Source: Desulfatiglandales bacterium
GTDB lineage: Bacteria; Desulfobacterota; DSM-4660; Desulfatiglandales; Desulfatiglandaceae
Length of the DNA stretch: 64,000 bases
NCBI GenBank assembly: GCA_963666345.1
Contig: OY762721.1
Coordinates: 3,200,001-3,264,000, forward strand
Direction of reading: 5' to 3'
Shown here: positions 1-64,000 of the stretch, in pieces
Layout: every line of letters starts with the position of its first letter
How positions within the stretch are numbered: position 1 is the stretch's first letter
Program-made: the position numbers and the translations under genes
Notes under the pieces: model-generated
What the model was told of the DNA's origin: nothing
Databases searched by the model: none
What the model saw: the letters and a program-made list of their open reading frames with translations, nothing else

Positions 1-1
1 G

Positions 2-151
2 GGCATGGAGGATACCTTTTATCTGGAAAAGGGGGTTCGGGCCAAGAGCAACAGGGAACTGGTGGAAAAAGCGGTTTCCATCATACGGCTTCTGGGCAAA
101 GAGCCTGCCACGCCCGATGAGGCAAGGCAGCTGCTTAATATCGGCTCCTGA
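2..151 (+). CDS. 3' end of a beta-keto acid cleavage enzyme (BKACE/DUF849, 3-keto-5-aminohexanoate cleavage family), truncated by the window edge
   Basis: Manual translation [49 protein letters not shown] matches the family C-terminal pattern G[LM]ED...SN.ELV...ATP.EAR..L. Confidence 0.8.
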
Positions 152-336
152 CTAGGTCCGTCCAGAGATTCAGGCCTTCACCCGCCGGGGCGAAAAAACG
201 GCAGGATCCTGCCGGTCGGCCGGACCGGAATTACCGAAGGGTTATCTTTCCGGGCTGGACCAGGTTTTTGTCGGCCTCACGGTTTATATGGGACAATCCC
301 GGCAGCACACACCGGGAAAAACGGTATGCGGACTTT

Positions 337-2313
337 TCAAAGCCCATTACAAGGGGCGGACGTTGCCATTATATGAAAGGCCTCCCTTTCCTTTTCACCC
401 CCTATAATTGCGATAAGGTCATCGGGCATTAAAACGAAATCCGCGTCAGGGTTCGGCCTTAGTTGACCTTCACGGACAATACCCACGATAGAGGCGCCTG
501 TTTTTTTTCGTATTTCGCTTTCTCCTATCGATTTTTGGATAATTCCGCTTTCCGGAGTTAAGCGGGTCCATTGCAGATCAAATTGTTGTTCGGCGCCTCG
601 AAGCTGGGACAGTATTTTGTAATTTTGGCCGTCCTTAAAAGAACAGGCATAAAGCTTCTGTCGAGCCGTATCGGTGCAGCGCTGAATTTCGGGCGGGGGA
701 ACCTGAAGACTGAGAAGCGACTGCCGTATCATCTCGAGGCTTGCCTCGAACTCCGGAAAGACAACACCTGAGACTCCCAAATCCATATACAAACTGAAAT
801 AATCCGGCCCCGATGTCCTGGCCACTATTGGGATTTGTTTGTTTAAGCGCTTTGAGTTGACTATAACCGATCTTGCCGCAACAAGCCCGGGGACCGTCAA
901 AATCAAAAGGGAAGCATTTTTGATATATCCCGCCTCAAGAACAATTTCGTTACCGGCATCGCCGTAAACGACCGCCATCCCTGCTCTTTTGGCCTGTTCA
1001 AAGCGTCTGTGGTCAAGTTCGATGAGCACAAATTGCCTGCCCAGGCGCTTCAGCGATTGTGCTATCTGAAAGCCTACATGCCCGCCTCCGGCTATGACTA
1101 CATGCCCGGAAAGTCCGGCATCGGGAATATTAGATTTCTCGAGCGTTTCATGGCAAAACCATCGTTTTTTAAATGCATATATCCTTGCGGTCTGGCCCGA
1201 GACGAGAGGGGTAAGTACCATTGTCAAGATTGTGGTGGTCAGCACCAGAGAGTAAAGATCTCTCCCAATCGAGTTTGTTGACAGGCCCACCCTTGCCAGA
1301 ACAAAGGAAAACTCACCGATTTGGAAAAGACCCAGTCCGACTGCCAGGGGTATTACATTCCCATATTTGAAAAAGCGAGCTATAAGCGCGAAGATAAATC
1401 CCTTGCCGATGCTTACAGCCAGAACCAGGACAAGGATTTGCTGAACATTTTTGAACATAAACATCGGGTCCAGAAGCATTCCGACCGAGGTGAAAAACAG
1501 CAAACCAAAAAGGTCCCGAAGCGGGACAATATCACTCAGTGCCTGGTAGCCGTAGTCCGATTCGCTTAGTACCATGCCTGCTACAAATGCGCCAAAGGCA
1601 AAGGAAAGCCCCATAATGTGCGTAACATATCCAACCCCCAGGCCGATGGCGGTTATTGCGAGTAAAAAAAGCTCCCTTGAACCGAGCTTGGCAATATGAG
1701 CCAGCAAATGCGGCAAAATTCTGGTTCCCAGTAAGATCATTCCAGCTATGAAGGCCGCAGCTTTCAGTACGGCTAAACCGAGGACAGGCAGTCCGACCCT
1801 CGGATCGTTGAGCTGAGGAAGAATTATCATCATCGGGACCACAGCCAGATCCTGTGCTATGAGCATCCCTATCATCACCTTGCTCGAAAGGGTTCCCAGC
1901 CAGCCTTGGTTCATAAGCGTTTTGAGGATAACCATGGTGCTCGAAAGGGAGATAAGCGCACCGAGCCATAGCGATGATTTCCAGTCCCACCCCATCAAAT
2001 GGCCGATAGCACTACCGAGGCCTATGGTAAGGATAATTTGTATGGGTGTCCCTATCAGGGCTACCTTCCTGACCGGTTTTAGATCTTTGAGTGAAAACTC
2101 CAGCCCGAGTGCGAACAGAAGAAGCGCAATCCCGATTTCGGCGAGCAATTCGATCTCTTGAATGTTTGAGACCGTGAGACCGCCGGTATATGGCCCCAGA
2201 ATAACCCCGGCCATGATATAGCCGAGGATTAATGGTTGACCGAGCCTTTGAAACAGCAGTCCGCAGAAAAATGCCGCAACGATAAGAAAGATGATGTCCG
2301 CCGCAATGCCCAT
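337..2313 (-). CDS. CPA2 cation:proton antiporter (Kef/YbaL-like) with TrkA-N and TrkA-C domains
   Basis: Multi-TM N-terminus ([39 protein letters not shown]), then Rossmann-like [11 protein letters not shown]...VYGDA and a C-terminal RCK_C ([17 protein letters not shown]). Confidence 0.9.
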
Positions 2314-2415
2314 TAATTTATCCTGTCTGTTTTAAGCGTTACAAATATCCTGTGAGATCCGCCGGGGACAGTTCCGCGGTGGTCAACAAAAGACGACCTT
2401 CCAGAAATATAAGGC

Positions 2416-2832
2416 TTATGTTGAAATGCTATTTCCAGGACCGGTGGCCATGGATAAAAGTAAGTGAGCTGATTCATTTTTTTGTGTGCAGCAGATGATC
2501 TTTTCAAAGGCTGCCCGAATGGCTGTATCCTGATAGTAACGGGCCTTGGGTTGGGCGGGACTGTCCGCCATAAAGAGGATTGCCGCCTGCGGGTTGTGGA
2601 TAGCGATACCGGTATCCCCGGCATAACGGGCAGTAAGATCCGGATGGCTGGGAAAATCCTGAAAGGGAAACGGCCCGACCTGCAAGCCGGTGAATTTGTG
2701 GAACTGGCCATAGCGATAACCATTGATAGCGAAAACATGCTTTACGTCATGGCGCCGACAGTCGGCATAGCCCTTTTCACGCAGAATTGGATCTATCAGG
2801 TAATAACGGGTTTCAGCTTCGTTGCAGGTCAT
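2416..2832 (-). pseudogene. hsdR: Remnant of a type I restriction enzyme R subunit (HsdR-like)
   Basis: N-terminal NEAETRYYLIDPILREKGY and RYYQDTAIRAAFEKI...LLSMATG are recognisable. The nuclease segment appears deleted, Walker A is degraded (ATGPGNS) and a stop follows; 138 aa versus a normally much longer protein. Confidence 0.7.
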
Positions 2833-3220
2833 AAAACCTCCCAGTGGCCGCCCCTGGCCGGGCCGATGCGTCTCAGCATGGCTTTAGCCTTAAACTTCTT
2901 TATGTTCTCTTCAATTTTCCTGCTGGATATTCCAACAATTTTAGACAATTCTTTTGCGGAAACATGTGGATTATGAATAATTTCTTTAATGATTAATTGC
3001 TGATTTTGAGACAATTTTTCACCGACCTTTTTACAGGCTTTCAGTAAACCTTTGCAGTGAAAAGGCAACCGTCCCGGTCATCAGTAAAATCAGTCTCCGG
3101 GCAGGCCTCCAGTGCTCGCTTTACGCCGGAGCCGAACCCCCTGTAAGGCAGCAGCCCCTTTGCAACATATGAAACCAGTATGGAATTGGCCATAATGGGG
3201 TTGCCGGCCCGTTTTCTCAG
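2829..3220 (-). pseudogene. Remnant of an AlbA/Schlafen-RecG-C (HATPase_c_4) + HTH regulator
   Basis: Manual translation 3220->3041 gives RAGNPIMANSILVSYVAKGLLPYRGFGSGVKRALEACPETDFTDDRDGCLFTAKVY*. Another frame carries the C-terminal HTH (ELSKIVGISSRKIEENI...RIGPARGGHWEVL). Its stop overlaps the hsdR start (ATGA). Confidence 0.7.
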
Positions 3221-3869
3221 TTATTTAAAATGGTATAGCTCAAGTTCGGCGATCGGGCCGAATAATTCTATTTATATTGATCTATCGGGTAATATGTTAA
3301 AATTTTGGGACATAATCAAGGTGTTTCTATTTTATGAGAACCTGTTAGCGGCCTTCCCCGGCAGGGCACTCTCTTTCATATTGTTTACCTTGGTAAACAT
3401 ATTAAACCTAAATTGTTTACTTGTGAACTCATTTGGCTGTTCTTAACTCCAAATTATAGAGGTCTTTTAATCTGTAAACATTTGTTTCAACCGTATTTTT
3501 ATCTATCTTGCCCGTCAGGTGAAAGGAGGTATTTGTCACATATGATTTCCGTGATTTCGGGATGTAGCGGTGGCAGCCTAATCTGAATAAACAGTAAGGG
3601 GTGGAACGGTTCCGGAATCTCCACATCCCCATTATCGGATTTACGCAGCTTGTTCAATCCGGCTTGAATTCAATGCTGATTGGAATTTCGTTGGGTGAGC
3701 GATGCGGATTGTTAAACAAGTTGCTTTGCTCACCAGTAGTGAGCGCATATTTTTTTCAGCTTGGATCGCGGGTCGAACCGAAATAACCGGGTGAAATAAG
3801 ATTAAAAGACTGAGGCTTTGAGCGCTTTTCATGTCTTACCCCATCGGTTCGGATATTAAAATGGGGTGC

Positions 3870-4703
3870 CTAAGGTATGAAAACACTTTTCCCATCCCCA
3901 TCCGGCCGGTCGTTATCTGTCAATGCTTCGATCATCCCCATGGCCTCGAAGGCCGCCTCTACCAGGTCGTCGTCCCGGGACTTTGTGAAAGCATGGAGAT
4001 ACGTGCCCGCTTCATTGGGATTGACGGTCACAGAGGCGTCCATGGCGGCAATGAGTAGCCTTTTGTCCTCATCTTCAGCCTCCAGAATTCGCCTTACGGC
4101 TAGCCATGCCGCCTCGACTTCCCACGCCTCGGCCGCACGGACCGCATGATAGCGGAATTCCGGATCTTCGTTTTCCAGGGTCTCCAGAATCTGTTCGGAA
4201 AAACCGTCGACAAAGCGCATGCAGAAGACCGCCGTCAACCTCCACTCCCGGTCATCTTGGGCATAGGCCTCCCGGACCGCCTCCGGGTGCCATTGCTCGG
4301 GTGAACGCACAGACCCTTCGAGAATTTTCCGCCTTACAATTTTCGGCAGCTCCTGCGACATGTAAAGCGTCTGAAGGGTCGCCCGGATCTCATTGTACAG
4401 GGATTCGGAAACCAGGATATCGTCGGGGTCATCAAATCCCATGATAAAGGCGTTCTCAAGGGCTGTCCCCAGGGAGGTGGTCGCTTCGCTCCGCAGTTCG
4501 TCATCCTCAGTGTCGTCCTTCACGACTGCAAGCAGGGTCCCGGCCAGATCATCATTGATGACGGTGTAGTCTCCTGCCATAACCGCGGCGAGCACCCGCT
4601 CCGGTGTATCCAGTTCACGGTTCAGGATCACCTCCAGAAACACCCGGCCCGCATCCTCCGGCCACTCCCAGGGCGGAGTGTCTTTAAGCCGCTTAAGATC
4701 CAT
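3870..4703 (-). CDS. Acidic HEAT/PBS-lyase-like repeat protein
   Basis: 277 aa ORF with RBS (GGAGG) and helical repeats such as LENEDPEFRYHAVRAA and TKSRDDDLVEAAFEAMG. Confidence 0.65.
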   Translation of the reverse strand: MDLKRLKDTPPWEWPEDAGRVFLEVILNRELDTPERVLAAVMAGDYTVINDDLAGTLLAVVKDDTEDDELRSEATTSLGTALENAFIMGFDDPDDILVSESLYNEIRATLQTLYMSQELPKIVRRKILEGSVRSPEQWHPEAVREAYAQDDREWRLTAVFCMRFVDGFSEQILETLENEDPEFRYHAVRAAEAWEVEAAWLAVRRILEAEDEDKRLLIAAMDASVTVNPNEAGTYLHAFTKSRDDDLVEAAFEAMGMIEALTDNDRPDGDGKSVFIP

Positions 4704-4828
4704 GACGTTCCCTCCTTCTCATTCAATCTTGGCCCTTTTATTTAGATGAATTCTTTTGGAGATTATCGATGAAAACTATATTATCCTGTTTTTAATCAGT
4801 ATGGTAGTACAAACTGAAAAGGAACGAT

Positions 4829-5737
4829 TTACGTCATGGATTCATCCTGTTCACTGGACACCATCTCATAGGCCGCCGATGAGGCTTTATCATAAATGAT
4901 CTCAAGCGCTTCTGAAAGATCAGTGTCTCCTCGCCAGAATGGAAAAGGGCCGAGTCGCTTGGGTAGAACTGCAGGAATCAAAGGAATAACGGCATCAAAA
5001 GGCCCTGCAAATGATGCCTTTACCGGATGCCAGAAGTCCACCGGCTTTTGAGGCAGGGGATCCGGCAGTGCATCCAGGCTGTCTGGGACCGGAGACGGGG
5101 AATCTTTCCCCTTTAATGACCCTTCTTCGAGTAGTTCGAAAAAGGCCTTCCGTCCCATGCCCCGGATCCGGAAAAGGAGAAAGGGGTCATTGTCAAACTG
5201 TTCGGCCAGGAGGTAATAGACCGCTGCGATATGCTTACAGGGATTGGACCAGTCCGGGCAGGAACATTCGGTACGAAGGTCTCCGTGCCTTTCCGGGAAA
5301 AGAGTCAGTCTGTTTTCTTCGAAAATCTCCTCCATGGCCTGGGGCATGTTGCCGGAAAGGAGGCGGGCCAGGTGGATAGGGCGCTTTTTCAGGCTCTCGG
5401 CAATTTTTTTCCATCCGGGCCGGTTGATACGTTTCAGCCGTATAGTGACCTGATAGGCCTCTGACCGGGAGCCCTGCACCCTTGCACGGATTTCCCCCTT
5501 GCGGATATCAAGATCCGCCACCTGCCCCCGCCGGGCATAAGACCGGCCCCTCACCAGTCTCGCACCGATCTGAAAGGATTCCAGGACTTCGATCCACCGT
5601 TTTCCCCACCACTCCCTGACAAACCCTCCACGCCGGGTCTGGGCCTTGATGCCGCCCCGCACTGCCCTGGGAGTTGTGGGCTCGTACCAGAAATAGCCTC
5701 TGTATCGGTTTCTTGCCATATTAATCTCCTGCGGCAT
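4829..5737 (-). CDS. SWIM zinc finger protein
   Basis: CSCPDWSNPCKHIAAV (CxC-x5-CxH) plus RLVRGRSYARRGQV and DPFLLFRIRG motifs; overlaps the end of the SNF2 gene. Confidence 0.9.
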   Translation of the reverse strand: MPQEINMARNRYRGYFWYEPTTPRAVRGGIKAQTRRGGFVREWWGKRWIEVLESFQIGARLVRGRSYARRGQVADLDIRKGEIRARVQGSRSEAYQVTIRLKRINRPGWKKIAESLKKRPIHLARLLSGNMPQAMEEIFEENRLTLFPERHGDLRTECSCPDWSNPCKHIAAVYYLLAEQFDNDPFLLFRIRGMGRKAFFELLEEGSLKGKDSPSPVPDSLDALPDPLPQKPVDFWHPVKASFAGPFDAVIPLIPAVLPKRLGPFPFWRGDTDLSEALEIIYDKASSAAYEMVSSEQDESMT

Positions 5738-8700
5738 CCTTTCCGAGCTGTATCAAATCATTGAGTTCATCATTCGATATTTCCGTGAGCCAGGCCTCTC
5801 CCGCTCCCACCACTTGGTCCGCCACGGCCGTCTTGCGCTCGATCAGGTCATCGATCCGTTCCTCAAGAGTTCCCGCGCAGAGGAATTTGTGGACCTGCAC
5901 CGAACGGATCTGCCCGATTCTGAAGGCCCTGTCCGTGGCCTGGTTTTCCACGGCCGGATTCCACCACCGGTCAAAATGAAAGACATGATTGGCCCGGGTT
6001 AGATTCAGTCCGGTTCCGCCTGCTTTGAGTGAGAGAATGAAAAACGGCGGTGCATCATCGGCCTCCTGAAACCGTTCGATCATCCGGTCCCTCTGCTTCC
6101 TGGAAACCCCTCCATGCAGGAAAAGGGCCTCCAGGCCGAAGGTTTCCTGAAGGTGGCGTTTCAGGATTTCTCCCATCTCCGTAAACTGGGTGAACAGCAG
6201 GGATCGCTCTCCTGCTTCAAGTATCTCCTCCAAAAGTTCCTCCAGCCGACCCAACTTTCCGGACCTGCCCGAAGCTTCGGATCGGTCTTTCAGAAAGTGT
6301 GCGGGATGATTGCATACCTGTTTGAGCCGGGTCAGAAGGGAAAGGACAAGACCTCTTCGCTGCATGCCCTCGGCCTCGGCCAAGGCCTGCTTCATTTCCC
6401 TGATAACGGCCGCGTAGAGCGTGGCCTGCTCCCGGGTCAGTGTACAGAAGACCTTGGTTTCCACTTTTTTCGGGAGGTCGGAGATGATGGAGGTGTCTGT
6501 TTTAAGGCGTCGCAGGACAAAAGGGCTTGTCAGCCGCTTGAGTCTGGCAGCGGTTTCACGGTCACCTCTGCTCTGGATGGGGTTGAAAAAGAGTTCCTTG
6601 AAGGCCTTCCGGTTCCCAAGGAGTCCCGGATTCAGGAAATCCATGACAGCCCAGAGGTCCCCTACGTGATTTTCTACCGGCGTCCCGGTCAGGGCCACAC
6701 GGAAATGTGCATCCAGGTTTCGTGCGGCCCGAGATTGTTTTGTTTCAGGATTCTTTATGTTCTGGGCCTCATCCAGGATGACTCCGGCCCATTGAACCTG
6801 TTGCAGGGTTTTCAGATCCCTGTGAAGGAGCCCGTAGCTGGATATGACAGCGGCGCTATTCGTAACAGCTTTCGTGAAGGCTTTGCCTTTGTCCCGATCC
6901 TGGCCATGATGTACGAGCACGTCCATTTGGGGTGTAAATTTTTGTGCTTCCCGCTGCCAGTTATTGACAACGGAGGTTGGGCAGATGATCAGAAACGGCC
7001 TCGTTTCTCCATGTTCCCTTGCATTGGCCATAAGGGCCAGGGTCTGGATGGTTTTCCCCAGGCCCATGTCATCCGCTAGGCAGGCCCCGAGGCCCCAGTT
7101 CCTGAGAAACGTCAGCCATGTATAACCTCTTATCTGATAGGGCCTCAGCTCTCCCTCGAGAGTTTCCGGCGGGCCGAGGTCTTTAATGGGTTTACTGCCT
7201 TCCAGGTGTTCCAGCAGATCACCGATCCAGCCGGTCGCTCTGACACCCTTGAAGGGAAGCCCTTCAACCCGTTCTACAGCACCCAGTGCCATGAGCAGGA
7301 TGTCCCGGACGGATGCCTCTTCGTCCTGCCGTTTTTCCCAGAAGGCGGCCGCGGCTCTAAGCTGTTCGGCATCCAGTTCCACCCATTCGCCCCGGACCCG
7401 GACAAGGGAAGCCTTCATCTTTGCCATGGCAGTGAACTCTTCCGCTGTCAGGGCCTGCCCGCCCAGGGCAATCTCCCAGTCGAATCGGATAATATTGTCC
7501 AACCCCAGCTGGCTCTCGGTCTGCATGTCCTTGCTTTGGACTCGTGCTCCTAGGGAAAGACGGGTCTTTGCACCCTTCTCCGTCCACCAGGCCGGGAGAA
7601 TAACCCCGAAACCGGCGGATTCGAGAATCGGCGCATGGTCCCTTAGAAACGCATAAGCCCCTGAACCGTTCGTGTCGAACCCTGCGGGGTATTCGGATTC
7701 CAGGCTCCCTTCTACCCCCGGGCAGAGTCCGGATGCCTGCCCAAGAGATGTGTACAAAAACTCCTGAAGACCTTTGCCGTATCGCCGCAACATCCTGAAA
7801 GACGGGTTTTCGGGATCCCATACCTCTTCCGCAGGAACAATCAGGCTTCGATCTTCACGGGGCTGAACCAGATACCGTACCCGCCACGGATCATCATCCC
7901 CGCCCACGGAATCCGAAACCGTGGTTTCCCGGCTTTCTGTTGGCTCTTCAAGGCGAAAACAGAGGCGGAACGGTGATTGGGAGACCGTCCGGATCGGCCC
8001 CTGCCACCTTTGAAGATTTTGTATAAGAAAATCTAGCTGTTCGGGTTCTTCCCATTCCAGAGAAGGATTCGAACTCTTCAGGGTATGAATCCAAGCATCA
8101 TGGATGCTTCCGAAAGATGGTTTTTTTCGCCTTCCCGAACCACGTCCCGCTTCATGGTTCGATGCATCCCGGACAAGGCGGTCCAGCATGGAGGCAATGA
8201 ACTCGTAGCATGTCAACCGTGCCGATGTTTCTGGAGGATCAGCCTCATCCGGATTGGTCAGGCATCGGGCTGACGGCGGCATGTCGCCGCACCATTCCTC
8301 CCGGAACGATTCATCCCGGATTTCGAAGACCGGTTCCCACCGGGCCTGATATCCGTGCTCTTTTTTCAGCAGGCCCGGCAGATAGGCCTGTTTGGTCACA
8401 AGGGATCCTGCGAACCTAAGACCAGCGGTCCACCACCGAAGATCCGTACCCGGAAGTATCCCCCTGGCCAGAAGCCGTTTTCCTGCACAAAGGCAAAGAA
8501 AGTCCCGGGATTCTTCAAAGGTCAACAGACGTGCGGTAACGGTCCAGGGGTGAAGGGCGGTTCTGGTCTCGGGATCGGGGAATTCCCCGAGCAAAGGAGA
8601 GGAAGGGACAGGCCTGTTTTCCGCGGTGGGAAGCCAGGCTGAAAGGGTTTGTGTCCTTTTCTTTGAGACCGGAAGCTCTGCTGAAAAGGCCTTCAGGGCC

Positions 8701-8852
8701 TCCCTCAGCCCTTTGATACCTGTATCAAGCGGATGGGGCTCAGGCCGGCCGATGCGCCCGGGATGACCTTCAAGATTTCCGGACAAATTCGATGATTTTT
8801 CCCCCCAGAGATACAGGTTTCCTTCAAACCATGCGGCATGCAGTATGATCAT
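5721..8852 (-). CDS. SNF2/SWI2-family helicase-like ATPase (DUF3670-type)
   Basis: LRPYQ, LADDMGLGKT, DEAQNIKN, LTGTPVEN, SLKAGGTGLNLT, DRWWNPAVENQATDRAFRIGQ motifs. Confidence 0.95.
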   Translation of the reverse strand: MIILHAAWFEGNLYLWGEKSSNLSGNLEGHPGRIGRPEPHPLDTGIKGLREALKAFSAELPVSKKRTQTLSAWLPTAENRPVPSSPLLGEFPDPETRTALHPWTVTARLLTFEESRDFLCLCAGKRLLARGILPGTDLRWWTAGLRFAGSLVTKQAYLPGLLKKEHGYQARWEPVFEIRDESFREEWCGDMPPSARCLTNPDEADPPETSARLTCYEFIASMLDRLVRDASNHEAGRGSGRRKKPSFGSIHDAWIHTLKSSNPSLEWEEPEQLDFLIQNLQRWQGPIRTVSQSPFRLCFRLEEPTESRETTVSDSVGGDDDPWRVRYLVQPREDRSLIVPAEEVWDPENPSFRMLRRYGKGLQEFLYTSLGQASGLCPGVEGSLESEYPAGFDTNGSGAYAFLRDHAPILESAGFGVILPAWWTEKGAKTRLSLGARVQSKDMQTESQLGLDNIIRFDWEIALGGQALTAEEFTAMAKMKASLVRVRGEWVELDAEQLRAAAAFWEKRQDEEASVRDILLMALGAVERVEGLPFKGVRATGWIGDLLEHLEGSKPIKDLGPPETLEGELRPYQIRGYTWLTFLRNWGLGACLADDMGLGKTIQTLALMANAREHGETRPFLIICPTSVVNNWQREAQKFTPQMDVLVHHGQDRDKGKAFTKAVTNSAAVISSYGLLHRDLKTLQQVQWAGVILDEAQNIKNPETKQSRAARNLDAHFRVALTGTPVENHVGDLWAVMDFLNPGLLGNRKAFKELFFNPIQSRGDRETAARLKRLTSPFVLRRLKTDTSIISDLPKKVETKVFCTLTREQATLYAAVIREMKQALAEAEGMQRRGLVLSLLTRLKQVCNHPAHFLKDRSEASGRSGKLGRLEELLEEILEAGERSLLFTQFTEMGEILKRHLQETFGLEALFLHGGVSRKQRDRMIERFQEADDAPPFFILSLKAGGTGLNLTRANHVFHFDRWWNPAVENQATDRAFRIGQIRSVQVHKFLCAGTLEERIDDLIERKTAVADQVVGAGEAWLTEISNDELNDLIQLGKDAAGD

Positions 8853-9531
8853 AGTCAGTTTCCGTTCAGTTTGGTCCTGTCAATAAGAGTGTGAAGAGAC
8901 TGCCGTGAGACACAAAAAAGCATACAAAAAACAAACGGCAATTTCAATCCCCTTCCGCGCTCTTTCAAGAACGCGAATAAAGAGAAAAAGTACCTGTTTC
9001 CTTTTTTATCCGCCTTTGCAGGAGACCCAGCATTTACCCGTAGGGCTCCATTCGTTTTCAACGATTTCCCAGGCTGTTTCTGTTTTCTCCTTGTCAATAA
9101 GGAACCGTACGCCCTGGTTGTCCTACTGATTCAGCCATAGCATCTGGCGAAATATTTGCTCCGCCTTGGCCTACAGAGCTTTGTGGTATCAGCTGGAATG
9201 CCCGGTTGGACAAAAGAACATGAATCTCTATTATGGGGTTTTTATGCAAATGAAGATTTGAAACTGTTGTGCTCAGCCATTCGCTGTAAAGCTCCAATTT
9301 CTGCAATAATTAGTCGGCTACTGTCCACTGAATGTGTTGATCCCTAAAAGAACCGACCTGTTACACAAGGAAAGCTCGCTCTCTATGTTTTTCTAATGAA
9401 AAGGAGGAAGAACGGCGGTAGCTGGATTGTTTGGTTTTTCACACGCACACTCGAAACCCATAATTTAAGATGGGTTATGCGTGAATGTGTCAAATTAGGC
9501 AGGTAGAGCAACGGTTTTTCTAGGACGAAGA

Positions 9532-9597
9532 CTTTGACTTGACATTCTTGCATATAATCCATAACATTACTATGGGTAATATGGAATAAAGTCAAAG
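9532..9597 (+). promoter_or_regulatory. Putative sigma70 promoter with overlapping inverted-repeat operator of the abiE operon
   Basis: TTGACA(9539)-17 nt-TAACAT(9562). Inner IR CATATAATCCATA/TATGGGTAATATG (11/13 match) and outer IR CTTTGACTT/AAGTCAAAG. Confidence 0.6.
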
Positions 9598-9606
9598 GTG
9601 CAGTCG

Positions 9607-10413
9607 ATGAAACATGACGCGTTTTTCCGAAAACACCCGGTTTTTAACGGAAAAGAGTTGACCGACCATTTGTCGTCCCTGGGTGATGTAGGCGGACGAG
9701 CGCAGGAGGCACTTCTTGCCTATCACCGGAAGGCCGGTCGGGTTGTCCGGGTGCGACGAGGATTGTATGCCGTTATCCCTCCGGGGGCTGACCCTGATTC
9801 CTATCCGGTGGATCCTTTTCTCGTTGCCGCTAAGTTGACGCCGGATGCGGTGCTGTCGCACCATACCGCGCTCGAGTTCCACGGAAAGGCTTACTCGGTT
9901 TATACGCACCTCACCTACTCGGCATCCCGCCCCATCGGACCTTTGACATTTCGTACGCACGTTTTCCGGGGAGCGAAGTTTCGTCAAGCGCTTCTACTTC
10001 AGGGGAAAGAACATTTCGGTGTTTCGATCGCGGAGCGATCAGGCCAAGAGTTGAGCGTTACAAGCCTTGAACGGACCTTGGTCGATGTGTTGGATCGTCC
10101 AGACCTCTCAGGAAGCTGGGAGGAAATATGGCGGTCGCTTGAGTCCGTCGAATTCTTCGACCTCGACAAGGTCGTGGCGTGTGCACGCCTGCTCGGAAAT
10201 GCGACCACCGGGGCGAAGGTGGGGTTCTTTCTTGATCAGCACCGCAAAACATTAATGGTGGAGGACCGACATCTCAATTTACTTTACGACATGCGCCCAA
10301 GGCAGCCTCATTACATGAACCGTTCAAAGCGGAAATCCGGTCGATTCGTGTCGGAATGGAACCTGGTAGTTCCGAGGGAAGTCCTCGAACGGTCCTGGGG
10401 GGAGGTGTTATGA
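9607..10413 (+). CDS. Type IV toxin-antitoxin AbiEi-family antitoxin / transcriptional regulator
   Basis: wHTH N-terminus (GRVVRVRRGLY), LSHHTALEFHG and VTSLERTLVDVLDRPDLSG motifs; ATGA overlap with the toxin gene. ATG 9607 preferred over GTG 9598. Confidence 0.85.
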   Translation: MKHDAFFRKHPVFNGKELTDHLSSLGDVGGRAQEALLAYHRKAGRVVRVRRGLYAVIPPGADPDSYPVDPFLVAAKLTPDAVLSHHTALEFHGKAYSVYTHLTYSASRPIGPLTFRTHVFRGAKFRQALLLQGKEHFGVSIAERSGQELSVTSLERTLVDVLDRPDLSGSWEEIWRSLESVEFFDLDKVVACARLLGNATTGAKVGFFLDQHRKTLMVEDRHLNLLYDMRPRQPHYMNRSKRKSGRFVSEWNLVVPREVLERSWGEVL

Positions 10414-11381
10414 AAATTTCCCCCGAGAAGCTTACAGCCGAAGCGGAGGCGACGGGTTTCAGACCGGAGGAACTCGAAAAAGCCGCTCAACTGTTAGGGC
10501 TGCTGGATGCCTTGAGGAGTCACCCTTTTCTCAAAGACAAGCTGGTACTTAAGGGCGGTACGGCCTTGAACCTCTTCGTCTTTGATGTGCCCCGACTCTC
10601 CGTCGACATCGATCTCAACTATGTGGGAGCCCAAGATCGAGATGGCATGCTCGCTGAGCGTCCCAAGATCGAGCAGGCCGTTAAAGCGGTCTTTGCTCGT
10701 GAGGGTTTCACCGTGAGGCGGATGCCTGAAGAACACGCTGGAGGCAAGTGGTCGTTGCGGTATGAAAACAGCTTCGGCTTGGGCTGTAACCTCGAAGTGG
10801 ATCTCAATTTCATGTTCCGTATCCCTTTGTGGCCGGTGACAATCAGAGACTCTCATTCCGTCGGGTCTTGGCGGGCCACAGAGATTCCCGTACTGGATAA
10901 CCATGAGTTGGCGGCCGGGAAACTGGCTGCACTTCTCTCGCGCAGACAGGCGAGGGACCTGTTTGACGGCCATCGAATTCTCCGATTGGACGACATCGAT
11001 TCTAAACGCCTTCGCACCGGTTTTGTCGTCTACGGCGCAATGAACAGAAAGGATTGGAGAAAAGTCTCTGCCGACGATGTGTGGTTCGATGTCATGGAGT
11101 TGGCCAAGCAGTTGGTTCCCACTCTCCGCGTCAATTCAGCGGAAATCCAAGTGGAAGCAGCCGAATACGGGGAGCAACTGGTAAAAGAATGTCGAGATGG
11201 CCTGTCGGCGGTACTGCCCTTTTCAGACGCTGAGCGGGAATTCCTGGACTTGCTGCTCGACCGAGGGGAAATCAATGCTACGATTCTGACTTCTGATACA
11301 GCCTTGCAGAAACGTATTCAAGGGCAGCCGCTTCTGCAATGGAAGGCCTTTAATGTAAAACGCTACAAGGGACTGGCCTGA
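10410..11381 (+). CDS. AbiEii/AbiGii-family nucleotidyltransferase toxin
   Basis: LKGGTALNL...RLSVDIDL NTase motif and KLAALLSRRQARDLFD; start at the ATG overlapping the antitoxin stop, after GGAGG. Confidence 0.9.
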   Translation: MKISPEKLTAEAEATGFRPEELEKAAQLLGLLDALRSHPFLKDKLVLKGGTALNLFVFDVPRLSVDIDLNYVGAQDRDGMLAERPKIEQAVKAVFAREGFTVRRMPEEHAGGKWSLRYENSFGLGCNLEVDLNFMFRIPLWPVTIRDSHSVGSWRATEIPVLDNHELAAGKLAALLSRRQARDLFDGHRILRLDDIDSKRLRTGFVVYGAMNRKDWRKVSADDVWFDVMELAKQLVPTLRVNSAEIQVEAAEYGEQLVKECRDGLSAVLPFSDAEREFLDLLLDRGEINATILTSDTALQKRIQGQPLLQWKAFNVKRYKGLA

Positions 11382-11457
11382 TAAAACATGCCAAAATCGT
11401 AACAATGGTTTTATATGGAAGCAAATAAGTAATTGGTGTGCCCCTGAGTGCATCGAA

Positions 11458-11470
11458 TGGCTCCCCGGGA
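11458..11470 (-). repeat. 13-bp copy of the tRNA-Asn 3' end (att-like)
   Basis: TGGCTCCCCGGGA is identical to 13198-13210. Confidence 0.7.
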
Positions 11471-11521
11471 TCTTGGCTTACGCCTTGACTGTCGATACTT
11501 GGCTAATTTATTATTTTACAC

Positions 11522-11785
11522 CTATTCCATCTGCTGCGCGACACTATCAAGAAATAGTGCAACCCCCCGTTTTTTGATCTTCTTTTCAAGTTTCATAGCT
11601 TCAGCCCTATCATCGCACTCAACCAAATGGACTATTTTCCATGGACCTTTGAATCTTTTTGTAGTCTTTGAGAGCTGATACTCAGGGTCATTGTGCTGTG
11701 CAAGTCGGCGGGCAGGATCACTACTGTATCCACAATAGAATCTTCCGGTGGATTCACTTTTGAGGATGTAGACATAGAAGGACAT
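11522..11785 (-). CDS. Small GIY-YIG nuclease family protein
   Basis: MSFYVYILKSESTGRFYCGYS..RRLAQHN..TKRFKGPW..AMKLEKKIK. The longer ORF called from 11866 runs into the ISL3, so the true start is 11785. Confidence 0.85.
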   Translation of the reverse strand: MSFYVYILKSESTGRFYCGYSSDPARRLAQHNDPEYQLSKTTKRFKGPWKIVHLVECDDRAEAMKLEKKIKKRGVALFLDSVAQQME

Positions 11786-11805
11786 TGAATAGCCTAAATT
11801 AAAAA

Positions 11806-13154
11806 GGTTCATCCGGCAAATGCCGGGGTAATAATATTGGTTGGTGAATTTACTGTAAAAAGCCATAGAAAAATCGTCGCCAATGGGTTATCTCGTTTCT
11901 GAGCTACGACACTACAGACACGAGAGGAGACCGACAATGGCGACGACAAGCTTTTTGTATCACACAATGGGCCTTAAAGGCTACCGATACATTCGTACCG
12001 AGTATCGTTATGGTGTTGTCTTTTACCATGTAAAACTGAGGAACACCAAACGCAGGTGCAGAAGATGCGGTGCCAGGTGGCGTTATCTCAGAAAAGCAGG
12101 AAAATTTACCAGGGTTTTTCATGCCTTGCCCATTGGCAGAAAGCCACAGAAGATAGTGCTTCATGGGCATGAACAATACTGCCGGCATTGTGGACGTATA
12201 TTGAGGGAACCCATTAAATTTGCCAGAGGGAAAAAGCGTTCTTTGAGATGTTTTGATCGATTTATCGTTGATCTGTGCACTATTGCTACCATCAAGGCAG
12301 TGGCTGCGTTCCTTGGGGTTGGATGGGATCTGGTTAAAGGCATCTTCAAGGAAGATCTTAAAAAGCGCTTGAGCAGACGAAAGCTGAGAAGAGTCCGCTA
12401 CATTGCGGTTGATGAGTTTGCTCTTCGAAAGGGGCATCATTACATGACTGTGGTCATGGATCTTGAAACCGGACAGATCCTTTATGCTGAGAAGGGCAAG
12501 GATGCACAGGCCTTGATCCCTTTTCTCAAAACGCTGCGCAGGAGAAGAATAAAACTCATGGCAGTGGCAATGGACATGTCCCCGGCCTACATGAATGCTG
12601 TTAAGGAAGTATTCCCCAATGTTGATATCGTACACGATCCTTACCATGTGGTGGTTAATGTCAACAAGGCTATTGATGAAACCAGGAAAAATATTTACCG
12701 CACCATGACAGGCAAGCAGCGTGGCATCATTAAAGGATCGAGGTTTTTGCTGCTCAGACCGCTAGAGGCTTTAAGTGAGGCCTCACTTTCAAAGCTTTCT
12801 GCTATTATGGAAATCAATGAGCCGCTGTATAAAGCATATATACTGAAAGAAGAACTTCGCTGGTTCTGGAATCTACCGAATGCATGGTTAGGTGAGCAAT
12901 TCTTGGATAACTGGATCAAGGAAGCATACGAAACAGGTATCAAAAGCTTCATAAAGCTGGCTGATTCACTGCTGCGACACAAACCAGGTTTGTTATCATA
13001 TTTTGCTCACCGTATCTCCACTGGTCCACTTGAGGGCCTTAACAACAAAATCAAAGTGCTCAAACGACAAGCATATGGTTTCAGAGACAACGAGTATTTT
13101 AAACTACGTCTCTACTTCTTACATAATGACACCCCGGCATTTGCCGGATGAACC
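11806..13154 (+). mobile_element. ISL3-family insertion sequence, 1349 bp, apparently intact
   Basis: Perfect 24-bp terminal IRs GGTTCATCCGGCAAATGCCGGGGT (11806-11829 / 13131-13154) and 8-bp TSD ATTAAAAA (11798-11805 / 13155-13162). Confidence 0.95.
11937..13151 (+). CDS. ISL3 transposase
   Basis: Zn-finger CRRCG...CRHCG, IAVDEFALRKGHHYMT, AMDMSPAY, DPYHVV, EGLNNKIKVLKRQAYGFR. Confidence 0.95.
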   Translation: MATTSFLYHTMGLKGYRYIRTEYRYGVVFYHVKLRNTKRRCRRCGARWRYLRKAGKFTRVFHALPIGRKPQKIVLHGHEQYCRHCGRILREPIKFARGKKRSLRCFDRFIVDLCTIATIKAVAAFLGVGWDLVKGIFKEDLKKRLSRRKLRRVRYIAVDEFALRKGHHYMTVVMDLETGQILYAEKGKDAQALIPFLKTLRRRRIKLMAVAMDMSPAYMNAVKEVFPNVDIVHDPYHVVVNVNKAIDETRKNIYRTMTGKQRGIIKGSRFLLLRPLEALSEASLSKLSAIMEINEPLYKAYILKEELRWFWNLPNAWLGEQFLDNWIKEAYETGIKSFIKLADSLLRHKPGLLSYFAHRISTGPLEGLNNKIKVLKRQAYGFRDNEYFKLRLYFLHNDTPAFAG

Positions 13155-13157
13155 ATT

Positions 13158-13189
13158 AAAAAAGGCTCAACCTGAAAAGATCGAGCCTT
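13158..13189 (-). terminator. Probable intrinsic terminator after tRNA-Asn
   Basis: Minus-strand hairpin AAGGCTC...GAGCC followed by a T-run immediately 3' of the tRNA. Confidence 0.6.
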
Positions 13190-13197
13190 ATTTATTC

Positions 13198-13273
13198 TGG
13201 CTCCCCGGGACAGACTCGAACTGCCGACAGGGTGGTTAACAGCCACCTGCTCTACCAACTGAGCTACCGGGGA
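13198..13273 (-). tRNA. tRNA-Asn (GTT)
   Basis: 76-nt cloverleaf: acceptor TCCCCGG/CCGGGGA, D arm GCTC/GAGC, anticodon arm GGTGG-CTGTTAA-CCACC, T loop TTCGAGT, encoded CCA. Confidence 0.97.
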
Positions 13274-13296
13274 ATAACTTCCTCATCCCGTTAGCC

Positions 13297-13350
13297 GGGT
13301 GGTTAATCCCGCCTTCGGCGGGACTCTACCAACTGAGCTACCGGGGAATA
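13297..13350 (-). pseudogene. Truncated tRNA-Asn 5'-half copy interrupted by a palindrome
   Basis: 27 bp (13324-13350) identical to 13250-13276 and 10 bp (13297-13306) identical to 13230-13239. TCCCGCCTTCGGCGGGA replaces part of the anticodon arm; no T arm or 3' end. Confidence 0.85.
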
Positions 13351-13507
13351 TGATGCAAAATAAACATCCCTCTTAACAAAACCGTATATTATGGTCAAGA
13401 AATATTTTCGATATTTTTTTGCTTCCCCTAGTTCCTTGACAGGGACACCTGTTACCTTTATTTAATTTAAATTAAATCTCATTTTCAAGAAATAAAGGAT
13501 TTATCTC

Positions 13508-15412
13508 ATGAAGCAGATCATACTGGGCACGGCGGGTCATATCGATCATGGAAAGACCTCTCTTATAAAGGCGCTTACCGGAATCGACACAGACAGGTTG
13601 AAAGAGGAAAAGGCAAGGGGCATAACCATTGAACTGGGGTTTTCACACCTGGAGCTGCCCGGTGGCATGCTCCTGGGCATAGTGGACGTGCCGGGACACG
13701 AGAAATTCGTGAAAAACATGGTGGCGGGCGCGACCGGTATAGACCTCGTGGCCCTGGTTATCGCCGCTGATGAGGGGGTGATGCCCCAGACAAAGGAACA
13801 CCTGGAGATATGCCAGCTCCTGGATATCCGGTATGGCCTGGTGGTATTGACCAAGATAGATATGGTCGATGAGGAATGGCTTGATCTTGTGAAAGAGGAT
13901 GTAAGGGAATATCTCTCAAATACCTTTCTGGCCGATGCCCCAGTGGTGGAGGTGTCTTCCGTGACAGGCCGGGGGCTTGATGAAATGGTCGATGTCCTTG
14001 ACTCCCTGGTCAGCGGGATCCCCGAAAAAGATACGGGACACCTGTATCGGCTTCCGATCGACCGGGTTTTTACCATGAAGGGATTCGGCACGGTTATAAC
14101 GGGAACCAGTATCTCGGGAGAAATCGGAAACGGCGAAGATGTAACCATATACCCGCAGGAGATAAGCTCACGCATAAGGGGCCTTCAGGTTCACAACAAG
14201 GAGGTCGAGAAGGCGCATGCAGGCCTGAGAACGGCCGTTAATCTTCAGGGCCTTGAGAAGGAGGCTATCCGCAGGGGAGACGTGCTTGCATCAAAGGGCT
14301 CGTTACGGAAGACCATGATGATGGATGTAACTCTTGATCTTCTCCCAGCTGCCGCACGCAAGTTGAAGAACAGGGCAAAGGCACGTTTCCACACCGGGAC
14401 ATCGGAGATTATCTCCACGGTAGTTCTTCTTGACAGGGATGAACTGGCGCAGGGTGAGTCCTGTTTCGCGCAGATAAGGCTCAATGAACCGACCGCGGTG
14501 TTAAGAAATGACAGATTCGTGCTCAGGAGTTATTCCCCTGTCAGGACCATCGGCGGAGGTGTGATATTGAATCCACTTCCGAGAAAAAAGAAACGCTTTT
14601 CCGAAAGGGTGCTTTCCGAGATGGAGATCCTTAACAGCGGCGATACGAACAATATTATAAAATTATTTGTGGCTGAAGGCCGTTTTCAGGGTATTTCAAA
14701 GGGGGAGCTTTCCTTTCTCGTAAACATGAGCAGAAAAAAGCTTGAAGAGGCAGTCAAACCTCTTTTGGCAAAAAAGAGCCTGATCCTTTATAACAAGGAG
14801 GGGGAACTGCTGATCCACAGGGATCTTTACGATACCGCGGTCAATCAGATACTGGAGACGCTGGCTGATTATCACAAGAAATATCCATTAAAGGCGGGAC
14901 TTCAGAAGGAGGAACTGCGTTCAAGGACCGCCGGGGCAAAGAATCAGAGGCTCTTTGTCTCTCTGGTAAACAGGCTCATCAAGGACGGTACCCTGGTGCA
15001 GGAAAAAGAGAGCCTGCGCCTTAAAGAACACAGGGTCACCCTGGCCGCGGACCAGGAAAAGACCAGAAAAGAGATCAAGGAGATCTACAGAAAAAGCGGT
15101 CTTCAGCCTCCCTATTTCAAGGAGATAAAGGAGCGGTTCGCGGGGAGCACCGGACCTGAGGTCCTCGAATTCATGGTAAAGGACGGTGTGCTTGTCAAGG
15201 TGAAGGAGGATCTGTATTTTTATAAGGAAAGTGTTGGTCAGCTGGAAAAAAAGCTTGTTGATTTTCTAAGGGAAAAGGGCGAGATCACAACACCTCAGTT
15301 CAAGGAGATGACCGGGATTTCAAGGAAGTACACCATCCCTCTTATCGAATACTTTGACCGATGCCAGCTGACGGTAAGGGTAGGCGACAACAGGGTCCTT
15401 CGAAAGAGGTAG
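13508..15412 (+). CDS. selB: Selenocysteine-specific elongation factor SelB
   Basis: [36 protein letters not shown], and C-terminal winged helices ending [13 protein letters not shown]...RVGDNR. Confidence 0.95.
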
Positions 15413-15420
15413 CTTCGGAC

Positions 15421-16182
15421 ATGAAAAAACAGGACCTGTCTTCCTTTCTTGATCTTGGGGCAAGGGAGCATATCGCCATAGTCGGGGCCGGAGGCAAGAC
15501 AAGCCTGCTCTTTGCCCTTGCAGAGGAGTTGGAAAGTAAGGGCAGCAAGGTCATTACCACTACCACCACAAAGGTGCGGCTGAGTGAAGCGGAAAAGGCC
15601 CCTGTCTTGGTCCTCAGGGGTGATTGCACCCGCTTTGAGGAAAAGGTAGGGGCAGGGATTAAGAGGAGCGGCCATATTTTTTTGGGTGAAACGCTCCTTT
15701 CATCGCGTAAGATAAAGGGTATCGAACCTTTTGTCGCAGACATGATTTTCAGGGAGGAGTTGTCAGACTATCTCCTGGTAGAGGCTGACGGTGCGGCAGG
15801 CATGTCCCTGAAGGCTCATTCGCTTAACGAGCCGGTGATACCCTTATCCGTGACCATGGTTATAGCCCTTATGGGTCTTGAGGTGCTCGGCAGGCCGTTT
15901 TCTCATGAGCTGGTATTCAGGGCAGAGATCTTTCAGGAGCTGACCGGCATAAATAAGGGTGAGCCTGTTACCCCTGAATTGCTTTCAGGACTTTTCAATT
16001 CAGGCAAAGGACCCTTTAAGGGTTCTCCCAAAGGGGCAAAAAGGATCGTTTTTCTAAACAAGCTGGATCTTTCAGGGGATGCCGGCAAGGCGGACGTCCT
16101 GGCGCAAAGGATACTTGATGATCCTTCAGGTGGTATTGACAGGGTTATAACGGGTTCCTTGAAAAACGGTTCATACAGCTAA
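15421..16182 (+). CDS. yqeC: Selenium cofactor accessory protein YqeC
   Basis: VGAGGKTSL...VITTTTTK and LVEADGA...LKAH...EPVIP motifs. Confidence 0.85.
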   Translation: MKKQDLSSFLDLGAREHIAIVGAGGKTSLLFALAEELESKGSKVITTTTTKVRLSEAEKAPVLVLRGDCTRFEEKVGAGIKRSGHIFLGETLLSSRKIKGIEPFVADMIFREELSDYLLVEADGAAGMSLKAHSLNEPVIPLSVTMVIALMGLEVLGRPFSHELVFRAEIFQELTGINKGEPVTPELLSGLFNSGKGPFKGSPKGAKRIVFLNKLDLSGDAGKADVLAQRILDDPSGGIDRVITGSLKNGSYS

Positions 16183-16193
16183 AAGGTTCGTGC

Positions 16194-17258
16194 GTGATGA
16201 AGGCGATATTTAAAAGGCTGATAGAAATTTCTGAAAATAAGATGTCCTGTGTCCTTGGCACCATCATCCGGCAGGCGGGGTCTTCGCCCAGGGGTGAAGG
16301 TGCAAAGTTTTTGATAATGGAGGATGGCTCGTTTGAAGGGACCATAGGGGGTGGCGCGGTAGAGGCCAAGGCCCTTTCGGAGGCAGAGGGGGTCCTTAAG
16401 AGCGGAAGGTCCGTACGGCTCAATTTCCATCTTGACGGTACCGACGTGGAATCAACAGAGATGCTTTGCGGCGGGGCGGTGGAAGTGCTTCTCGAGCCTT
16501 TGGATCCTGCGGGTCCCCATGTTTCAGTCTTAAAGAAGGCCCTTGAGGTGATCGGGCAGGGAGGCTCAGGCATCCTTCTGACGGCCCTTGATCAGGACCT
16601 GTCCGCCGGAGGCTTTTGTCCCAGGCTGTTTATCGATAAAACAGGGGAAAAGAGAGGTAACCTGGGGCTTTCCGAGGCTTTGGAGGAGTCCCTGTCGGGA
16701 TATCTATCCGGCATACTTGAGACTGGACAGCCCGGGATTATTTCAGCCCCGATCGGAGGCGGCATGGGGATGGAGTTTTTTGCCGAGCCGGTAAGAGGTA
16801 AACCGATCCTTTTTATTTTTGGTGCCGGACATGTCGCAAGGCAGGTTGTACCTCTTGCAGAAAAGGTGGGTTTCAAGGCTTTCGTCCTGGATGACAGGCC
16901 TGAGTTTGCGGACGGCAGATTCTTCGGAAAACAAACCGAGGTGAGAGTGGTCTCTTATGATTGCGCTCTTGAAGGCATTAACATCCATGAGGATGCCTTT
17001 GTCGTAATAGTCACCAGGGGACATCTGGGGGACAAAACGGTGCTTGCCCAGGTGCTTAAGACCGATGCAGGCTATATAGGAATGATCGGAAGTGCCGGGA
17101 AAAGGGATGCGATTTTCGGAAAACTCATTGAAAAGGGCTTTTCAAAGAACGATCTTGAAAGGGTTTACTGCCCGATCGGAATCGAGATAGGCGCGGATAC
17201 ACCGGAGGAGATCGCAGTAAGCATTGTGGCGGAACTGATAAAAGTGAGGCGGGGGTAA
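16194..17258 (+). CDS. XdhC/CoxI family molybdoenzyme accessory protein
   Basis: GSSPRGEGAK, GTIGGGAVE, CGG, IFGAGHVA, DDRPEFA, YIGMIGS, PIGIEIGADTPEEIAVSIVAE. Confidence 0.9.
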   Translation: MMKAIFKRLIEISENKMSCVLGTIIRQAGSSPRGEGAKFLIMEDGSFEGTIGGGAVEAKALSEAEGVLKSGRSVRLNFHLDGTDVESTEMLCGGAVEVLLEPLDPAGPHVSVLKKALEVIGQGGSGILLTALDQDLSAGGFCPRLFIDKTGEKRGNLGLSEALEESLSGYLSGILETGQPGIISAPIGGGMGMEFFAEPVRGKPILFIFGAGHVARQVVPLAEKVGFKAFVLDDRPEFADGRFFGKQTEVRVVSYDCALEGINIHEDAFVVIVTRGHLGDKTVLAQVLKTDAGYIGMIGSAGKRDAIFGKLIEKGFSKNDLERVYCPIGIEIGADTPEEIAVSIVAELIKVRRG

Positions 17259-17286
17259 GCAAAATCCAATCGGGGGATCTTATAAG

Positions 17287-17931
17287 ATGGAGCATGAATA
17301 CAGGAAATGGCTGTGGGAGGAACTTTCAAAAAAATGTATAAAAAACCTCAAAAGGCATGAATTCGACGCCCATTTCACACAAACCGCGGAAGAGGCCTTA
17401 GGGCTGATAAAGGAAATGGTTTCAGGGTATGAGACTTTCGGTTTTGGAGGTGCAGACACCACCAGGGAGATAGGCCTGGTTGAATCCTTGAAGAAGATGG
17501 GTAAGACAGTATATGACCATTGGGAAAAGGGCCTCGGCGCGGAAGAGATAGCTGAGATAAGGCTCAATCAGGGAAGATGCGACTGCTTTTTCTGCAGCGC
17601 AAACGCTGTTTCGGCAACAGGCGAGATAGTCAATGTGGACGGAATCGGAAACAGGACCGCGGCCATGAGTTTCGGACCCAAGAAGGTCGTAATCGTGGCA
17701 GGTATGAACAAGGTGACCCGGGACCTTGGCTCAGCCCTTAACAGGGTAAAGGAGGTGGCCGGTCCCATGAGGGCGAAGAGCCTTGACAGGGATACCCCCT
17801 GCGCCAAGACGGGCGAGTGTTCTGACTGCAATTCCGCCCAGAGGATATGCAGGATAACCACGATCCTTCACAGAAGGCCGATGATGACGGACACGACCGT
17901 GGTCCTGATAAATCAGCAACTCGGTTTTTAG
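17287..17931 (+). CDS. LUD-domain (lactate utilization C-like) protein
   Basis: SANAVSATGEIVNVDGIGNR...FGPKKVVIVAGMNK and C-terminal PCAKTGECSDC..RIC. Confidence 0.8.
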   Translation: MEHEYRKWLWEELSKKCIKNLKRHEFDAHFTQTAEEALGLIKEMVSGYETFGFGGADTTREIGLVESLKKMGKTVYDHWEKGLGAEEIAEIRLNQGRCDCFFCSANAVSATGEIVNVDGIGNRTAAMSFGPKKVVIVAGMNKVTRDLGSALNRVKEVAGPMRAKSLDRDTPCAKTGECSDCNSAQRICRITTILHRRPMMTDTTVVLINQQLGF

Positions 17932-17948
17932 GATTGAATCGACAGCCT

Positions 17949-18467
17949 TTATTCTAAAAGCCTTTTAAACAGCTCCCGGTAGGCGTCAAATACCCGGTTT
18001 CCGAAACAGACGAACCTTATCTCTTTGAGGGCGGTATCCGTTTCAAGGACCCTCTTGGTCTCCTCAAGGGCTATTTCCGCTGCCCTTTTAAGGGGAAAAC
18101 CGTACGCCCCTGTACTGATGGAGGGAAATGCTACAGACTCTATGCCGAGTTTTTCCGCGGCCTTGTAGCAGTTCCTGTAACAGTCTGAAAGGAGTCTGTC
18201 CTCGTTTCTGTTACCGCCCGACCATACCGGGCCTACCGTGTGTATTATCCATTTGGCGGGAAGCCTGTATGCCCTGCTGACCCTGACCTCTCCTGTCGGA
18301 CACCCTCCTATCTTGCGGGTCTCTTCGAGAAGTTCCGGCCCTGCGGCCCTGTGGATTGCGCCATCCACTCCTCCTCCCCCCAGAAGAGAGGTGTTGGCGG
18401 CATTGACTAGGGCATCCACCTCCTGCCTGGTGATATCACCTTCGATGATGTCTATTTTTCCCTTCAT
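17949..18467 (-). CDS. Macro-domain O-acetyl-ADP-ribose deacetylase (YmdB-like)
   Basis: GDIT, VNAANTSLLGGGGVDGAIH, HTVGP, PSISTGAYGFP. Confidence 0.92.
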   Translation of the reverse strand: MKGKIDIIEGDITRQEVDALVNAANTSLLGGGGVDGAIHRAAGPELLEETRKIGGCPTGEVRVSRAYRLPAKWIIHTVGPVWSGGNRNEDRLLSDCYRNCYKAAEKLGIESVAFPSISTGAYGFPLKRAAEIALEETKRVLETDTALKEIRFVCFGNRVFDAYRELFKRLLE

Positions 18468-19007
18468 GGGTCCGTCCCTCCCTTTTAATCGTCAAAAGAG
18501 GCTTCATGATAGTTGGCGAAAACATCCTGTGATAATTTTCATCTATGCTTGATTTGATAAAAGTTACATGAGCTTGTCTGTTTTTGTCAAATCATGATGG
18601 TTGGTCCGGATAAAATCATTTCATGATAGAAGAGCCGTTTTTTTTGGCCGATTCAGGTAAAAGCGGCTCTGATAATATTTTTTTTAAGACTTGAAAAAAA
18701 AATTGACATCCTATAGGTAAGGGCTGCGGATGGATTAAAGGGTCAAAAGGGCTCATAATCTTTTCCGGAAGAAATTTGTGCTTAATAATTGATTTTAAAT
18801 TTTATGTATTATATTAATCGCATTGCTGTATTTATATTCATTAATATCTTATTGAATTATGTTAGTGTTAAATGATTTTTATGAACGTCATGATGATTAT
18901 TTATAGGTGATTATGTTGATTGAACTATCTTGTATTTAATTACAGTTATCGGATTACATATAAATATAAATCTTTAAAAAAGAGAAACTTGGTTATGGAG
19001 GGAATAA

Positions 19008-19844
19008 ATGTTTGAAATATTAAGACGTGAGGAAATGGCTGATGGTACGGTTGTGATGAATGAGATCAGTGCCCCTCTCATTGCAAAAAATGCAAAGCCC
19101 GGTCAATTTGTCATCCTAAAGGCAAACGAGACTGGCGAGCGAGTCCCCCTTACCATGGCTGACAGTGACCCGGTAAAAGGTACTGTAACCGTCATGTACC
19201 AGGTTGTGGGAAAATCGACGATGTTGTTCAAATCTCTTCAGACGGGAGATCGTTTCCAGGATGTGATAGGCCCTCTGGGGAAGGCTACGCATCTGGAAAA
19301 GGTGGGAAACGTGGTATGCGTGGGAGGAGGGACAGGAGTCGCGGTCCTGCACCCCATTACCAGGGCACTCAAGGAGATGGGAAACAATGTCAAGGCTATC
19401 ATAGGAGCCAGGACAAAGGATCTGCTTATCCTTGAAGAAAAGATGAAGTCCGCATCTCATGAACTGCATGTCTGCACGGACGACGGCTCATACGGTCATC
19501 ACGGTTTTGTAACGGATGTGCTGAAGGATATCCTTGAAAAACATGACATAAAACTGGTTGTGGGAATAGGACCGGTTCCGATGATGAGGTTCGTGTGCAA
19601 GGTCACGGAGCAGTATAAGGTAAAGACCCTTGTCAGTCTCAACGCGATAATGGTTGACGGTACTGGTATGTGCGGCTGCTGCCGTGTGACTGTCGATGGA
19701 AAGACAAAATTTGCGTGTGTCGACGGTCCTGAATTCGACGGGCATAAGGTTGACTTTGACGTGCTGGCACAGCGACTGGAAGCCTACAAAGAGGAAGAGG
19801 CCTCGGCAGTGGAAAAATACAATAACGACTGCAAGCTGGGATAG
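19008..19844 (+). CDS. nfnA: NfnA/SudB-type small subunit of electron-bifurcating ferredoxin:NADP+ oxidoreductase
   Basis: PGQFVIL...GERVPLT, GGGTG, GPVPMM, MVDGTGMCGCCRV...CVDGPEFD. Confidence 0.85.
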   Translation: MFEILRREEMADGTVVMNEISAPLIAKNAKPGQFVILKANETGERVPLTMADSDPVKGTVTVMYQVVGKSTMLFKSLQTGDRFQDVIGPLGKATHLEKVGNVVCVGGGTGVAVLHPITRALKEMGNNVKAIIGARTKDLLILEEKMKSASHELHVCTDDGSYGHHGFVTDVLKDILEKHDIKLVVGIGPVPMMRFVCKVTEQYKVKTLVSLNAIMVDGTGMCGCCRVTVDGKTKFACVDGPEFDGHKVDFDVLAQRLEAYKEEEASAVEKYNNDCKLG

Positions 19845-19927
19845 CCCCGCACGATAGTTCTGTTTTCATGATTTTTGATGCTACACAGATTGAGTGAAAG
19901 ACCCGAGAGGGCTACAGGGAGGAAAAT

Positions 19928-21340
19928 ATGGCGGAAAAACAGGGTAAGAAAGAAAAAATTCCAAGGCAGATAATGCCTGAGCAGAAGCCTGAAGTAAGAA
20001 GAAGAAATTTTAAGGAAGTACCTACCGGTCTTACAGAGGATTTGGCGCTTAAAGAGGCTGCCAGATGTCTCCAGTGCAAGAAGCCTTCCTGTGTGGAAGG
20101 TTGTCCTGTATCAGTTGATATCCCCGGCTTTATCGCGTTGATCAAGGAAGGGGAATTTACCGGTTCTATCCGAAAGATATGGGAGAAAAACGCTTTGCCC
20201 GCGATATGCGGCAGGGTATGCCCCCAGGAAATACAGTGCGAGGGAAGCTGTATACTTGCCAAGAAGGGGGACCCGGTAGGAATAGGTAATCTTGAAAGAT
20301 TCGTGGCCGACCGCGAGCGCATGCACGGGAAAGGTGAACTGCCTCCCAAGGCCGCATCGACGGGGAAAAGGGTCGCTGTTATCGGATCGGGGCCTTCAGG
20401 CCTTACCGTGGCGGGGGATCTTATCCTAAAAGGCCATGACGTAACGATATTCGAGGCCTTCCACAAACCTGGCGGGGTCCTCGTCTACGGTATCCCGGAA
20501 TTCCGTCTTCCAAAGGAGATAGTGTATTCCGAAGTCAATTTTCTGGAACGCCTTGGAGCAAAACTTGAGATCAATACGGTAGTGGGAAGGACCGTATCCC
20601 TGGATGAACTTTTTGAACAGGGTTTTGACGCCGTCTATGTCGGAGTCGGTGCAGGCCTTCCACGCTTCCTGAATGTTCCGGGAGAAAACCTGATCGGAAT
20701 CTATTCGGCCAATGAATACCTCACAAGGGCGAATTTGATGAAGGCCTACCTGTTCCCCGAATATGATACCCCCATTGCCAAGGGAAAGGATGTCGTGGTG
20801 CTCGGGGCCGGAAACGTGGCAATGGATTCGGCAAGAACCGCCATGAGGCTGGGCGCCGATCGTGTACGGATTGTCTACAGGAGATCACGCGAAGAAATGC
20901 CGGCAAGGGCTGCGGAAATCCATCATGCCGAAGAAGAGGGTATCGAGTTTCATCTGCTTACCGCTCCCACCAGATTCATCGGAGATGAAAAGGGGCGCGT
21001 AAACTCAATGGAATGCCTCCAGATGAAGCTTGGAGAGCCTGATGAATCGGGGCGAAGAAGTCCGGTGCCCATTGAAGGATCCAAGTTCAATATCGAATGC
21101 GACCTTGTGGTTATCGCGGTGGGTGCGGGGGCCAACCCTCTGCTTACGCAATCTACCGATGGGCTTGAAATGAACAAATGGGGTTACATCATAGCCGATC
21201 CCAAGACGGGCAAAACCAGCAAGCACGGAGTTTGGGCCGGAGGCGATATAGTTACGGGGCAGGCCACGGTTATCCTTGCAATGGGAGCAGGCAGGGCAGC
21301 TTCCGATTCCATGCATGACTTTTTGACCCTTGGATGGTAA
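19928..21340 (+). CDS. nfnB: NfnB/SudA (GltD-like) large subunit
   Basis: RCLQCKKPSCVEGCP, CGRVCPQEIQCE, GSGPSGL, YGIPEFRL, GAGNVAMD; adjacent to nfnA. Confidence 0.85.
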   Translation: MAEKQGKKEKIPRQIMPEQKPEVRRRNFKEVPTGLTEDLALKEAARCLQCKKPSCVEGCPVSVDIPGFIALIKEGEFTGSIRKIWEKNALPAICGRVCPQEIQCEGSCILAKKGDPVGIGNLERFVADRERMHGKGELPPKAASTGKRVAVIGSGPSGLTVAGDLILKGHDVTIFEAFHKPGGVLVYGIPEFRLPKEIVYSEVNFLERLGAKLEINTVVGRTVSLDELFEQGFDAVYVGVGAGLPRFLNVPGENLIGIYSANEYLTRANLMKAYLFPEYDTPIAKGKDVVVLGAGNVAMDSARTAMRLGADRVRIVYRRSREEMPARAAEIHHAEEEGIEFHLLTAPTRFIGDEKGRVNSMECLQMKLGEPDESGRRSPVPIEGSKFNIECDLVVIAVGAGANPLLTQSTDGLEMNKWGYIIADPKTGKTSKHGVWAGGDIVTGQATVILAMGAGRAASDSMHDFLTLGW

Positions 21341-21367
21341 GGATCGGATATAAACGGTAATTATCAT

Positions 21368-21420
21368 ACTCCTTCATTTCAGGATGTCATTCAGGTCTTG
21401 AAATGGAGGAGTTTTTTTTA
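21368..21420 (+). terminator. Intrinsic terminator after nfnB
   Basis: ACTCCTTCATTTCA...TGAAATGGAGGAGT hairpin followed by a T-run. Confidence 0.7.
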
Positions 21421-21607
21421 TTTTGATAATCCGGTTTATAATTGAACCGGCCCTCCGGATAAAGATTTATATAAAATTATGTATTAATCTAGTATGATTA
21501 ATCGTGTGGAAAGGGGGCGGGGGGGCAAGGGTTCAGAAGCGGGCGATTTCAGAAATTCCCTTTACCCGCACGATTCCACAACCTTAGTCACTTAAAATAT
21601 CAGTCGG

Positions 21608-21701
21608 TGCTATCAGCGCTCGGCTTTCGGCAGTCAGAAAAAGCGATGAAGCATGCCGTTAAGCTCAATGCTGATGGCTGAGCGCTCCATCCGGAAGTCT
21701 T
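21608..21701. repeat. Dispersed ~90-bp heptamer-based repeat, copy 1
   Basis: Closely matches the reverse complement of 33975-34063 (TGCTATCAGCGCTCGGCT...GTTAAGC.CAATGCTG...CGCTCCATCCGGAA.TCTT). Confidence 0.8.
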
Positions 21702-21847
21702 TGATTTATGAATGACAGGCGCTTCCGATCCATTAAGGCAAAAGCATTTTGCTTTAAACCCGGCCTGAAAACCGGGGTTTTCGTAATGAAATAGATTTAT
21801 AAAACCGGCTGCATCCGGCGGGTGCGGCAAGGAAAGGCTTTTCAGGT

Positions 21848-23647
21848 ATGATTCAGATAAGAAATTTCAGCATAATAGCCCACATAGACCATGGGAAATC
21901 AACCCTTGCCGATCGTTTCATACAGGCGACGGGTTTGGTGGGGACGAGGGAATTTCGCGAACAGATGCTCGACAATATGGATATAGAACGTGAGAGGGGT
22001 ATTACGATAAAGAGCCAGGCCATTTCACTTCCCTACAGGAGCAGGGATGGAGAAGAATTTGAGCTCAATCTGATCGATACTCCCGGTCATGTCGATTTTT
22101 CCTATGAAGTATCACGCGCGCTTGCCTCCTGTGAGGGGGTTTTGCTGCTCATAGATGCCGCGCAGGGGGTCGAGGCCCAGACGGTAGCTAATCTGTATGC
22201 CGCGATGGAGCAGGATCTGGAGATAATTCCAGTTATCAACAAGATTGATCTTCCTTCCGCCGACATAGAAAGGGTAAGGGAGGAGATCGAGATCGACCTG
22301 GGGCTTGATTCCGACACGGCCATCCTCTGCTCCGCCAAGGAGGGTACAGGCATTGAAGAGGTTCTTGAGGCGATTGTTGACATGATACCTGCACCTGAAA
22401 CAAAAACGGATGACCCTCTGAGTGCGCTTATCTTCGACGCCCGGTACGATCCTTTCAGGGGCACGGTCGTAAGCTGCAGGGTTTTTTCAGGCAGCTTGGG
22501 AGAGGGCGATATCATAAGGCTTATGTCAAACGGCGCGAACTATAAGGTCGAGGAGGTAGGCCTTTTCAGGGTGACACGGGAGAAGAAGAAGCGCCTTTCC
22601 GCGGGCGAGGTGGGTTATGTTATAGCGGGTATAAAAACCGTGGCGGATACCAGGGTTGGGGATACGATAACGCTTGAGAACAATCCCGTAGCCGAACCGC
22701 AGCCCGGCTTCAAAGATGTCAAGCCTGTAGTGTTTTCATCCGTCTACCCTGTGGCATCGGACGATTACCCGTCCCTTACGGATGCCCTCGAAAAATACAA
22801 GCTCAATGACGCGGCGCTTGCCTACCAGAAAGATTCGTCGGCAGCGCTCGGAATGGGTTTTCGTTGCGGCTTTCTGGGTCTTCTGCACCTGGAGATTGTC
22901 CAGGAGCGTCTTGAAAGGGAATTCGGGCAATCCATAATAATGACGACCCCGACCGTGGAATACCGCTTTACGCTTTCGGACGGGGAGGTCATTATAATCG
23001 ATAATCCCACCTATTACCCCGACCCCGGCTCCATCGTGAGATCCGAGGAACCCTTTATCCGGGCCGGCATTCTGATACCGGAGCGCTATATGGGTTCGGT
23101 CATGGACCTGTGCAGGGAAAGAAGAGGGGTGAATCCGAAATTCAACTATCCGACAACGGGAAGGGTGGAGATCCAGTTTGACATGCCGCTGGCGGAGGTC
23201 ATCTATGACTTCTATGACAGGCTCAAGACCGTCACACAGGGGTATGGTTCGTTTGACTATGAACTGCTCGATTATCGTGAAAGCGATCTGGTTAAGCTCG
23301 ATATCCTTCTGAACGGAGAAAGGGTCGATGCGCTTGCCCAGATAGTTCACAGGGAAAAGGCAAGGCTGAGGGCCGTTAACGCCTGTAACAGGCTCAAGGA
23401 GGAGATCCCGAGGCACCTTTTCAAAATCGCGGTGCAGGGGGCTCTGGGCGGAACCATAATCGCCAGATCAACCATCTCGCCCTTTAGAAAAGATGTGACG
23501 GCAAAATGCTACGGTGGGGATATTTCAAGGAAGCGAAAGCTGCTTGAAAAGCAAAAAAAAGGCAAGAAGCGGATGAAAATGATAGGATCGGTCACCATCC
23601 CCCAGAGTGCCTTTGTTTCAGTGCTCAAGGGAGAAAAAAATGACTGA
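21848..23647 (+). CDS. lepA: Elongation factor 4 (LepA)
   Basis: IRNFSIIAHIDHGKSTLADR, GFRCGFLGLLH, RKDVTAKCYGGDISRKRKLLEKQK. Confidence 0.97.
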   Translation: MIQIRNFSIIAHIDHGKSTLADRFIQATGLVGTREFREQMLDNMDIERERGITIKSQAISLPYRSRDGEEFELNLIDTPGHVDFSYEVSRALASCEGVLLLIDAAQGVEAQTVANLYAAMEQDLEIIPVINKIDLPSADIERVREEIEIDLGLDSDTAILCSAKEGTGIEEVLEAIVDMIPAPETKTDDPLSALIFDARYDPFRGTVVSCRVFSGSLGEGDIIRLMSNGANYKVEEVGLFRVTREKKKRLSAGEVGYVIAGIKTVADTRVGDTITLENNPVAEPQPGFKDVKPVVFSSVYPVASDDYPSLTDALEKYKLNDAALAYQKDSSAALGMGFRCGFLGLLHLEIVQERLEREFGQSIIMTTPTVEYRFTLSDGEVIIIDNPTYYPDPGSIVRSEEPFIRAGILIPERYMGSVMDLCRERRGVNPKFNYPTTGRVEIQFDMPLAEVIYDFYDRLKTVTQGYGSFDYELLDYRESDLVKLDILLNGERVDALAQIVHREKARLRAVNACNRLKEEIPRHLFKIAVQGALGGTIIARSTISPFRKDVTAKCYGGDISRKRKLLEKQKKGKKRMKMIGSVTIPQSAFVSVLKGEKND

Positions 23648-23748
23648 ATCCAAAAAAAAATCTGCTCAAACGGAAGACCATCGGTATTCGTAAAGATCTC
23701 TGCCGTATTTAACCGCTTGATTCAAAACCAAAAGGGACACGGGTTGTT

Positions 23749-24858
23749 ATGGCTGAACCAGGCCTTTATGTTCATATCCCATTTTGCAGGAGCAAGTGCC
23801 CTTATTGCTCCTTTTATTCCATCGCTTCAACCTCCCTTGCGCCCCGCTGGCTCAAGGCGTTTGAAAGAGAGCTTGAACATTATAAGGGCCTCTTCAGATG
23901 CTATGACACCCTTTATATCGGGGGGGGGACGCCCACCTGTATCGGAATCGGGATGCTGGAGACTTTGATGAACGCCATCAACAGACAGGCATGTCTTAGT
24001 GCCGGAGCGGAGCTTACGATAGAGGCAAACCCGTGCGATCTTACAAGGGAAATGATTTCATTTCTGAAGGATGCCGGTTTTAACAGGGTCAGCCTTGGAG
24101 TTCAGTCATTTGATGACAATATCCTCGATTTTCTGGGAAGAAATCATAGCGGACTTGAAGCTGTAAAGGCCCTTGAAGAATTGCGTTCGCAGGGCATTGA
24201 AAACATCAGTATGGATTTTATCTACGGCCTTAGCGTTCAGAATACCGTTGAATGGGTAAAGGATCTTGGAACGGCCCTTTCCTTTCGCCCCGAGCATATC
24301 TCCTGTTACCAGCTGTCCATAGAGAAAAAGACCCTGTTTGACAGATTGAGGCAACGGGGGGAACTTGATCTTATTTCCGAAGAAGAGGAACGCGAATATT
24401 TCCTCTGCACCTCCCGTTTTCTGGAACAAAAGGGCTACATACATTATGAAATCTCCAGTTTCGCCAGGAACGAGGCCTGCCTTTCAAGGCATAACAGTAA
24501 ATATTGGTCAAGGGTGCCTTATCTCGGACTCGGCCCGTCGGCCCACTCCTATGACGGTACATCCAGATGGTGGAATGTCCGCTCAGTCAAAAAATATATA
24601 ACCGCTCTGGATAGCTTCATTCCCCCAGTGGATGAAAAGGAACTCATATCCCCGGAACAGGCAAGGATCGAATCCCTTTGCACCGGCATAAGGACCCTGA
24701 AGGGTTTTCCTTTGACGGATCTGTCCTCAGCCCCCGAGGCGTCGAAGAATCTCCTGAGACTGCAGGAGGGGGGATATATCCGTCTGAAAAGGGACAGGGC
24801 TATCCCCACGAAAAAGGGATTCCTTGTGGCGGACCGAATAGCGTTGCTCCTTTCCTGA
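23749..24858 (+). CDS. hemW: Radical SAM heme chaperone HemW
   Basis: LYVHIPFCRSKCPYCSF, GGGTP, YEISSFA...HNSKYW; follows lepA. Confidence 0.88.
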   Translation: MAEPGLYVHIPFCRSKCPYCSFYSIASTSLAPRWLKAFERELEHYKGLFRCYDTLYIGGGTPTCIGIGMLETLMNAINRQACLSAGAELTIEANPCDLTREMISFLKDAGFNRVSLGVQSFDDNILDFLGRNHSGLEAVKALEELRSQGIENISMDFIYGLSVQNTVEWVKDLGTALSFRPEHISCYQLSIEKKTLFDRLRQRGELDLISEEEEREYFLCTSRFLEQKGYIHYEISSFARNEACLSRHNSKYWSRVPYLGLGPSAHSYDGTSRWWNVRSVKKYITALDSFIPPVDEKELISPEQARIESLCTGIRTLKGFPLTDLSSAPEASKNLLRLQEGGYIRLKRDRAIPTKKGFLVADRIALLLS

Positions 24859-25032
24859 AGGCCCCCGGGTTTGATTCGTCATTCATTTAAATCCTGATAA
24901 ATTGATTAAAAAGCTTGCCTGTGATAAAAGAAAATATCGGTTTTTTGTTGGATGGTTTTTAGGTGTTATAAGGGAGAGCGAAAACCGACACCCGCACAAT
25001 GAGTTTTGTATCAAGATGAGGAAAATTTGACT

Positions 25033-27393
25033 ATGGAGACAGCTGAGATAGGTACAAAGAGAAAGGAGGCTGAGGTATATTATTCTATGGGCCTGCTTGA
25101 AGAATCCCTCGGCGTTTATGAAAAGATCCTTTCTTTATCCGATAATACCATGGATACCCAAGATAGGAATACGATACAAGAGAAGATCGGGCACATCAGA
25201 GACGAGATAACCACCCGAAGGCAGAGAGATGAAGAGGAGATGTCATCGGAAGGTGCCTCCTCGATAAAATCTTCCCTCAGCGAAAGCCGGGATGCAAAAG
25301 AGATCCTGGAAAATGCCTCCGCATTGATTGAGCTGGGCCTTGTTGAAGACGCGCTCAAGGAGTATGTAAAGGCCTTCGATCTTGACCTTCCCTCCCAAAA
25401 GGTACTCCATGAGTTTTCCCGAATAATGTCCAAGAAACATTCGCCAGGTGACATTATGGAATGGGTGGGTAAACTTATTGATCAAAAATGGGATGATAAT
25501 GAGGATAGGGCCGAGATCAGATTCCGGTTTGCCCTGGAAATGGAGAGCAGGGGAAACAAGGACCTGGCCTTCAATATTTATAAGGAAGCCTCAAAGATAG
25601 ACCCTTCCAACATGGAATTGAAGGAAAGGCTTGATTCTATTATCAAGGCCATGTTTTCAGGCTCAAGATATGACTATCTCCTTAATAAAAAACTGGTTAA
25701 TTCAGACCAGTTACAAAAGGCCCTGGCCATCTCCAGAAAGACGAGGAGAAGTGTCGAATTCGTCCTGATAGATCATTTCAAGATCCCCAAGAAGGAAATG
25801 GGGAAATCCCTGTCACTTTTCTATGGATGTCCATTCAAGGGTTTTGATTCAAAGATGCCCATTCCCGTGGAACTGATAAGAAATCTGAAGAAGACATTTT
25901 TACTCCATGACATATGGGTCCCTATAAATTGGAGCAGAGCCGGTGTTGAGATCCTGGTGGATGATCCTAAAGACCTTGGAAAGACGGGGCAGATAAGCGC
26001 CCTTATGAAGACGCGAAAGATCCTGTTTTGTGTCGGGATAAAGGAGGATATCGAACAGTTTATTCAGTATTTCTTTGAAAGGAAGAGGGAAAAACCTGTC
26101 GAAGAAATGATGGAAGAACTCGATATGATTCCCGATATCTCATTTGAGGAAGAAGAGGATCTCGAAGAGATAGCCGATGATCATGATGAGTCCTCCAGTC
26201 AGGTTGTCAGATTCGTTGACCAGTTTCTGATAACCGCATATCGTAAAAACGCCTCGGATATACATATTGAGCCTTCCCCCGTTACCAAAACAACGGGAAT
26301 ACGCTTCCGCCTGGACGGGGTATGCCATGAATATATGCAGGTTCCGAATTCCATGGCAAGGGGGATACTCTCAAGGCTCAAGATAATGGCAGGCCTGGAT
26401 ATCGCGGAAAGGCGACTTCCACAGGACGGAAAGATCAAATTCAGGAGAAAGGGTGTGCCGGCCTTTGAAATGAGGATGGCCACCATCCCTACGACCGGTG
26501 GCTTTGAAGATGCCGTCCTGAGAATACTCGCAAAGGCAGGCGCGATGATGCTGGACGAGATGGGTTTGAGTGAAAGGAATTTGGACGCCCTTCTTAAGAT
26601 ATTATCTCAGCCCTATGGCCTGATTCTTGTCGTGGGTCCGACCGGTTCAGGAAAAACCACTACCCTTCACGCGGCCCTGGGTCATATCAATAAGCCGGGA
26701 ATAAAGATATGGACTGCGGAGGACCCTGTGGAAATAACCCAGCATGGCCTCAGACAGGTGGAGGTAAAATCAAAAATAGGGCTTGATTTCGCAAGGGTGA
26801 TGAGGGCTTTTTTGAGGGCCGATCCTGATGTCATCATGATCGGTGAGATGCGTGACTATGAAACTGCCTCCACTGGTGTTGAGGCCTCACTTACCGGCCA
26901 TCTTGTCTTTTCCACCCTTCACACCAACAGCGCTCCGGAGACGGTTACAAGGCTGCTCGACATGGGCCTGAATCCGCTCAATTTCTCCGACGCCTTTCTG
27001 GGAGTTCTCGCCCAGCGTCTGGTGAGAAGGCTTTGCAACAACTGCAAGGAAAAATATAACCCATCAAAAGATGAATTCGAAGAACTGGTAAAAGAGTACG
27101 GCGAAGAGGCGTTCAAGAGTACAGGTATTCGGTACTCGTCAGACATTGCACTGTATCGTGCCAAGGGATGTGACAAGTGCTCCGAAAGCGGATATAAGGG
27201 AAGAATGGGAATTCATGAGTTCATGGTAGGTTCAAATGAGATAAAAAGGCTTGTCAAAAAGGCCGCTACTTCAGAAGATCTTTTCCGGCAGGCCAAAGCC
27301 GAAGGCATGACGACCCTTAAACAGGACGGATTGTTAAAGGTTTTTCAGGGATTTACCGACATAAATGAGATCAGGAGAGTCTGTATCGAGTAG
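25033..27393 (+). CDS. PilB/GspE-family assembly ATPase with N-terminal TPR-like extension
   Basis: ASDIHIEP, LDIAERRLPQDG, GPTGSGKTTT, RADPDVIMIGEMRD, LTGHLVFSTLHTN, tetracysteine CNNC/CDKC; alternative TTG start at 25006. Confidence 0.9.
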   Translation: METAEIGTKRKEAEVYYSMGLLEESLGVYEKILSLSDNTMDTQDRNTIQEKIGHIRDEITTRRQRDEEEMSSEGASSIKSSLSESRDAKEILENASALIELGLVEDALKEYVKAFDLDLPSQKVLHEFSRIMSKKHSPGDIMEWVGKLIDQKWDDNEDRAEIRFRFALEMESRGNKDLAFNIYKEASKIDPSNMELKERLDSIIKAMFSGSRYDYLLNKKLVNSDQLQKALAISRKTRRSVEFVLIDHFKIPKKEMGKSLSLFYGCPFKGFDSKMPIPVELIRNLKKTFLLHDIWVPINWSRAGVEILVDDPKDLGKTGQISALMKTRKILFCVGIKEDIEQFIQYFFERKREKPVEEMMEELDMIPDISFEEEEDLEEIADDHDESSSQVVRFVDQFLITAYRKNASDIHIEPSPVTKTTGIRFRLDGVCHEYMQVPNSMARGILSRLKIMAGLDIAERRLPQDGKIKFRRKGVPAFEMRMATIPTTGGFEDAVLRILAKAGAMMLDEMGLSERNLDALLKILSQPYGLILVVGPTGSGKTTTLHAALGHINKPGIKIWTAEDPVEITQHGLRQVEVKSKIGLDFARVMRAFLRADPDVIMIGEMRDYETASTGVEASLTGHLVFSTLHTNSAPETVTRLLDMGLNPLNFSDAFLGVLAQRLVRRLCNNCKEKYNPSKDEFEELVKEYGEEAFKSTGIRYSSDIALYRAKGCDKCSESGYKGRMGIHEFMVGSNEIKRLVKKAATSEDLFRQAKAEGMTTLKQDGLLKVFQGFTDINEIRRVCIE

Positions 27394-27459
27394 GAATATT
27401 TATCGGGTCAATCTGTGTTTTAACCGTATCAATTATCACAAACAGCCTTTGTAAAGGTA

Positions 27460-28269
27460 ATGAAGATGTCTCGAAAAGTCCTGGTAGTAGACAATGATTT
27501 TTTCTTCGTTGAATTTTTGGCCGAACTCCTTGAAAACCGAGGCTATAAAGTCATAAAGGCCTATGACGGAAAGGAGGGGCTGGAGCGGTTTGATGAAAAT
27601 CAGTTTGATCTGGTTTTTTGTGACATTATCATGCCGAAGATAGACGGAGGTCTGTTTATAAATATAATAAGAAAGAGATATCCTGATGCCTCATTTCCTA
27701 TAATAGCCCTTTCGGATCTGATAATTGAACAACTGGGTGACGTCAAAAAGCTGAAGGCGGATTACTATATACCGAAGGGGCCTATGGAGGAGATGGGAAA
27801 GGAACTTGAAACGCTCCTCGACAGGATAGAAAAGGATCCCCTGCCTTTTCAGGACAAGGAGGAGTTCTTTGAAAGGGACAACCTGTACCCCAGACAGGCA
27901 TCGGTGGAACTTATGGAAAGCCTCAATTTTCAGAAGTCTATTATCGAAAGTATCGGGGTAGGAATAGTAGTCGTGGACAAGGATGCCAAAGTAATAGGCT
28001 CCAACGGGGCGGCCCTCGAAATTTTAAAAAAGTCGATGGAACAGGTCTTGAACAATAAGATCATCAATGTTTTCCCGGAAAACTGTAAGGCAAAACTGGT
28101 GCAGTCCCTGAAACAGGTGATCCAGGATCAGGATGTAAAAAACAGTGCCTTTGCATTCAAATACAAAGACAAAAACATAGGCGTTATCGTCTCTGTTTTG
28201 AGATTGGAAGGAGAGATCGCCGGATGGACAATAACCATGGAGGACACGGAATGGGCAGAACAAGCATAA
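27460..28269 (+). CDS. Response regulator (REC + PAS)
   Basis: VLVVDND, FCDIIMP, IPKGP receiver motifs; C-terminal PAS-like IIESIGVGIVVVDKD...N. Confidence 0.85.
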   Translation: MKMSRKVLVVDNDFFFVEFLAELLENRGYKVIKAYDGKEGLERFDENQFDLVFCDIIMPKIDGGLFINIIRKRYPDASFPIIALSDLIIEQLGDVKKLKADYYIPKGPMEEMGKELETLLDRIEKDPLPFQDKEEFFERDNLYPRQASVELMESLNFQKSIIESIGVGIVVVDKDAKVIGSNGAALEILKKSMEQVLNNKIINVFPENCKAKLVQSLKQVIQDQDVKNSAFAFKYKDKNIGVIVSVLRLEGEIAGWTITMEDTEWAEQA

Positions 28270-29510
28270 AAAACAAGTTAATCCTAAGCTTTCTGCTGTT
28301 ACTTCTGCTGGTCGTGATTGTCATATCCATAGTGAATCAGGTCGCGCATGATTTCTATATCGCCCAGGCAATTTCCATAGCTATTGCCATGGCTTCAGGG
28401 ATTGTTTTCGGAAGCATCTTTTCAAGCTCTATCGTGAACAGGTTGAAAAGCCTCAGTGACGTGGCAAAGGAGATAAGCAAAGGTGATCTTTCCAAGGAAA
28501 TAGAACTGCTGTCCCGTGATGAGGTAAGGGATCTCGAAGAGGTGTTTGCCGCAATGGTGGGTGATCTGAAGAGGGTCCTGAATGACATGAAAAGGGCGTC
28601 CATCCAGATTCAGAGCACAAACAGGATCCTTAACGAACTGTTCAAAAAGATCCTCACCAACGGCCAGATGATAGATCAGTCGGCCACGGACATCGCGAAG
28701 GGTTCGGAGGAACAGGCCATGATCGTACAAAAGACATCCCAGAAGATGGATGAAGGCCTGAGACAGATGGACGAGCTGGTAAAAAAGACGCAGGAAACGG
28801 TTTCCAAGATAGGTGAGGCACGCCACAAAAGTGAGATGGGTGAGGCAAAGGCCAGAGAAACCCTTCAGCATCTGGACGGGGTTTTGAGACAGATGACAGG
28901 CTATACGGAGCCTATATACAGGCTGTCAAACAGGGTTGAGAAGATACAGCTCGTAATAAAGGTGATGGATGAAATCGCCCAGAAAACAGACCTGCTTTCC
29001 CTCAATGCCTCTATCGAGGCCACAAGGGCGGGGGAACTGGGGAAGGGGTTTGCACTTGTTGCAAATGAGATCAGGTCCATGGCCGAGAACTCAAAGCAGT
29101 CGTCCCATGAAATAGCCGATATCGTGGAATCTATAATGGAAGAAAACAAGGCGGTCATAGACGCACTTTCAAAGAGTCAGACAGGTATCAAGAAGGGGCG
29201 TGAAATAATCGACGGAATCGTGGGTACGTTCGGGGAAACGGTTTCAGGTGTCAAGGATATATTTCAGGAAGTGAAGCAGATAGAAGAGGTCAACCGCAGG
29301 CAGCTCGATCAAATGAATTCCTTTATCGATTATTTCAAGGAGCTTTCCAGGCTGGCCCAGGGAAATTATTTGTCCACTCAGAAGACAAGTGTCGCCACCA
29401 AGAGACAGAAGGAAGATATAATCGAGATGGCAAAGACCATGAAGTCGCTCAATTTGCAGTCTGAAAAGATGATCAAGACACAGCAAGGGTTCAGGCTTGG
29501 ACAAGAATAA
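28251..29510 (+). CDS. Methyl-accepting chemotaxis protein, two adjacent TMs with almost no periplasmic domain (DifA-like)
   Basis: TM-short loop-TM, HAMP (GDLS..RDEV), signalling tip IAQKTDLLSLNASIEATRAGELGKGFALVANEIR. Confidence 0.9.
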   Translation: MGRTSIKNKLILSFLLLLLLVVIVISIVNQVAHDFYIAQAISIAIAMASGIVFGSIFSSSIVNRLKSLSDVAKEISKGDLSKEIELLSRDEVRDLEEVFAAMVGDLKRVLNDMKRASIQIQSTNRILNELFKKILTNGQMIDQSATDIAKGSEEQAMIVQKTSQKMDEGLRQMDELVKKTQETVSKIGEARHKSEMGEAKARETLQHLDGVLRQMTGYTEPIYRLSNRVEKIQLVIKVMDEIAQKTDLLSLNASIEATRAGELGKGFALVANEIRSMAENSKQSSHEIADIVESIMEENKAVIDALSKSQTGIKKGREIIDGIVGTFGETVSGVKDIFQEVKQIEEVNRRQLDQMNSFIDYFKELSRLAQGNYLSTQKTSVATKRQKEDIIEMAKTMKSLNLQSEKMIKTQQGFRLGQE

Positions 29511-29916
29511 AAAAAAGGAGTGCTTCGTATTCAAGGCGTTCGATCAATACCTGGGGATAAGACCGCGCTATATATACAGGGTGGTGGATGAGATCAAGAT
29601 TACGCCGGTTCCCCTGGTATCGGAATGCTATCTTGGGTTGATCTATTACAGGGGGGAGTTGTTCGATGTCCTTCAGGCCGGCAGGTTAATGGGTAAGGTG
29701 GAGCTTTCTGCTGAGAACGGCCGGATAATACTTCTTAAATGGGGGGGCAAGAAGATAGGGCTGATCCCTGAAAAGATTGTCGGACTGACATGGATAAGCG
29801 GAGAGGGAGAAGGGGAAGAGAAATACGGTACGGATGAGTGTCCCCTGAGGTTTATTGAACCTGATGATATCTGGGATATGGTAAACGGGTTTTCCGATGG
29901 ATTTGACAAAATATGA
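29497..29916 (+). CDS. CheW-family adaptor
   Basis: ITPVPL...LGLIYYRGELFDVL and IGLIPEKIVG; lies between the MCP and CheA genes. Confidence 0.8.
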   Translation: MDKNKKKECFVFKAFDQYLGIRPRYIYRVVDEIKITPVPLVSECYLGLIYYRGELFDVLQAGRLMGKVELSAENGRIILLKWGGKKIGLIPEKIVGLTWISGEGEGEEKYGTDECPLRFIEPDDIWDMVNGFSDGFDKI

Positions 29917-31489
29917 AAGGATCTTCACCGAAGAGGCCGGGAAATACCTGGAAGAACTTGACAGGTTTCTCATGGAGGTGGAAAAGGATCCTGACAACCT
30001 GAATCTATGGGGTGACATACATGGAAAGGTCCACTCCATAAAGGGTATGTCAAGGGCCCTGTCTCTTGATAAAATAACAGGGCTGAGTCATCTCATGGAA
30101 GACTGGTGCAAGGCCTTTCAGCAGGGAGCGGTATCCGCATCCGCCGATATGATCCAGATGCTTTTTAATGGAGTCGATATCCTGAAAGGTCTGGTTGAAA
30201 AGGGTGGAAAGATTGAGGACAACGAAAGCCTGGGTGCCTATAACGGTATCCTGAGCCAGTTTGAGAAGGACCCTGATCAGTGGACCGGAAAAACCGGACA
30301 GTTTTCCGGGCCCGTCCCGGCTGAGGCCGGCAGGATAGATCATGTAAGGGTAAAATACTCCCTGATAGAAGAGTTGCTGGGGCTGTCCCAGGAAATCCAG
30401 TTTATGGAAAAAAGGCTCCCTCCTGTATTTAAGGGGCAGATCTCCATGGGTTTTAAGAACTGGATAGATCATTATACATCCATGCTCAAGGGGCTTTATT
30501 TCAGGCTTGCCCAGTTAAGACTCATGCCTGTCGGCGATTTTGCCGACCTCTTTGTAAAACCGATCAGGGATATGGCCAGGGACTACGACAGGAACATAGT
30601 CTTTGACGTCGTAGGGGGTGACATAGAGGCCGACCTTGTAATGCTTGAAAGATTGCGTGAGCCCTTCATTCACATATTGAGAAATTCCATCGCCCACGGT
30701 ATAGAGAGTTCCGAAGAACGCATCGGCATGGGCAAAAAGGGGGAGGGCAGGATCCTTATTGAGGCAAAAAGCGAGAAAAACAGTATCGCCATAAAAATAT
30801 CGGACGACGGAAGAGGCATCAGCAGATCCGCCATTTCAAGGTATCTCAAAGAAAACAGGGGCATGAGCGGGGAGGAGATATCCGGGATGCCTGAAGAGGA
30901 ATTCCTCTGGACCATATTCAATCCTGATTTTTCCTCTGCTTCCGGTACGGATGATCTTGCGGGAAGAGGCATAGGGATGAGTGTCGTTTCCCAAACCATC
31001 AAGGCCCTGGGAGGTAAAATTTCCTTAAGATCGCAGGAGACCAGGGCGACTGAATTCCTGATGGTATTACCGGTTTCCCTGTCAATAATTTATGCTATTT
31101 CCTTCAGACTCGGGAGATATGTCCTGTCTATCCCCACCTCCAAGGTGGTTTCCATTGACAGAAAAAAATTCTCCGAGATTGTCAAGGATAAGAGCTACCT
31201 GGATATCAAAGGCATTCTTGGTGTTGAAGGTGGCAATGGTGAAGGGTCCTTGCATGTGCTTAATCTGCGTTATCAGGCTGACATAGAAGGGGAAAAGGGG
31301 ACTGTAAAACTGGCCGTTGAAAATATAATAGGAAATACGCCCCTTATGATAATGCCGCTTGGTGAAATCCTTGGCAAGATCGATGCTTACGCAGGAGTGG
31401 GCATTATGGAAAACGGAGACATATCGATGCTTCTGGATATGGACTCCATACTGGAGGGTTTTCCCTATCTTGCCTTTCCTTTGGGTTGA
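29897..31489 (+). CDS. CheA-like histidine kinase (Hpt, dimerization, HATPase, CheW domains)
   Basis: VHSIKGMS (Hpt His), HILRNSIAHGIE, SDDGRGI, AGRGIGMSVV. Confidence 0.9.
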   Translation: MDLTKYERIFTEEAGKYLEELDRFLMEVEKDPDNLNLWGDIHGKVHSIKGMSRALSLDKITGLSHLMEDWCKAFQQGAVSASADMIQMLFNGVDILKGLVEKGGKIEDNESLGAYNGILSQFEKDPDQWTGKTGQFSGPVPAEAGRIDHVRVKYSLIEELLGLSQEIQFMEKRLPPVFKGQISMGFKNWIDHYTSMLKGLYFRLAQLRLMPVGDFADLFVKPIRDMARDYDRNIVFDVVGGDIEADLVMLERLREPFIHILRNSIAHGIESSEERIGMGKKGEGRILIEAKSEKNSIAIKISDDGRGISRSAISRYLKENRGMSGEEISGMPEEEFLWTIFNPDFSSASGTDDLAGRGIGMSVVSQTIKALGGKISLRSQETRATEFLMVLPVSLSIIYAISFRLGRYVLSIPTSKVVSIDRKKFSEIVKDKSYLDIKGILGVEGGNGEGSLHVLNLRYQADIEGEKGTVKLAVENIIGNTPLMIMPLGEILGKIDAYAGVGIMENGDISMLLDMDSILEGFPYLAFPLG

Positions 31490-33672
31490 TTCCGCCTTAT
31501 CTCCCAGCAGTGATGAGCCCTGCTTTTTCTGATAAAATCGGGAGGAAGGGTTTTTTTGCCGATATCTGTTATATGAAATTCTGAAAGTGCCTTTTGGTCG
31601 AGTTTGAATCTCTTGAAATTATTGGAAAATATGAGCACCCCGTCATGCTCAAGTCTCTTTGCCGCAAGACCGATAAGTTCGACATGATCCCTCTGAACAT
31701 CAAAGGTCCGTGCCCTTCTTTTTGTGTTTGAGAAGGTAGGGGGATCCAGGTAGATTATATCAAATTGTTCCCTGGTTCCGGAAAGCCACTCCATACAGTC
31801 GGCTTGAACCATCCTGTGGTTGGCTTCGCTGAAGCCGTTGAGTGAGAGATTGCAGCCTGCCCATTCCAGATACCGGGGTGAGAGGTCAACGGATGTGCTT
31901 CGTTTTGCTCCCCCCGCGGCCGCGTGCACGGTCGCGCTTCCGGTGTAGGAAAAGAGATTCAGAAACCGGATACCGTGTGAATTCGCCTGAATCATTTTTC
32001 TTATGTTTCTGTTTTCCAGGAACAGGCCCGTATCGAGATAGTCTGAGAGATTAACCAGAAAAAGACATCCGTATTCACTCACCTCGGTAAGCCTGCCCCT
32101 GCTGCCATGCTTCTGATACTGGGATTTTCCTTTCTGCCTGCTTTTTACCTTGAGAAAGATCTTTTTCCTGTCCACTTCCATTATTTTCATCACGGTAATT
32201 ATGATATGATCCAGCCGTGCCAGGGCCTTTGAAGTACCAACCGTTTCAGGGGCCGAATATTCCTGGATGTGGATGTCGCCCTCATAAATATCAATTGCAA
32301 CATTGTATTCCGGTATGTCCGCGTCGTAGACTCGGTAGCAGCTGACCGACTCCTTTTTTATCCATTTTGAAAGGGATTTGAGGTTCTTAAGAAGCCTGTT
32401 TCCGAACGCCTCGGATTTGTCGAGGCCCGGGTCGTGCGAATTCAAAAGGGTGGAAGAAGCTGATTGCGGTTCAGAAGATTCAGGTATGTCAAAGACATTC
32501 AGATGACATTCGATAGGCCCGTTATAAAGCATGTGTCTGCTTACCGGATTCATCCCCAATGATTTTTCAAGGCCTTTGCCGGAGGTGAATACACCGGCAT
32601 TCCAGCCCTTAAATCGTCTTCTGAGTTTTCTGCCCAGGCATTGATAAAGATAGTTCAAGGGTCTTTGTGAACCCATCCTTTCTCCGTAGGGAGGATTGAC
32701 CACAATGAGCCCGGTATCGGACCCCTTTATCTTTGACAGTCGGGAGGAAAGCATTCCCAGTTCCTGCCTTTCCACATGTATGATTCCGTCCAGGCCTGCC
32801 TCCGTGATATTTTCAAGGGAGGAACGAATCGCCTTCAGGTCTGCGTCAAAACCATGGATTCTGGGCCATTTTAACGCTTTGGCCTCGACCCTGCGTGTCT
32901 TGGCGTCGGAAAGGAGCTTTTCCCACGTGTGAAGGGAATGTCCCTTCCAGCGGGTAAAGCCGAAGTAATCACGGTAGAGGCCGGGAGCGATTCCTCCATA
33001 TATGAGTGCGGCCTCTATCAGTAGCGTGCCTGAGCCGCACATCGGGTCGAGCAGCATATGGTCGCTGGGAAAATTTTTTGACCATCCCGACAGGATCATT
33101 AAGGCTGCGGCAAGGTTTTCCTTCAGGGGGGCCTGTCCGCCTGATTTTCGATAACCCCTTTTGTGAAGGCCGTCACCTGACATGTCGACACTGAGGGTTG
33201 CAATGTCGTGGTCAAGAAAAAGATGAAGGGAGATATCCGGCCTTTCAGTCTGAACCGATGGCCTGATGTCGTATCTGGCCCTGAACTGATCGACCAGTGC
33301 ATCCTTTACGCGGAGGGCTGCATATCTGGAGTTGTTTATGGCGGATTCCCTGGATGTGCATCTTACTGAAAAGGTCGTTTCCGGTGAAAGGTGGTCATCC
33401 CATTTTACCGTATCGGCGCCGGCATACAGGGCGTCTTTGTCGGCTGCTGAAAAGGTCGCAAGCGGCTTGAGTATGCGCGAGGCGAGCCTCGACCAGAGGC
33501 AGGCGAGGTATGCATTTTTGAGCGGGCCGGAGAAAAGAACCGCACCTTGCATCTTCTTGATAGATTCAATGCCGAGAGAGGCCAGTTCGTCGTTTAGAAG
33601 AACTTCAAGCCCTGATGCACAGGTCGCAATAAAATAATCGTATTTTCTTTGATAAGTGTTCATGCTTTTCAA
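31465..33672 (-). CDS. rlmKL: Bifunctional 23S rRNA methyltransferase RlmKL
   Basis: THUMP region, LHKRGYR..APLKENLAA, DPMCGSGT, NPPYGER, YRVYDADIPEY, DYLDTGLFL, DPPTFSN. Confidence 0.93.
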   Translation of the reverse strand: MKSMNTYQRKYDYFIATCASGLEVLLNDELASLGIESIKKMQGAVLFSGPLKNAYLACLWSRLASRILKPLATFSAADKDALYAGADTVKWDDHLSPETTFSVRCTSRESAINNSRYAALRVKDALVDQFRARYDIRPSVQTERPDISLHLFLDHDIATLSVDMSGDGLHKRGYRKSGGQAPLKENLAAALMILSGWSKNFPSDHMLLDPMCGSGTLLIEAALIYGGIAPGLYRDYFGFTRWKGHSLHTWEKLLSDAKTRRVEAKALKWPRIHGFDADLKAIRSSLENITEAGLDGIIHVERQELGMLSSRLSKIKGSDTGLIVVNPPYGERMGSQRPLNYLYQCLGRKLRRRFKGWNAGVFTSGKGLEKSLGMNPVSRHMLYNGPIECHLNVFDIPESSEPQSASSTLLNSHDPGLDKSEAFGNRLLKNLKSLSKWIKKESVSCYRVYDADIPEYNVAIDIYEGDIHIQEYSAPETVGTSKALARLDHIIITVMKIMEVDRKKIFLKVKSRQKGKSQYQKHGSRGRLTEVSEYGCLFLVNLSDYLDTGLFLENRNIRKMIQANSHGIRFLNLFSYTGSATVHAAAGGAKRSTSVDLSPRYLEWAGCNLSLNGFSEANHRMVQADCMEWLSGTREQFDIIYLDPPTFSNTKRRARTFDVQRDHVELIGLAAKRLEHDGVLIFSNNFKRFKLDQKALSEFHITDIGKKTLPPDFIRKSRAHHCWEIRRNQPKGKAR

Positions 33673-33974
33673 GTATCACCCGGTAGACTATAGGGTAACG
33701 ATCAAATAGTCCACACAAAAAGGGATGATTCGTTAACCAATGCCTCCTGAATTCTCAATGAAATTTTTCGATCCAGATGCTTTTGCTTTAATAAGCAGGG
33801 CCAAGTTACCCGCTATCGCAGCAAACTATTGACAGATAAGGAGTTTATGCTTAATCTGGATTGCAATAATCACCTTGTTTTTTTTGCTATTCCATTATGG
33901 AAAAGCTGATCCTCTGAGCAAGGCTGGGGAAAATGGCGCTGCTTTAATGGATCGAAGAGCCTGCAATACATACG

Positions 33975-34063
33975 AAGATTTCCGGATGGAGCGTTCGGCC
34001 GCCAGCATTGGGCTTAACAGCCTGTTTTTCACTACTTTTGCTGACAGCCGAGCGCTGATAGCA
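33975..34063. repeat. Dispersed ~90-bp heptamer-based repeat, copy 2 (inverted relative to copy 1)
   Basis: Reverse complement aligns with 21608-21701. Confidence 0.8.
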
Positions 34064-34169
34064 AGAACTGATATTTTAAGTGTCTAAAGTTTCGGATCCG
34101 GTTTTCTTCGCACCCGGTCCTTTGGGCCGGGATTCTTCACTGGCCAAACATATCCATGGAGGAACAGGA

Positions 34170-34496
34170 ATGAAATTTAACGATGTGAATGCGGTTTTTT
34201 CTTCAATACCCCAGATCTTTGACCCGAAGGCCGCCGGGGACATGGAGGCGATATTTCAGTTCAATATAACCGGGGAGGGGGGAGGAAACTGGAATCTGAC
34301 TATCAAAAACGGGACCTGTGAGGTAAGGGAGGGCTCACACGAATTCCCTACCGTCACGCTGATTATGGATTCCGATGTCTGGCTTGCCATGGTGAAAAGA
34401 GAGATCAACGGTATGCAGGCCTTTATGAGCGGAAAACTGAATGTCAGGGGCGATATAATCCTGGCACAGAAGATTCCCGACCTCTTCCCCTTTTAG
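34170..34496 (+). CDS. SCP2 sterol/lipid-binding domain protein
   Basis: FQFNITGEGGGNW...GMQAFMSGKLNVRGDI; RBS GGAGG upstream of ATG 34170. Confidence 0.88.
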   Translation: MKFNDVNAVFSSIPQIFDPKAAGDMEAIFQFNITGEGGGNWNLTIKNGTCEVREGSHEFPTVTLIMDSDVWLAMVKREINGMQAFMSGKLNVRGDIILAQKIPDLFPF

Positions 34497-34585
34497 ACGG
34501 AAAAAAGTACTATGATGTCATTTCCGGATGAGCAGTCAGCTGTATCAGACCCGGGGCGTGATATGAGTTTCTTTTCCGTTTATAT

Positions 34586-34960
34586 CTAAATCCCGCGTGC
34601 CTTTTCCTTTGCCTCCTGTTTTTTTTTGCATGTTATGCAGAGAGTGGTGACCGGGCGCGCATTCAGCCTCTCCTCCGATATCCCCCTGCCGCAGACTTCG
34701 CATCTGCCGTATGTGCCATCTTCGATCTTTTTAAGCGCCTCTTTTATCTTATTGATTAATTTACCTTCTCTTTCCTTTATCCTGAAGATAAAATCTTGAT
34801 CCGATTCAAAAGACGCCTGGTCAGCAATGTCGGGCGATTTTTCAATCATGTCAGCGGCGTTTATTACTGCCTCACCAGACCCCTTAATAAGCGCTTCAAG
34901 TCTGTCCGTGAGTAACCTTTTAAAATGCTCTCTTTTTTTTTCCGTAAGGGTATTTTTCAA
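34586..34960 (-). CDS. dksA: RNA polymerase-binding protein DksA
   Basis: DIADQA coiled-coil tip; C4 zinc finger CEVC...RLNARPVTTLCITC; TTG start with AGGAGG. Confidence 0.9.
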   Translation of the reverse strand: MKNTLTEKKREHFKRLLTDRLEALIKGSGEAVINAADMIEKSPDIADQASFESDQDFIFRIKEREGKLINKIKEALKKIEDGTYGRCEVCGRGISEERLNARPVTTLCITCKKKQEAKEKARGI

Positions 34961-35408
34961 AGGGAAACCTCCTTGTAGATATCTGAGGTAAATCCATTTT
35001 GATTTTTGCAGGTTCAGGTAAAGGGGGTTAAAGGAGCCTGAATGTAACTTTCATAGCGCCTGAGGTCGAAAAAGATAAATATGACCTGCTGCCGTTGATT
35101 AGGTGAAGGGGCTCCTTAAACAATATCATTATACAACAACCAGTCAGGTTTTATCCAGGAATTAAATCATGGGATGTTCCGGCTTTACCAAAAAACATCT
35201 ATGAAATAAGGCGTTGATCAAGTCAAGTCAATTTGTTTTATCACGTCACTTTAATAATTCCCTTTTTATATAGGGAGAATCCGGGTATTATAATTACATG
35301 TATCATCTCTTAACCCCCCGGGCCCTTTTCCCGGGCTGTTAGCGAGGAGAGCCAGGTAAAGGCGTGCCGTATCTGCTCTTTGCGCAACCTTTGAGGGATT
35401 TATTGGAA

Positions 35409-36332
35409 ATGGATGAGCAAAGAAGATTGAAATTTTTAGGAGCCATGATCGGAAGCGCTCTGGGGGACGCGATCGGTGAGCTTGCCTTCCTCAATCCTGA
35501 AAAAGGGCTTTTGGAAGATATTCTCTCAGAGATCCCGGAGCTTTGCTATACGGTCGACACTGCCATGGCTATCGGTCTGGCAGAGGCGATTTCACAAAGT
35601 GCCGGGATAGATGAAAGGTTTCTAGGTGACACATTCGCAGCTAATTATTTTAGGGAACCGTGGCGGGGATATGCAGCCGGCCCCCCTGCCATCTTTTCCG
35701 CGGTCAAAAAGGAGGGAACAACCTACTCAGATGCCGCCGCAAGGATGTTCAAAGGCATGGGGTCTTTCGGAAACGGGGCTGCGATGAGGATAACTCCGGC
35801 AGCCCTTTTTTTCTATGATTCAGAAGAACTATACGAACAGGTGTCCGCGGCAAGCAGGGTGACCCATGTTCACCCGGTGGGAGTGGATGGAGCGGCGGTA
35901 CTGGCCCTGGCTATTTCAAGCGCGTTAAGGTTTGAGAGTACCGAAGAATTTCCGTTTCATGATTTTATGGGCTCGCTGATTGACTTTGCAAGGACAGCAG
36001 AGATAAGAAAGAAGCTTGAGCAGGTCCATGATCTGTTTGTTTCGTCTGCTGGTCCTGAAAGGGCCAAAGGGCTCCTGGGCAGTTCTGTGGCTGTCCAAGA
36101 GTCAATGCCTTTTGCACTTTATTCCTTTTTGTCGCACAGGGATTCCTATGAGGACTGTCTTTTCTGTGCCGTATTAAACGGAGGCGACCGGGACACCATC
36201 GGCGCAATGGCGTGCGCCGTGTCAGGGGCCTACCTCGGAATAGAGGCTATCCCCTGGAAGTGGAAAGAAAAGCTTGAAAACAGATCTTATATCGAACACC
36301 TGGCTTTCGTACTCGAAGATATCATATATTGA
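35409..36332 (+). CDS. ADP-ribosylglycohydrolase family protein
   Basis: GSALGDAIG, SFGNGAAMR, VTH, GGDRDTIGAM; the first metal motif reads YTVDT. Confidence 0.88.
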   Translation: MDEQRRLKFLGAMIGSALGDAIGELAFLNPEKGLLEDILSEIPELCYTVDTAMAIGLAEAISQSAGIDERFLGDTFAANYFREPWRGYAAGPPAIFSAVKKEGTTYSDAAARMFKGMGSFGNGAAMRITPAALFFYDSEELYEQVSAASRVTHVHPVGVDGAAVLALAISSALRFESTEEFPFHDFMGSLIDFARTAEIRKKLEQVHDLFVSSAGPERAKGLLGSSVAVQESMPFALYSFLSHRDSYEDCLFCAVLNGGDRDTIGAMACAVSGAYLGIEAIPWKWKEKLENRSYIEHLAFVLEDIIY

Positions 36333-36392
36333 TGAAAGTGTTTTGGCGATAATAGTTAGACAAAATTTTCCATAGATAGGAGGAATTCAAGA

Positions 36393-36935
36393 ATGTCTGA
36401 ACTTTTCGAAGACATCATGCAAAGACGAAGCATCAGAAGGTATGAACCGAAAGCTGTGCCTGAAGATCAAATTGAAAAGATCCTTGAAGCGGTAAGATGG
36501 GCCCCTTCGTGGGCAAACACTCAGTGCTGGGAGATCGTACTTGTGAAGGATGAGGCCGTTAAGGAGAGTCTGAGGCAGACGCTTCCGAAAACCAACCCCG
36601 CCTCAAAGGCCATAGCGCAGGCCCCTGTTGTTTTTGCTCTCTGCGGAAGGTTGAAATCTTCAGGCTATTACAAGGATCAGGTGACCACGAAATTCGGGGA
36701 CTGGTTCATGTTCGACCTCGGGATTGCGACGCAGAACATCTGCCTGGCAGCAAAAGATCTTGGCCTGGGAACGGTTATAGTGGGACTCTTTGATCATGAC
36801 AAGGCCGCTGAAGCGTTGAAACTGCCTGAAGGATATGAAGCGGTCTCACTTATACCTGTGGGTTATCCGGCAAAGGATTCCCCTGTCCCCAAGAGGCGCG
36901 AGATAAGTGAATTCACACATCATGATCATTTCTAG
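36393..36935 (+). CDS. Nitroreductase family protein
   Basis: RRSIRRY, APSWANTQCW, DLGIATQNICLAA, PVGYP. Confidence 0.9.
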   Translation: MSELFEDIMQRRSIRRYEPKAVPEDQIEKILEAVRWAPSWANTQCWEIVLVKDEAVKESLRQTLPKTNPASKAIAQAPVVFALCGRLKSSGYYKDQVTTKFGDWFMFDLGIATQNICLAAKDLGLGTVIVGLFDHDKAAEALKLPEGYEAVSLIPVGYPAKDSPVPKRREISEFTHHDHF

Positions 36936-37007
36936 CCCTCATTTATAAGGGGGTTTTATTCAAGTATGGAGACCCTGGTCTTATGAGCCGGGTCGGAAAA
37001 AAAGGTT

Positions 37008-37172
37008 GACGGCTTCGTAAAAAGTCCAACTGTCCCGCCTCGGGCGGGATTATGCTTCATCTTTCGTCATTGCGGCGTACTTATAAGTACGCCTCATTCC
37101 TCAAGATTTGCAAGCCTTGCATTTGGAGCTTTTTACTGTGCCGTGTCAATTATGACTTTTTGCGGGTTCATC
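37008..37172. mobile_element. MITE-like element, copy 1
   Basis: Imperfect TIRs GACGGCTTCGTAAAAAGTC / GACTTTTTGCGGGTTCATC; flanking direct repeat AAGGTT; internal palindrome GGCGTACTTATAAGTACGCC. Confidence 0.8.
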
Positions 37173-37365
37173 AAGGTTGGACTCCTCGCTTTTTTCCATC
37201 CTTTCCAACTAGACCCAGGGGTTCCCTTCCGCTGTTTCAGGTATCCCGGAAGGGGGCCTTTGGATGATCTCCCGTCAGTCACATATTCGGACAAAAAAAC
37301 AGCAAGGCTATAATTTTTAGGTTATGTCTTAGATGATATAACTAATTAATATCATTAGAAAATTT

Positions 37366-37394
37366 TTGACATCTCTTTCCGCGGACGTTATGAT
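37366..37394 (+). promoter_or_regulatory. Putative sigma70 promoter upstream of aor
   Basis: TTGACA-17 nt-TATGAT. Confidence 0.55.
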
Positions 37395-37748
37395 TATAAG
37401 CAATTTTCCGGGATGTTTCAGATCTTCAGGCAGCTCTGCCGAAATTCAAGGCCGGGTTGAAACGTGGTGAGAACCGCTTTCTGAAACGTAATCATAAAGC
37501 TCAGGGGTCGCTTATCCGGGATATACTGTTGAACTTCTTTCTGAATCCGGCTTCATTTTGCATATCGTTCTCCTGCTCCCTTTCTACAGACCTCTGTCTT
37601 AACAGCTCCATTTAAAAAACCCTTGGTTTTGGGGATCCGACTGTTGATTGAGTCATGAGACGGGTGCATATGGAAATATATACTTGGAACTGAGATAACA
37701 AGGACAATCGTTTTAAACATTACAGAGGTTTTTGAAAAGGAGGTTCAA

Positions 37749-39485
37749 ATGGAAAAGATACTTAGAATCGACATGGGGGCTGAGGGCGGTCCAAAGGTGA
37801 CCGAGGAGCAGACAGGAGAATATGCCGGCCTGGGTGGACGGGCGCTGACATCTGCCATGGTGTATAAGGAGGTGCCGCCGCTTTGCCATCCCCTGGGTGC
37901 GGACAACAAGGTCGTAATCGCCCCCGGTCTTTTAAGCGGTTCTATCGCCGCCATGTCCGGCAGGCTTTCGATCGGCTGTAAGAGCCCCCTTACAGGCGGT
38001 ATAAAGGAGGCCAATTCAGGCGGACAGGCCGCGCAGGTGCTCGCAAGGCTTGGTTATGCGGCCGTAGTGCTTGAAGGTAAACCTGCCGACGATACCCTGT
38101 ACCGGATTGTAATAGACAGGGAGGGGGTAAAGATATCACCTGACAACAGCCTCAGGATGCTTGGAAATTATGACCTGATCGACAAGGTCAAGGGTGAGTT
38201 CGGAGACAAGGTGGCCTGCATCTCAATAGGTCCTGCAGGCGAGATGAAAATGGCGGCGGCATCCATTGCCTGTACTGACGTGGAATTCAGGCCGACAAGA
38301 CACGCCGGCCGGGGCGGAGTGGGAGCGGTCATGGGTTCAAAGGGTGTGAAGCTGATCGTGTTGGATGATAAGGGCATGAAAATGAGGGCGGCAAAGGATC
38401 CGGACAAGTTCAAAGCGGCGAACAAGTCGTGGGTTGAGGGATTGAGAAAGCATCCGGTTACGGGAGAAGGACTGCCGGCCTACGGTACCAATGTCCTTAC
38501 AAACGTCATAAACGAGGCAGGTGCTTATCCCACCAGGAATTTTTCAGAGGGCCGCTTCGAAGGAAGCGCCAAGATAAGCGGAGAGACCCTGGCCGAGACG
38601 GAGACCTCCAGGGGTGGCCTTGCCACCCACGGCTGCCACAGGGGTTGTGTCATAAGATGTTCAGGTACCTATGTGGACAAGGATGGCAATTTTCTTACCA
38701 AACAGCCTGAATACGAGACCGTTTGGTCCCATGGAGGTAATTGCGGAATAGACGATCTTGATTCCATTGCCATGCTGGACAGGCTGGATGATGACTTCGG
38801 ACTTGATACGATTGAAATGGGGGCGACCATCGGTGTTGCCATGGAGGCGGGTATAGCCAAATTCGGGGATGCCGAGGCGGCCATAAACCTGGTAAAAGAG
38901 GTGGGAAAAGGCACTCCGCTTGGAAGGATACTCGGAAATGGTGCGTCTGTAACGGGAAAGGTCTTTGGTGTCGAACGGGTTCCCGTTGTAAAGGGCCAGT
39001 CCATGCCCGCCTATGATCCAAGGGGTATCCAGGGTATCGGAGTGACCTATGCGACGAGCACAATGGGAGCCGACCATACAGCAGGTTACGCAATAGCCAC
39101 TAATATACTGGGTGTGGGCGGGAGCGTGGATCCCCTTAAGCCTGTCGGGCAGGTGGAGCTGTCAAGGAACCTGCAGATTGCAACTGCCGCGATTGATTCC
39201 ACCGGCATGTGCCTTTTTATAGCCTTTGCGATCATGGATCAGCCTGAGACCTTTCAGGCCCTGATCGATATGATAAATTCCTTTTACGGTCTTGAACTTA
39301 CGGCCGATGATGTTACGGAGCTTGGAAAATCGGTCCTGAAAAACGAAAGAAATTTCAATGCTGCTGCAGGTTTTACATCAAAGCATGACAGGCTGCCTGA
39401 GTATTTCAAAAATGAGGCGCTTCCTCCTCACGGGATAAAGTTCCAGGTAAAGGATGAAGATCTCGATCAGGTCTTCAACTGGTAA
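37749..39485 (+). CDS. aor: Aldehyde:ferredoxin oxidoreductase (tungsten AOR family)
   Basis: KSPLTGGIKEANSGG, IGPAGE, AGRGGVGAVMGSKG, CHRGCVIRC, PEYET, GLDTIE, YDPR. Confidence 0.93.
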   Translation: MEKILRIDMGAEGGPKVTEEQTGEYAGLGGRALTSAMVYKEVPPLCHPLGADNKVVIAPGLLSGSIAAMSGRLSIGCKSPLTGGIKEANSGGQAAQVLARLGYAAVVLEGKPADDTLYRIVIDREGVKISPDNSLRMLGNYDLIDKVKGEFGDKVACISIGPAGEMKMAAASIACTDVEFRPTRHAGRGGVGAVMGSKGVKLIVLDDKGMKMRAAKDPDKFKAANKSWVEGLRKHPVTGEGLPAYGTNVLTNVINEAGAYPTRNFSEGRFEGSAKISGETLAETETSRGGLATHGCHRGCVIRCSGTYVDKDGNFLTKQPEYETVWSHGGNCGIDDLDSIAMLDRLDDDFGLDTIEMGATIGVAMEAGIAKFGDAEAAINLVKEVGKGTPLGRILGNGASVTGKVFGVERVPVVKGQSMPAYDPRGIQGIGVTYATSTMGADHTAGYAIATNILGVGGSVDPLKPVGQVELSRNLQIATAAIDSTGMCLFIAFAIMDQPETFQALIDMINSFYGLELTADDVTELGKSVLKNERNFNAAAGFTSKHDRLPEYFKNEALPPHGIKFQVKDEDLDQVFNW

Positions 39486-39550
39486 AAAGGGCTGTTTTAA
39501 ATAAATACCGGGGGGTCTTTATAAGACCTCCCCTGCTTAGAGACAGATGT

Positions 39551-40171
39551 ATGTCACAGACGGAAAACGGCATATCAAAAGATCCGGAAGGAAAGCTCAT
39601 ATTGAAGATAAAGTCCGGTCCTTCAATCGATTTTTCAGACCTTTTTCAAAGAGGTTTTCAGGTCGTAACGGCCGGGGAGCGCTCACTCAAGGATTTTCTT
39701 TCCACAGAGCTGGGCCTGCTCCCCTCCTACATAGATGAAAGGGTCCAGACCATGTTTCTTGACGGAAGGGCCGTGGATGACCCGGACAGGGCAGTGGTGA
39801 GCGGAGGCTCGACCGTTTCCCTTTCAGCCGCGATGCCGGGCCTTTTGGGGGCGACTCTCAGGCGCGGGAGTTATTATGCGGCAATGAGGAAGGAGATATC
39901 CTATAAGGCCCGGAGTGTAAAGGCAGAAGACAGGAATAATATCGTGACGGTCAAGCTTTTCAATCTGATGGCAAGGGAGATCGCGCCGGAATTGGTCCTA
40001 AAGGGAGTCTGGTTAAGCGGAAAGGACCTGGCGGAGTTTCTAAAGGGGAGATCAGATCTGTTTGGTCCTCTTGTGGAGACAGCCCTTCTCAACGGCAAAG
40101 AGACTCCATCCGGTAATCTTATCGAGAGTCTATCCGGGATGGAGAGGGTTTTTTTCAGGATCGCCGAATAG
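39551..40171 (+). CDS. Hypothetical protein, possibly with an internal ubiquitin-like (MoaD/ThiS-type) domain
   Basis: 206 aa ORF following aor; segment FLDGRAVDD...GSTVSLSAAMPG resembles the beta-grasp C-terminal half. Confidence 0.6.
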   Translation: MSQTENGISKDPEGKLILKIKSGPSIDFSDLFQRGFQVVTAGERSLKDFLSTELGLLPSYIDERVQTMFLDGRAVDDPDRAVVSGGSTVSLSAAMPGLLGATLRRGSYYAAMRKEISYKARSVKAEDRNNIVTVKLFNLMAREIAPELVLKGVWLSGKDLAEFLKGRSDLFGPLVETALLNGKETPSGNLIESLSGMERVFFRIAE

Positions 40172-40174
40172 GAC

Positions 40175-40417
40175 TTACCCACCTGCAACAGGCGGAAAAA
40201 CACCCAGACGATCACCATCTGAAAGGCGCTTTTCACCGGCTTCCTTCTTGCCGTTGAGAAATATCAGCTTGACTTTTTCAACAGACACCTCATGTTCCTT
40301 TAAGAGTTCCCATATGGTCGTGCCTTCTTTTACCTCCACCTCAAGCACGCCCCCTGATTTTTTTACCCCGGCTGCGACACGGGAAAGGGATGCATATAAT
40401 CGCAATTCTATCTTCAT
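40175..40417 (-). CDS. MoaD/ThiS sulfur carrier protein
   Basis: 80 aa, FLNG...LSDGDRLGVFPPVAGG with C-terminal GG. Confidence 0.9.
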   Translation of the reverse strand: MKIELRLYASLSRVAAGVKKSGGVLEVEVKEGTTIWELLKEHEVSVEKVKLIFLNGKKEAGEKRLSDGDRLGVFPPVAGG

Positions 40418-40582
40418 TTTGATTCCCTGACTCATTGTAACGAGGAATTAAAAAAGATGTCTTAATTACCTTCTCTTCATGTTATAATATAATCACCAAA
40501 AGAACAAATTCCTGACAGCCTGTCAATTTCATAATAAACAGCAGACCGCTGGATCGATCGAACGGGGAAAACGGGGATAATT

Positions 40583-41455
40583 ATGAAGCAGATCCGTCCG
40601 GGAAAACTCCACGATCCCATAAGGGAAGATTCCTTGTTCGTAAAGGACCCTGCAGGACGAAACGTCCGGGTAATTTATGAAGAAAAGGCGGAAACGATCT
40701 CCGAAAAATATGGCGTTTCATTGCATGATGTTTTTGCCGAATCGCTCAGGATAGGGATTTTTCCCTACCGCTACATCAGAAACAGCGATTCTCTCGGTTT
40801 CCAGGATCAGCTGAAACTGGCCGAATCGCATGTGGCCGTAGTAGGTGCGGGGGGGCTTGGTGGTCAGGCCATTCTTCTTCTGTCCAGAATGGGGATAGGA
40901 AGGCTTTCGGTAATAGACAGTGACAAATTTGACGAAACCAATCTCAACCGGCAGGCATTGAGCAGCAAGACCTCCCTTGGAGTCTTCAAATCTCAAGAGG
41001 CTTATGATCTTGTACGATCAATTAATCCGGCGGTAGAGTTCTTTGCCCACAGGTTAAGACTTGATGCGTCAAACTGCGGATCGGTTCTTGAGCGTGCCGA
41101 TGTCGTTCTTGATTGTCTTGATAATATAAGAGACAGGTTTGTGATTGAAGAATGTGCAAAGGCACTGGGAAGGCCTCTTGTCCATGGTGCGGTCGCCGGG
41201 TTTGAGGGGCGCGTCATGACAATATTTCCAGCGGACAGCGGCTTGAGTTCCCTATACGGGGAAAGGGCTCAGGAGAGCGAAAACCATGAGAGCGCTGAAA
41301 AGTCGATGGGTGTAACCGCCCCTGCCGTCTCTTTTATAGCAACCCTTCAGGTGATGGAGGCAATAAAGATTATACTGGGCAGGGGGAGAATTATGAGAAA
41401 CAGGATGCTTAATTGTGATCTGGAGACTGGTGAGATAACGGAGTTCAGCCTTTAA
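40583..41455 (+). CDS. ThiF/MoeB/HesA adenylyltransferase
   Basis: VVGAGGLG, DSDKFDETNLNRQ, DCLDN; divergent from the moaD-like gene. Confidence 0.9.
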   Translation: MKQIRPGKLHDPIREDSLFVKDPAGRNVRVIYEEKAETISEKYGVSLHDVFAESLRIGIFPYRYIRNSDSLGFQDQLKLAESHVAVVGAGGLGGQAILLLSRMGIGRLSVIDSDKFDETNLNRQALSSKTSLGVFKSQEAYDLVRSINPAVEFFAHRLRLDASNCGSVLERADVVLDCLDNIRDRFVIEECAKALGRPLVHGAVAGFEGRVMTIFPADSGLSSLYGERAQESENHESAEKSMGVTAPAVSFIATLQVMEAIKIILGRGRIMRNRMLNCDLETGEITEFSL

Positions 41456-41544
41456 ATGAAAATAAGTCAGGATGAAAACTGCCTGAATGGAAATCCCGGC
41501 CCCTCTTCCCTGAAGGACCGGGGTTTTGATATAATAGTGTCAGT

Positions 41545-42030
41545 TTATTTCAAGCATTGGCCCTTTTCCGGACCTCTTCCAAAACGGTCTCCTTTACCGC
41601 TTTTGAATTTATGTCCCCTCTCAAGCCCGCCTGCGAGGACCCTGACGCGCTGTTCAGGGGTAAGCATGTTGAGGATTGATATCCTGTGGTCAATCGCCTT
41701 TTCCTGCATCCGGCCCATTAGTTCATGGATCTCTTTCTGTTTTGCCTTGATGGCGGTTACGTCGGCTTCCTTCTGCAGCCAGAGCAGTTTCATCTCCGCC
41801 TTTTTCGCCACCAGTTTACTGCGTATAGGGATGGTATCCTTGATATGGGTTTCCCTTAGAGCCCTGACCGTGTCGAGCTGTTCCTGAGTAAGATCAAGAG
41901 AGGAGGTGAAGTCGCGCATGCCCCAGGGAGGTCCCTGCCGGTCGCCTTTCCTGTCCCATGGGTCTGCCATGACAAAAGTTGCGGAAAGAAAAACCATCAG
42001 TGTTGAGATAACTATTACAGTCTTTTTCAT
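41545..42030 (-). CDS. Spy/CpxP/ZraP-family periplasmic protein
   Basis: Signal peptide and two LTxEQ motifs (LDLTQEQ, LTPEQR). Confidence 0.85.
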   Translation of the reverse strand: MKKTVIVISTLMVFLSATFVMADPWDRKGDRQGPPWGMRDFTSSLDLTQEQLDTVRALRETHIKDTIPIRSKLVAKKAEMKLLWLQKEADVTAIKAKQKEIHELMGRMQEKAIDHRISILNMLTPEQRVRVLAGGLERGHKFKSGKGDRFGRGPEKGQCLK

Positions 42031-42069
42031 TTGATATCCTCCAGTATTTTTGATTTTGCCTGACTATAA

Positions 42070-42086
42070 AGCATGATCTGTGCCAA
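42070..42086 (-). promoter_or_regulatory. sigma54 (-24/-12) promoter of the Spy/ZraP-like gene
   Basis: Minus strand TTGGCACAGATCATGCT: GG-N10-GC, ~40 bp upstream of the start codon, next to a divergent sigma54 activator. Confidence 0.8.
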
Positions 42087-42347
42087 AAAACCCGATAAGT
42101 ATGTAACCTTTTGGTATTACAGATTATAACTACGGGGAAAGATCCAGGGAAAAGATGGTTTTAGGGAGGTGTTCGGTGCAATAAATGTCGTTGAAGGGCT
42201 TTTTGTTCGACAAATTCGTCGAAATTTCGTATCTTTTTTATTCAGAAAAGGTGAAGCAGGTTGATAGGGGCTGTTAAGGTCAGGTAAACCTTTCAAGCAT
42301 GGTATTTGCATGAATTTACCGGACAAAACGGGTGGAGACAGAGGTGA

Positions 42348-44063
42348 ATGGGAAAAAAAGACGGAAAACCGGGTTCTGGGTCGGGAAAGACAGAACCGCG
42401 TTCAATTTTTCAGCCTGTTGCAGTAGCACTGGTCTGTGTGGTCCTTATCATCCTTCTTGCCTTTATCGGAATGATCAATCTCAAGGGACTGCACGACAGC
42501 CTGGTGGGTTATATGGAGACACGGGGTCTCCACCTGATAAGGGATGTGGAACAGTCTTCCGAATATTATCTGAAAAGGTTAATGCAAAGTGGTCCGTCCG
42601 GAATAGATACTGAATTCAAGCCGGTTTTTTCAGAGAGCCTGTCACTTCAGGAGGCGATGGTTATCGATCTCATAGAGATTGCGCGTAAGATCGACTTGTA
42701 TCAGGGAACTGAACCTCTCACGGACGAAGAGGTCGGATCCATTGCTCGGGCAGAAGAAATCCGGCTCATTGCGGTCGTTGATTCAGCGGGGGTGGTAAAG
42801 GCGAACGGATTCGTGGATGGGCATCTGCTGGGCCTTGCCGAACCTGTGGTAAAGGGACATGAAAAAATTGTTGTTGATCTCTTCGGGCCGGCCGCATTTT
42901 TGAGGGATACGGGTGCCTTGATCCTGAAAAGAGAAGGAAGGCAAGGCGCTGTAATATTGGGCCTTGACAGGGAGGGTATAAGGTACAGAAGTGTTATGGT
43001 GGCTTTTCAGGCGGCAATCGAAGATATCGTGAGGGAAAGTGAGACCGCATACTTTGCCGTTATGGACCAAAACCGGAAAATAATAGCGGGAATAGGTGAT
43101 TTTTCAGGGATTGAAAGGGTTGATAACCCTGCCACGGAACCTGAGAAGATAACAAGAAGGGGGATATCTTCCGAGGGAGAACATATGCTGGAGATAAGTG
43201 CACCCATTGGTCTGGGGCCTGGGGCCCATGGAAGGGCCGTAGTAGCATTTTCAAGAGAAAGTTCAAACCGGATCCTGGAAAAGATACGCAGCGTGCTCTT
43301 TGCCTCGATGGTCGTTGTTGTCTTTATCACGCTCCTTTCCATGTTTTTCCTCTACCGAAGCCAGAAAAGACACCTGAAGGGCATGCGCGAGATGGAAAGG
43401 AGGCTTCAGCAGGCGGAAAGGCTTTCGGCAATGGGGCGTCTTGCAGCCGGTGTGGCCCATGAGATCCGAAATCCCTTAAACGCGATAAGCATGGCCACCC
43501 AGAGGCTTCAACGCGAACACAAAGAGGAACTTATGGGTGTCATCAAGGAAGAGATAAAGAGACTCAACCTGATAATAGAGGAGTTCCTCCAGTTTTCCAG
43601 AACAGACAGATTGAACTTTCTGAATCAGGACATATCCGCCATAGTAAATCAGATAATCCTGCTGGTGCAGGATGAGGCAGAGGCAAAGGGGGTGAAAACG
43701 GATCGGTTCATCCCTGATTCTCCGATTATGGCCCCTGTGGACAAGGACAAGCTCAAGCAGGCCCTTTTGAATGTCGCAAAAAACGCACTGGAAGCGACGG
43801 GTGACGGTGGCTCCATCAGGTTTTCCCTTAGAGAAAAGGATAGACATTGGGTATCTATAAAAATATCCGATACAGGAGAAGGCATCCCCGAAGATAGAAT
43901 ATCCCGGATTTTTGATCCTGACTATACCACAAAGGAGAAGGGCCTCGGCCTTGGCCTTCCCATAGCAAACGAGATAATAAGGGGACACGGGGGTGAGATA
44001 GAGGTCCTAAGTCTGCCGGATTCAGGTACCACTTTTGAAATACTTCTACCGAAACTGATATGA
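42348..44063 (+). CDS. Membrane sensor histidine kinase (ZraS/NtrB-like)
   Basis: Two TMs, AAGVAHEIRNPLN H-box, NVAKNA, DTGEGI, GLGLGL. Confidence 0.92.
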   Translation: MGKKDGKPGSGSGKTEPRSIFQPVAVALVCVVLIILLAFIGMINLKGLHDSLVGYMETRGLHLIRDVEQSSEYYLKRLMQSGPSGIDTEFKPVFSESLSLQEAMVIDLIEIARKIDLYQGTEPLTDEEVGSIARAEEIRLIAVVDSAGVVKANGFVDGHLLGLAEPVVKGHEKIVVDLFGPAAFLRDTGALILKREGRQGAVILGLDREGIRYRSVMVAFQAAIEDIVRESETAYFAVMDQNRKIIAGIGDFSGIERVDNPATEPEKITRRGISSEGEHMLEISAPIGLGPGAHGRAVVAFSRESSNRILEKIRSVLFASMVVVVFITLLSMFFLYRSQKRHLKGMREMERRLQQAERLSAMGRLAAGVAHEIRNPLNAISMATQRLQREHKEELMGVIKEEIKRLNLIIEEFLQFSRTDRLNFLNQDISAIVNQIILLVQDEAEAKGVKTDRFIPDSPIMAPVDKDKLKQALLNVAKNALEATGDGGSIRFSLREKDRHWVSIKISDTGEGIPEDRISRIFDPDYTTKEKGLGLGLPIANEIIRGHGGEIEVLSLPDSGTTFEILLPKLI

Positions 44064-44171
44064 GCCTTGAGATGCCTTCGGCAAATCAACCCCTTTACCG
44101 ATACCGAAATTATTCAACACAGACAACCACACAATCATTTTACATTGTACACAGATCCGGGAGCGGTTTAT

Positions 44172-45536
44172 ATGAACAGACCCACAATACTTGTAACAGA
44201 GGACGGAAAGACTCAGAGGGAGATGCTGAGGGATTTTTTGGTTGGCGAGGGCTATGACGTCCTGGAGGCGGAAGACGGAAAAAAGGCCATAGCCAGGGTA
44301 AAGGACAGCCACGTGGATATCATCTTGCTCGACTACAAGATGCCTTCCATGGACGGCATGGAGGTGCTTAAGGAGATGAAATCCATAAACCCGGAGATAG
44401 ATGTTATCATGATGACCGCCTACGGTACGATAGAGACCGCCGTAAACGCCATGAAAGAAGGGGCCTATGACTATGTCACAAAACCGGTTGAGCTTGATGA
44501 ACTCCTGGTTCTCCTTGAACGAATTTCGGAAAAAAGGGATATAATAAGAGAAAATGAGATATTGAAGGATAATCTGAGAGATAAGGGGGTTACGGCGGAT
44601 CAGATCATTTATCAAGGCCGTGCCATGGAAGAGGTCGTAAACATGGCCGGCAGGGTGGCGGCAAGCCGCGCAGCCGTGCTCATTCGTGGTGAAAGCGGGA
44701 CAGGTAAGGAACTCATATCAAAACTCATTCATAACCTGAGCCCCCGGTCCGAAAGGCCTATGATTACTGTCAATTGCGCGGCCCTTCCCGAGACCCTTCT
44801 TGAAAGTGAGTTGTTCGGTCACGAAAAAGGGGCCTTTACCGGCTCCACTCAGAGAAGAATAGGCCGCTTTGAAGAGGCTGACGGAGGCACACTGTTTCTG
44901 GATGAGATAGGGGAGCTTTCCCCGGGTGTGCAGGTGAAGCTTTTAAGATTTCTTCAGGAAAAGGAATTTCAGCGTCTGGGCGGCAACCATACCCTTAACT
45001 CCGATGTGCGGGTAATAAGCGCCACCAACAGGGATCTTGATGAGAGATTGAAAAACGGTGATTTCAGAGAGGATCTCTACTACAGACTGAATGTGGTGGT
45101 AATCACGGTACCGCCTTTAAGAGAGAGGAAAGAGGATATCCCCCTTCTGATTGATTATTTTATGAAGGCCTATTGCAGGGAAAACGGAAAATCGGTAGAT
45201 GCGGTAAGCAGGGAGGCAAGGGATCTCCTTATCAAATACGATTACCCGGGTAATGTGAGAGAGCTTGAAAACATCATCGAAAGGGCGGTCGTCATAACAA
45301 GGGATTCCATTATATCAAAAAGGGACCTTCCATTTCAGGCAGAGCCGGAAGAATCGTTCAAAGGGATTGTTCCAGGGAGCGGGACCATAAAGGAAAATGT
45401 CGAAATGCTTGAACGGGGCATGATCGAAAGGGCCATGAACGAGTGTTCCCGGCACCAGACAAGGGCTGCCGAGTCGCTCGGTATAAGTGAGCGGATGCTG
45501 AGGTACAAACTGAAAAAGTATGGTTTTAAGAAATGA
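44172..45536 (+). CDS. sigma54-dependent response regulator (ZraR/NtrC family)
   Basis: REC (LLDYKMP), GESGTGKE, ESELFGHEKGAFTGS, LFLDEIG, PGNVRELEN, Fis-type HTH. Confidence 0.93.
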   Translation: MNRPTILVTEDGKTQREMLRDFLVGEGYDVLEAEDGKKAIARVKDSHVDIILLDYKMPSMDGMEVLKEMKSINPEIDVIMMTAYGTIETAVNAMKEGAYDYVTKPVELDELLVLLERISEKRDIIRENEILKDNLRDKGVTADQIIYQGRAMEEVVNMAGRVAASRAAVLIRGESGTGKELISKLIHNLSPRSERPMITVNCAALPETLLESELFGHEKGAFTGSTQRRIGRFEEADGGTLFLDEIGELSPGVQVKLLRFLQEKEFQRLGGNHTLNSDVRVISATNRDLDERLKNGDFREDLYYRLNVVVITVPPLRERKEDIPLLIDYFMKAYCRENGKSVDAVSREARDLLIKYDYPGNVRELENIIERAVVITRDSIISKRDLPFQAEPEESFKGIVPGSGTIKENVEMLERGMIERAMNECSRHQTRAAESLGISERMLRYKLKKYGFKK

Positions 45537-45722
45537 GAAAGATCTCCAGATAAGTCGAAGTCGATAAGAGGAAAACAGGTATATTGCACGGGACTGATAC
45601 AGTTGTAATCCATGAGGGTTCAAGGATCCGGGGATTCGAGTGAAATGCCGAAGGCTCTGATAAAACCCTCAGGAATTAAATCCTTGGACTTTTTCTCCGG
45701 CTACATTGAAGAACAGGCAAAA

Positions 45723-46217
45723 ATGGAAATCAAAGAAGGATATATACCAGGGTCGATCGGTAGGATCGCCGAGCTTCACGGCACATACTATTGCGATAAC
45801 TGGGGGTTCGGACTTTTTTTCGAGGCAAAGGTGGCCGGGGAGCTTTCGGAGTTCCTTGGGAGATACGATAAGGGGCGTGACCGTTTTCTGACCGCGTGGA
45901 CGGATGAAAGGCTGGAGGGCTCCATAGCCATCGACGCGCTTCATGCGGACACGGAAGGGGCCCATCTGAGATGGTTTATCGTCTCTGAAAGGCTCAGGGG
46001 AACCGGGGCAGGCGGCCTCCTTATAAACAATGCAATCCATTTCTGCCGTAAAAAGGGATACAAAAGGATATTCCTGTGGACCTTTGAGGGTCTGGATGCT
46101 GCAAGACACCTCTATGAAAAGGAGGGGTTCAGGCTCGTTGATCAGAAAGAAGGTGCTCAGTGGGGTACTGAGGTAAAGGAGCAGCGTTTTTTACTTCCGC
46201 TTGATCGGATCTATTGA
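45723..46217 (+). CDS. GNAT acetyltransferase
   Basis: PGSIGRIAELHG, AHLRWFIV...RGTGAG, LWTFEGLDAARHLYEKEGF. Confidence 0.85.
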   Translation: MEIKEGYIPGSIGRIAELHGTYYCDNWGFGLFFEAKVAGELSEFLGRYDKGRDRFLTAWTDERLEGSIAIDALHADTEGAHLRWFIVSERLRGTGAGGLLINNAIHFCRKKGYKRIFLWTFEGLDAARHLYEKEGFRLVDQKEGAQWGTEVKEQRFLLPLDRIY

Positions 46218-46247
46218 AGCTCCCGGCAGCAAGCTGCGGGGAATCTC
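46216..46247. repeat. REP-like palindrome
   Basis: GAAGCTCCCGGCAGCAAGCTGCGGGGAATCT; hairpin CCC.GCAGC-AA-GCTGC.GGG immediately after the GNAT stop. Confidence 0.5.
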
Positions 46248-46368
46248 CAAATGTGGATCATCTCCAAAAGAGTTGATCTAAATGAAGGATTCTTCGCCCT
46301 CGCTTAGATCAGCTCAGTTCCACTGCTTTGCAGCGGGTTCCCGGTTTCGAAGGGTCAATGGTTCGAGG

Positions 46369-46578
46369 TATGGGGGGAAAACTACTATAAAGTATATGAG
46401 ATTTTTCTATATTGCATATGGTTCAGTCTGTGAATCGGAAACCCGAGCCATGATATCAGGTGACCTGGGTTATGTGGAAAAACAGAGGCTTCAGGAATTA
46501 GGAGGGGAAATCGGGGATGTCGAGACAATGCTCAAAGCAATGATCAAATCCCTGGAAAGAAAACCCTCGAATCCTTGA
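46369..46578 (+). pseudogene. C-terminal half of a four-helix-bundle (23S rRNA IVP / Avd-like) protein
   Basis: YGGKTTIKYMRFFYIAYGSVCESETRAMISGDLGY...MLKAMIKSL fits the family C-terminus; the N-terminal half is missing. Confidence 0.7.
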
Positions 46579-46648
46579 ATCCTGGAACCCTGGAACCCTG
46601 GAACCCTGGAACCCTTGGACCCTTGGACCCTTGGACCCTTGGACCCTC
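46570..46648 (+). repeat. 8-bp tandem array (GAACCCTG / GGACCCTT variants), about 10 units
   Basis: Directly visible; unit sequence drifts from GAATCCTT through GAACCCTG to GGACCCTT. Confidence 0.92.
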
Positions 46649-46708
46649 TTCGCCAACTAAGTTGGAGAAGAACCCCAAATGTCAAGTTTTCAAAAGAGGA
46701 GGTTAAAG

Positions 46709-47209
46709 ATGGCACAAATAACTTTTAAAGGCAACATCGTTGAAACAGTGGGCGATCTTCCGGCAAAAGGCTCTGTTGCTTTCCCCTTTGTTCTTACAAA
46801 GACCGAGCTTTCGGAGTGCACCCTAGCCGATTTTAAAGGAAAAAGAGTTGTTCTCAATATATTCCCCAGCATAGACACCTCAGTTTGCGCCGCATCGGTC
46901 AGGAGATTTAACCAGGAGGCAAGCGAGCTTGAAAATTGTGCTGTTCTGTGTATCTCGGCCGACCTTCCCTTTGCACATGAAAGGTTCTGCGAGGTGGAGG
47001 GCCTCAAGGACGTGATCCCCCTGTCGGTGTTCAGGTCCCCCGAGTTCGGCAACGACTACGGCGTGACCATGACGAGCGGCCCTTTGAGGGGGCTTCTGGC
47101 AAGGGCGATAGTTATTGTTGATGTATCAGGTAAGATCACCTATACGGAGCTTGTGCCTGATATAGCCCATGAGCCCGATTATGACTCGGCCCTGGCATCC
47201 CTTTCCTGA
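46709..47209 (+). CDS. tpx: Thiol peroxidase Tpx
   Basis: LNIFPSIDTSVC, ISADLPFA..RFC, GLLARA, EPDYD. Confidence 0.95.
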   Translation: MAQITFKGNIVETVGDLPAKGSVAFPFVLTKTELSECTLADFKGKRVVLNIFPSIDTSVCAASVRRFNQEASELENCAVLCISADLPFAHERFCEVEGLKDVIPLSVFRSPEFGNDYGVTMTSGPLRGLLARAIVIVDVSGKITYTELVPDIAHEPDYDSALASLS

Positions 47210-47271
47210 TGTTTGAGTCGGTAAAGGCGGGTATTTATGCGGAGACTATTAAAAGGCCGGTTTTTTGAATT

Positions 47272-47508
47272 ATGAACGGATGCAGACACAGGAACCTGGA
47301 GACACTGCCCGGAGAAAAGAAAAGGGTTCGCTGCAGGAGATGCAACCTCGTCATTTCCGCGGAAGAGCTGGGGGGAGGATATTGCCCCGAGTGTTACGAG
47401 ACAAGCGGACTTCGGCATTACGAATTCGAGAATATTTCAAATGATGGAGAGACCCTTATCCGATACAGGTGCGAAGAGTGCGGAGAGGTCCTGGAGTACA
47501 AAAAATAG
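47272..47508 (+). CDS. Small Cys-rich zinc-ribbon protein
   Basis: 78 aa with CxH and three CxxC pairs; fills the gap between tpx and uvrA. Confidence 0.65.
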   Translation: MNGCRHRNLETLPGEKKRVRCRRCNLVISAEELGGGYCPECYETSGLRHYEFENISNDGETLIRYRCEECGEVLEYKK

Positions 47509-47530
47509 GGCGACAGGCCCTTGAGACCTT

Positions 47531-50383
47531 ATGTCAAGAGAATTCATAAAGATAAGAGGCGCAAGACAGCACAACCTTAAAAACATCTCGCTCGATATCC
47601 CCCGCAACAGGCTTGTCGTAATCACAGGACTTTCAGGATCGGGAAAATCCTCGCTCGCCTTTGACACCATTTACGCGGAGGGGCAGAGAAGATATGTGGA
47701 GTCTCTTTCAGCCTACGCAAGACAGTTCCTGGAGCAGGCGGAAAAACCGGACGCAGACTCCATCGAGGGCCTTTCCCCCGCCATATCGATAGAGCAGAGG
47801 ACCTCCAGTAAAAACCCCCGTTCCACGGTGGGCACGGTAACGGAGATTTATGATTACCTTAGGGTCCTTTTTGCCAGGGCGGGCAGACCTTTCTGTCCCA
47901 ACTGCAATCTGGAGATAAAGGCCCAGACCACTCAGGAGATCGTGGACCGGATAATGTCCATTGAAGAAGGGGCAAGGATCCAGGTGCTTGCCCCGCTTGT
48001 GGATGGGAGAAAGGGGGCCCATGCAAAACTTTTTCAGGGACTTAGGAAGGACGGCTTTACCAGGATCAGGATAGACGGTGAGGTAAGACTCCTTGACGAA
48101 GATATCGTGCTGGAAAAAAACAGAAAGCATGATATAGGCGTCATAGTAGACAGGCTCGTCATAAAAAATGAGATCAGGCAGAGACTGACCGATTCCGTTG
48201 AGCTGACCCTGTCACTTTCACAGGGAAAGGTCCTGATCGACCTTGGTGATAAAAAAGAGCTGTTCTTCAATCAGGAGGCCGCCTGCCCGGAGTGCGGTCT
48301 CAGCATTCCTGAACTCACACCACAGATGTTTTCCTTTAACAACCCTAAAGGTGCCTGCCCCGAATGCGGGGGGCTAGGCTCAAAGCGCTATCTTGACCCG
48401 GAACTGATAATTCCCGATCCGAAGAGGTCCCTAAAGCAGGGGGTAGTGGCCCCCTGGGCCGGCAGGAACGGACACTCTTTCTATTATCAGCAGATGCTTG
48501 ACTCGGTATGTAAAAGATATTCCGTTGATCCCTACGGCGCATTTGAAAAGATACCTGAAGAGGTAAGGGGTCTTTTCCTGTATGGTACGGGAAAGGAAGA
48601 TGTGGATTTCAGATTTGAGAGGGATGACAGAAAATACTCATACAAAAGGCCTTTTGAAGGCATTATCCCGAACCTTGAAAGACGTTACAGAGAGACTGAT
48701 TCCTATCAGGTGCGCGAAGAGATCGAAGAGTTCATGAGCATAAGACCCTGTCCCTCCTGTAATGGGGCCAGGTTGAGGCCTGAAACCCTGGCGGTCAGGT
48801 TCAGCGGCAAGGCGATAAACGAGATAACATCCATGTCGGTGGAAAGGGCGGTGGCGTTTTTTGAGCACCTGGAACTGGGTCCCATGGAAAAGGCGGTTGC
48901 CGGCAGGGTCCTAAGGGAGATAGGAAGCCGCCTCGGTTTTCTAAAGGGCGTAGGTCTGGAATATCTCACCATTGATCGCGCGGCCTCAACCCTGTCAGGC
49001 GGTGAAGACCAGAGGATAAGACTTGCCACTCAGATAAGTTCCGGTCTGGCAGGGGTGCTCTACGTGCTTGATGAGCCGAGCATAGGCCTTCACCAGAGAG
49101 ACAACCTGAGGCTTTTAAAAAATCTGAGGCATCTAAAAGAACTCGAAAACACTGTCCTTGTGGTTGAACATGACGCCGAGGCCATCCTGTCGGCCGACCA
49201 TGTCATAGACATGGGCCCCGGGGCCGGTATAAAGGGCGGGGAACTTGTCTTTGAGGGCAGCCCTGAAGAACTTTTAAGGGATGAGAAATCCCTTACGGGA
49301 AAATACCTTTCCGGCAGGCTCAAGATACCGGTGCCTGCGACAAGGAGGAAAAACAGCCGGGGCGCGATCCTGATCAAGGGGGCAAGGGAGAACAACCTTA
49401 AGGGTATCGACGTCCGGATACCGCTTGGAACCCTTACCTGCATTACGGGGGTATCGGGTTCCGGCAAGAGCAGCCTTGTAAACGGGATACTGTTTCCGGC
49501 CTTAAGCCGGCAGCTTTACCGTTCAAAAGCGCGGGTGGGTCCTGTGGAAGGAATAGAAGGCATTCACAGGATCGATAAGGTGGTTAACATAGACCAGAGT
49601 TCAATAGGAAGGACCCCGAGGTCGAATCCCGCCACCTACACAGGGGTCTTTACACATATCAGGGAGCTTTTTTCCATGCTGCCCGATTCAAAGATAAGGG
49701 GGTATAAGGCGGGAAGATTCAGCTTTAATGTAAAAGGGGGAAGATGCGAGGCGTGCAAGGGGGACGGCATAATCAAGATAGAGATGCATTTTCTTCCTGA
49801 CGTGTATATCGCCTGTGAGGCGTGCAAGGGGCTCAGATACAACCGGGAGACACTGGATGTGAGATTCAAGGGGAACAGCATCGCGGATGTCCTTGATATG
49901 ACCGTAAACCAGGCCCTGGGTCTTTTCGGGGCCATCCCTTCCATAGCGGGTAAGCTTCAGACTCTTGTCGATGTCGGGATGGGATACATAAAGCTGGGGC
50001 AGCAGGCAACCACGCTCTCGGGAGGAGAGGCCCAGAGGGTGAAACTGGCAAAAGAACTGAGCAAGAAAAATACCGGCAGGACCCTTTACCTGCTTGATGA
50101 ACCTACCACCGGGCTTCATTTCGAGGATATAAAGAAGCTCCTTGAGGTATTGAATCATCTGGTTGAACTCAATAATACGGTGGTAATCATCGAACATAAT
50201 ATGGATGTCATAAAGACGGCGGACCATGTTATCGATCTGGGCCCGGAAGGGGGGGAGAGGGGCGGAAACGTGGTCGGGTGCGGGACACCTGAAGAGGTCT
50301 CGCGGATCAAGGGCTCTTACACCGGCATGTATCTGAGAAAAATCCTTGAACCTGGCATAAGGCCTTTACATGTTGGGCTTTGA
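47531..50383 (+). CDS. uvrA: Excinuclease ABC subunit A
   Basis: GARQHNLKN, two Walker A motifs (GLSGSGKSS, GVSGSGKSS), LSGGE signatures, zinc fingers. Confidence 0.97.
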   Translation: MSREFIKIRGARQHNLKNISLDIPRNRLVVITGLSGSGKSSLAFDTIYAEGQRRYVESLSAYARQFLEQAEKPDADSIEGLSPAISIEQRTSSKNPRSTVGTVTEIYDYLRVLFARAGRPFCPNCNLEIKAQTTQEIVDRIMSIEEGARIQVLAPLVDGRKGAHAKLFQGLRKDGFTRIRIDGEVRLLDEDIVLEKNRKHDIGVIVDRLVIKNEIRQRLTDSVELTLSLSQGKVLIDLGDKKELFFNQEAACPECGLSIPELTPQMFSFNNPKGACPECGGLGSKRYLDPELIIPDPKRSLKQGVVAPWAGRNGHSFYYQQMLDSVCKRYSVDPYGAFEKIPEEVRGLFLYGTGKEDVDFRFERDDRKYSYKRPFEGIIPNLERRYRETDSYQVREEIEEFMSIRPCPSCNGARLRPETLAVRFSGKAINEITSMSVERAVAFFEHLELGPMEKAVAGRVLREIGSRLGFLKGVGLEYLTIDRAASTLSGGEDQRIRLATQISSGLAGVLYVLDEPSIGLHQRDNLRLLKNLRHLKELENTVLVVEHDAEAILSADHVIDMGPGAGIKGGELVFEGSPEELLRDEKSLTGKYLSGRLKIPVPATRRKNSRGAILIKGARENNLKGIDVRIPLGTLTCITGVSGSGKSSLVNGILFPALSRQLYRSKARVGPVEGIEGIHRIDKVVNIDQSSIGRTPRSNPATYTGVFTHIRELFSMLPDSKIRGYKAGRFSFNVKGGRCEACKGDGIIKIEMHFLPDVYIACEACKGLRYNRETLDVRFKGNSIADVLDMTVNQALGLFGAIPSIAGKLQTLVDVGMGYIKLGQQATTLSGGEAQRVKLAKELSKKNTGRTLYLLDEPTTGLHFEDIKKLLEVLNHLVELNNTVVIIEHNMDVIKTADHVIDLGPEGGERGGNVVGCGTPEEVSRIKGSYTGMYLRKILEPGIRPLHVGL

Positions 50384-50403
50384 CGGAGAGATGGTTTCGC
50401 CGT

Positions 50404-50441
50404 AAAAGAAAAAGGGCCCCGATTTAAGGACCCTTTTTTTT
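50404..50441. terminator. Bidirectional terminator between uvrA and atpE
   Basis: A-run, GGG.CC...GGACCC hairpin, T-run between convergent genes. Confidence 0.65.
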
Positions 50442-50448
50442 GGGTATC

Positions 50449-50814
50449 TTATTTGAACACCTGTTCGATGATCAGATCGAAACTGGGGATCTTGAATACC
50501 ATGATAAAGCAGATGACCAGGGCGTAGATACAGAGGGACTCGATCAGGGCCAGTCCGATGATCATGGTGGTCATAATCTTTCCGCCCGCCTCCGGGTTCC
50601 TGGCAGTACCCTGAAGGGCGCCGTTGATGGCATTTCCCATGCCGATTCCGGTTCCAAGGGCCGCTACCCCTATACCGAAACCGCAGGCAATGGCTATCCC
50701 GAAGAATATCCAGAGTCCCGCCGCCTGAGCGGACCCGTCGGATGCCGCCGCAACCGATGCCATCCCCAGAATCATGAGCCCTGTGAGGATTCCAATAAGT
50801 GTTTTCTTAGACAT
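50449..50814 (-). CDS. atpE: ATP synthase F0 subunit c with N-terminal extension
   Basis: GxGxGxG-like helix, ARNPE loop, ion-binding IESLCIY. Confidence 0.93.
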   Translation of the reverse strand: MSKKTLIGILTGLMILGMASVAAASDGSAQAAGLWIFFGIAIACGFGIGVAALGTGIGMGNAINGALQGTARNPEAGGKIMTTMIIGLALIESLCIYALVICFIMVFKIPSFDLIIEQVFK

Positions 50815-50890
50815 GTAAGCCTCCTTTCAGATTGTTATTGTGGCCTTCTTCCTAAAAGCGCCTTTTAAAAAGGCATGAAAAAACGTTTCA

Positions 50891-51580
50891 TTAATGGGCC
50901 TCTTCCATGGCCCCTACAAAATACATGATTGAAAGCAGCATGAAGACCAGGGCCTGAATAAAGCTCACCAGTATCCCCAGAAAAAGTATCGGGAGCGGGG
51001 CCAGATAAAGACCTGCAAGCCCGAAAAGTATCGTGAGAACCATTTCCTTTCCGAAGATATTGCCGAAGAGCCTGACACTGAGCGACATTATCCTGGCGAA
51101 GTGGCCTATCAGCTCTATCGGGAACATAAGCGGGGCGAGCCACCAGACGGGACCGAAGAAGTGTTTGATATATTTGGCCCCGTGAAATTTTATCCCTATG
51201 ATATGCGTGTATACGAATGTACACAGCGCCAGGGAAAGGGTGGTGTTGAGATTCGCCGTAGGAGAATTGAATCCGGGAACGAGTCCTATCAGATTGGAAA
51301 CCAGGATATAGAGAAACACCGTGGCAATAAAGGGAAAGAAGAACCTTCCCTCCGGACCGGTTATCTCGACCATGAAATTTTCAAGTCCTTCAATGATGAC
51401 CTCCAGGACATTCTGTCCCCTGGTCGGGATAAGCTTGACCCCTTTCGCGAAAAGGACGGCGCAAACGATAAGTATTGCCATAATGAGCCACGAGTGAACT
51501 ACATGAGAATTATTATGCGCGAAATGCTCCAGACCGATCGATGAAAGTATGGCGTCTAAAAAGAAAAGAGGATGCTCCAT
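50891..51580 (-). CDS. atpB: ATP synthase F0 subunit a
   Basis: PTRGQN..E, SPTANLN, SLSVRLFGNI, IQALVFMLLS. Confidence 0.95.
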   Translation of the reverse strand: MEHPLFFLDAILSSIGLEHFAHNNSHVVHSWLIMAILIVCAVLFAKGVKLIPTRGQNVLEVIIEGLENFMVEITGPEGRFFFPFIATVFLYILVSNLIGLVPGFNSPTANLNTTLSLALCTFVYTHIIGIKFHGAKYIKHFFGPVWWLAPLMFPIELIGHFARIMSLSVRLFGNIFGKEMVLTILFGLAGLYLAPLPILFLGILVSFIQALVFMLLSIMYFVGAMEEAH

Positions 51581-51583
51581 TAT

Positions 51584-51976
51584 CTAAATCGCCTCCCTGG
51601 ATGATGGTTTCCAAATTCTGATGATACCCAGACAAAGGATACTTAAGACGATAACTGAAAGACCTATTACAAGGCCGACAGGATGGATCCATTCCCTGCT
51701 GACGAGAAGATATATGATTATTCCCATTACGGCAAGGCGAAGATAGCATTTCCCGATTATAACGGCCTTTTTCGCACGAAAGGTGCCGTCCTGGGCAAAA
51801 CCGTTACGGATGGTCTTCTGAAAAAAATGAAAATTCAGAATTATGAGCAGGCCACCGAGTATTATGCCCATTGTAAAGGATTCGGGCATAAGCATGAAAC
51901 TAACCGAGGCGAGGCCCAGGAGAACTAACCAGTTAAGGATCTTGAGGTTGCTGAACGCTTTCTGCCAATCCATCAA
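51584..51976 (-). CDS. atpI: ATP synthase protein I
   Basis: Four-TM 130 aa protein between the atpZ-like gene and atpB. Confidence 0.8.
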   Translation of the reverse strand: MMDWQKAFSNLKILNWLVLLGLASVSFMLMPESFTMGIILGGLLIILNFHFFQKTIRNGFAQDGTFRAKKAVIIGKCYLRLAVMGIIIYLLVSREWIHPVGLVIGLSVIVLSILCLGIIRIWKPSSREAI

Positions 51977-52191
51977 AGCTTTTTCGCCCTTTTGTAAAGG
52001 ATATAAAGATTCCTGAAGGCAGCCGCTATTCCAAAGCCTAGAAAAATGAGCGAAAACCAGGGCTGGGTATTGAACCTTTTGTCGATATAATAACCCACAA
52101 GCGCCCCGATTGCTATTGACAATGCCATGGCGAACCCGATGGAACTGAGGGATCCTAGGGTCTTGATAGCCTTTTTAAGGTCTTCATCCAT
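51973..52191 (-). CDS. atpZ: AtpZ/AtpI family protein
   Basis: GALVGYYIDKRFNTQPWF...GIAAAFRN. Confidence 0.85.
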   Translation of the reverse strand: MDEDLKKAIKTLGSLSSIGFAMALSIAIGALVGYYIDKRFNTQPWFSLIFLGFGIAAAFRNLYILYKRAKKL

Positions 52192-52280
52192 TTGTCGGAT
52201 CGGGGCTGCTACCTTTTTCGGTAGGTGAAAAACCGAACTGTGTTTATCACAAAATTCCCTTTCTGGTCAACACCTTTTTC

Positions 52281-53561
52281 TTACATCGAACGCATGACCG
52301 CCCCCGCCTTTTCAACCGTATCCCGAATAATTTCCTCGGTATGCGCGGTGGACAGCAGCATGAGTTCATATGGCGAAGGGGCGATGTAGACTCCTCTGGA
52401 AAGCATTCCCCTGTAAAATCTGGCGTAAAGATCTGCGCTTCCCGCCTTTGCGGTGGAAAAATCATAAACAGGAGATGAAGAAAAAAACAGGGTACCCATG
52501 GATCCTATGTGGTTTACGACTGCGGGAACCCCAGCCTTTTTCGCCTCCGCTTCAAGGCCTGAAAAGAACATGTCTCCTATCTTCTGAAGGTACTCATAGG
52601 GCGGATCGTTTTTAAGCACGTTCAGTGTGGCAAGTCCTGCGGCCATCGCAAGCGGGTTGCCCGACAGGGTGCCGGCCTGATAGATGTTACCTTCGGGCGC
52701 CATCTTTGACATGATATCGGCCCTTCCACCGTATGCCCCCACGGGGAGACCTCCTCCGATGATTTTGCCGAGGCATGTTATATCAGGGGGTATCCCGAAT
52801 AGGGACTGGGCGCCTCCCGGGGCCACCCTGAATCCGCTTATTACCTCGTCAAATATGAGGAGCGCCCCGTTATCGGTCGTCAGGGTCCTGAGACCTTCCA
52901 GAAATTCCCTGTCGGGAATTACCAGCCCCATGTTCCCGGGGATAGGCTCAAGAATGACCGCTGCTATTTCACTTCCCATATCGGCGAATATCTTTTTTGC
53001 CTCATCCAGGCTGTTGAACGGAAGTGATATGGTGTGCCTGGCAAGGTCTTTGGGAACCCCGGGGCTTCCGGGGATTCCGAAAGTGGCAACACCTGAACCA
53101 GCCTCTACCAGCAGGCTGTCACCATGACCGTGATAACATCCGTCGAATTTGATTATCTTTTCCCTGCCGGTGTATCCTCTGGCAAGCCTAATTGCGCTCA
53201 TTGCGGCCTCTGTGCCGGAGTTGACCATCCGGATCATTTCTATGGACGGCATCATTTCCACAATGAGTTCGGCCATCTCAATCTCCAGTTCGGTGGGGGC
53301 CCCGTAGCTCGTCCCTTTTGCAAGCTGGGTCTTAACGGCATCCGTCACGTCGGGATGCCCGTGACCCAGGATCATCGGTCCCCAGGAACAGACATAGTCA
53401 TTATATTCGTTTCCATCCGCGTCCTTGATGACGCATCCCCTGGCCCCGGTAATAAAGGGGGGTACCGCTCCTACAGCCTTTCCGGCCCTGACGGGGCTGT
53501 TTACCCCTCCGGGGATGAGTTTTTTTGCCTTTTTAAACAATATTTCCGATTTTGATGACAT
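52281..53561 (-). CDS. hemL: Glutamate-1-semialdehyde 2,1-aminomutase
   Basis: IPGGVNSPVRA, SWGPMILGH, NSGTEA, FDEVISGFR, GKIIGGGLPVG, QAGTLSGNP. Confidence 0.96.
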   Translation of the reverse strand: MSSKSEILFKKAKKLIPGGVNSPVRAGKAVGAVPPFITGARGCVIKDADGNEYNDYVCSWGPMILGHGHPDVTDAVKTQLAKGTSYGAPTELEIEMAELIVEMMPSIEMIRMVNSGTEAAMSAIRLARGYTGREKIIKFDGCYHGHGDSLLVEAGSGVATFGIPGSPGVPKDLARHTISLPFNSLDEAKKIFADMGSEIAAVILEPIPGNMGLVIPDREFLEGLRTLTTDNGALLIFDEVISGFRVAPGGAQSLFGIPPDITCLGKIIGGGLPVGAYGGRADIMSKMAPEGNIYQAGTLSGNPLAMAAGLATLNVLKNDPPYEYLQKIGDMFFSGLEAEAKKAGVPAVVNHIGSMGTLFFSSSPVYDFSTAKAGSADLYARFYRGMLSRGVYIAPSPYELMLLSTAHTEEIIRDTVEKAGAVMRSM

Positions 53562-53648
53562 TCGCCTACCTCTTAGATTTTTTCGTTATAAAAATGTTCT
53601 TCTTAAAGCCGGTTGGGTAAAAGTTGCCCTGTGCCGCCCCTGTTATCC

Positions 53649-54113
53649 CTAAAAATACTCCATGCTCGTCTTTTTAAACTCCTTTTCACTGAAAAGCAGT
53701 ATATAATCGTCTATTTCGATTAAACTGGACATGTCTTCGGCAATGTCATAGCATTGCTGCCTGCTGTTTCCATGTACCATGGTATAGAGATTGTAGGGCC
53801 AGTCCCTGTGTGGGACCCTCTGGTAGCAATGGGTGACCTCCCGGAATTCCGCCATCTTAGTTCCGACTTCGTCCACCCGGTGTTCCGGAACCTTCCATGC
53901 GATCATGGCATTTGAGCTGAAACCCGCCTCCTGATGTCTCAGGGTTGCGCCGAATCTCCTTATGATATTGCGTTTCTTGAGTCTTTTTACTGTATCGATG
54001 AATTCCTGCTCGCTTATGCCGATCTTTTGGGCAAGGATTTTAAAGGGTTTTTTGTGAAGGGGTATGTCACCCTGGATATGAGAAATAATTTTTTTTTCCA
54101 GCTCTTTGGGCAT
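53649..54113 (-). CDS. ahbB: Siroheme decarboxylase subunit (AhbB/NirH-like, Lrp/AsnC fold)
   Basis: IRRFGATLRHQEAGF..NAM, VTHCYQR...WPYNLYTMVH, EFKKTSMEYF; upstream of hemL. Confidence 0.85.
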   Translation of the reverse strand: MPKELEKKIISHIQGDIPLHKKPFKILAQKIGISEQEFIDTVKRLKKRNIIRRFGATLRHQEAGFSSNAMIAWKVPEHRVDEVGTKMAEFREVTHCYQRVPHRDWPYNLYTMVHGNSRQQCYDIAEDMSSLIEIDDYILLFSEKEFKKTSMEYF

Positions 54114-54510
54114 GATTCACCTGTAAAATTGCTGTTTACCCCGGTCCCTTTACAAGACAGTAATATGTAATGCGCGAGTATATTGAGCAAGCAGGATATC
54201 ATGACCCTGATCCACCATCAAGAAATGATATGCCGCTTAAATAATGTAATGCTCAATCGCGGCTGCCCGGCGTCCTGCATCAATCATCTTACCTGTGCCC
54301 GGGGTTAAACCGGAATCGTGGGCCATGTTTGATCTTATTTTTATCAGTTGCCGGGTCTTGGGGTGCCTGGAAATGAGATTCAGGCCATAGGGGTATGCCG
54401 CAAGATAAAAAAACATGGGTTGATTTGCGGGGCAATCTCCTTTTAGTATTTGATTTATTGTGGGAATATCGGATAGTATCTCCTTTGTCAAGACAGATGC
54501 GGTTAATCTT

Positions 54511-54600
54511 GACGGCTTCGTAAAAAGTCCAACTGCCGTCCGACGGGCTCACGGCGTATGAACTTTCTATTGTGCCGTCTCTAATTTTTACGAATGCATT
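54511..54600. mobile_element. MITE-like element, copy 2 (internally shorter)
   Basis: First 25 bp identical to copy 1 (GACGGCTTCGTAAAAAGTCCAACTG); right end TTTTTACGAATGCATT; flanking direct repeat AATCTT. Confidence 0.75.
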
Positions 54601-54751
54601 AATCTTCCCCGTTATTCCCACAGAGCGATTTCGCATGGATTGATGGAGGACCAAAAGACCTGAACCGGACCTTAAGTCGCATTGATTCAACCAAAAGGGA
54701 AACGTGACAGACCGGGAGCAGGGATTTGCGGCCCTGCATGAGGTATTTTTG

Positions 54752-55129
54752 ATGCCTGTTTTTCAGAAGATCGTTGAAAAGAGAATAAAAGAGGCGCAGG
54801 AAAGAGGAGAATTCAATGACCTGCCCGGTAGCGGGAAACCTCTCGAGATCGAAGATGACAGTCGTATACCGGAAGAGCTCAGGCTTGCCCACAAGATACT
54901 CAAGAACGCCGACTGCCTTCCTCCTGACCTGCAGCTGAGAAAGGAGATACGGCAGATGGAGGATATGCTCGATAATATACCGGATGAGAAAGAAAGGTAT
55001 CTTCATATAAAGAAGATTAATTTCAAGATAATGAAGCTTAACATGATGGGCAAAAGTTCCCCTTTTTTAGAGGAGAATCAGATATACTATAAAAAGGTAT
55101 TGGAGAAAACAGGAGACAAGTACCCCTGA
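54752..55129 (+). CDS. DUF1992 / DnaJ-family-associated domain protein
   Basis: IVEKRIKEAQERGEFNDLPGSGKPL...PEELRLAHKILKNA..LPP. Confidence 0.85.
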   Translation: MPVFQKIVEKRIKEAQERGEFNDLPGSGKPLEIEDDSRIPEELRLAHKILKNADCLPPDLQLRKEIRQMEDMLDNIPDEKERYLHIKKINFKIMKLNMMGKSSPFLEENQIYYKKVLEKTGDKYP

Positions 55130-55342
55130 GTCATCATCAGGGTACGCCTGACTCGGCACTGCCCGGCATACTGCCGGCGAAACGGCGGGGCAGACCGAAA
55201 TCCCTTGGGTCGACGTGATACTGCGGATTTTGGGGCAAGGGACGCTAAGAGTAACGGATAGGAGATTTGCATGAACCGGTTATGCAAACAGGAGGGGGTT
55301 CAGCAGACGCTGGATCAAATTAATTGAAAGGAGTGATTTTTT

Positions 55343-56593
55343 ATGGAATGTGATTTTAATGCCTTTAAGATTGCACAGGAACAACTGGATGATGCCGCGG
55401 AGACTCTGGGGCTTGATGAGGCAACCCATGAACTGCTGCGCTGGCCGATGCAGGAGATCAAATTTACCATGCCTGTGAGGATGGATGACGGTTCCACCAA
55501 GATATTTCATGGGTTCAGGATAAAATACAACACGGCCAGGGGGCCTGCAAAGGGGGGCATCCGCTGGCATCCTGATGAGACCATAGATACGGTACGGGCC
55601 CTTTCCGCGTGGATGACCTGGAAGACCTCGGTTGTGGATATCCCGCTTGGAGGAGGAAAGGGCGGAATTATTTGCAACCCCAAGGAGATGTCCGAAACCG
55701 AAAAGGAAAGGCTCGCAAGGGCCTATGTAAGGGCCATAGCAAGGGAGATAGGGGTCACAAAGGATGTGCCCGCCCCAGACGTATACACGACACCTCAGAT
55801 CATGGGCTGGATGATGGATGAGTTTGAGACCATCACGGGTGAAAAGCATCCCGGGGTAATAACGGGAAAACCGATACCGCTCGGCGGCTCGCAGGGAAGA
55901 GGGGACGCCACCGCAAGGGGTGGAGTCTATGTGGCCCAGGAGGCATCCAAGGCGCTCGGGATAGAGCTCAAGGGTGAGGCAATGGCCGTCCAGGGCTTTG
56001 GAAACGCGGGTCAGTTCGCGGCCAGACTTGGCGAAAAGATCCTCGGCATGAAGTTAGTGGCCGCCTCCGATTCAAAGGGCGGGGTCTATAACAGCAAGGG
56101 CCTCAACGTGGAAGAACTTATCTCTCACAAGGAGATAAACGGCAGTGTCACAGGCTTTAAGGGAGCGGAGGCGATCAGTAACGAAGAGCTGCTCGAGATG
56201 GAGGTGCCGATGCTCTTCCCCGCAGCACTTGAAAACGTGATAACCGAGGAAAACGCCCCGAGGCTCAAATGCAAGATCCTGTGCGAACTTGCAAACGGCC
56301 CCACAACTCCTGAGGCGGACGACATCCTTTTTGAAAAAGGGATCTTCGTGCTGCCCGACTTTCTGGCGAACGCGGGCGGGGTTACTGTTTCCTACCTCGA
56401 GCAGGTGCAGAATACCTATAACCTCTACTGGGAGATAGATGAGATCCACTGGAGGCTGAAGGAAAAGATGACCCGCGCCTTTAAGAGCGTATACGAGATG
56501 AGCAAGAACAAGAATACCGATATGCGCAAGGCTGCATATCTGGTGGCCGTTGCAAGGGTTGCCGAGGCGTGCAAGCTGAGAGGCTGGGTATAG
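55343..56593 (+). CDS. gdhA: Glu/Leu/Phe/Val dehydrogenase (glutamate dehydrogenase)
   Basis: RGPAKGGIRWHP, GGGKGG, DVPAPD, QGFGNAG, ELANGP, NAGGVTVSY. Confidence 0.93.
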   Translation: MECDFNAFKIAQEQLDDAAETLGLDEATHELLRWPMQEIKFTMPVRMDDGSTKIFHGFRIKYNTARGPAKGGIRWHPDETIDTVRALSAWMTWKTSVVDIPLGGGKGGIICNPKEMSETEKERLARAYVRAIAREIGVTKDVPAPDVYTTPQIMGWMMDEFETITGEKHPGVITGKPIPLGGSQGRGDATARGGVYVAQEASKALGIELKGEAMAVQGFGNAGQFAARLGEKILGMKLVAASDSKGGVYNSKGLNVEELISHKEINGSVTGFKGAEAISNEELLEMEVPMLFPAALENVITEENAPRLKCKILCELANGPTTPEADDILFEKGIFVLPDFLANAGGVTVSYLEQVQNTYNLYWEIDEIHWRLKEKMTRAFKSVYEMSKNKNTDMRKAAYLVAVARVAEACKLRGWV

Positions 56594-56787
56594 GGCGAAC
56601 TCGAATATCAGGTTGAGCCCGAAGAGGGTCGGTTGTTGAAATCGGGATTCACGGGGTAAAGGATTCGAGTCAGGCACTTGGACACTTGACCCCTGGAATC
56701 CCCGGGCCCTTTTTCAACTATTACGTGGAACAATTTAAGGTCATTTAGGTAGCTTTGACCGCTTTTGCAGGAATGGCTTTTTTTTGA

Positions 56788-57498
56788 ATGGAAAGACTAG
56801 ATCAGAAAATGCATGAAAGATATGTGAAGGCTCTGATGGATATAAGCCAGGCCATCACCTCGGATCTGTACATCGAAGATATCCTCAAGCTGATAGTCAT
56901 GGTAACTGCCAAGGTTACCGGGGTGGAGATCTGCTCTTTATGGTTGATGGATGAGACTCATAGGCCGCCCATGATGAGGCTCAAGGCGACCCAGGCCCTT
57001 GACCCCGTCTACATGAAGGACAGGTCCCTAAATATGGACGAGGGTGTCGTGGGATACGTCGCCACCACCAATGAACCTCTTATCCTTAAGGAGCTCATGA
57101 AGGAGCCCCGGTTCAAGGAAAAGGAGATGGCCAAAAAACTGGGCCTTGTTTCCATGGTAAGCGTGCCCCTCCATGTCAAGGAGGAAAAGGTCATAGGTGT
57201 GCTTAACTGCTTTACCTCCGAGCCTCATGCGTTTTCCGAAACAGAGGTGAACCTCATAACAACGGTGGCCAATCAGGCGGCAATCGCCATCCATAACACC
57301 AGGCTTATAGTCCGTACAAAGGTGATTGAGGAGGAACTGGAGGCCAGAAAAGATATTGAAAAGGCCAAGGAGATACTGATGACGAAAAAGGATCTTCCGG
57401 CCGACAAGGCCTTCAGGTGGCTCCAGAAAAAAAGCATGGACACAAGACAGTCGATAAGAAAGATCGCCGAGGCGGTAATCATTTCACAGGACCTTTAG
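56788..57498 (+). CDS. GAF + ANTAR RNA-binding antiterminator
   Basis: GAF (EGVVGYVA, SVPL, VANQAAIAIHN) followed by ANTAR (RKDIEKAKEILM...AFRWLQKKSMDTR). Confidence 0.9.
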   Translation: MERLDQKMHERYVKALMDISQAITSDLYIEDILKLIVMVTAKVTGVEICSLWLMDETHRPPMMRLKATQALDPVYMKDRSLNMDEGVVGYVATTNEPLILKELMKEPRFKEKEMAKKLGLVSMVSVPLHVKEEKVIGVLNCFTSEPHAFSETEVNLITTVANQAAIAIHNTRLIVRTKVIEEELEARKDIEKAKEILMTKKDLPADKAFRWLQKKSMDTRQSIRKIAEAVIISQDL

Positions 57499-57972
57499 CA
57501 GGTCCCCATCCCATATAACTTCTAATGCGCTGCGGCACGGGCGCTCTTCTTTCGCTTGGTTTGTCGATCGTTTGGACATATAGGATTCTAGGGCTCAAGG
57601 GGCCGAGGGGTCAAGCGTTTCACGTATTTTTCTCCAATACTCAAAACAAATAACCGTCCCAGCCTCACCCCTTAAATGACACCAGGTTTTGAGCCGGTCT
57701 TTTCCCCAGAACAAATTATCTCTCATATTTGAAAGAAAGACACCTGCATCCAAGGCAAACATGGATATGCCGAATATGTCTATAATTTTTAGGGTGGAAG
57801 ATATCCTGTCGGGTTGAAATGAAATCACGGTTCGATTGTCGGCCTACAGAATATCTTTATTATTTTTGGTAGAGATTTCACTGTTGGAATTAATTATAGG
57901 TAATGTTAATATAAATTATTAATGCTAGGGCTTAATTACAGAGACCTCTATTTTTGTTGAAATATTAAAAAG

Positions 57973-59103
57973 ATGAATGAGGCGATGATGGGTTTTTTGG
58001 GTTCTTTTATGGAATTTGAAATCGTCGGCAATAAATTATGGCGTATTATTGCGCTATTTGGAATTATACTTATTTCATTTATTCTTGGAAAGATCCTGAA
58101 GTATATCCTACAAAAATCGGCCGTCAGGGTAGAAAACCTTCAGCGCAGGGTATTAGGGGCAACATTAGATGCTTCCAGTCGTGGAATAGTTTTTTTATTC
58201 TCTGCTTTTGGAATTTCCCTTGGGCTAGCTTTTTTAGAATTAAAGTCCAAAGTAGTTGCAATATCGGAAGTTGCAAGCGCAATCCTTGTGAGCATTGGTA
58301 TCGGTTATTTTCTATTCTGGCTGGTGGAGATTCCCAGTAGATGGCTAGCTGAAATTGCGGAAAAAACCGAGAGCAAGCTGGATGACACTCTGGTTCCTAT
58401 CATAAGAAAAAGCCTGCGAATCACCATAATCATTCTTGTTCTAGTTCAGATTGCTCAAACATTGAGTGATAAACCCATTACTTCAATCATTGCGTGTTTG
58501 GGGATTGGTGGCCTTGCCTTTGCTCTAGCAGCACAAGACACGATCAAAAATTTTTTTGGCTTTATTGTGCTTTTAATTGATAAACCATTTAAGATCGGCG
58601 ACCGTGTTGTTTTTGAAGGTCATGACGGGCCTGTTGAAGAGATGGGTTTTCGTTCAACGAAAATTAGGACATTGGATGGTCATCTTGTGGCGGTTCCGAA
58701 TGGTCAGCTTGCCAACCAGGTCATAAGGAATATAACAAGCCGTCCATTTATTAAACGGACGGTCAATTTGACAATTACCTACGATACACCACCTGAAAAA
58801 ATTGACCGTGCCGTTGAGATTCTTAAAGAGATTTTGGATAACCACGACGGAATGGCTGAAAAGCGTCCGCCGCATATCTATTTCAATGATTTTAACGCAG
58901 ATTCTCTCAATATCATTGTGATTTACTGGTACCACCCTCCCGATTATTGGGATTACATGGCTTTTTCTGAAAAGTTTAATAAAGAAGTTTTTCGAAGGTT
59001 TAATGAAGAAAAAATTGATTTCGCATTTCCGACCCAAACAGTATATTTGGCAGGAGATCCCTCACGACCTTTAGATATCGGGATCAATAAGGAAGGTGCT
59101 TGA
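57973..59103 (+). CDS. MscS-family mechanosensitive channel
   Basis: GIGGLAFALAAQDTIKNFFG, DKPFKIGD, GFRSTKIRT, VPNG, FAFPTQ. Confidence 0.92.
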   Translation: MNEAMMGFLGSFMEFEIVGNKLWRIIALFGIILISFILGKILKYILQKSAVRVENLQRRVLGATLDASSRGIVFLFSAFGISLGLAFLELKSKVVAISEVASAILVSIGIGYFLFWLVEIPSRWLAEIAEKTESKLDDTLVPIIRKSLRITIIILVLVQIAQTLSDKPITSIIACLGIGGLAFALAAQDTIKNFFGFIVLLIDKPFKIGDRVVFEGHDGPVEEMGFRSTKIRTLDGHLVAVPNGQLANQVIRNITSRPFIKRTVNLTITYDTPPEKIDRAVEILKEILDNHDGMAEKRPPHIYFNDFNADSLNIIVIYWYHPPDYWDYMAFSEKFNKEVFRRFNEEKIDFAFPTQTVYLAGDPSRPLDIGINKEGA

Positions 59104-59379
59104 TCAGATCATGACGCCATATCATACGCGAAGATTTCGTTCGGCCTACACCGCAGAGTTCCAGACAAGAGGATTAATCTTCTTATATTTAGCAACTTTA
59201 ACGGTTATAACAGGCATTACCCTGCATATTTTATGAAGATATTATTCATTTTCAAATTCCATCTATAGTTCACTGTTTTATAGTCTTTATTTTTTGGTGC
59301 TGATATCTTTTTTGCACTCTGAATAAGATGGTCTCTTTTCCCTTTCAAAAAAAAATATATCAAAACGGAGTAATCGACT

Positions 59380-60381
59380 ATGTCAGGAACAGATGTGTTG
59401 ATTATGGCCATCTTTTTGATTGGTCTTTTGGGATTCTCAGCTTTTTTTTCAGGGTCCGAGACGGCCCTCATGTCCATTAGCAGGCTCCGGCTAAGACATC
59501 TGGTCAAAACAAAACCAATGCGAGTGAAGCTTGTCGAGCGTGTTTTGAAAAGACCTGAAAAGCTCATCGGGACTATTCTACTGGGAAACAACCTCGTAAA
59601 TGTGGCAATGTCGGCTATTGCAACTGCGCTTGCCATCTCCATGTGGGGAGACAAGGGCATCGTCTATGTAACAATTGTCTTGACCTTTGCAATTTTGATA
59701 TTTGCCGAGATTACTCCGAAGGTTTATGCAAAATATTTTAACGAACGCGTCTCTTTTCTTACCGCACCCATTCTCAACATACTCATGATTTTTTTAAATC
59801 CTGTCGTAATTATCGTGACCTATCTCAGCGGCAGGATTCTATTTTTATGTGGTATTGATGTGTCCAAGATCGAAAAACCTCTGATGAGTGAAGATGAAGT
59901 TCTCACATGCATTAAGATGGGCTGGAGCGACGGTACGATTACCTCTGAAGAAAGACTTATGCTTTCAAGGGTTTTCACTTTAAATGACAAAGCCGTTGGT
60001 GATGTAATGATACCGAAAGAAAAAGTGATGAGTATCGATTCTGATGCACCCCTTGAAAAGATTTACAATGTCATCGTAAGGACGGGGCACAGCCGTTTTC
60101 CTGTAGGGGATATCAATAAGTCGGATTTCATAGGTTTTATTCATGTAAAGGACCTTTTCCGAGTGAAAGATGAAAAAGGCGCTGACTTTTTAAAAGATTT
60201 TATAAGGCCTCCTTACTTTGTGCCGGAAAACAAAAAAATTGATGCCCAGCTAAGGGATTTTCAAGCGCAGAAACTTCATCAAGCCATTGTTAAAAAAGCT
60301 GATGGTTCCATTACTGGTTTGATTACTCTGGAAGATATCCTGGAGGAACTTGTAGGAAGTATCCAGGATGAGCATGATTAG
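59380..60381 (+). CDS. CNNM/DUF21 + CBS-pair (HlyC/CorC family) membrane protein
   Basis: SAFFSGSETAL, TILLGNNLVN, FAEITPK, GHSRFPV, TLEDILEELVG; ends without the CorC_HlyC domain. Confidence 0.9.
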   Translation: MSGTDVLIMAIFLIGLLGFSAFFSGSETALMSISRLRLRHLVKTKPMRVKLVERVLKRPEKLIGTILLGNNLVNVAMSAIATALAISMWGDKGIVYVTIVLTFAILIFAEITPKVYAKYFNERVSFLTAPILNILMIFLNPVVIIVTYLSGRILFLCGIDVSKIEKPLMSEDEVLTCIKMGWSDGTITSEERLMLSRVFTLNDKAVGDVMIPKEKVMSIDSDAPLEKIYNVIVRTGHSRFPVGDINKSDFIGFIHVKDLFRVKDEKGADFLKDFIRPPYFVPENKKIDAQLRDFQAQKLHQAIVKKADGSITGLITLEDILEELVGSIQDEHD

Positions 60382-60404
60382 ACAACTCAAGCAAGGAGGA
60401 AAAA

Positions 60405-61442
60405 ATGTCAGCGAATTCAAAGGGATTGGATAGAAGGAATTTTCTGAAATTTGCAGCACTTGCAACCGGTGGCGCCGCATTACACGGCAGTTTGTCTTTC
60501 CCGGGTGCGGCTCAGGCAGGTGAAGAACCGGAAAGCCCGATTTATCTCGCTCTGAACATGTCCAAGGTGTCCAATAATGAGGAAAGTTTCAGGCTGATGA
60601 AAAAGGTCGGTCCGAAGGTCTGCATTACCACTGCGACCCATTCGGGATTTGTCGGCTTTCAGGCAAACATCCAGACAGGCATACTGCCTCTTGCCGGCAG
60701 ATATGGGGGCGGCAAGGTGCATATGGAAAAGGAACTTAATCCCATACGAAACTATCAATACACCATGTGGAGACACTGGCAGGATCATGATGATTTTCAT
60801 CAAAAGCAGTTTAACCGTATCTTCGAGCTCTGCGGAAGCTGCCTGGGTATGGTGATAGAAGGGCCTTGGGAGCCTGTCTACAGGATTGTAAAGGCAAAGA
60901 TGGTTCCTATAAGGTCAATGGGGCAGATTGTCGATCTGGCAGGGGATATCCGGCAGAAAAAGGACTTTATTCGTTTTGCCACACCACGGAGATGCGTGGC
61001 CATGGCCGAACATACGGTGATGCCTGGAAAAGAGAAGGAATTCGAACAGGGGGCGATTGCAACAATGGAGGCACTGTCCGATTCCACCGGGTTTCTTGGG
61101 TATATGATTCTTAAGCAGATCGGGGTCTGCGCCCTTGGAAGCTTCATGATGGATCCTAAGTCAATGGCTGAAAGCCTTCAAACCTTGGGTGCCAATCCGC
61201 CGGAAAATCCCAGGCCCCTGTTCGAGACTCCCAGTGCTAGGCCTAGTCCACCTGAATATCTTATACACAGCGAATGGGATGCAGCGGAAATGGCGCAACT
61301 GGGTTTTGCCAAAGTCCTTGTAAATAACAGGATCAGGAAGATTCATGATGACGGGGTCATGGCTCACTTGATTAGAGGGCCTTATATAATGTTCTTCCAG
61401 CCGATGATGGAGGAGCCGGGCTGGAGGTCTATGATCTCCTAG
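60405..61442 (+). CDS. sor: Sulfur oxygenase/reductase (SOR) family protein with a Tat signal peptide
   Basis: VGPKVC, GFVGFQ, RYGG, QYTMW..W.DH...H, LCGSC, GPWEP motifs; N-terminal DRRNFLK, hydrophobic stretch and AQA cleavage site. Confidence 0.9.
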   Translation: MSANSKGLDRRNFLKFAALATGGAALHGSLSFPGAAQAGEEPESPIYLALNMSKVSNNEESFRLMKKVGPKVCITTATHSGFVGFQANIQTGILPLAGRYGGGKVHMEKELNPIRNYQYTMWRHWQDHDDFHQKQFNRIFELCGSCLGMVIEGPWEPVYRIVKAKMVPIRSMGQIVDLAGDIRQKKDFIRFATPRRCVAMAEHTVMPGKEKEFEQGAIATMEALSDSTGFLGYMILKQIGVCALGSFMMDPKSMAESLQTLGANPPENPRPLFETPSARPSPPEYLIHSEWDAAEMAQLGFAKVLVNNRIRKIHDDGVMAHLIRGPYIMFFQPMMEEPGWRSMIS

Positions 61443-61510
61443 ATACTGAAGACCGGCATTCATTCGGATTTTGAGCAAACGGAGACTTTGACAACGGAGA
61501 GGCTTAAACA

Positions 61511-63637
61511 ATGTCTATAAAAGAGTTCCGGCCGGGAAAACCCTACCCTCTGGGTGCGACCTTTGACGGAGAAGGAACCAATTTTGCCCTTTTTTCAGAA
61601 TGCGCGGAAGGAGTCGAACTGCTCCTTTTTGATCACAGTGAGGATCAAAGGCCGACAGATATAATTTCATTAGGGGAAAGGACCGCCTTTGTCTGGCATC
61701 GCTATATACCTGGAATAAAACCCCCTCAGTTTTACGCCTTCAGGGTCAATGGCCCCTATGAACCTGAGAAAGGACACAGATGCAATCCCTCAAAAGCCCT
61801 CCTCGACCCCTATGCTAGGGCTATTTCCGGAACCATTCAGTGGAATGATGTGCTGTTCGGTTATACACTGGGTAATCCCGATGAAGATCTCAAGCCAGAT
61901 GAACGGGACTCCTGCCCCTATGTGCCCAAATGCGTTGTTGTGGATCCCTCATATGACTGGGAAGGTGACCTGCTGCCCCGGATTCCCTGGGATGAGACCG
62001 TCATCTATGAAGCCCATGTTAAGGGCTTGACAATGAGACATCCGGAAGTGGAGGAAGAAAAACGCGGAACCTATGCAGGATTATGCGCCCCGGCTGTCCT
62101 CGATTATCTGAAAGGCCTTGGGATAACCGCTGTGGAGCTTCTCCCTGTTCACCAGCACGTGGACGACAGGACTCTTGTGAACAGGGGACTTACAAATTAC
62201 TGGGGATATAATACCATCAGTTACTTTGCCCCGGATTGCCGCTATTCCAGCTCGGGCGGCAATGGAGAGCAGGTTCAAGAATTCAAGGACATGGTGAAAG
62301 CCTTTCACAGGGCCGGCATCGAAATGATACTCGATGTAGTTTACAATCACACGGCGGAAGGGAACCAACTAGGCCCCACCCTTTCCTTCCGAGGCATCGA
62401 TAATATGTCTTACTACCATCCTTCCCCTGATAACCCCCGCTATTACATGGATTTCACAGGAACCGGGAACAGTTTGCGTATGTCGCATCCTAACGTTACC
62501 CAGCTCATAATGGACAGTTTGCGCTATTGGGTGATGGAGATGCATATAGATGGTTTCAGGTTTGATCTTGCATCGACCCTCGCAAGGGAGCTTTTCGAGG
62601 TGGACAGGCTATCAGCCTTTTTTGATATCATCCAGCAGGACCCTGTTCTGTCAAGGGTTAAGCTCATCGCTGAGCCATGGGATCTGGGGCCGGGCGGATA
62701 CCAGGTCGGAAATTTTCCACCTCTCTGGACGGAATGGAATGGAAAGTTCCGGGATACTGTCAGGCATTTCTGGAAAGGTGATGAGGGTCAGGTTTCTGAT
62801 CTGGCTTACCGGTTGACGGGTTCAAGTGATCTGTACCGGGACGACGGTCGAAAACCTTATGCCAGTATCAACTTCGTTACCTGTCACGACGGATTCACAA
62901 TGAATGATCTTGTAAGCTATAATGAAAAGCACAATGATGCGAATCTTGAAGATAACAAAGACGGTACTGAGAACAACATAAGCTGGAACTGCGGTGCGGA
63001 AGGGCCTGTTGATGATCCTGAGATAATCGGACTCAGGACCCGTCAAAAAAAGAACTTTCTTGCAACCGTCTTTCTCTCCCAGGGTGTGCCGATGCTTCTA
63101 GGAGGAGACGAAACAGGCAGGACCCAACAGGGCAACAATAATGCCTATTGCCAGGACAATGATATAAGCTGGTATAGCTGGGATCTCCAGGAATCTGAAA
63201 AGGGTCTGCTTGAGTTCAGTCGATCCCTAATTGCTCTGAGAAAGAGACATCCTATCTTCAGGCGGAGGAAATTCTTTAAAGGTCAGGGTTTTTTCGGGGC
63301 CGAGTTAAAGGATCTGACCTGGTTGAAACCGGATGGAGGAGAGATGTCGGATCCGGACTGGAAAGATCCCGGCCTAAGGACCATCGGAATCTTACTGTCG
63401 GGCGATTCTATAACCGAGACCGACCGATCAGGCAGGAAGATCCTTGACGACACCTTTTTGATCCTCATGAATACCTTTCATCAAATGATCCCTTTTAAGA
63501 TGCCTGCATCGGAAAAACCTTGGAAACTGGTATTCGATACCTTTCGGGGAGGCTTTGAACAAGACCATGAGGTAAAAAGAGAGGTTATTTACAGCCTTGC
63601 GGCACGCTCTGTTTCCCTATTTCAAAAACACAGGTAG
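61511..63637 (+). CDS. glgX: Glycogen debranching enzyme GlgX
   Basis: [53 protein letters not shown]. Confidence 0.96.
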
Positions 63638-63709
63638 GGATAGATGAAAACGCGAGCTTAAACGACTTATATGCATCACCTTTTTGTTCAACATTGAAAG
63701 GAGACGGCC

Positions 63710-64000
63710 ATGAAACAGAGAAAATCGAAGGGTAACACCGGAATGCGAAGGGTCACTTTCTCGCTTGATGCGCCTCAGGCAAACGAGGTCTATTTGATGG
63801 GGGACTTCAGTGGTTGGAGGGCTAAAACGCATTCCTTGAAAAAGAACCGGGACGGGATATGGCAAAAGATCTTGATGCTTGAGCCCGGCCGGTACGAATA
63901 CAGGTATCTGGTCGACGGAGACTGGTGGAATGACCCCCAAAACGACCAGATGTGCCCCAATTGTTTCGGGACACAAAATAGCGTGATCAGGATAAAGGAA
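63710..64000 (+). CDS. CBM48 / AMPK-beta-like glycogen-binding protein, runs off the window
   Basis: Manual translation RVTFSLDAPQANEVYLMGDFSGW...GIW...LEPGRYEYRYLVDGDWWNDP...FGTQNSVI; RBS GGAG. Confidence 0.85.
   Translation, partial: MKQRKSKGNTGMRRVTFSLDAPQANEVYLMGDFSGWRAKTHSLKKNRDGIWQKILMLEPGRYEYRYLVDGDWWNDPQNDQMCPNCFGTQNSVIRIKE

Follow-up and report, generated by a model that had tools for sequence, protein, structure and literature searches.

The SOR gene and its start codon

The stretch of DNA analyzed here (the window; 64,000 nucleotides of a Desulfatiglandales genome) carries a gene for a precursor of the sulfur oxygenase/reductase (SOR) family at 60405..61442 on the + strand. It was called as an open reading frame (ORF) of 345 amino acids plus stop, with its ATG at 60405 and its stop codon at 61440-61442. 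Direct reading of the upstream sequence revealed a strong ribosome-binding site, AAGGAGG (60393..60399, + strand), 5 nt 5’ of the ATG, which supports the upstream, signal-including start. The next in-frame methionine, M52, falls within the conserved first strand of the protein, and no better start lies further downstream. The precursor divides into a predicted twin-arginine (Tat) signal peptide (residues 1-38; 60405..60518, + strand) and a mature SOR domain of 307 amino acids (residues 39-345; 60519..61439, + strand), which AlphaFold modeled with pLDDT >90 over most of its length.

A gene identified by Pfam as encoding a CNNM/CBS membrane protein lies 23 nt upstream (59380..60381, + strand), and the two genes are possibly on the same transcript. 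A promoter and terminator scan of positions 57400-63800 found no terminator-like site between them; the sites predicted over that interval were no commoner than in shuffled sequence, and no transcription unit was obtained. A single contig of 286 nt from a metatranscriptome library spans 60295-60577 with 5 mismatches and 1 indel, bridging the CNNM/CBS-SOR junction. We take it as a weak hint of SOR transcription, because such libraries can contain DNA and the contig comes from a near relative. DNA of the SOR region is present in marine-sediment and other metagenome sequencing runs. The GC content of the gene is about 50%, matching that of its downstream neighbors, and the GC profile gave no compositional sign of recent transfer.

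SOR family membership and active-site residues

The original prediction of an SOR homolog was confirmed by a match to the whole Pfam SOR profile (PF07682, EC 1.13.11.55; profile positions 2-300 of 300) at 470.8 bits against a cut-off of 25 (E 1.7e-141). The NCBI equivalog model for SOR, NF047630, gave 314 bits, under its 400-bit cut-off, which leaves the protein below equivalog level; its relatives carry the NCBI name ‘SOR family protein’. Identity to characterized SORs is about 39-46%, and the best solved chain by sequence is 6qpa (E 2.6e-94). An AlphaFold monomer model built on an alignment of 131 sequences reached a pLDDT of 87.8, whereas a model from an alignment of 24 sequences (pLDDT 34.3) was unusable. 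Foldseek superposed the usable model on 6qpa, 2cb2, 3bxv and 6m35 with TM scores of 0.91-0.92 and rmsd of 1.8-2.2 Å, the values for 6qpa and 2cb2 being TM 0.92 and 1.9-2.1 Å; the modeled monomer shares the β-barrel core and surrounding helices of the solved SORs.

Residues 47-156 pair without gaps with residues 5-114 of 6qne (an Acidianus ambivalens mutant) and 3bxv (A. tengchongensis), so the +42 offset is exact for C31, H86, H90, C101, C104 and E114. The VGPKVC motif and all six residues that had been claimed at this offset were found in the alignment. C73 (60621..60623) is the equivalent of the essential Cys31, H128 to H132 (60786..60800) span the equivalents of the iron ligands His86 and His90, C143 to C146 (60831..60842) span those of Cys101 and Cys104, and E156 (60870..60872) is the equivalent of the iron ligand Glu114, all on the + strand. 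The roles of the six residues, that of Cys31 included, were established by mutagenesis according to the passages of PMC7398979 that treat them. H128, H132 and E156 are invariant in the 131 aligned sequences, down to 22% identity, and C73, C143 and C146 are invariant in the alignment of 24 sequences and at least 90% conserved in the larger one.

Outside the active site, the pore methionines M296/M297 are kept as M334/M335 and the Zn-site histidines H166/H277 as H203/H314, while the chimney residues F133/V137/F141 are replaced by I175/A179/I182 and are still hydrophobic. The trimer-channel residue Arg99 is replaced by Glu, and the clade conserves two additional cysteines, C197 and C242, that the solved SORs lack. 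The SOR holoenzyme is described in a passage of PMC9529111 as a 24-mer of 871 kDa, and the kept chimney and pore residues are consistent with a hollow homo-24-mer here as well. These data identify the ORF product as a complete, full-length member of the SOR family with an intact mononuclear iron site, essential cysteine and two auxiliary cysteines.

The Tat signal and its distribution among relatives

The N-terminus reads D9-R10-R11-N12-F13-L14-K15 (R10-R11 codons at 60432..60437, + strand), followed by an A/G-rich core at residues 16-35 (mean hydropathy 1.03 over residues 16-31) and A36-Q37-A38; the Tat consensus used for comparison was (S/T)-R-R-x-F-L-K after a short polar N-region. TIGR01409 matched at 22.0 bits, above its cut-off of 16.7, and Pfam TAT_signal (PF10518) at 21.7 bits, just below its cut-off of 22.7. 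The Tat signal proposed earlier (DRRNFLK, core, AQA) is thus borne out by the motif and by TIGR01409. AlphaFold modeled this segment with low pLDDT and placed it away from the folded body, and cleavage is predicted after A38 by the AxA rule.

A Tat signal was found in 70 of the 120 closest protein clusters listed, a count that leaves out a truncated protein matched only at an internal RRCVA, and the N-terminal extension was missing from 45. Among the 70 Tat-bearing clusters the arginine pair is invariant, F at +3 occurs in 70/70 and K at +5 in 64/70, while the hydrophobic core varies; AxA-type signal ends are conserved. Among full-length genomic SOR loci, 22 of 76 carry the signal. Four further loci (L019, L037, L039 and L079) matched the pattern and were rejected as Tat-bearing, since the hydrophobic core is absent after the arginines; the signal of L019 is decayed. 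All 120 of the best clusters listed fall in one clade, which is therefore large; as had been suspected, it is not wholly new. It is found in metagenome-assembled genomes (MAGs) of mostly anaerobic lineages, and a long branch lies between it and the classical bacterial SORs. The gene is patchy, occurring in 4 of 60 related genomes. At the thresholds used, no residues separated exported from cytoplasmic mature domains, so nothing in the mature domain marks periplasmic adaptation. An Rfam scan at gathering thresholds of five loci with a conserved leader 5’ of signal-less SOR genes gave no match.

Given the conserved export signal, the protein probably acts outside the cytoplasm of its sulfate-reducing host. 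Cytoplasmic location is a usual feature of SORs; here a conserved predicted Tat signal is found instead. Location is descriptive rather than catalytic, and we therefore place the protein as a variant of the SOR family. Our literature search found no description of an export signal on SORs. SOR genes in anaerobes are already published, and as far as that search reached the export signal is the new part.

The host and the gene neighborhood

The host genome is closed (one contig, 4.16 Mb, rated 96.7% complete). It encodes contiguous dsrA, dsrB and dsrD of the reductive type, aprA (869 bits), superoxide reductase (desulfoferrodoxin) and TatC (259.8 bits at G000:C1:907925-908554), and neither heme-copper oxidase (COX1) nor cytochrome bd oxidase was found in it. 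The host is thus a sulfate reducer with TatC and without a detectable terminal oxidase, and it looks like the strict anaerobe that had been deduced from the rest of the window. The genes behind that deduction are in place: SelB (13508-15412), an NfnAB-like pair (19008-21340), AOR (37749-39485) and, for the ahbB that had been named, a siroheme-decarboxylase-like gene (53649-54113). TamB beside the SOR locus indicates an outer membrane. Of 21 other genomes with a Tat-bearing SOR, all of them MAGs of unstated completeness, 17 have DsrA and in 17 neither kind of terminal oxidase was seen.

The gene’s own neighbors (CNNM/CBS, MscS, GlgX, CBM48 and a Na/Ca exchanger) include no sulfur genes. In its relatives, a two-gene YeeE/TsuA-like transporter of sulfur compounds adjoins 7 of 22 Tat loci and 12 of 48 cytoplasmic-type loci, and the latter also have a SoxB-like hydrolase (12/48), a persulfide-dioxygenase-like MBL-rhodanese fusion (6/48) or TauE (5/48) alongside, counts that take in related lineages whose loci are not independent. 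Tat-type genes are accompanied by rubrerythrin- or ferritin-like genes, SufBD and a DUF255 thioredoxin. We count these neighbors in favor of a tie between the clade and both sulfur and O2.

Possible functions of a probably exported SOR

Textbooks present SOR as a cytoplasmic enzyme cage with which aerobic sulfur oxidizers disproportionate sulfur in an O2-dependent reaction, and to our knowledge the enzyme had been known only inside the cells of sulfur oxidizers. The reading we favor, and consider fairly probable, is that this SOR works in the periplasm, where it would use any O2 that gets in to make sulfite, thiosulfate and sulfide from sulfur or polysulfide. The protein would fold and take up iron in the cytoplasm, leave through the Tat pathway as a monomer or small oligomer, and be cut after AQA38 to become active in the periplasm, where assembly of the hollow multimer would probably precede its action. 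Tat could not carry an 871-kDa 24-mer, which means that export would have to come before assembly; how a 24-mer cage would be constructed following Tat export is a question raised by this reading and by its O2-independent counterpart alike.

The reaction would be 4 S + O2 + 4 H2O -> 2 HSO3- + 2 HS- + 4 H+, with thiosulfate arising non-enzymatically. Sulfur and polysulfide form when O2 meets sulfide, here the cell’s own, so the substrate of SOR would be present exactly upon O2 intrusion. The enzyme could then clear both O2 and zero-valent (sulfane) sulfur ahead of their reaching the cytoplasm, and the sulfite and thiosulfate that it makes may be taken up and respired by the sulfate reducer. Passages of PMC12345210 report that sor transcripts went up in sediment slurries shaken with air and given NaHS. 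If periplasmic O2 scavenging with sulfur is true, it would be a new, oxidase-free O2 defense for sulfate reducers, and the regeneration of sulfite and thiosulfate at oxic-sulfidic interfaces would bear on cryptic sulfur cycling in sediments. We lean towards O2-dependent scavenging over O2-independent disproportionation because the 2-His-1-carboxylate site is intact and because of the relatives’ neighbors. Against it, an oxidase-free host could equally suggest an SOR that no longer uses O2, and the non-sulfur neighbors of the gene itself, the sub-cut-off equivalog score and the lack of periplasm-specific residues all count against this best reading. Over half of the 120 closest clusters listed have the conserved signal and most carriers are Dsr-bearing with no oxidase detected, so the role of SOR in anaerobes becomes directly testable.

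An exported SOR that has become O2-independent, turning sulfur or polysulfide into sulfite and sulfide in an anoxic periplasm and so feeding the Dsr pathway, seems to us unlikely. It would agree with the want of a terminal oxidase in the host and in 17 of the 21 other carriers. The second half-reaction as given in PMC7398979 (3 S + 3 H2O -> HSO3- + 2 HS- + 3 H+) is formally independent of O2, and according to PMC12998232 and PMC8780430 the enzyme that opens microbial sulfur disproportionation has yet to be found. However, the iron site is fully retained, and SORs characterized so far are O2-dependent in the account of PMC7398979. The obligate disproportionator D. hydrothermale is described in a passage of PMC8780430 as having no Sor. 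The patchiness of the gene also makes it a poor fit to a core energy pathway, and persulfide-dioxygenase-like and rubrerythrin-like genes stand beside relatives. If SOR does act without O2, this would bear on the unsolved initial step of sulfur disproportionation. A bolder version, slightly more doubtful again, has the hollow cage assemble in the periplasm and disproportionate sulfur or polysulfide without O2. The protein would then be the first self-compartmentalizing enzyme cage known to be exported and, in part of the Desulfobacterota, might fill the vacant opening step of anaerobic sulfur disproportionation.

It is improbable that the SOR fold here serves another substrate, such as organic polysulfanes, persulfides or sulfite-related compounds, which would make the name SOR misleading. 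The shortfall against NF047630, the modest identity to characterized SORs, the long branch from classical bacterial SORs, the clade-specific C197 and C242 and the Arg99 to Glu replacement would all suit such a change, but the mapped catalytic and pore residues are kept, the chimney is still hydrophobic, and the relatives’ neighbors are inorganic-sulfur genes (TsuA/YeeE-like, SoxB-like, TauE). That the N-terminal extension is non-functional, as a wrong start or an uncleaved relic that leaves the SOR in the cytoplasm, is very hard to credit: the Pfam TAT_signal score just short of its cut-off, the 45 of 120 listed clusters without the extension, the mature domains with no group-specific residues and the decayed signal of L019 would allow it, but they are opposed by the ribosome-binding site before the upstream ATG, the position of M52, the TIGR01409 match, the conserved AxA-type ends and an R-R, F +3 and K +5 pattern held over 70 clusters despite a varying core.

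Comparison with known SORs

The solved SOR closest to this protein is that of the sulfur oxidizer Halothiobacillus neapolitanus (6qpa; TM 0.92, rmsd 2.1 Å, 45-46% identity by structure). The two have in common the iron ligands, the three cysteines and a Glu at the position of the archaeal Arg99. The H. neapolitanus enzyme differs in having Thr and Ser where the clade has C197 and C242, and its solved chain begins at the mature domain without a signal peptide (residue 43 of our protein corresponds to chain residue 4). The archaeal SORs of Acidianus ambivalens, A. tengchongensis and Sulfurisphaera tokodaii (2cb2, 3bxv and 6m35; TM 0.91-0.92, 39-40% identity) share the six catalytic residues at the +42 offset, the pore Met-Met and the Zn-site histidines. 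In contrast, they have 5 more residues in the chimney loop and Arg99 where the exported protein has Glu, and they belong to thermoacidophilic hosts, as cytoplasmic 24-mers by the descriptions in PMC7398979 and PMC9529111.

SOR homologs are also published from other sulfate reducers. The one mentioned in the original prediction can be recognized in Desulfomicrobium baculatum, whose SOR homolog is named, with a role called ‘unclear’, in passages of PMC6137086 and PMC5023260; the former cites Veith et al. 2012 for the unclear role of SOR in anaerobes. In Bohai Sea sediment, Desulfobacterota made up 33 of 39 SOR-bearing MAGs (passages of PMC12345210). The D. baculatum and Bohai Sea Desulfobacterota SORs are treated as cytoplasmic in print, and the passages concerned mention no signal peptide. 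L026, a MAG from the deep-groundwater site of published anaerobe SORs, carries the signal-less type. The signal-less sisters in Syntrophales, Anaerolineales, Sumerlaeota, Planctomycetota and others lack the N-terminal extension, and their mature domains are 69-85% identical to that of the exported protein. YeeE-like neighbors are common to both types, and the sisters are often clustered with SoxB-like, TauE, DASS and MBL-rhodanese genes.

A sulfur oxygenase reductase with conserved catalytic residues

The sulfur oxygenase reductase (SOR) precursor is a 345-aa ORF on the + strand of the window, running from an ATG at 60405 to a stop codon at 61440-61442, with a ribosome-binding site (AAGGAGG, 60393-60399, + strand) 5 bases 5’ of the ATG; the preceding gene ends 23 nt upstream. 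The whole Pfam SOR profile was matched (E 1.7e-141, 470.8 bits; residues 46-341 aligned to profile positions 2-300 of 300), which bears out the family assignment of the original prediction. A Protein Data Bank search at E ≤ 1 returned 11 distinct sequences, every one a sulfur oxygenase reductase (top matches 6qpa, E 2.6e-94; 3bxv, 5.2e-79; 2cb2, 2.9e-78). The structure model, made from an alignment of 131 sequences including distant representatives, reached pLDDT 87.8 and pTM 0.83, with pLDDT <50 at residues 1-8 and 20-37 only; 24 close relatives alone gave pLDDT 34. This model superposes on the SORs of Halothiobacillus neapolitanus, Acidianus ambivalens, A. tengchongensis and Sulfurisphaera tokodaii with a target-normalised TM of 0.91-0.92, an rmsd of 1.8-2.2 Å and 39-46% identity.

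Six motif residues had been placed at a constant +42 offset from A. ambivalens SOR, and all six paired in alignments to 6qne and 3bxv: C73 with Cys31, H128 with His86, H132 with His90, C143 with Cys101, C146 with Cys104 and E156 with Glu114 (solved SOR numbering). The offset is exact because both alignments are gap-free between query residues 47 and 156. Passages of PMC7398979 name His86, His90 and Glu114 as the iron ligands and describe the H86A, H90A, E114A and C31A mutants as without activity and the C101A and C104A mutants as about tenfold less active. The Met296/Met297 pair of the active-site pore (M334/M335 in the window SOR) and the Zn-binding His166/His277 (H203/H314) are kept, and Phe133/Val137/Phe141 of the chimney correspond to I175/A179/I182, with hydrophobic character retained. 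At the trimer-channel Arg99 position the window SOR has E141, as the H. neapolitanus SOR chain has Glu. In the 131-sequence alignment, whose members reach as low as 22% identity, no column is invariant except H128, H132, G153, P154, E156 and P326.

A predicted twin-arginine signal

Residues 9-15 read D-R-R-N-F-L-K and are followed by an A/G-rich core (mean hydropathy 1.03, residues 16-31) and by A36-Q37-A38, the three elements from which a Tat signal had originally been proposed. TIGR01409 scored the precursor at 22.0 bits, above its cut-off of 16.7, and Pfam TAT_signal at 21.7 bits, slightly below its cut-off of 22.7. A homology search with the precursor gave 256 matches at E ≤ 0.001; the 120 top-ranking proteins, all 69-100% identical, were sorted. 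Twin arginines within an N-terminal extension of ~46 residues were present in 70 and the extension was absent from 45; three were ambiguous (two cut inside the signal, and one, P0043, with H-R for R-R in an otherwise normal signal) and two were truncated. Among the 70 signal carriers, R-R and the F at +3 are present in 70/70 and the K at +5 in 64/70 while the core varies, as expected under selection; this conservation is a stronger argument for a Tat signal than the profile scores. A true start downstream of the signal, raised in the original prediction as a point against export, would fall no earlier than M52, the next in-frame Met, which lies within the conserved first strand. The host genome encodes TatC (259.8 bits), and the TamB gene a few genes downstream of SOR points to an outer membrane and periplasm in the host cell. 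The window protein is very probably a genuine member of the SOR family that leaves the cytoplasm through Tat.

Two cysteines are conserved in the anaerobe clade at positions where solved SORs have, by contrast, Val/Thr and Ser. Among the best 120 of 256 proteins, C197 (codon 60993-60995, + strand) is conserved in 66/70 Tat and 35/45 cytoplasmic sequences, and C242 (codon 61128-61130, + strand) in 70/70 and 41/45. Within the same 120 proteins, no group-specific residues were found between exported and cytoplasmic mature domains.

Host genome and other carriers

The host genome is one contig of 4,162,108 bp, rated 96.7% complete, with one SOR gene. It encodes dsrA (574 bits, above cut-off) with dsrB and dsrD immediately 3’ in the reductive arrangement, aprA (869 bits) and desulfoferrodoxin; neither haem-copper oxidase subunit I nor cytochrome bd subunit I was found on this contig. 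By this gene content the host reduces sulfate and has no recognisable O2 reductase. The context genes noticed at first (SelB, an NfnAB-like pair, AOR and a siroheme-decarboxylase-like gene) are real. The sulfate-reducer genes and the lack of a recognised O2 reductase fit the apparent strict anaerobe originally described; strictness itself is something that we infer from gene content.

Among 21 other genomes with a Tat-type gene, all MAGs of unstated completeness, 17 had DsrA above cut-off, three had COX1-family matches and four had cytochrome bd. The union of the COX1 and bd sets is four genomes; thus neither oxidase was found in 17/21 (18/22 with the host), although in MAGs of unstated completeness this does not prove absence. 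The genome of locus L032 (G078, labelled Ectothiorhodospiraceae) has both COX1 and cytochrome bd and no DsrA, so the exported SOR is not confined to anaerobes. The Tat-type SOR of this locus adjoins a divergent SulP permease.

Distribution and loss of the signal

A one-genome-per-species scan yielded 135 SOR relatives; the 80 best were retained. Relatives at 53-86% identity in this set were without exception from MAGs or single-cell assemblies (Desulfobacterales, Syntrophales, Anaerolineales, Sumerlaeota, Planctomycetota, Armatimonadota, NC10 and similar lineages), and the classical sulfur oxidisers Acidithiobacillus, Halothiobacillus, Thiomonas and Thiohalobacter appeared only at 46-48%. The gene is patchy, being present in 4/60 related genomes (3/36 of the same family and 1/24 of other families of the order); the family as a whole is also small, since 1.84 billion clustered proteins contain 91 representatives of it at E ≤ 0.001.

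Signal status was assigned by eye from the upstream frames of 81 loci, i.e., the best 80 of 135 plus the window’s own locus (L001). Five partial loci (L057, L061, L064, L067 and L068) were left out, and 22 of the 76 full-length loci carried a signal (L001-L017, L024, L032, L040, L059 and L065). In a quick maximum-likelihood tree of mature domains, with the root put on the classical rows by choice and not tested, 65 rows split from 11 classical rows at SH-aLRT 100. The signal label requires at least five changes on this tree, at least three of them forced by well-supported branches. In this phylogeny of Tat-bearing SORs, a check called for in the original prediction, constraining the 22 Tat rows together cost 58.35 log-likelihood units (p-AU 0.036). 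Tat-bearing L008 is sister to a 15-row signal-less group (support 98), and L019 groups with two Tat-bearing sequences (support 99). The frame upstream of L019:4285-5208, from a Desulfonema-labelled MAG, holds a decayed signal, with another residue at one of the two arginine positions and no hydrophobic core left, which looks like signal loss caught in progress. As judged from sequence, signal loss is directly visible in the L019 remnant and the L008 sister group.

Gene neighbourhoods

Upstream of the window SOR lie a GAF-ANTAR regulator, MscS and CNNM/CBS, and downstream GlgX, a small CBM48 protein, a Na/Ca exchanger, DUF502 and TamB. None of these flanking genes is related to sulfur, and the YeeE-like genes of the host are at other places in its genome. 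The regulator, of the RNA-binding antiterminator type (56788-57498), precedes the CNNM-SOR pair by two genes. The gene after GlgX encodes a stand-alone CBM48/AMPK-type glycogen-binding protein of 98 aa (63710-64000, continuing to 3264006 of the host contig); a small CBM48-like gene is also near the Tat-type SOR in L002, L012 and L013, probably through lineage synteny. Elsewhere in the window, what looks like a mobile or defence-type patch (4829-13151) brings together a SWIM-domain protein, a DUF3670-bearing SNF2 helicase of 1043 aa, a gene resembling the AbiEii toxin and an ISL3 transposase.

ORFs ≤5 kb from SOR were clustered in all 81 loci and cluster representatives annotated, together with 50/123 ORFs at distances up to 3 kb from the other 21 Tat loci. 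Counts are per class (Tat 22, cytoplasmic-type 48, classical 11) and include close relatives, which overstates independence. A two-gene YeeE/TsuA-like sulfur-compound transporter occurred in 7/22 Tat, 12/48 cytoplasmic-type (second half, 11) and 0/11 classical loci. Found at cytoplasmic-type loci were a SoxB-like metallophosphoesterase directly downstream (12/48; Tat 1/22, classical 0/11), an MBL-rhodanese fusion resembling persulfide dioxygenase (6/48; Tat 0/22, classical 1/11), TauE (5/48) and a DASS/CitMHS transporter (6/48), the last two in 0/22 Tat and 0/11 classical loci. SufBD (7/22), a DUF255 thioredoxin-like protein (5/22) and a ferritin-like protein (4/22) accompanied Tat genes and were each at 0/48 cytoplasmic-type and 0/11 classical loci; in the Tat locus L006, rubrerythrin is immediately 3’ of SOR. 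Through these neighbours the clade is tied to the transport of inorganic sulfur and, loosely, to functions in oxidative stress.

The SoxB-like gene encodes a metallophosphoesterase/5’-nucleotidase-C that among NCBIfam models matches SoxB best (222 bits, where 550 is the cut-off), and it either overlaps the stop codon of SOR or lies right against it in L008, L020-L022, L025-L027, L029, L038 and others. We know of no description of this pairing in anaerobe MAGs. The MBL-fold and rhodanese fusion, 1-3 kb upstream of signal-less SOR in L020, L021, L026, L027, L029 and L067, would give presumed-anaerobe MAGs a second sulfur enzyme that uses O2. A leader of 60-75 nt joins the YeeE-like gene to signal-less SOR in L022, L023, L025, L026 and L043; its translation in these five MAGs, whose labels name different phyla, is a near-identical peptide, and Rfam at gathering thresholds gave no match on these five leaders. 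Its conservation may reflect only recent transfer of the whole cluster.

Proposed function

A 2-His-1-carboxylate iron site is a hallmark of O2 activation, and because this site is intact and the sulfur-binding cysteine kept, the known chemistry of the family is argued for. O2 entering a sulfidic cell envelope from outside would form zero-valent sulfur and polysulfide abiotically, so that the two substrates of SOR would appear together. The products, sulfite and thiosulfate, would be electron acceptors for the host Dsr pathway, and the recurrent TsuA/YeeE-like neighbour would fit their uptake. An O2-dependent scavenging role is mildly favoured, and the combined statement of a Tat-exported SOR-family enzyme with such a role is more likely than not. 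The main rival, that the exported SOR disproportionates sulfur without O2, seems improbable. In the passages concerned, PMC12998232 sets O2-dependent SOR apart from anaerobic disproportionation without further discussion, and PMC8780430 reports no Sor in an obligate disproportionator. On the side of O2-dependent scavenging, passages of PMC12345210 describe sor transcripts as ‘highly upregulated’ in air-shaken slurries with NaHS, not assigned to taxa.

Folding and cofactor binding before export are the usual reason for Tat routing, and SOR would probably fold and bind iron beforehand. Tat passes folded proteins of a few nanometres only. The SOR particle has 24 subunits of 35 kDa and a total of 871 kDa in passages of PMC9529111. 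Such a particle would be too big for Tat; export would then be of subunits or dimers, with assembly to follow in the periplasm.

Comparison with known systems

In passages of PMC7398979, SORs carry out O2-dependent oxygenation and disproportionation in a 24-mer chamber ‘separated from the cytoplasmic environment’, and passages of PMC12345210 term SOR cytoplasmic and count 105 SOR sequences; 39 MAGs account for 50 of these, and 33 of the MAGs are Desulfobacterota. The mention of a homologue in a sulfate reducer in the original prediction is borne out: according to passages of PMC6137086, both Desulfomicrobium baculatum and a Desulfomicrobium MAG carry sor, and a D. baculatum SOR accession is listed in PMC5023260. 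No description of an exported SOR was found in the passages covered, subscription journals lying outside coverage; Tat or signal-peptide terms in PMC12998232, PMC5114278 and PMC10045233 concern proteins other than SOR. SOR homologues in anaerobes are already known. What the present analysis adds is the size of the Tat-bearing group, the evidence for repeated signal loss, the near-absence of terminal oxidases among Tat-SOR carriers, the recurrent transporter neighbour, and mature domains that are indistinguishable between exported and cytoplasmic forms.
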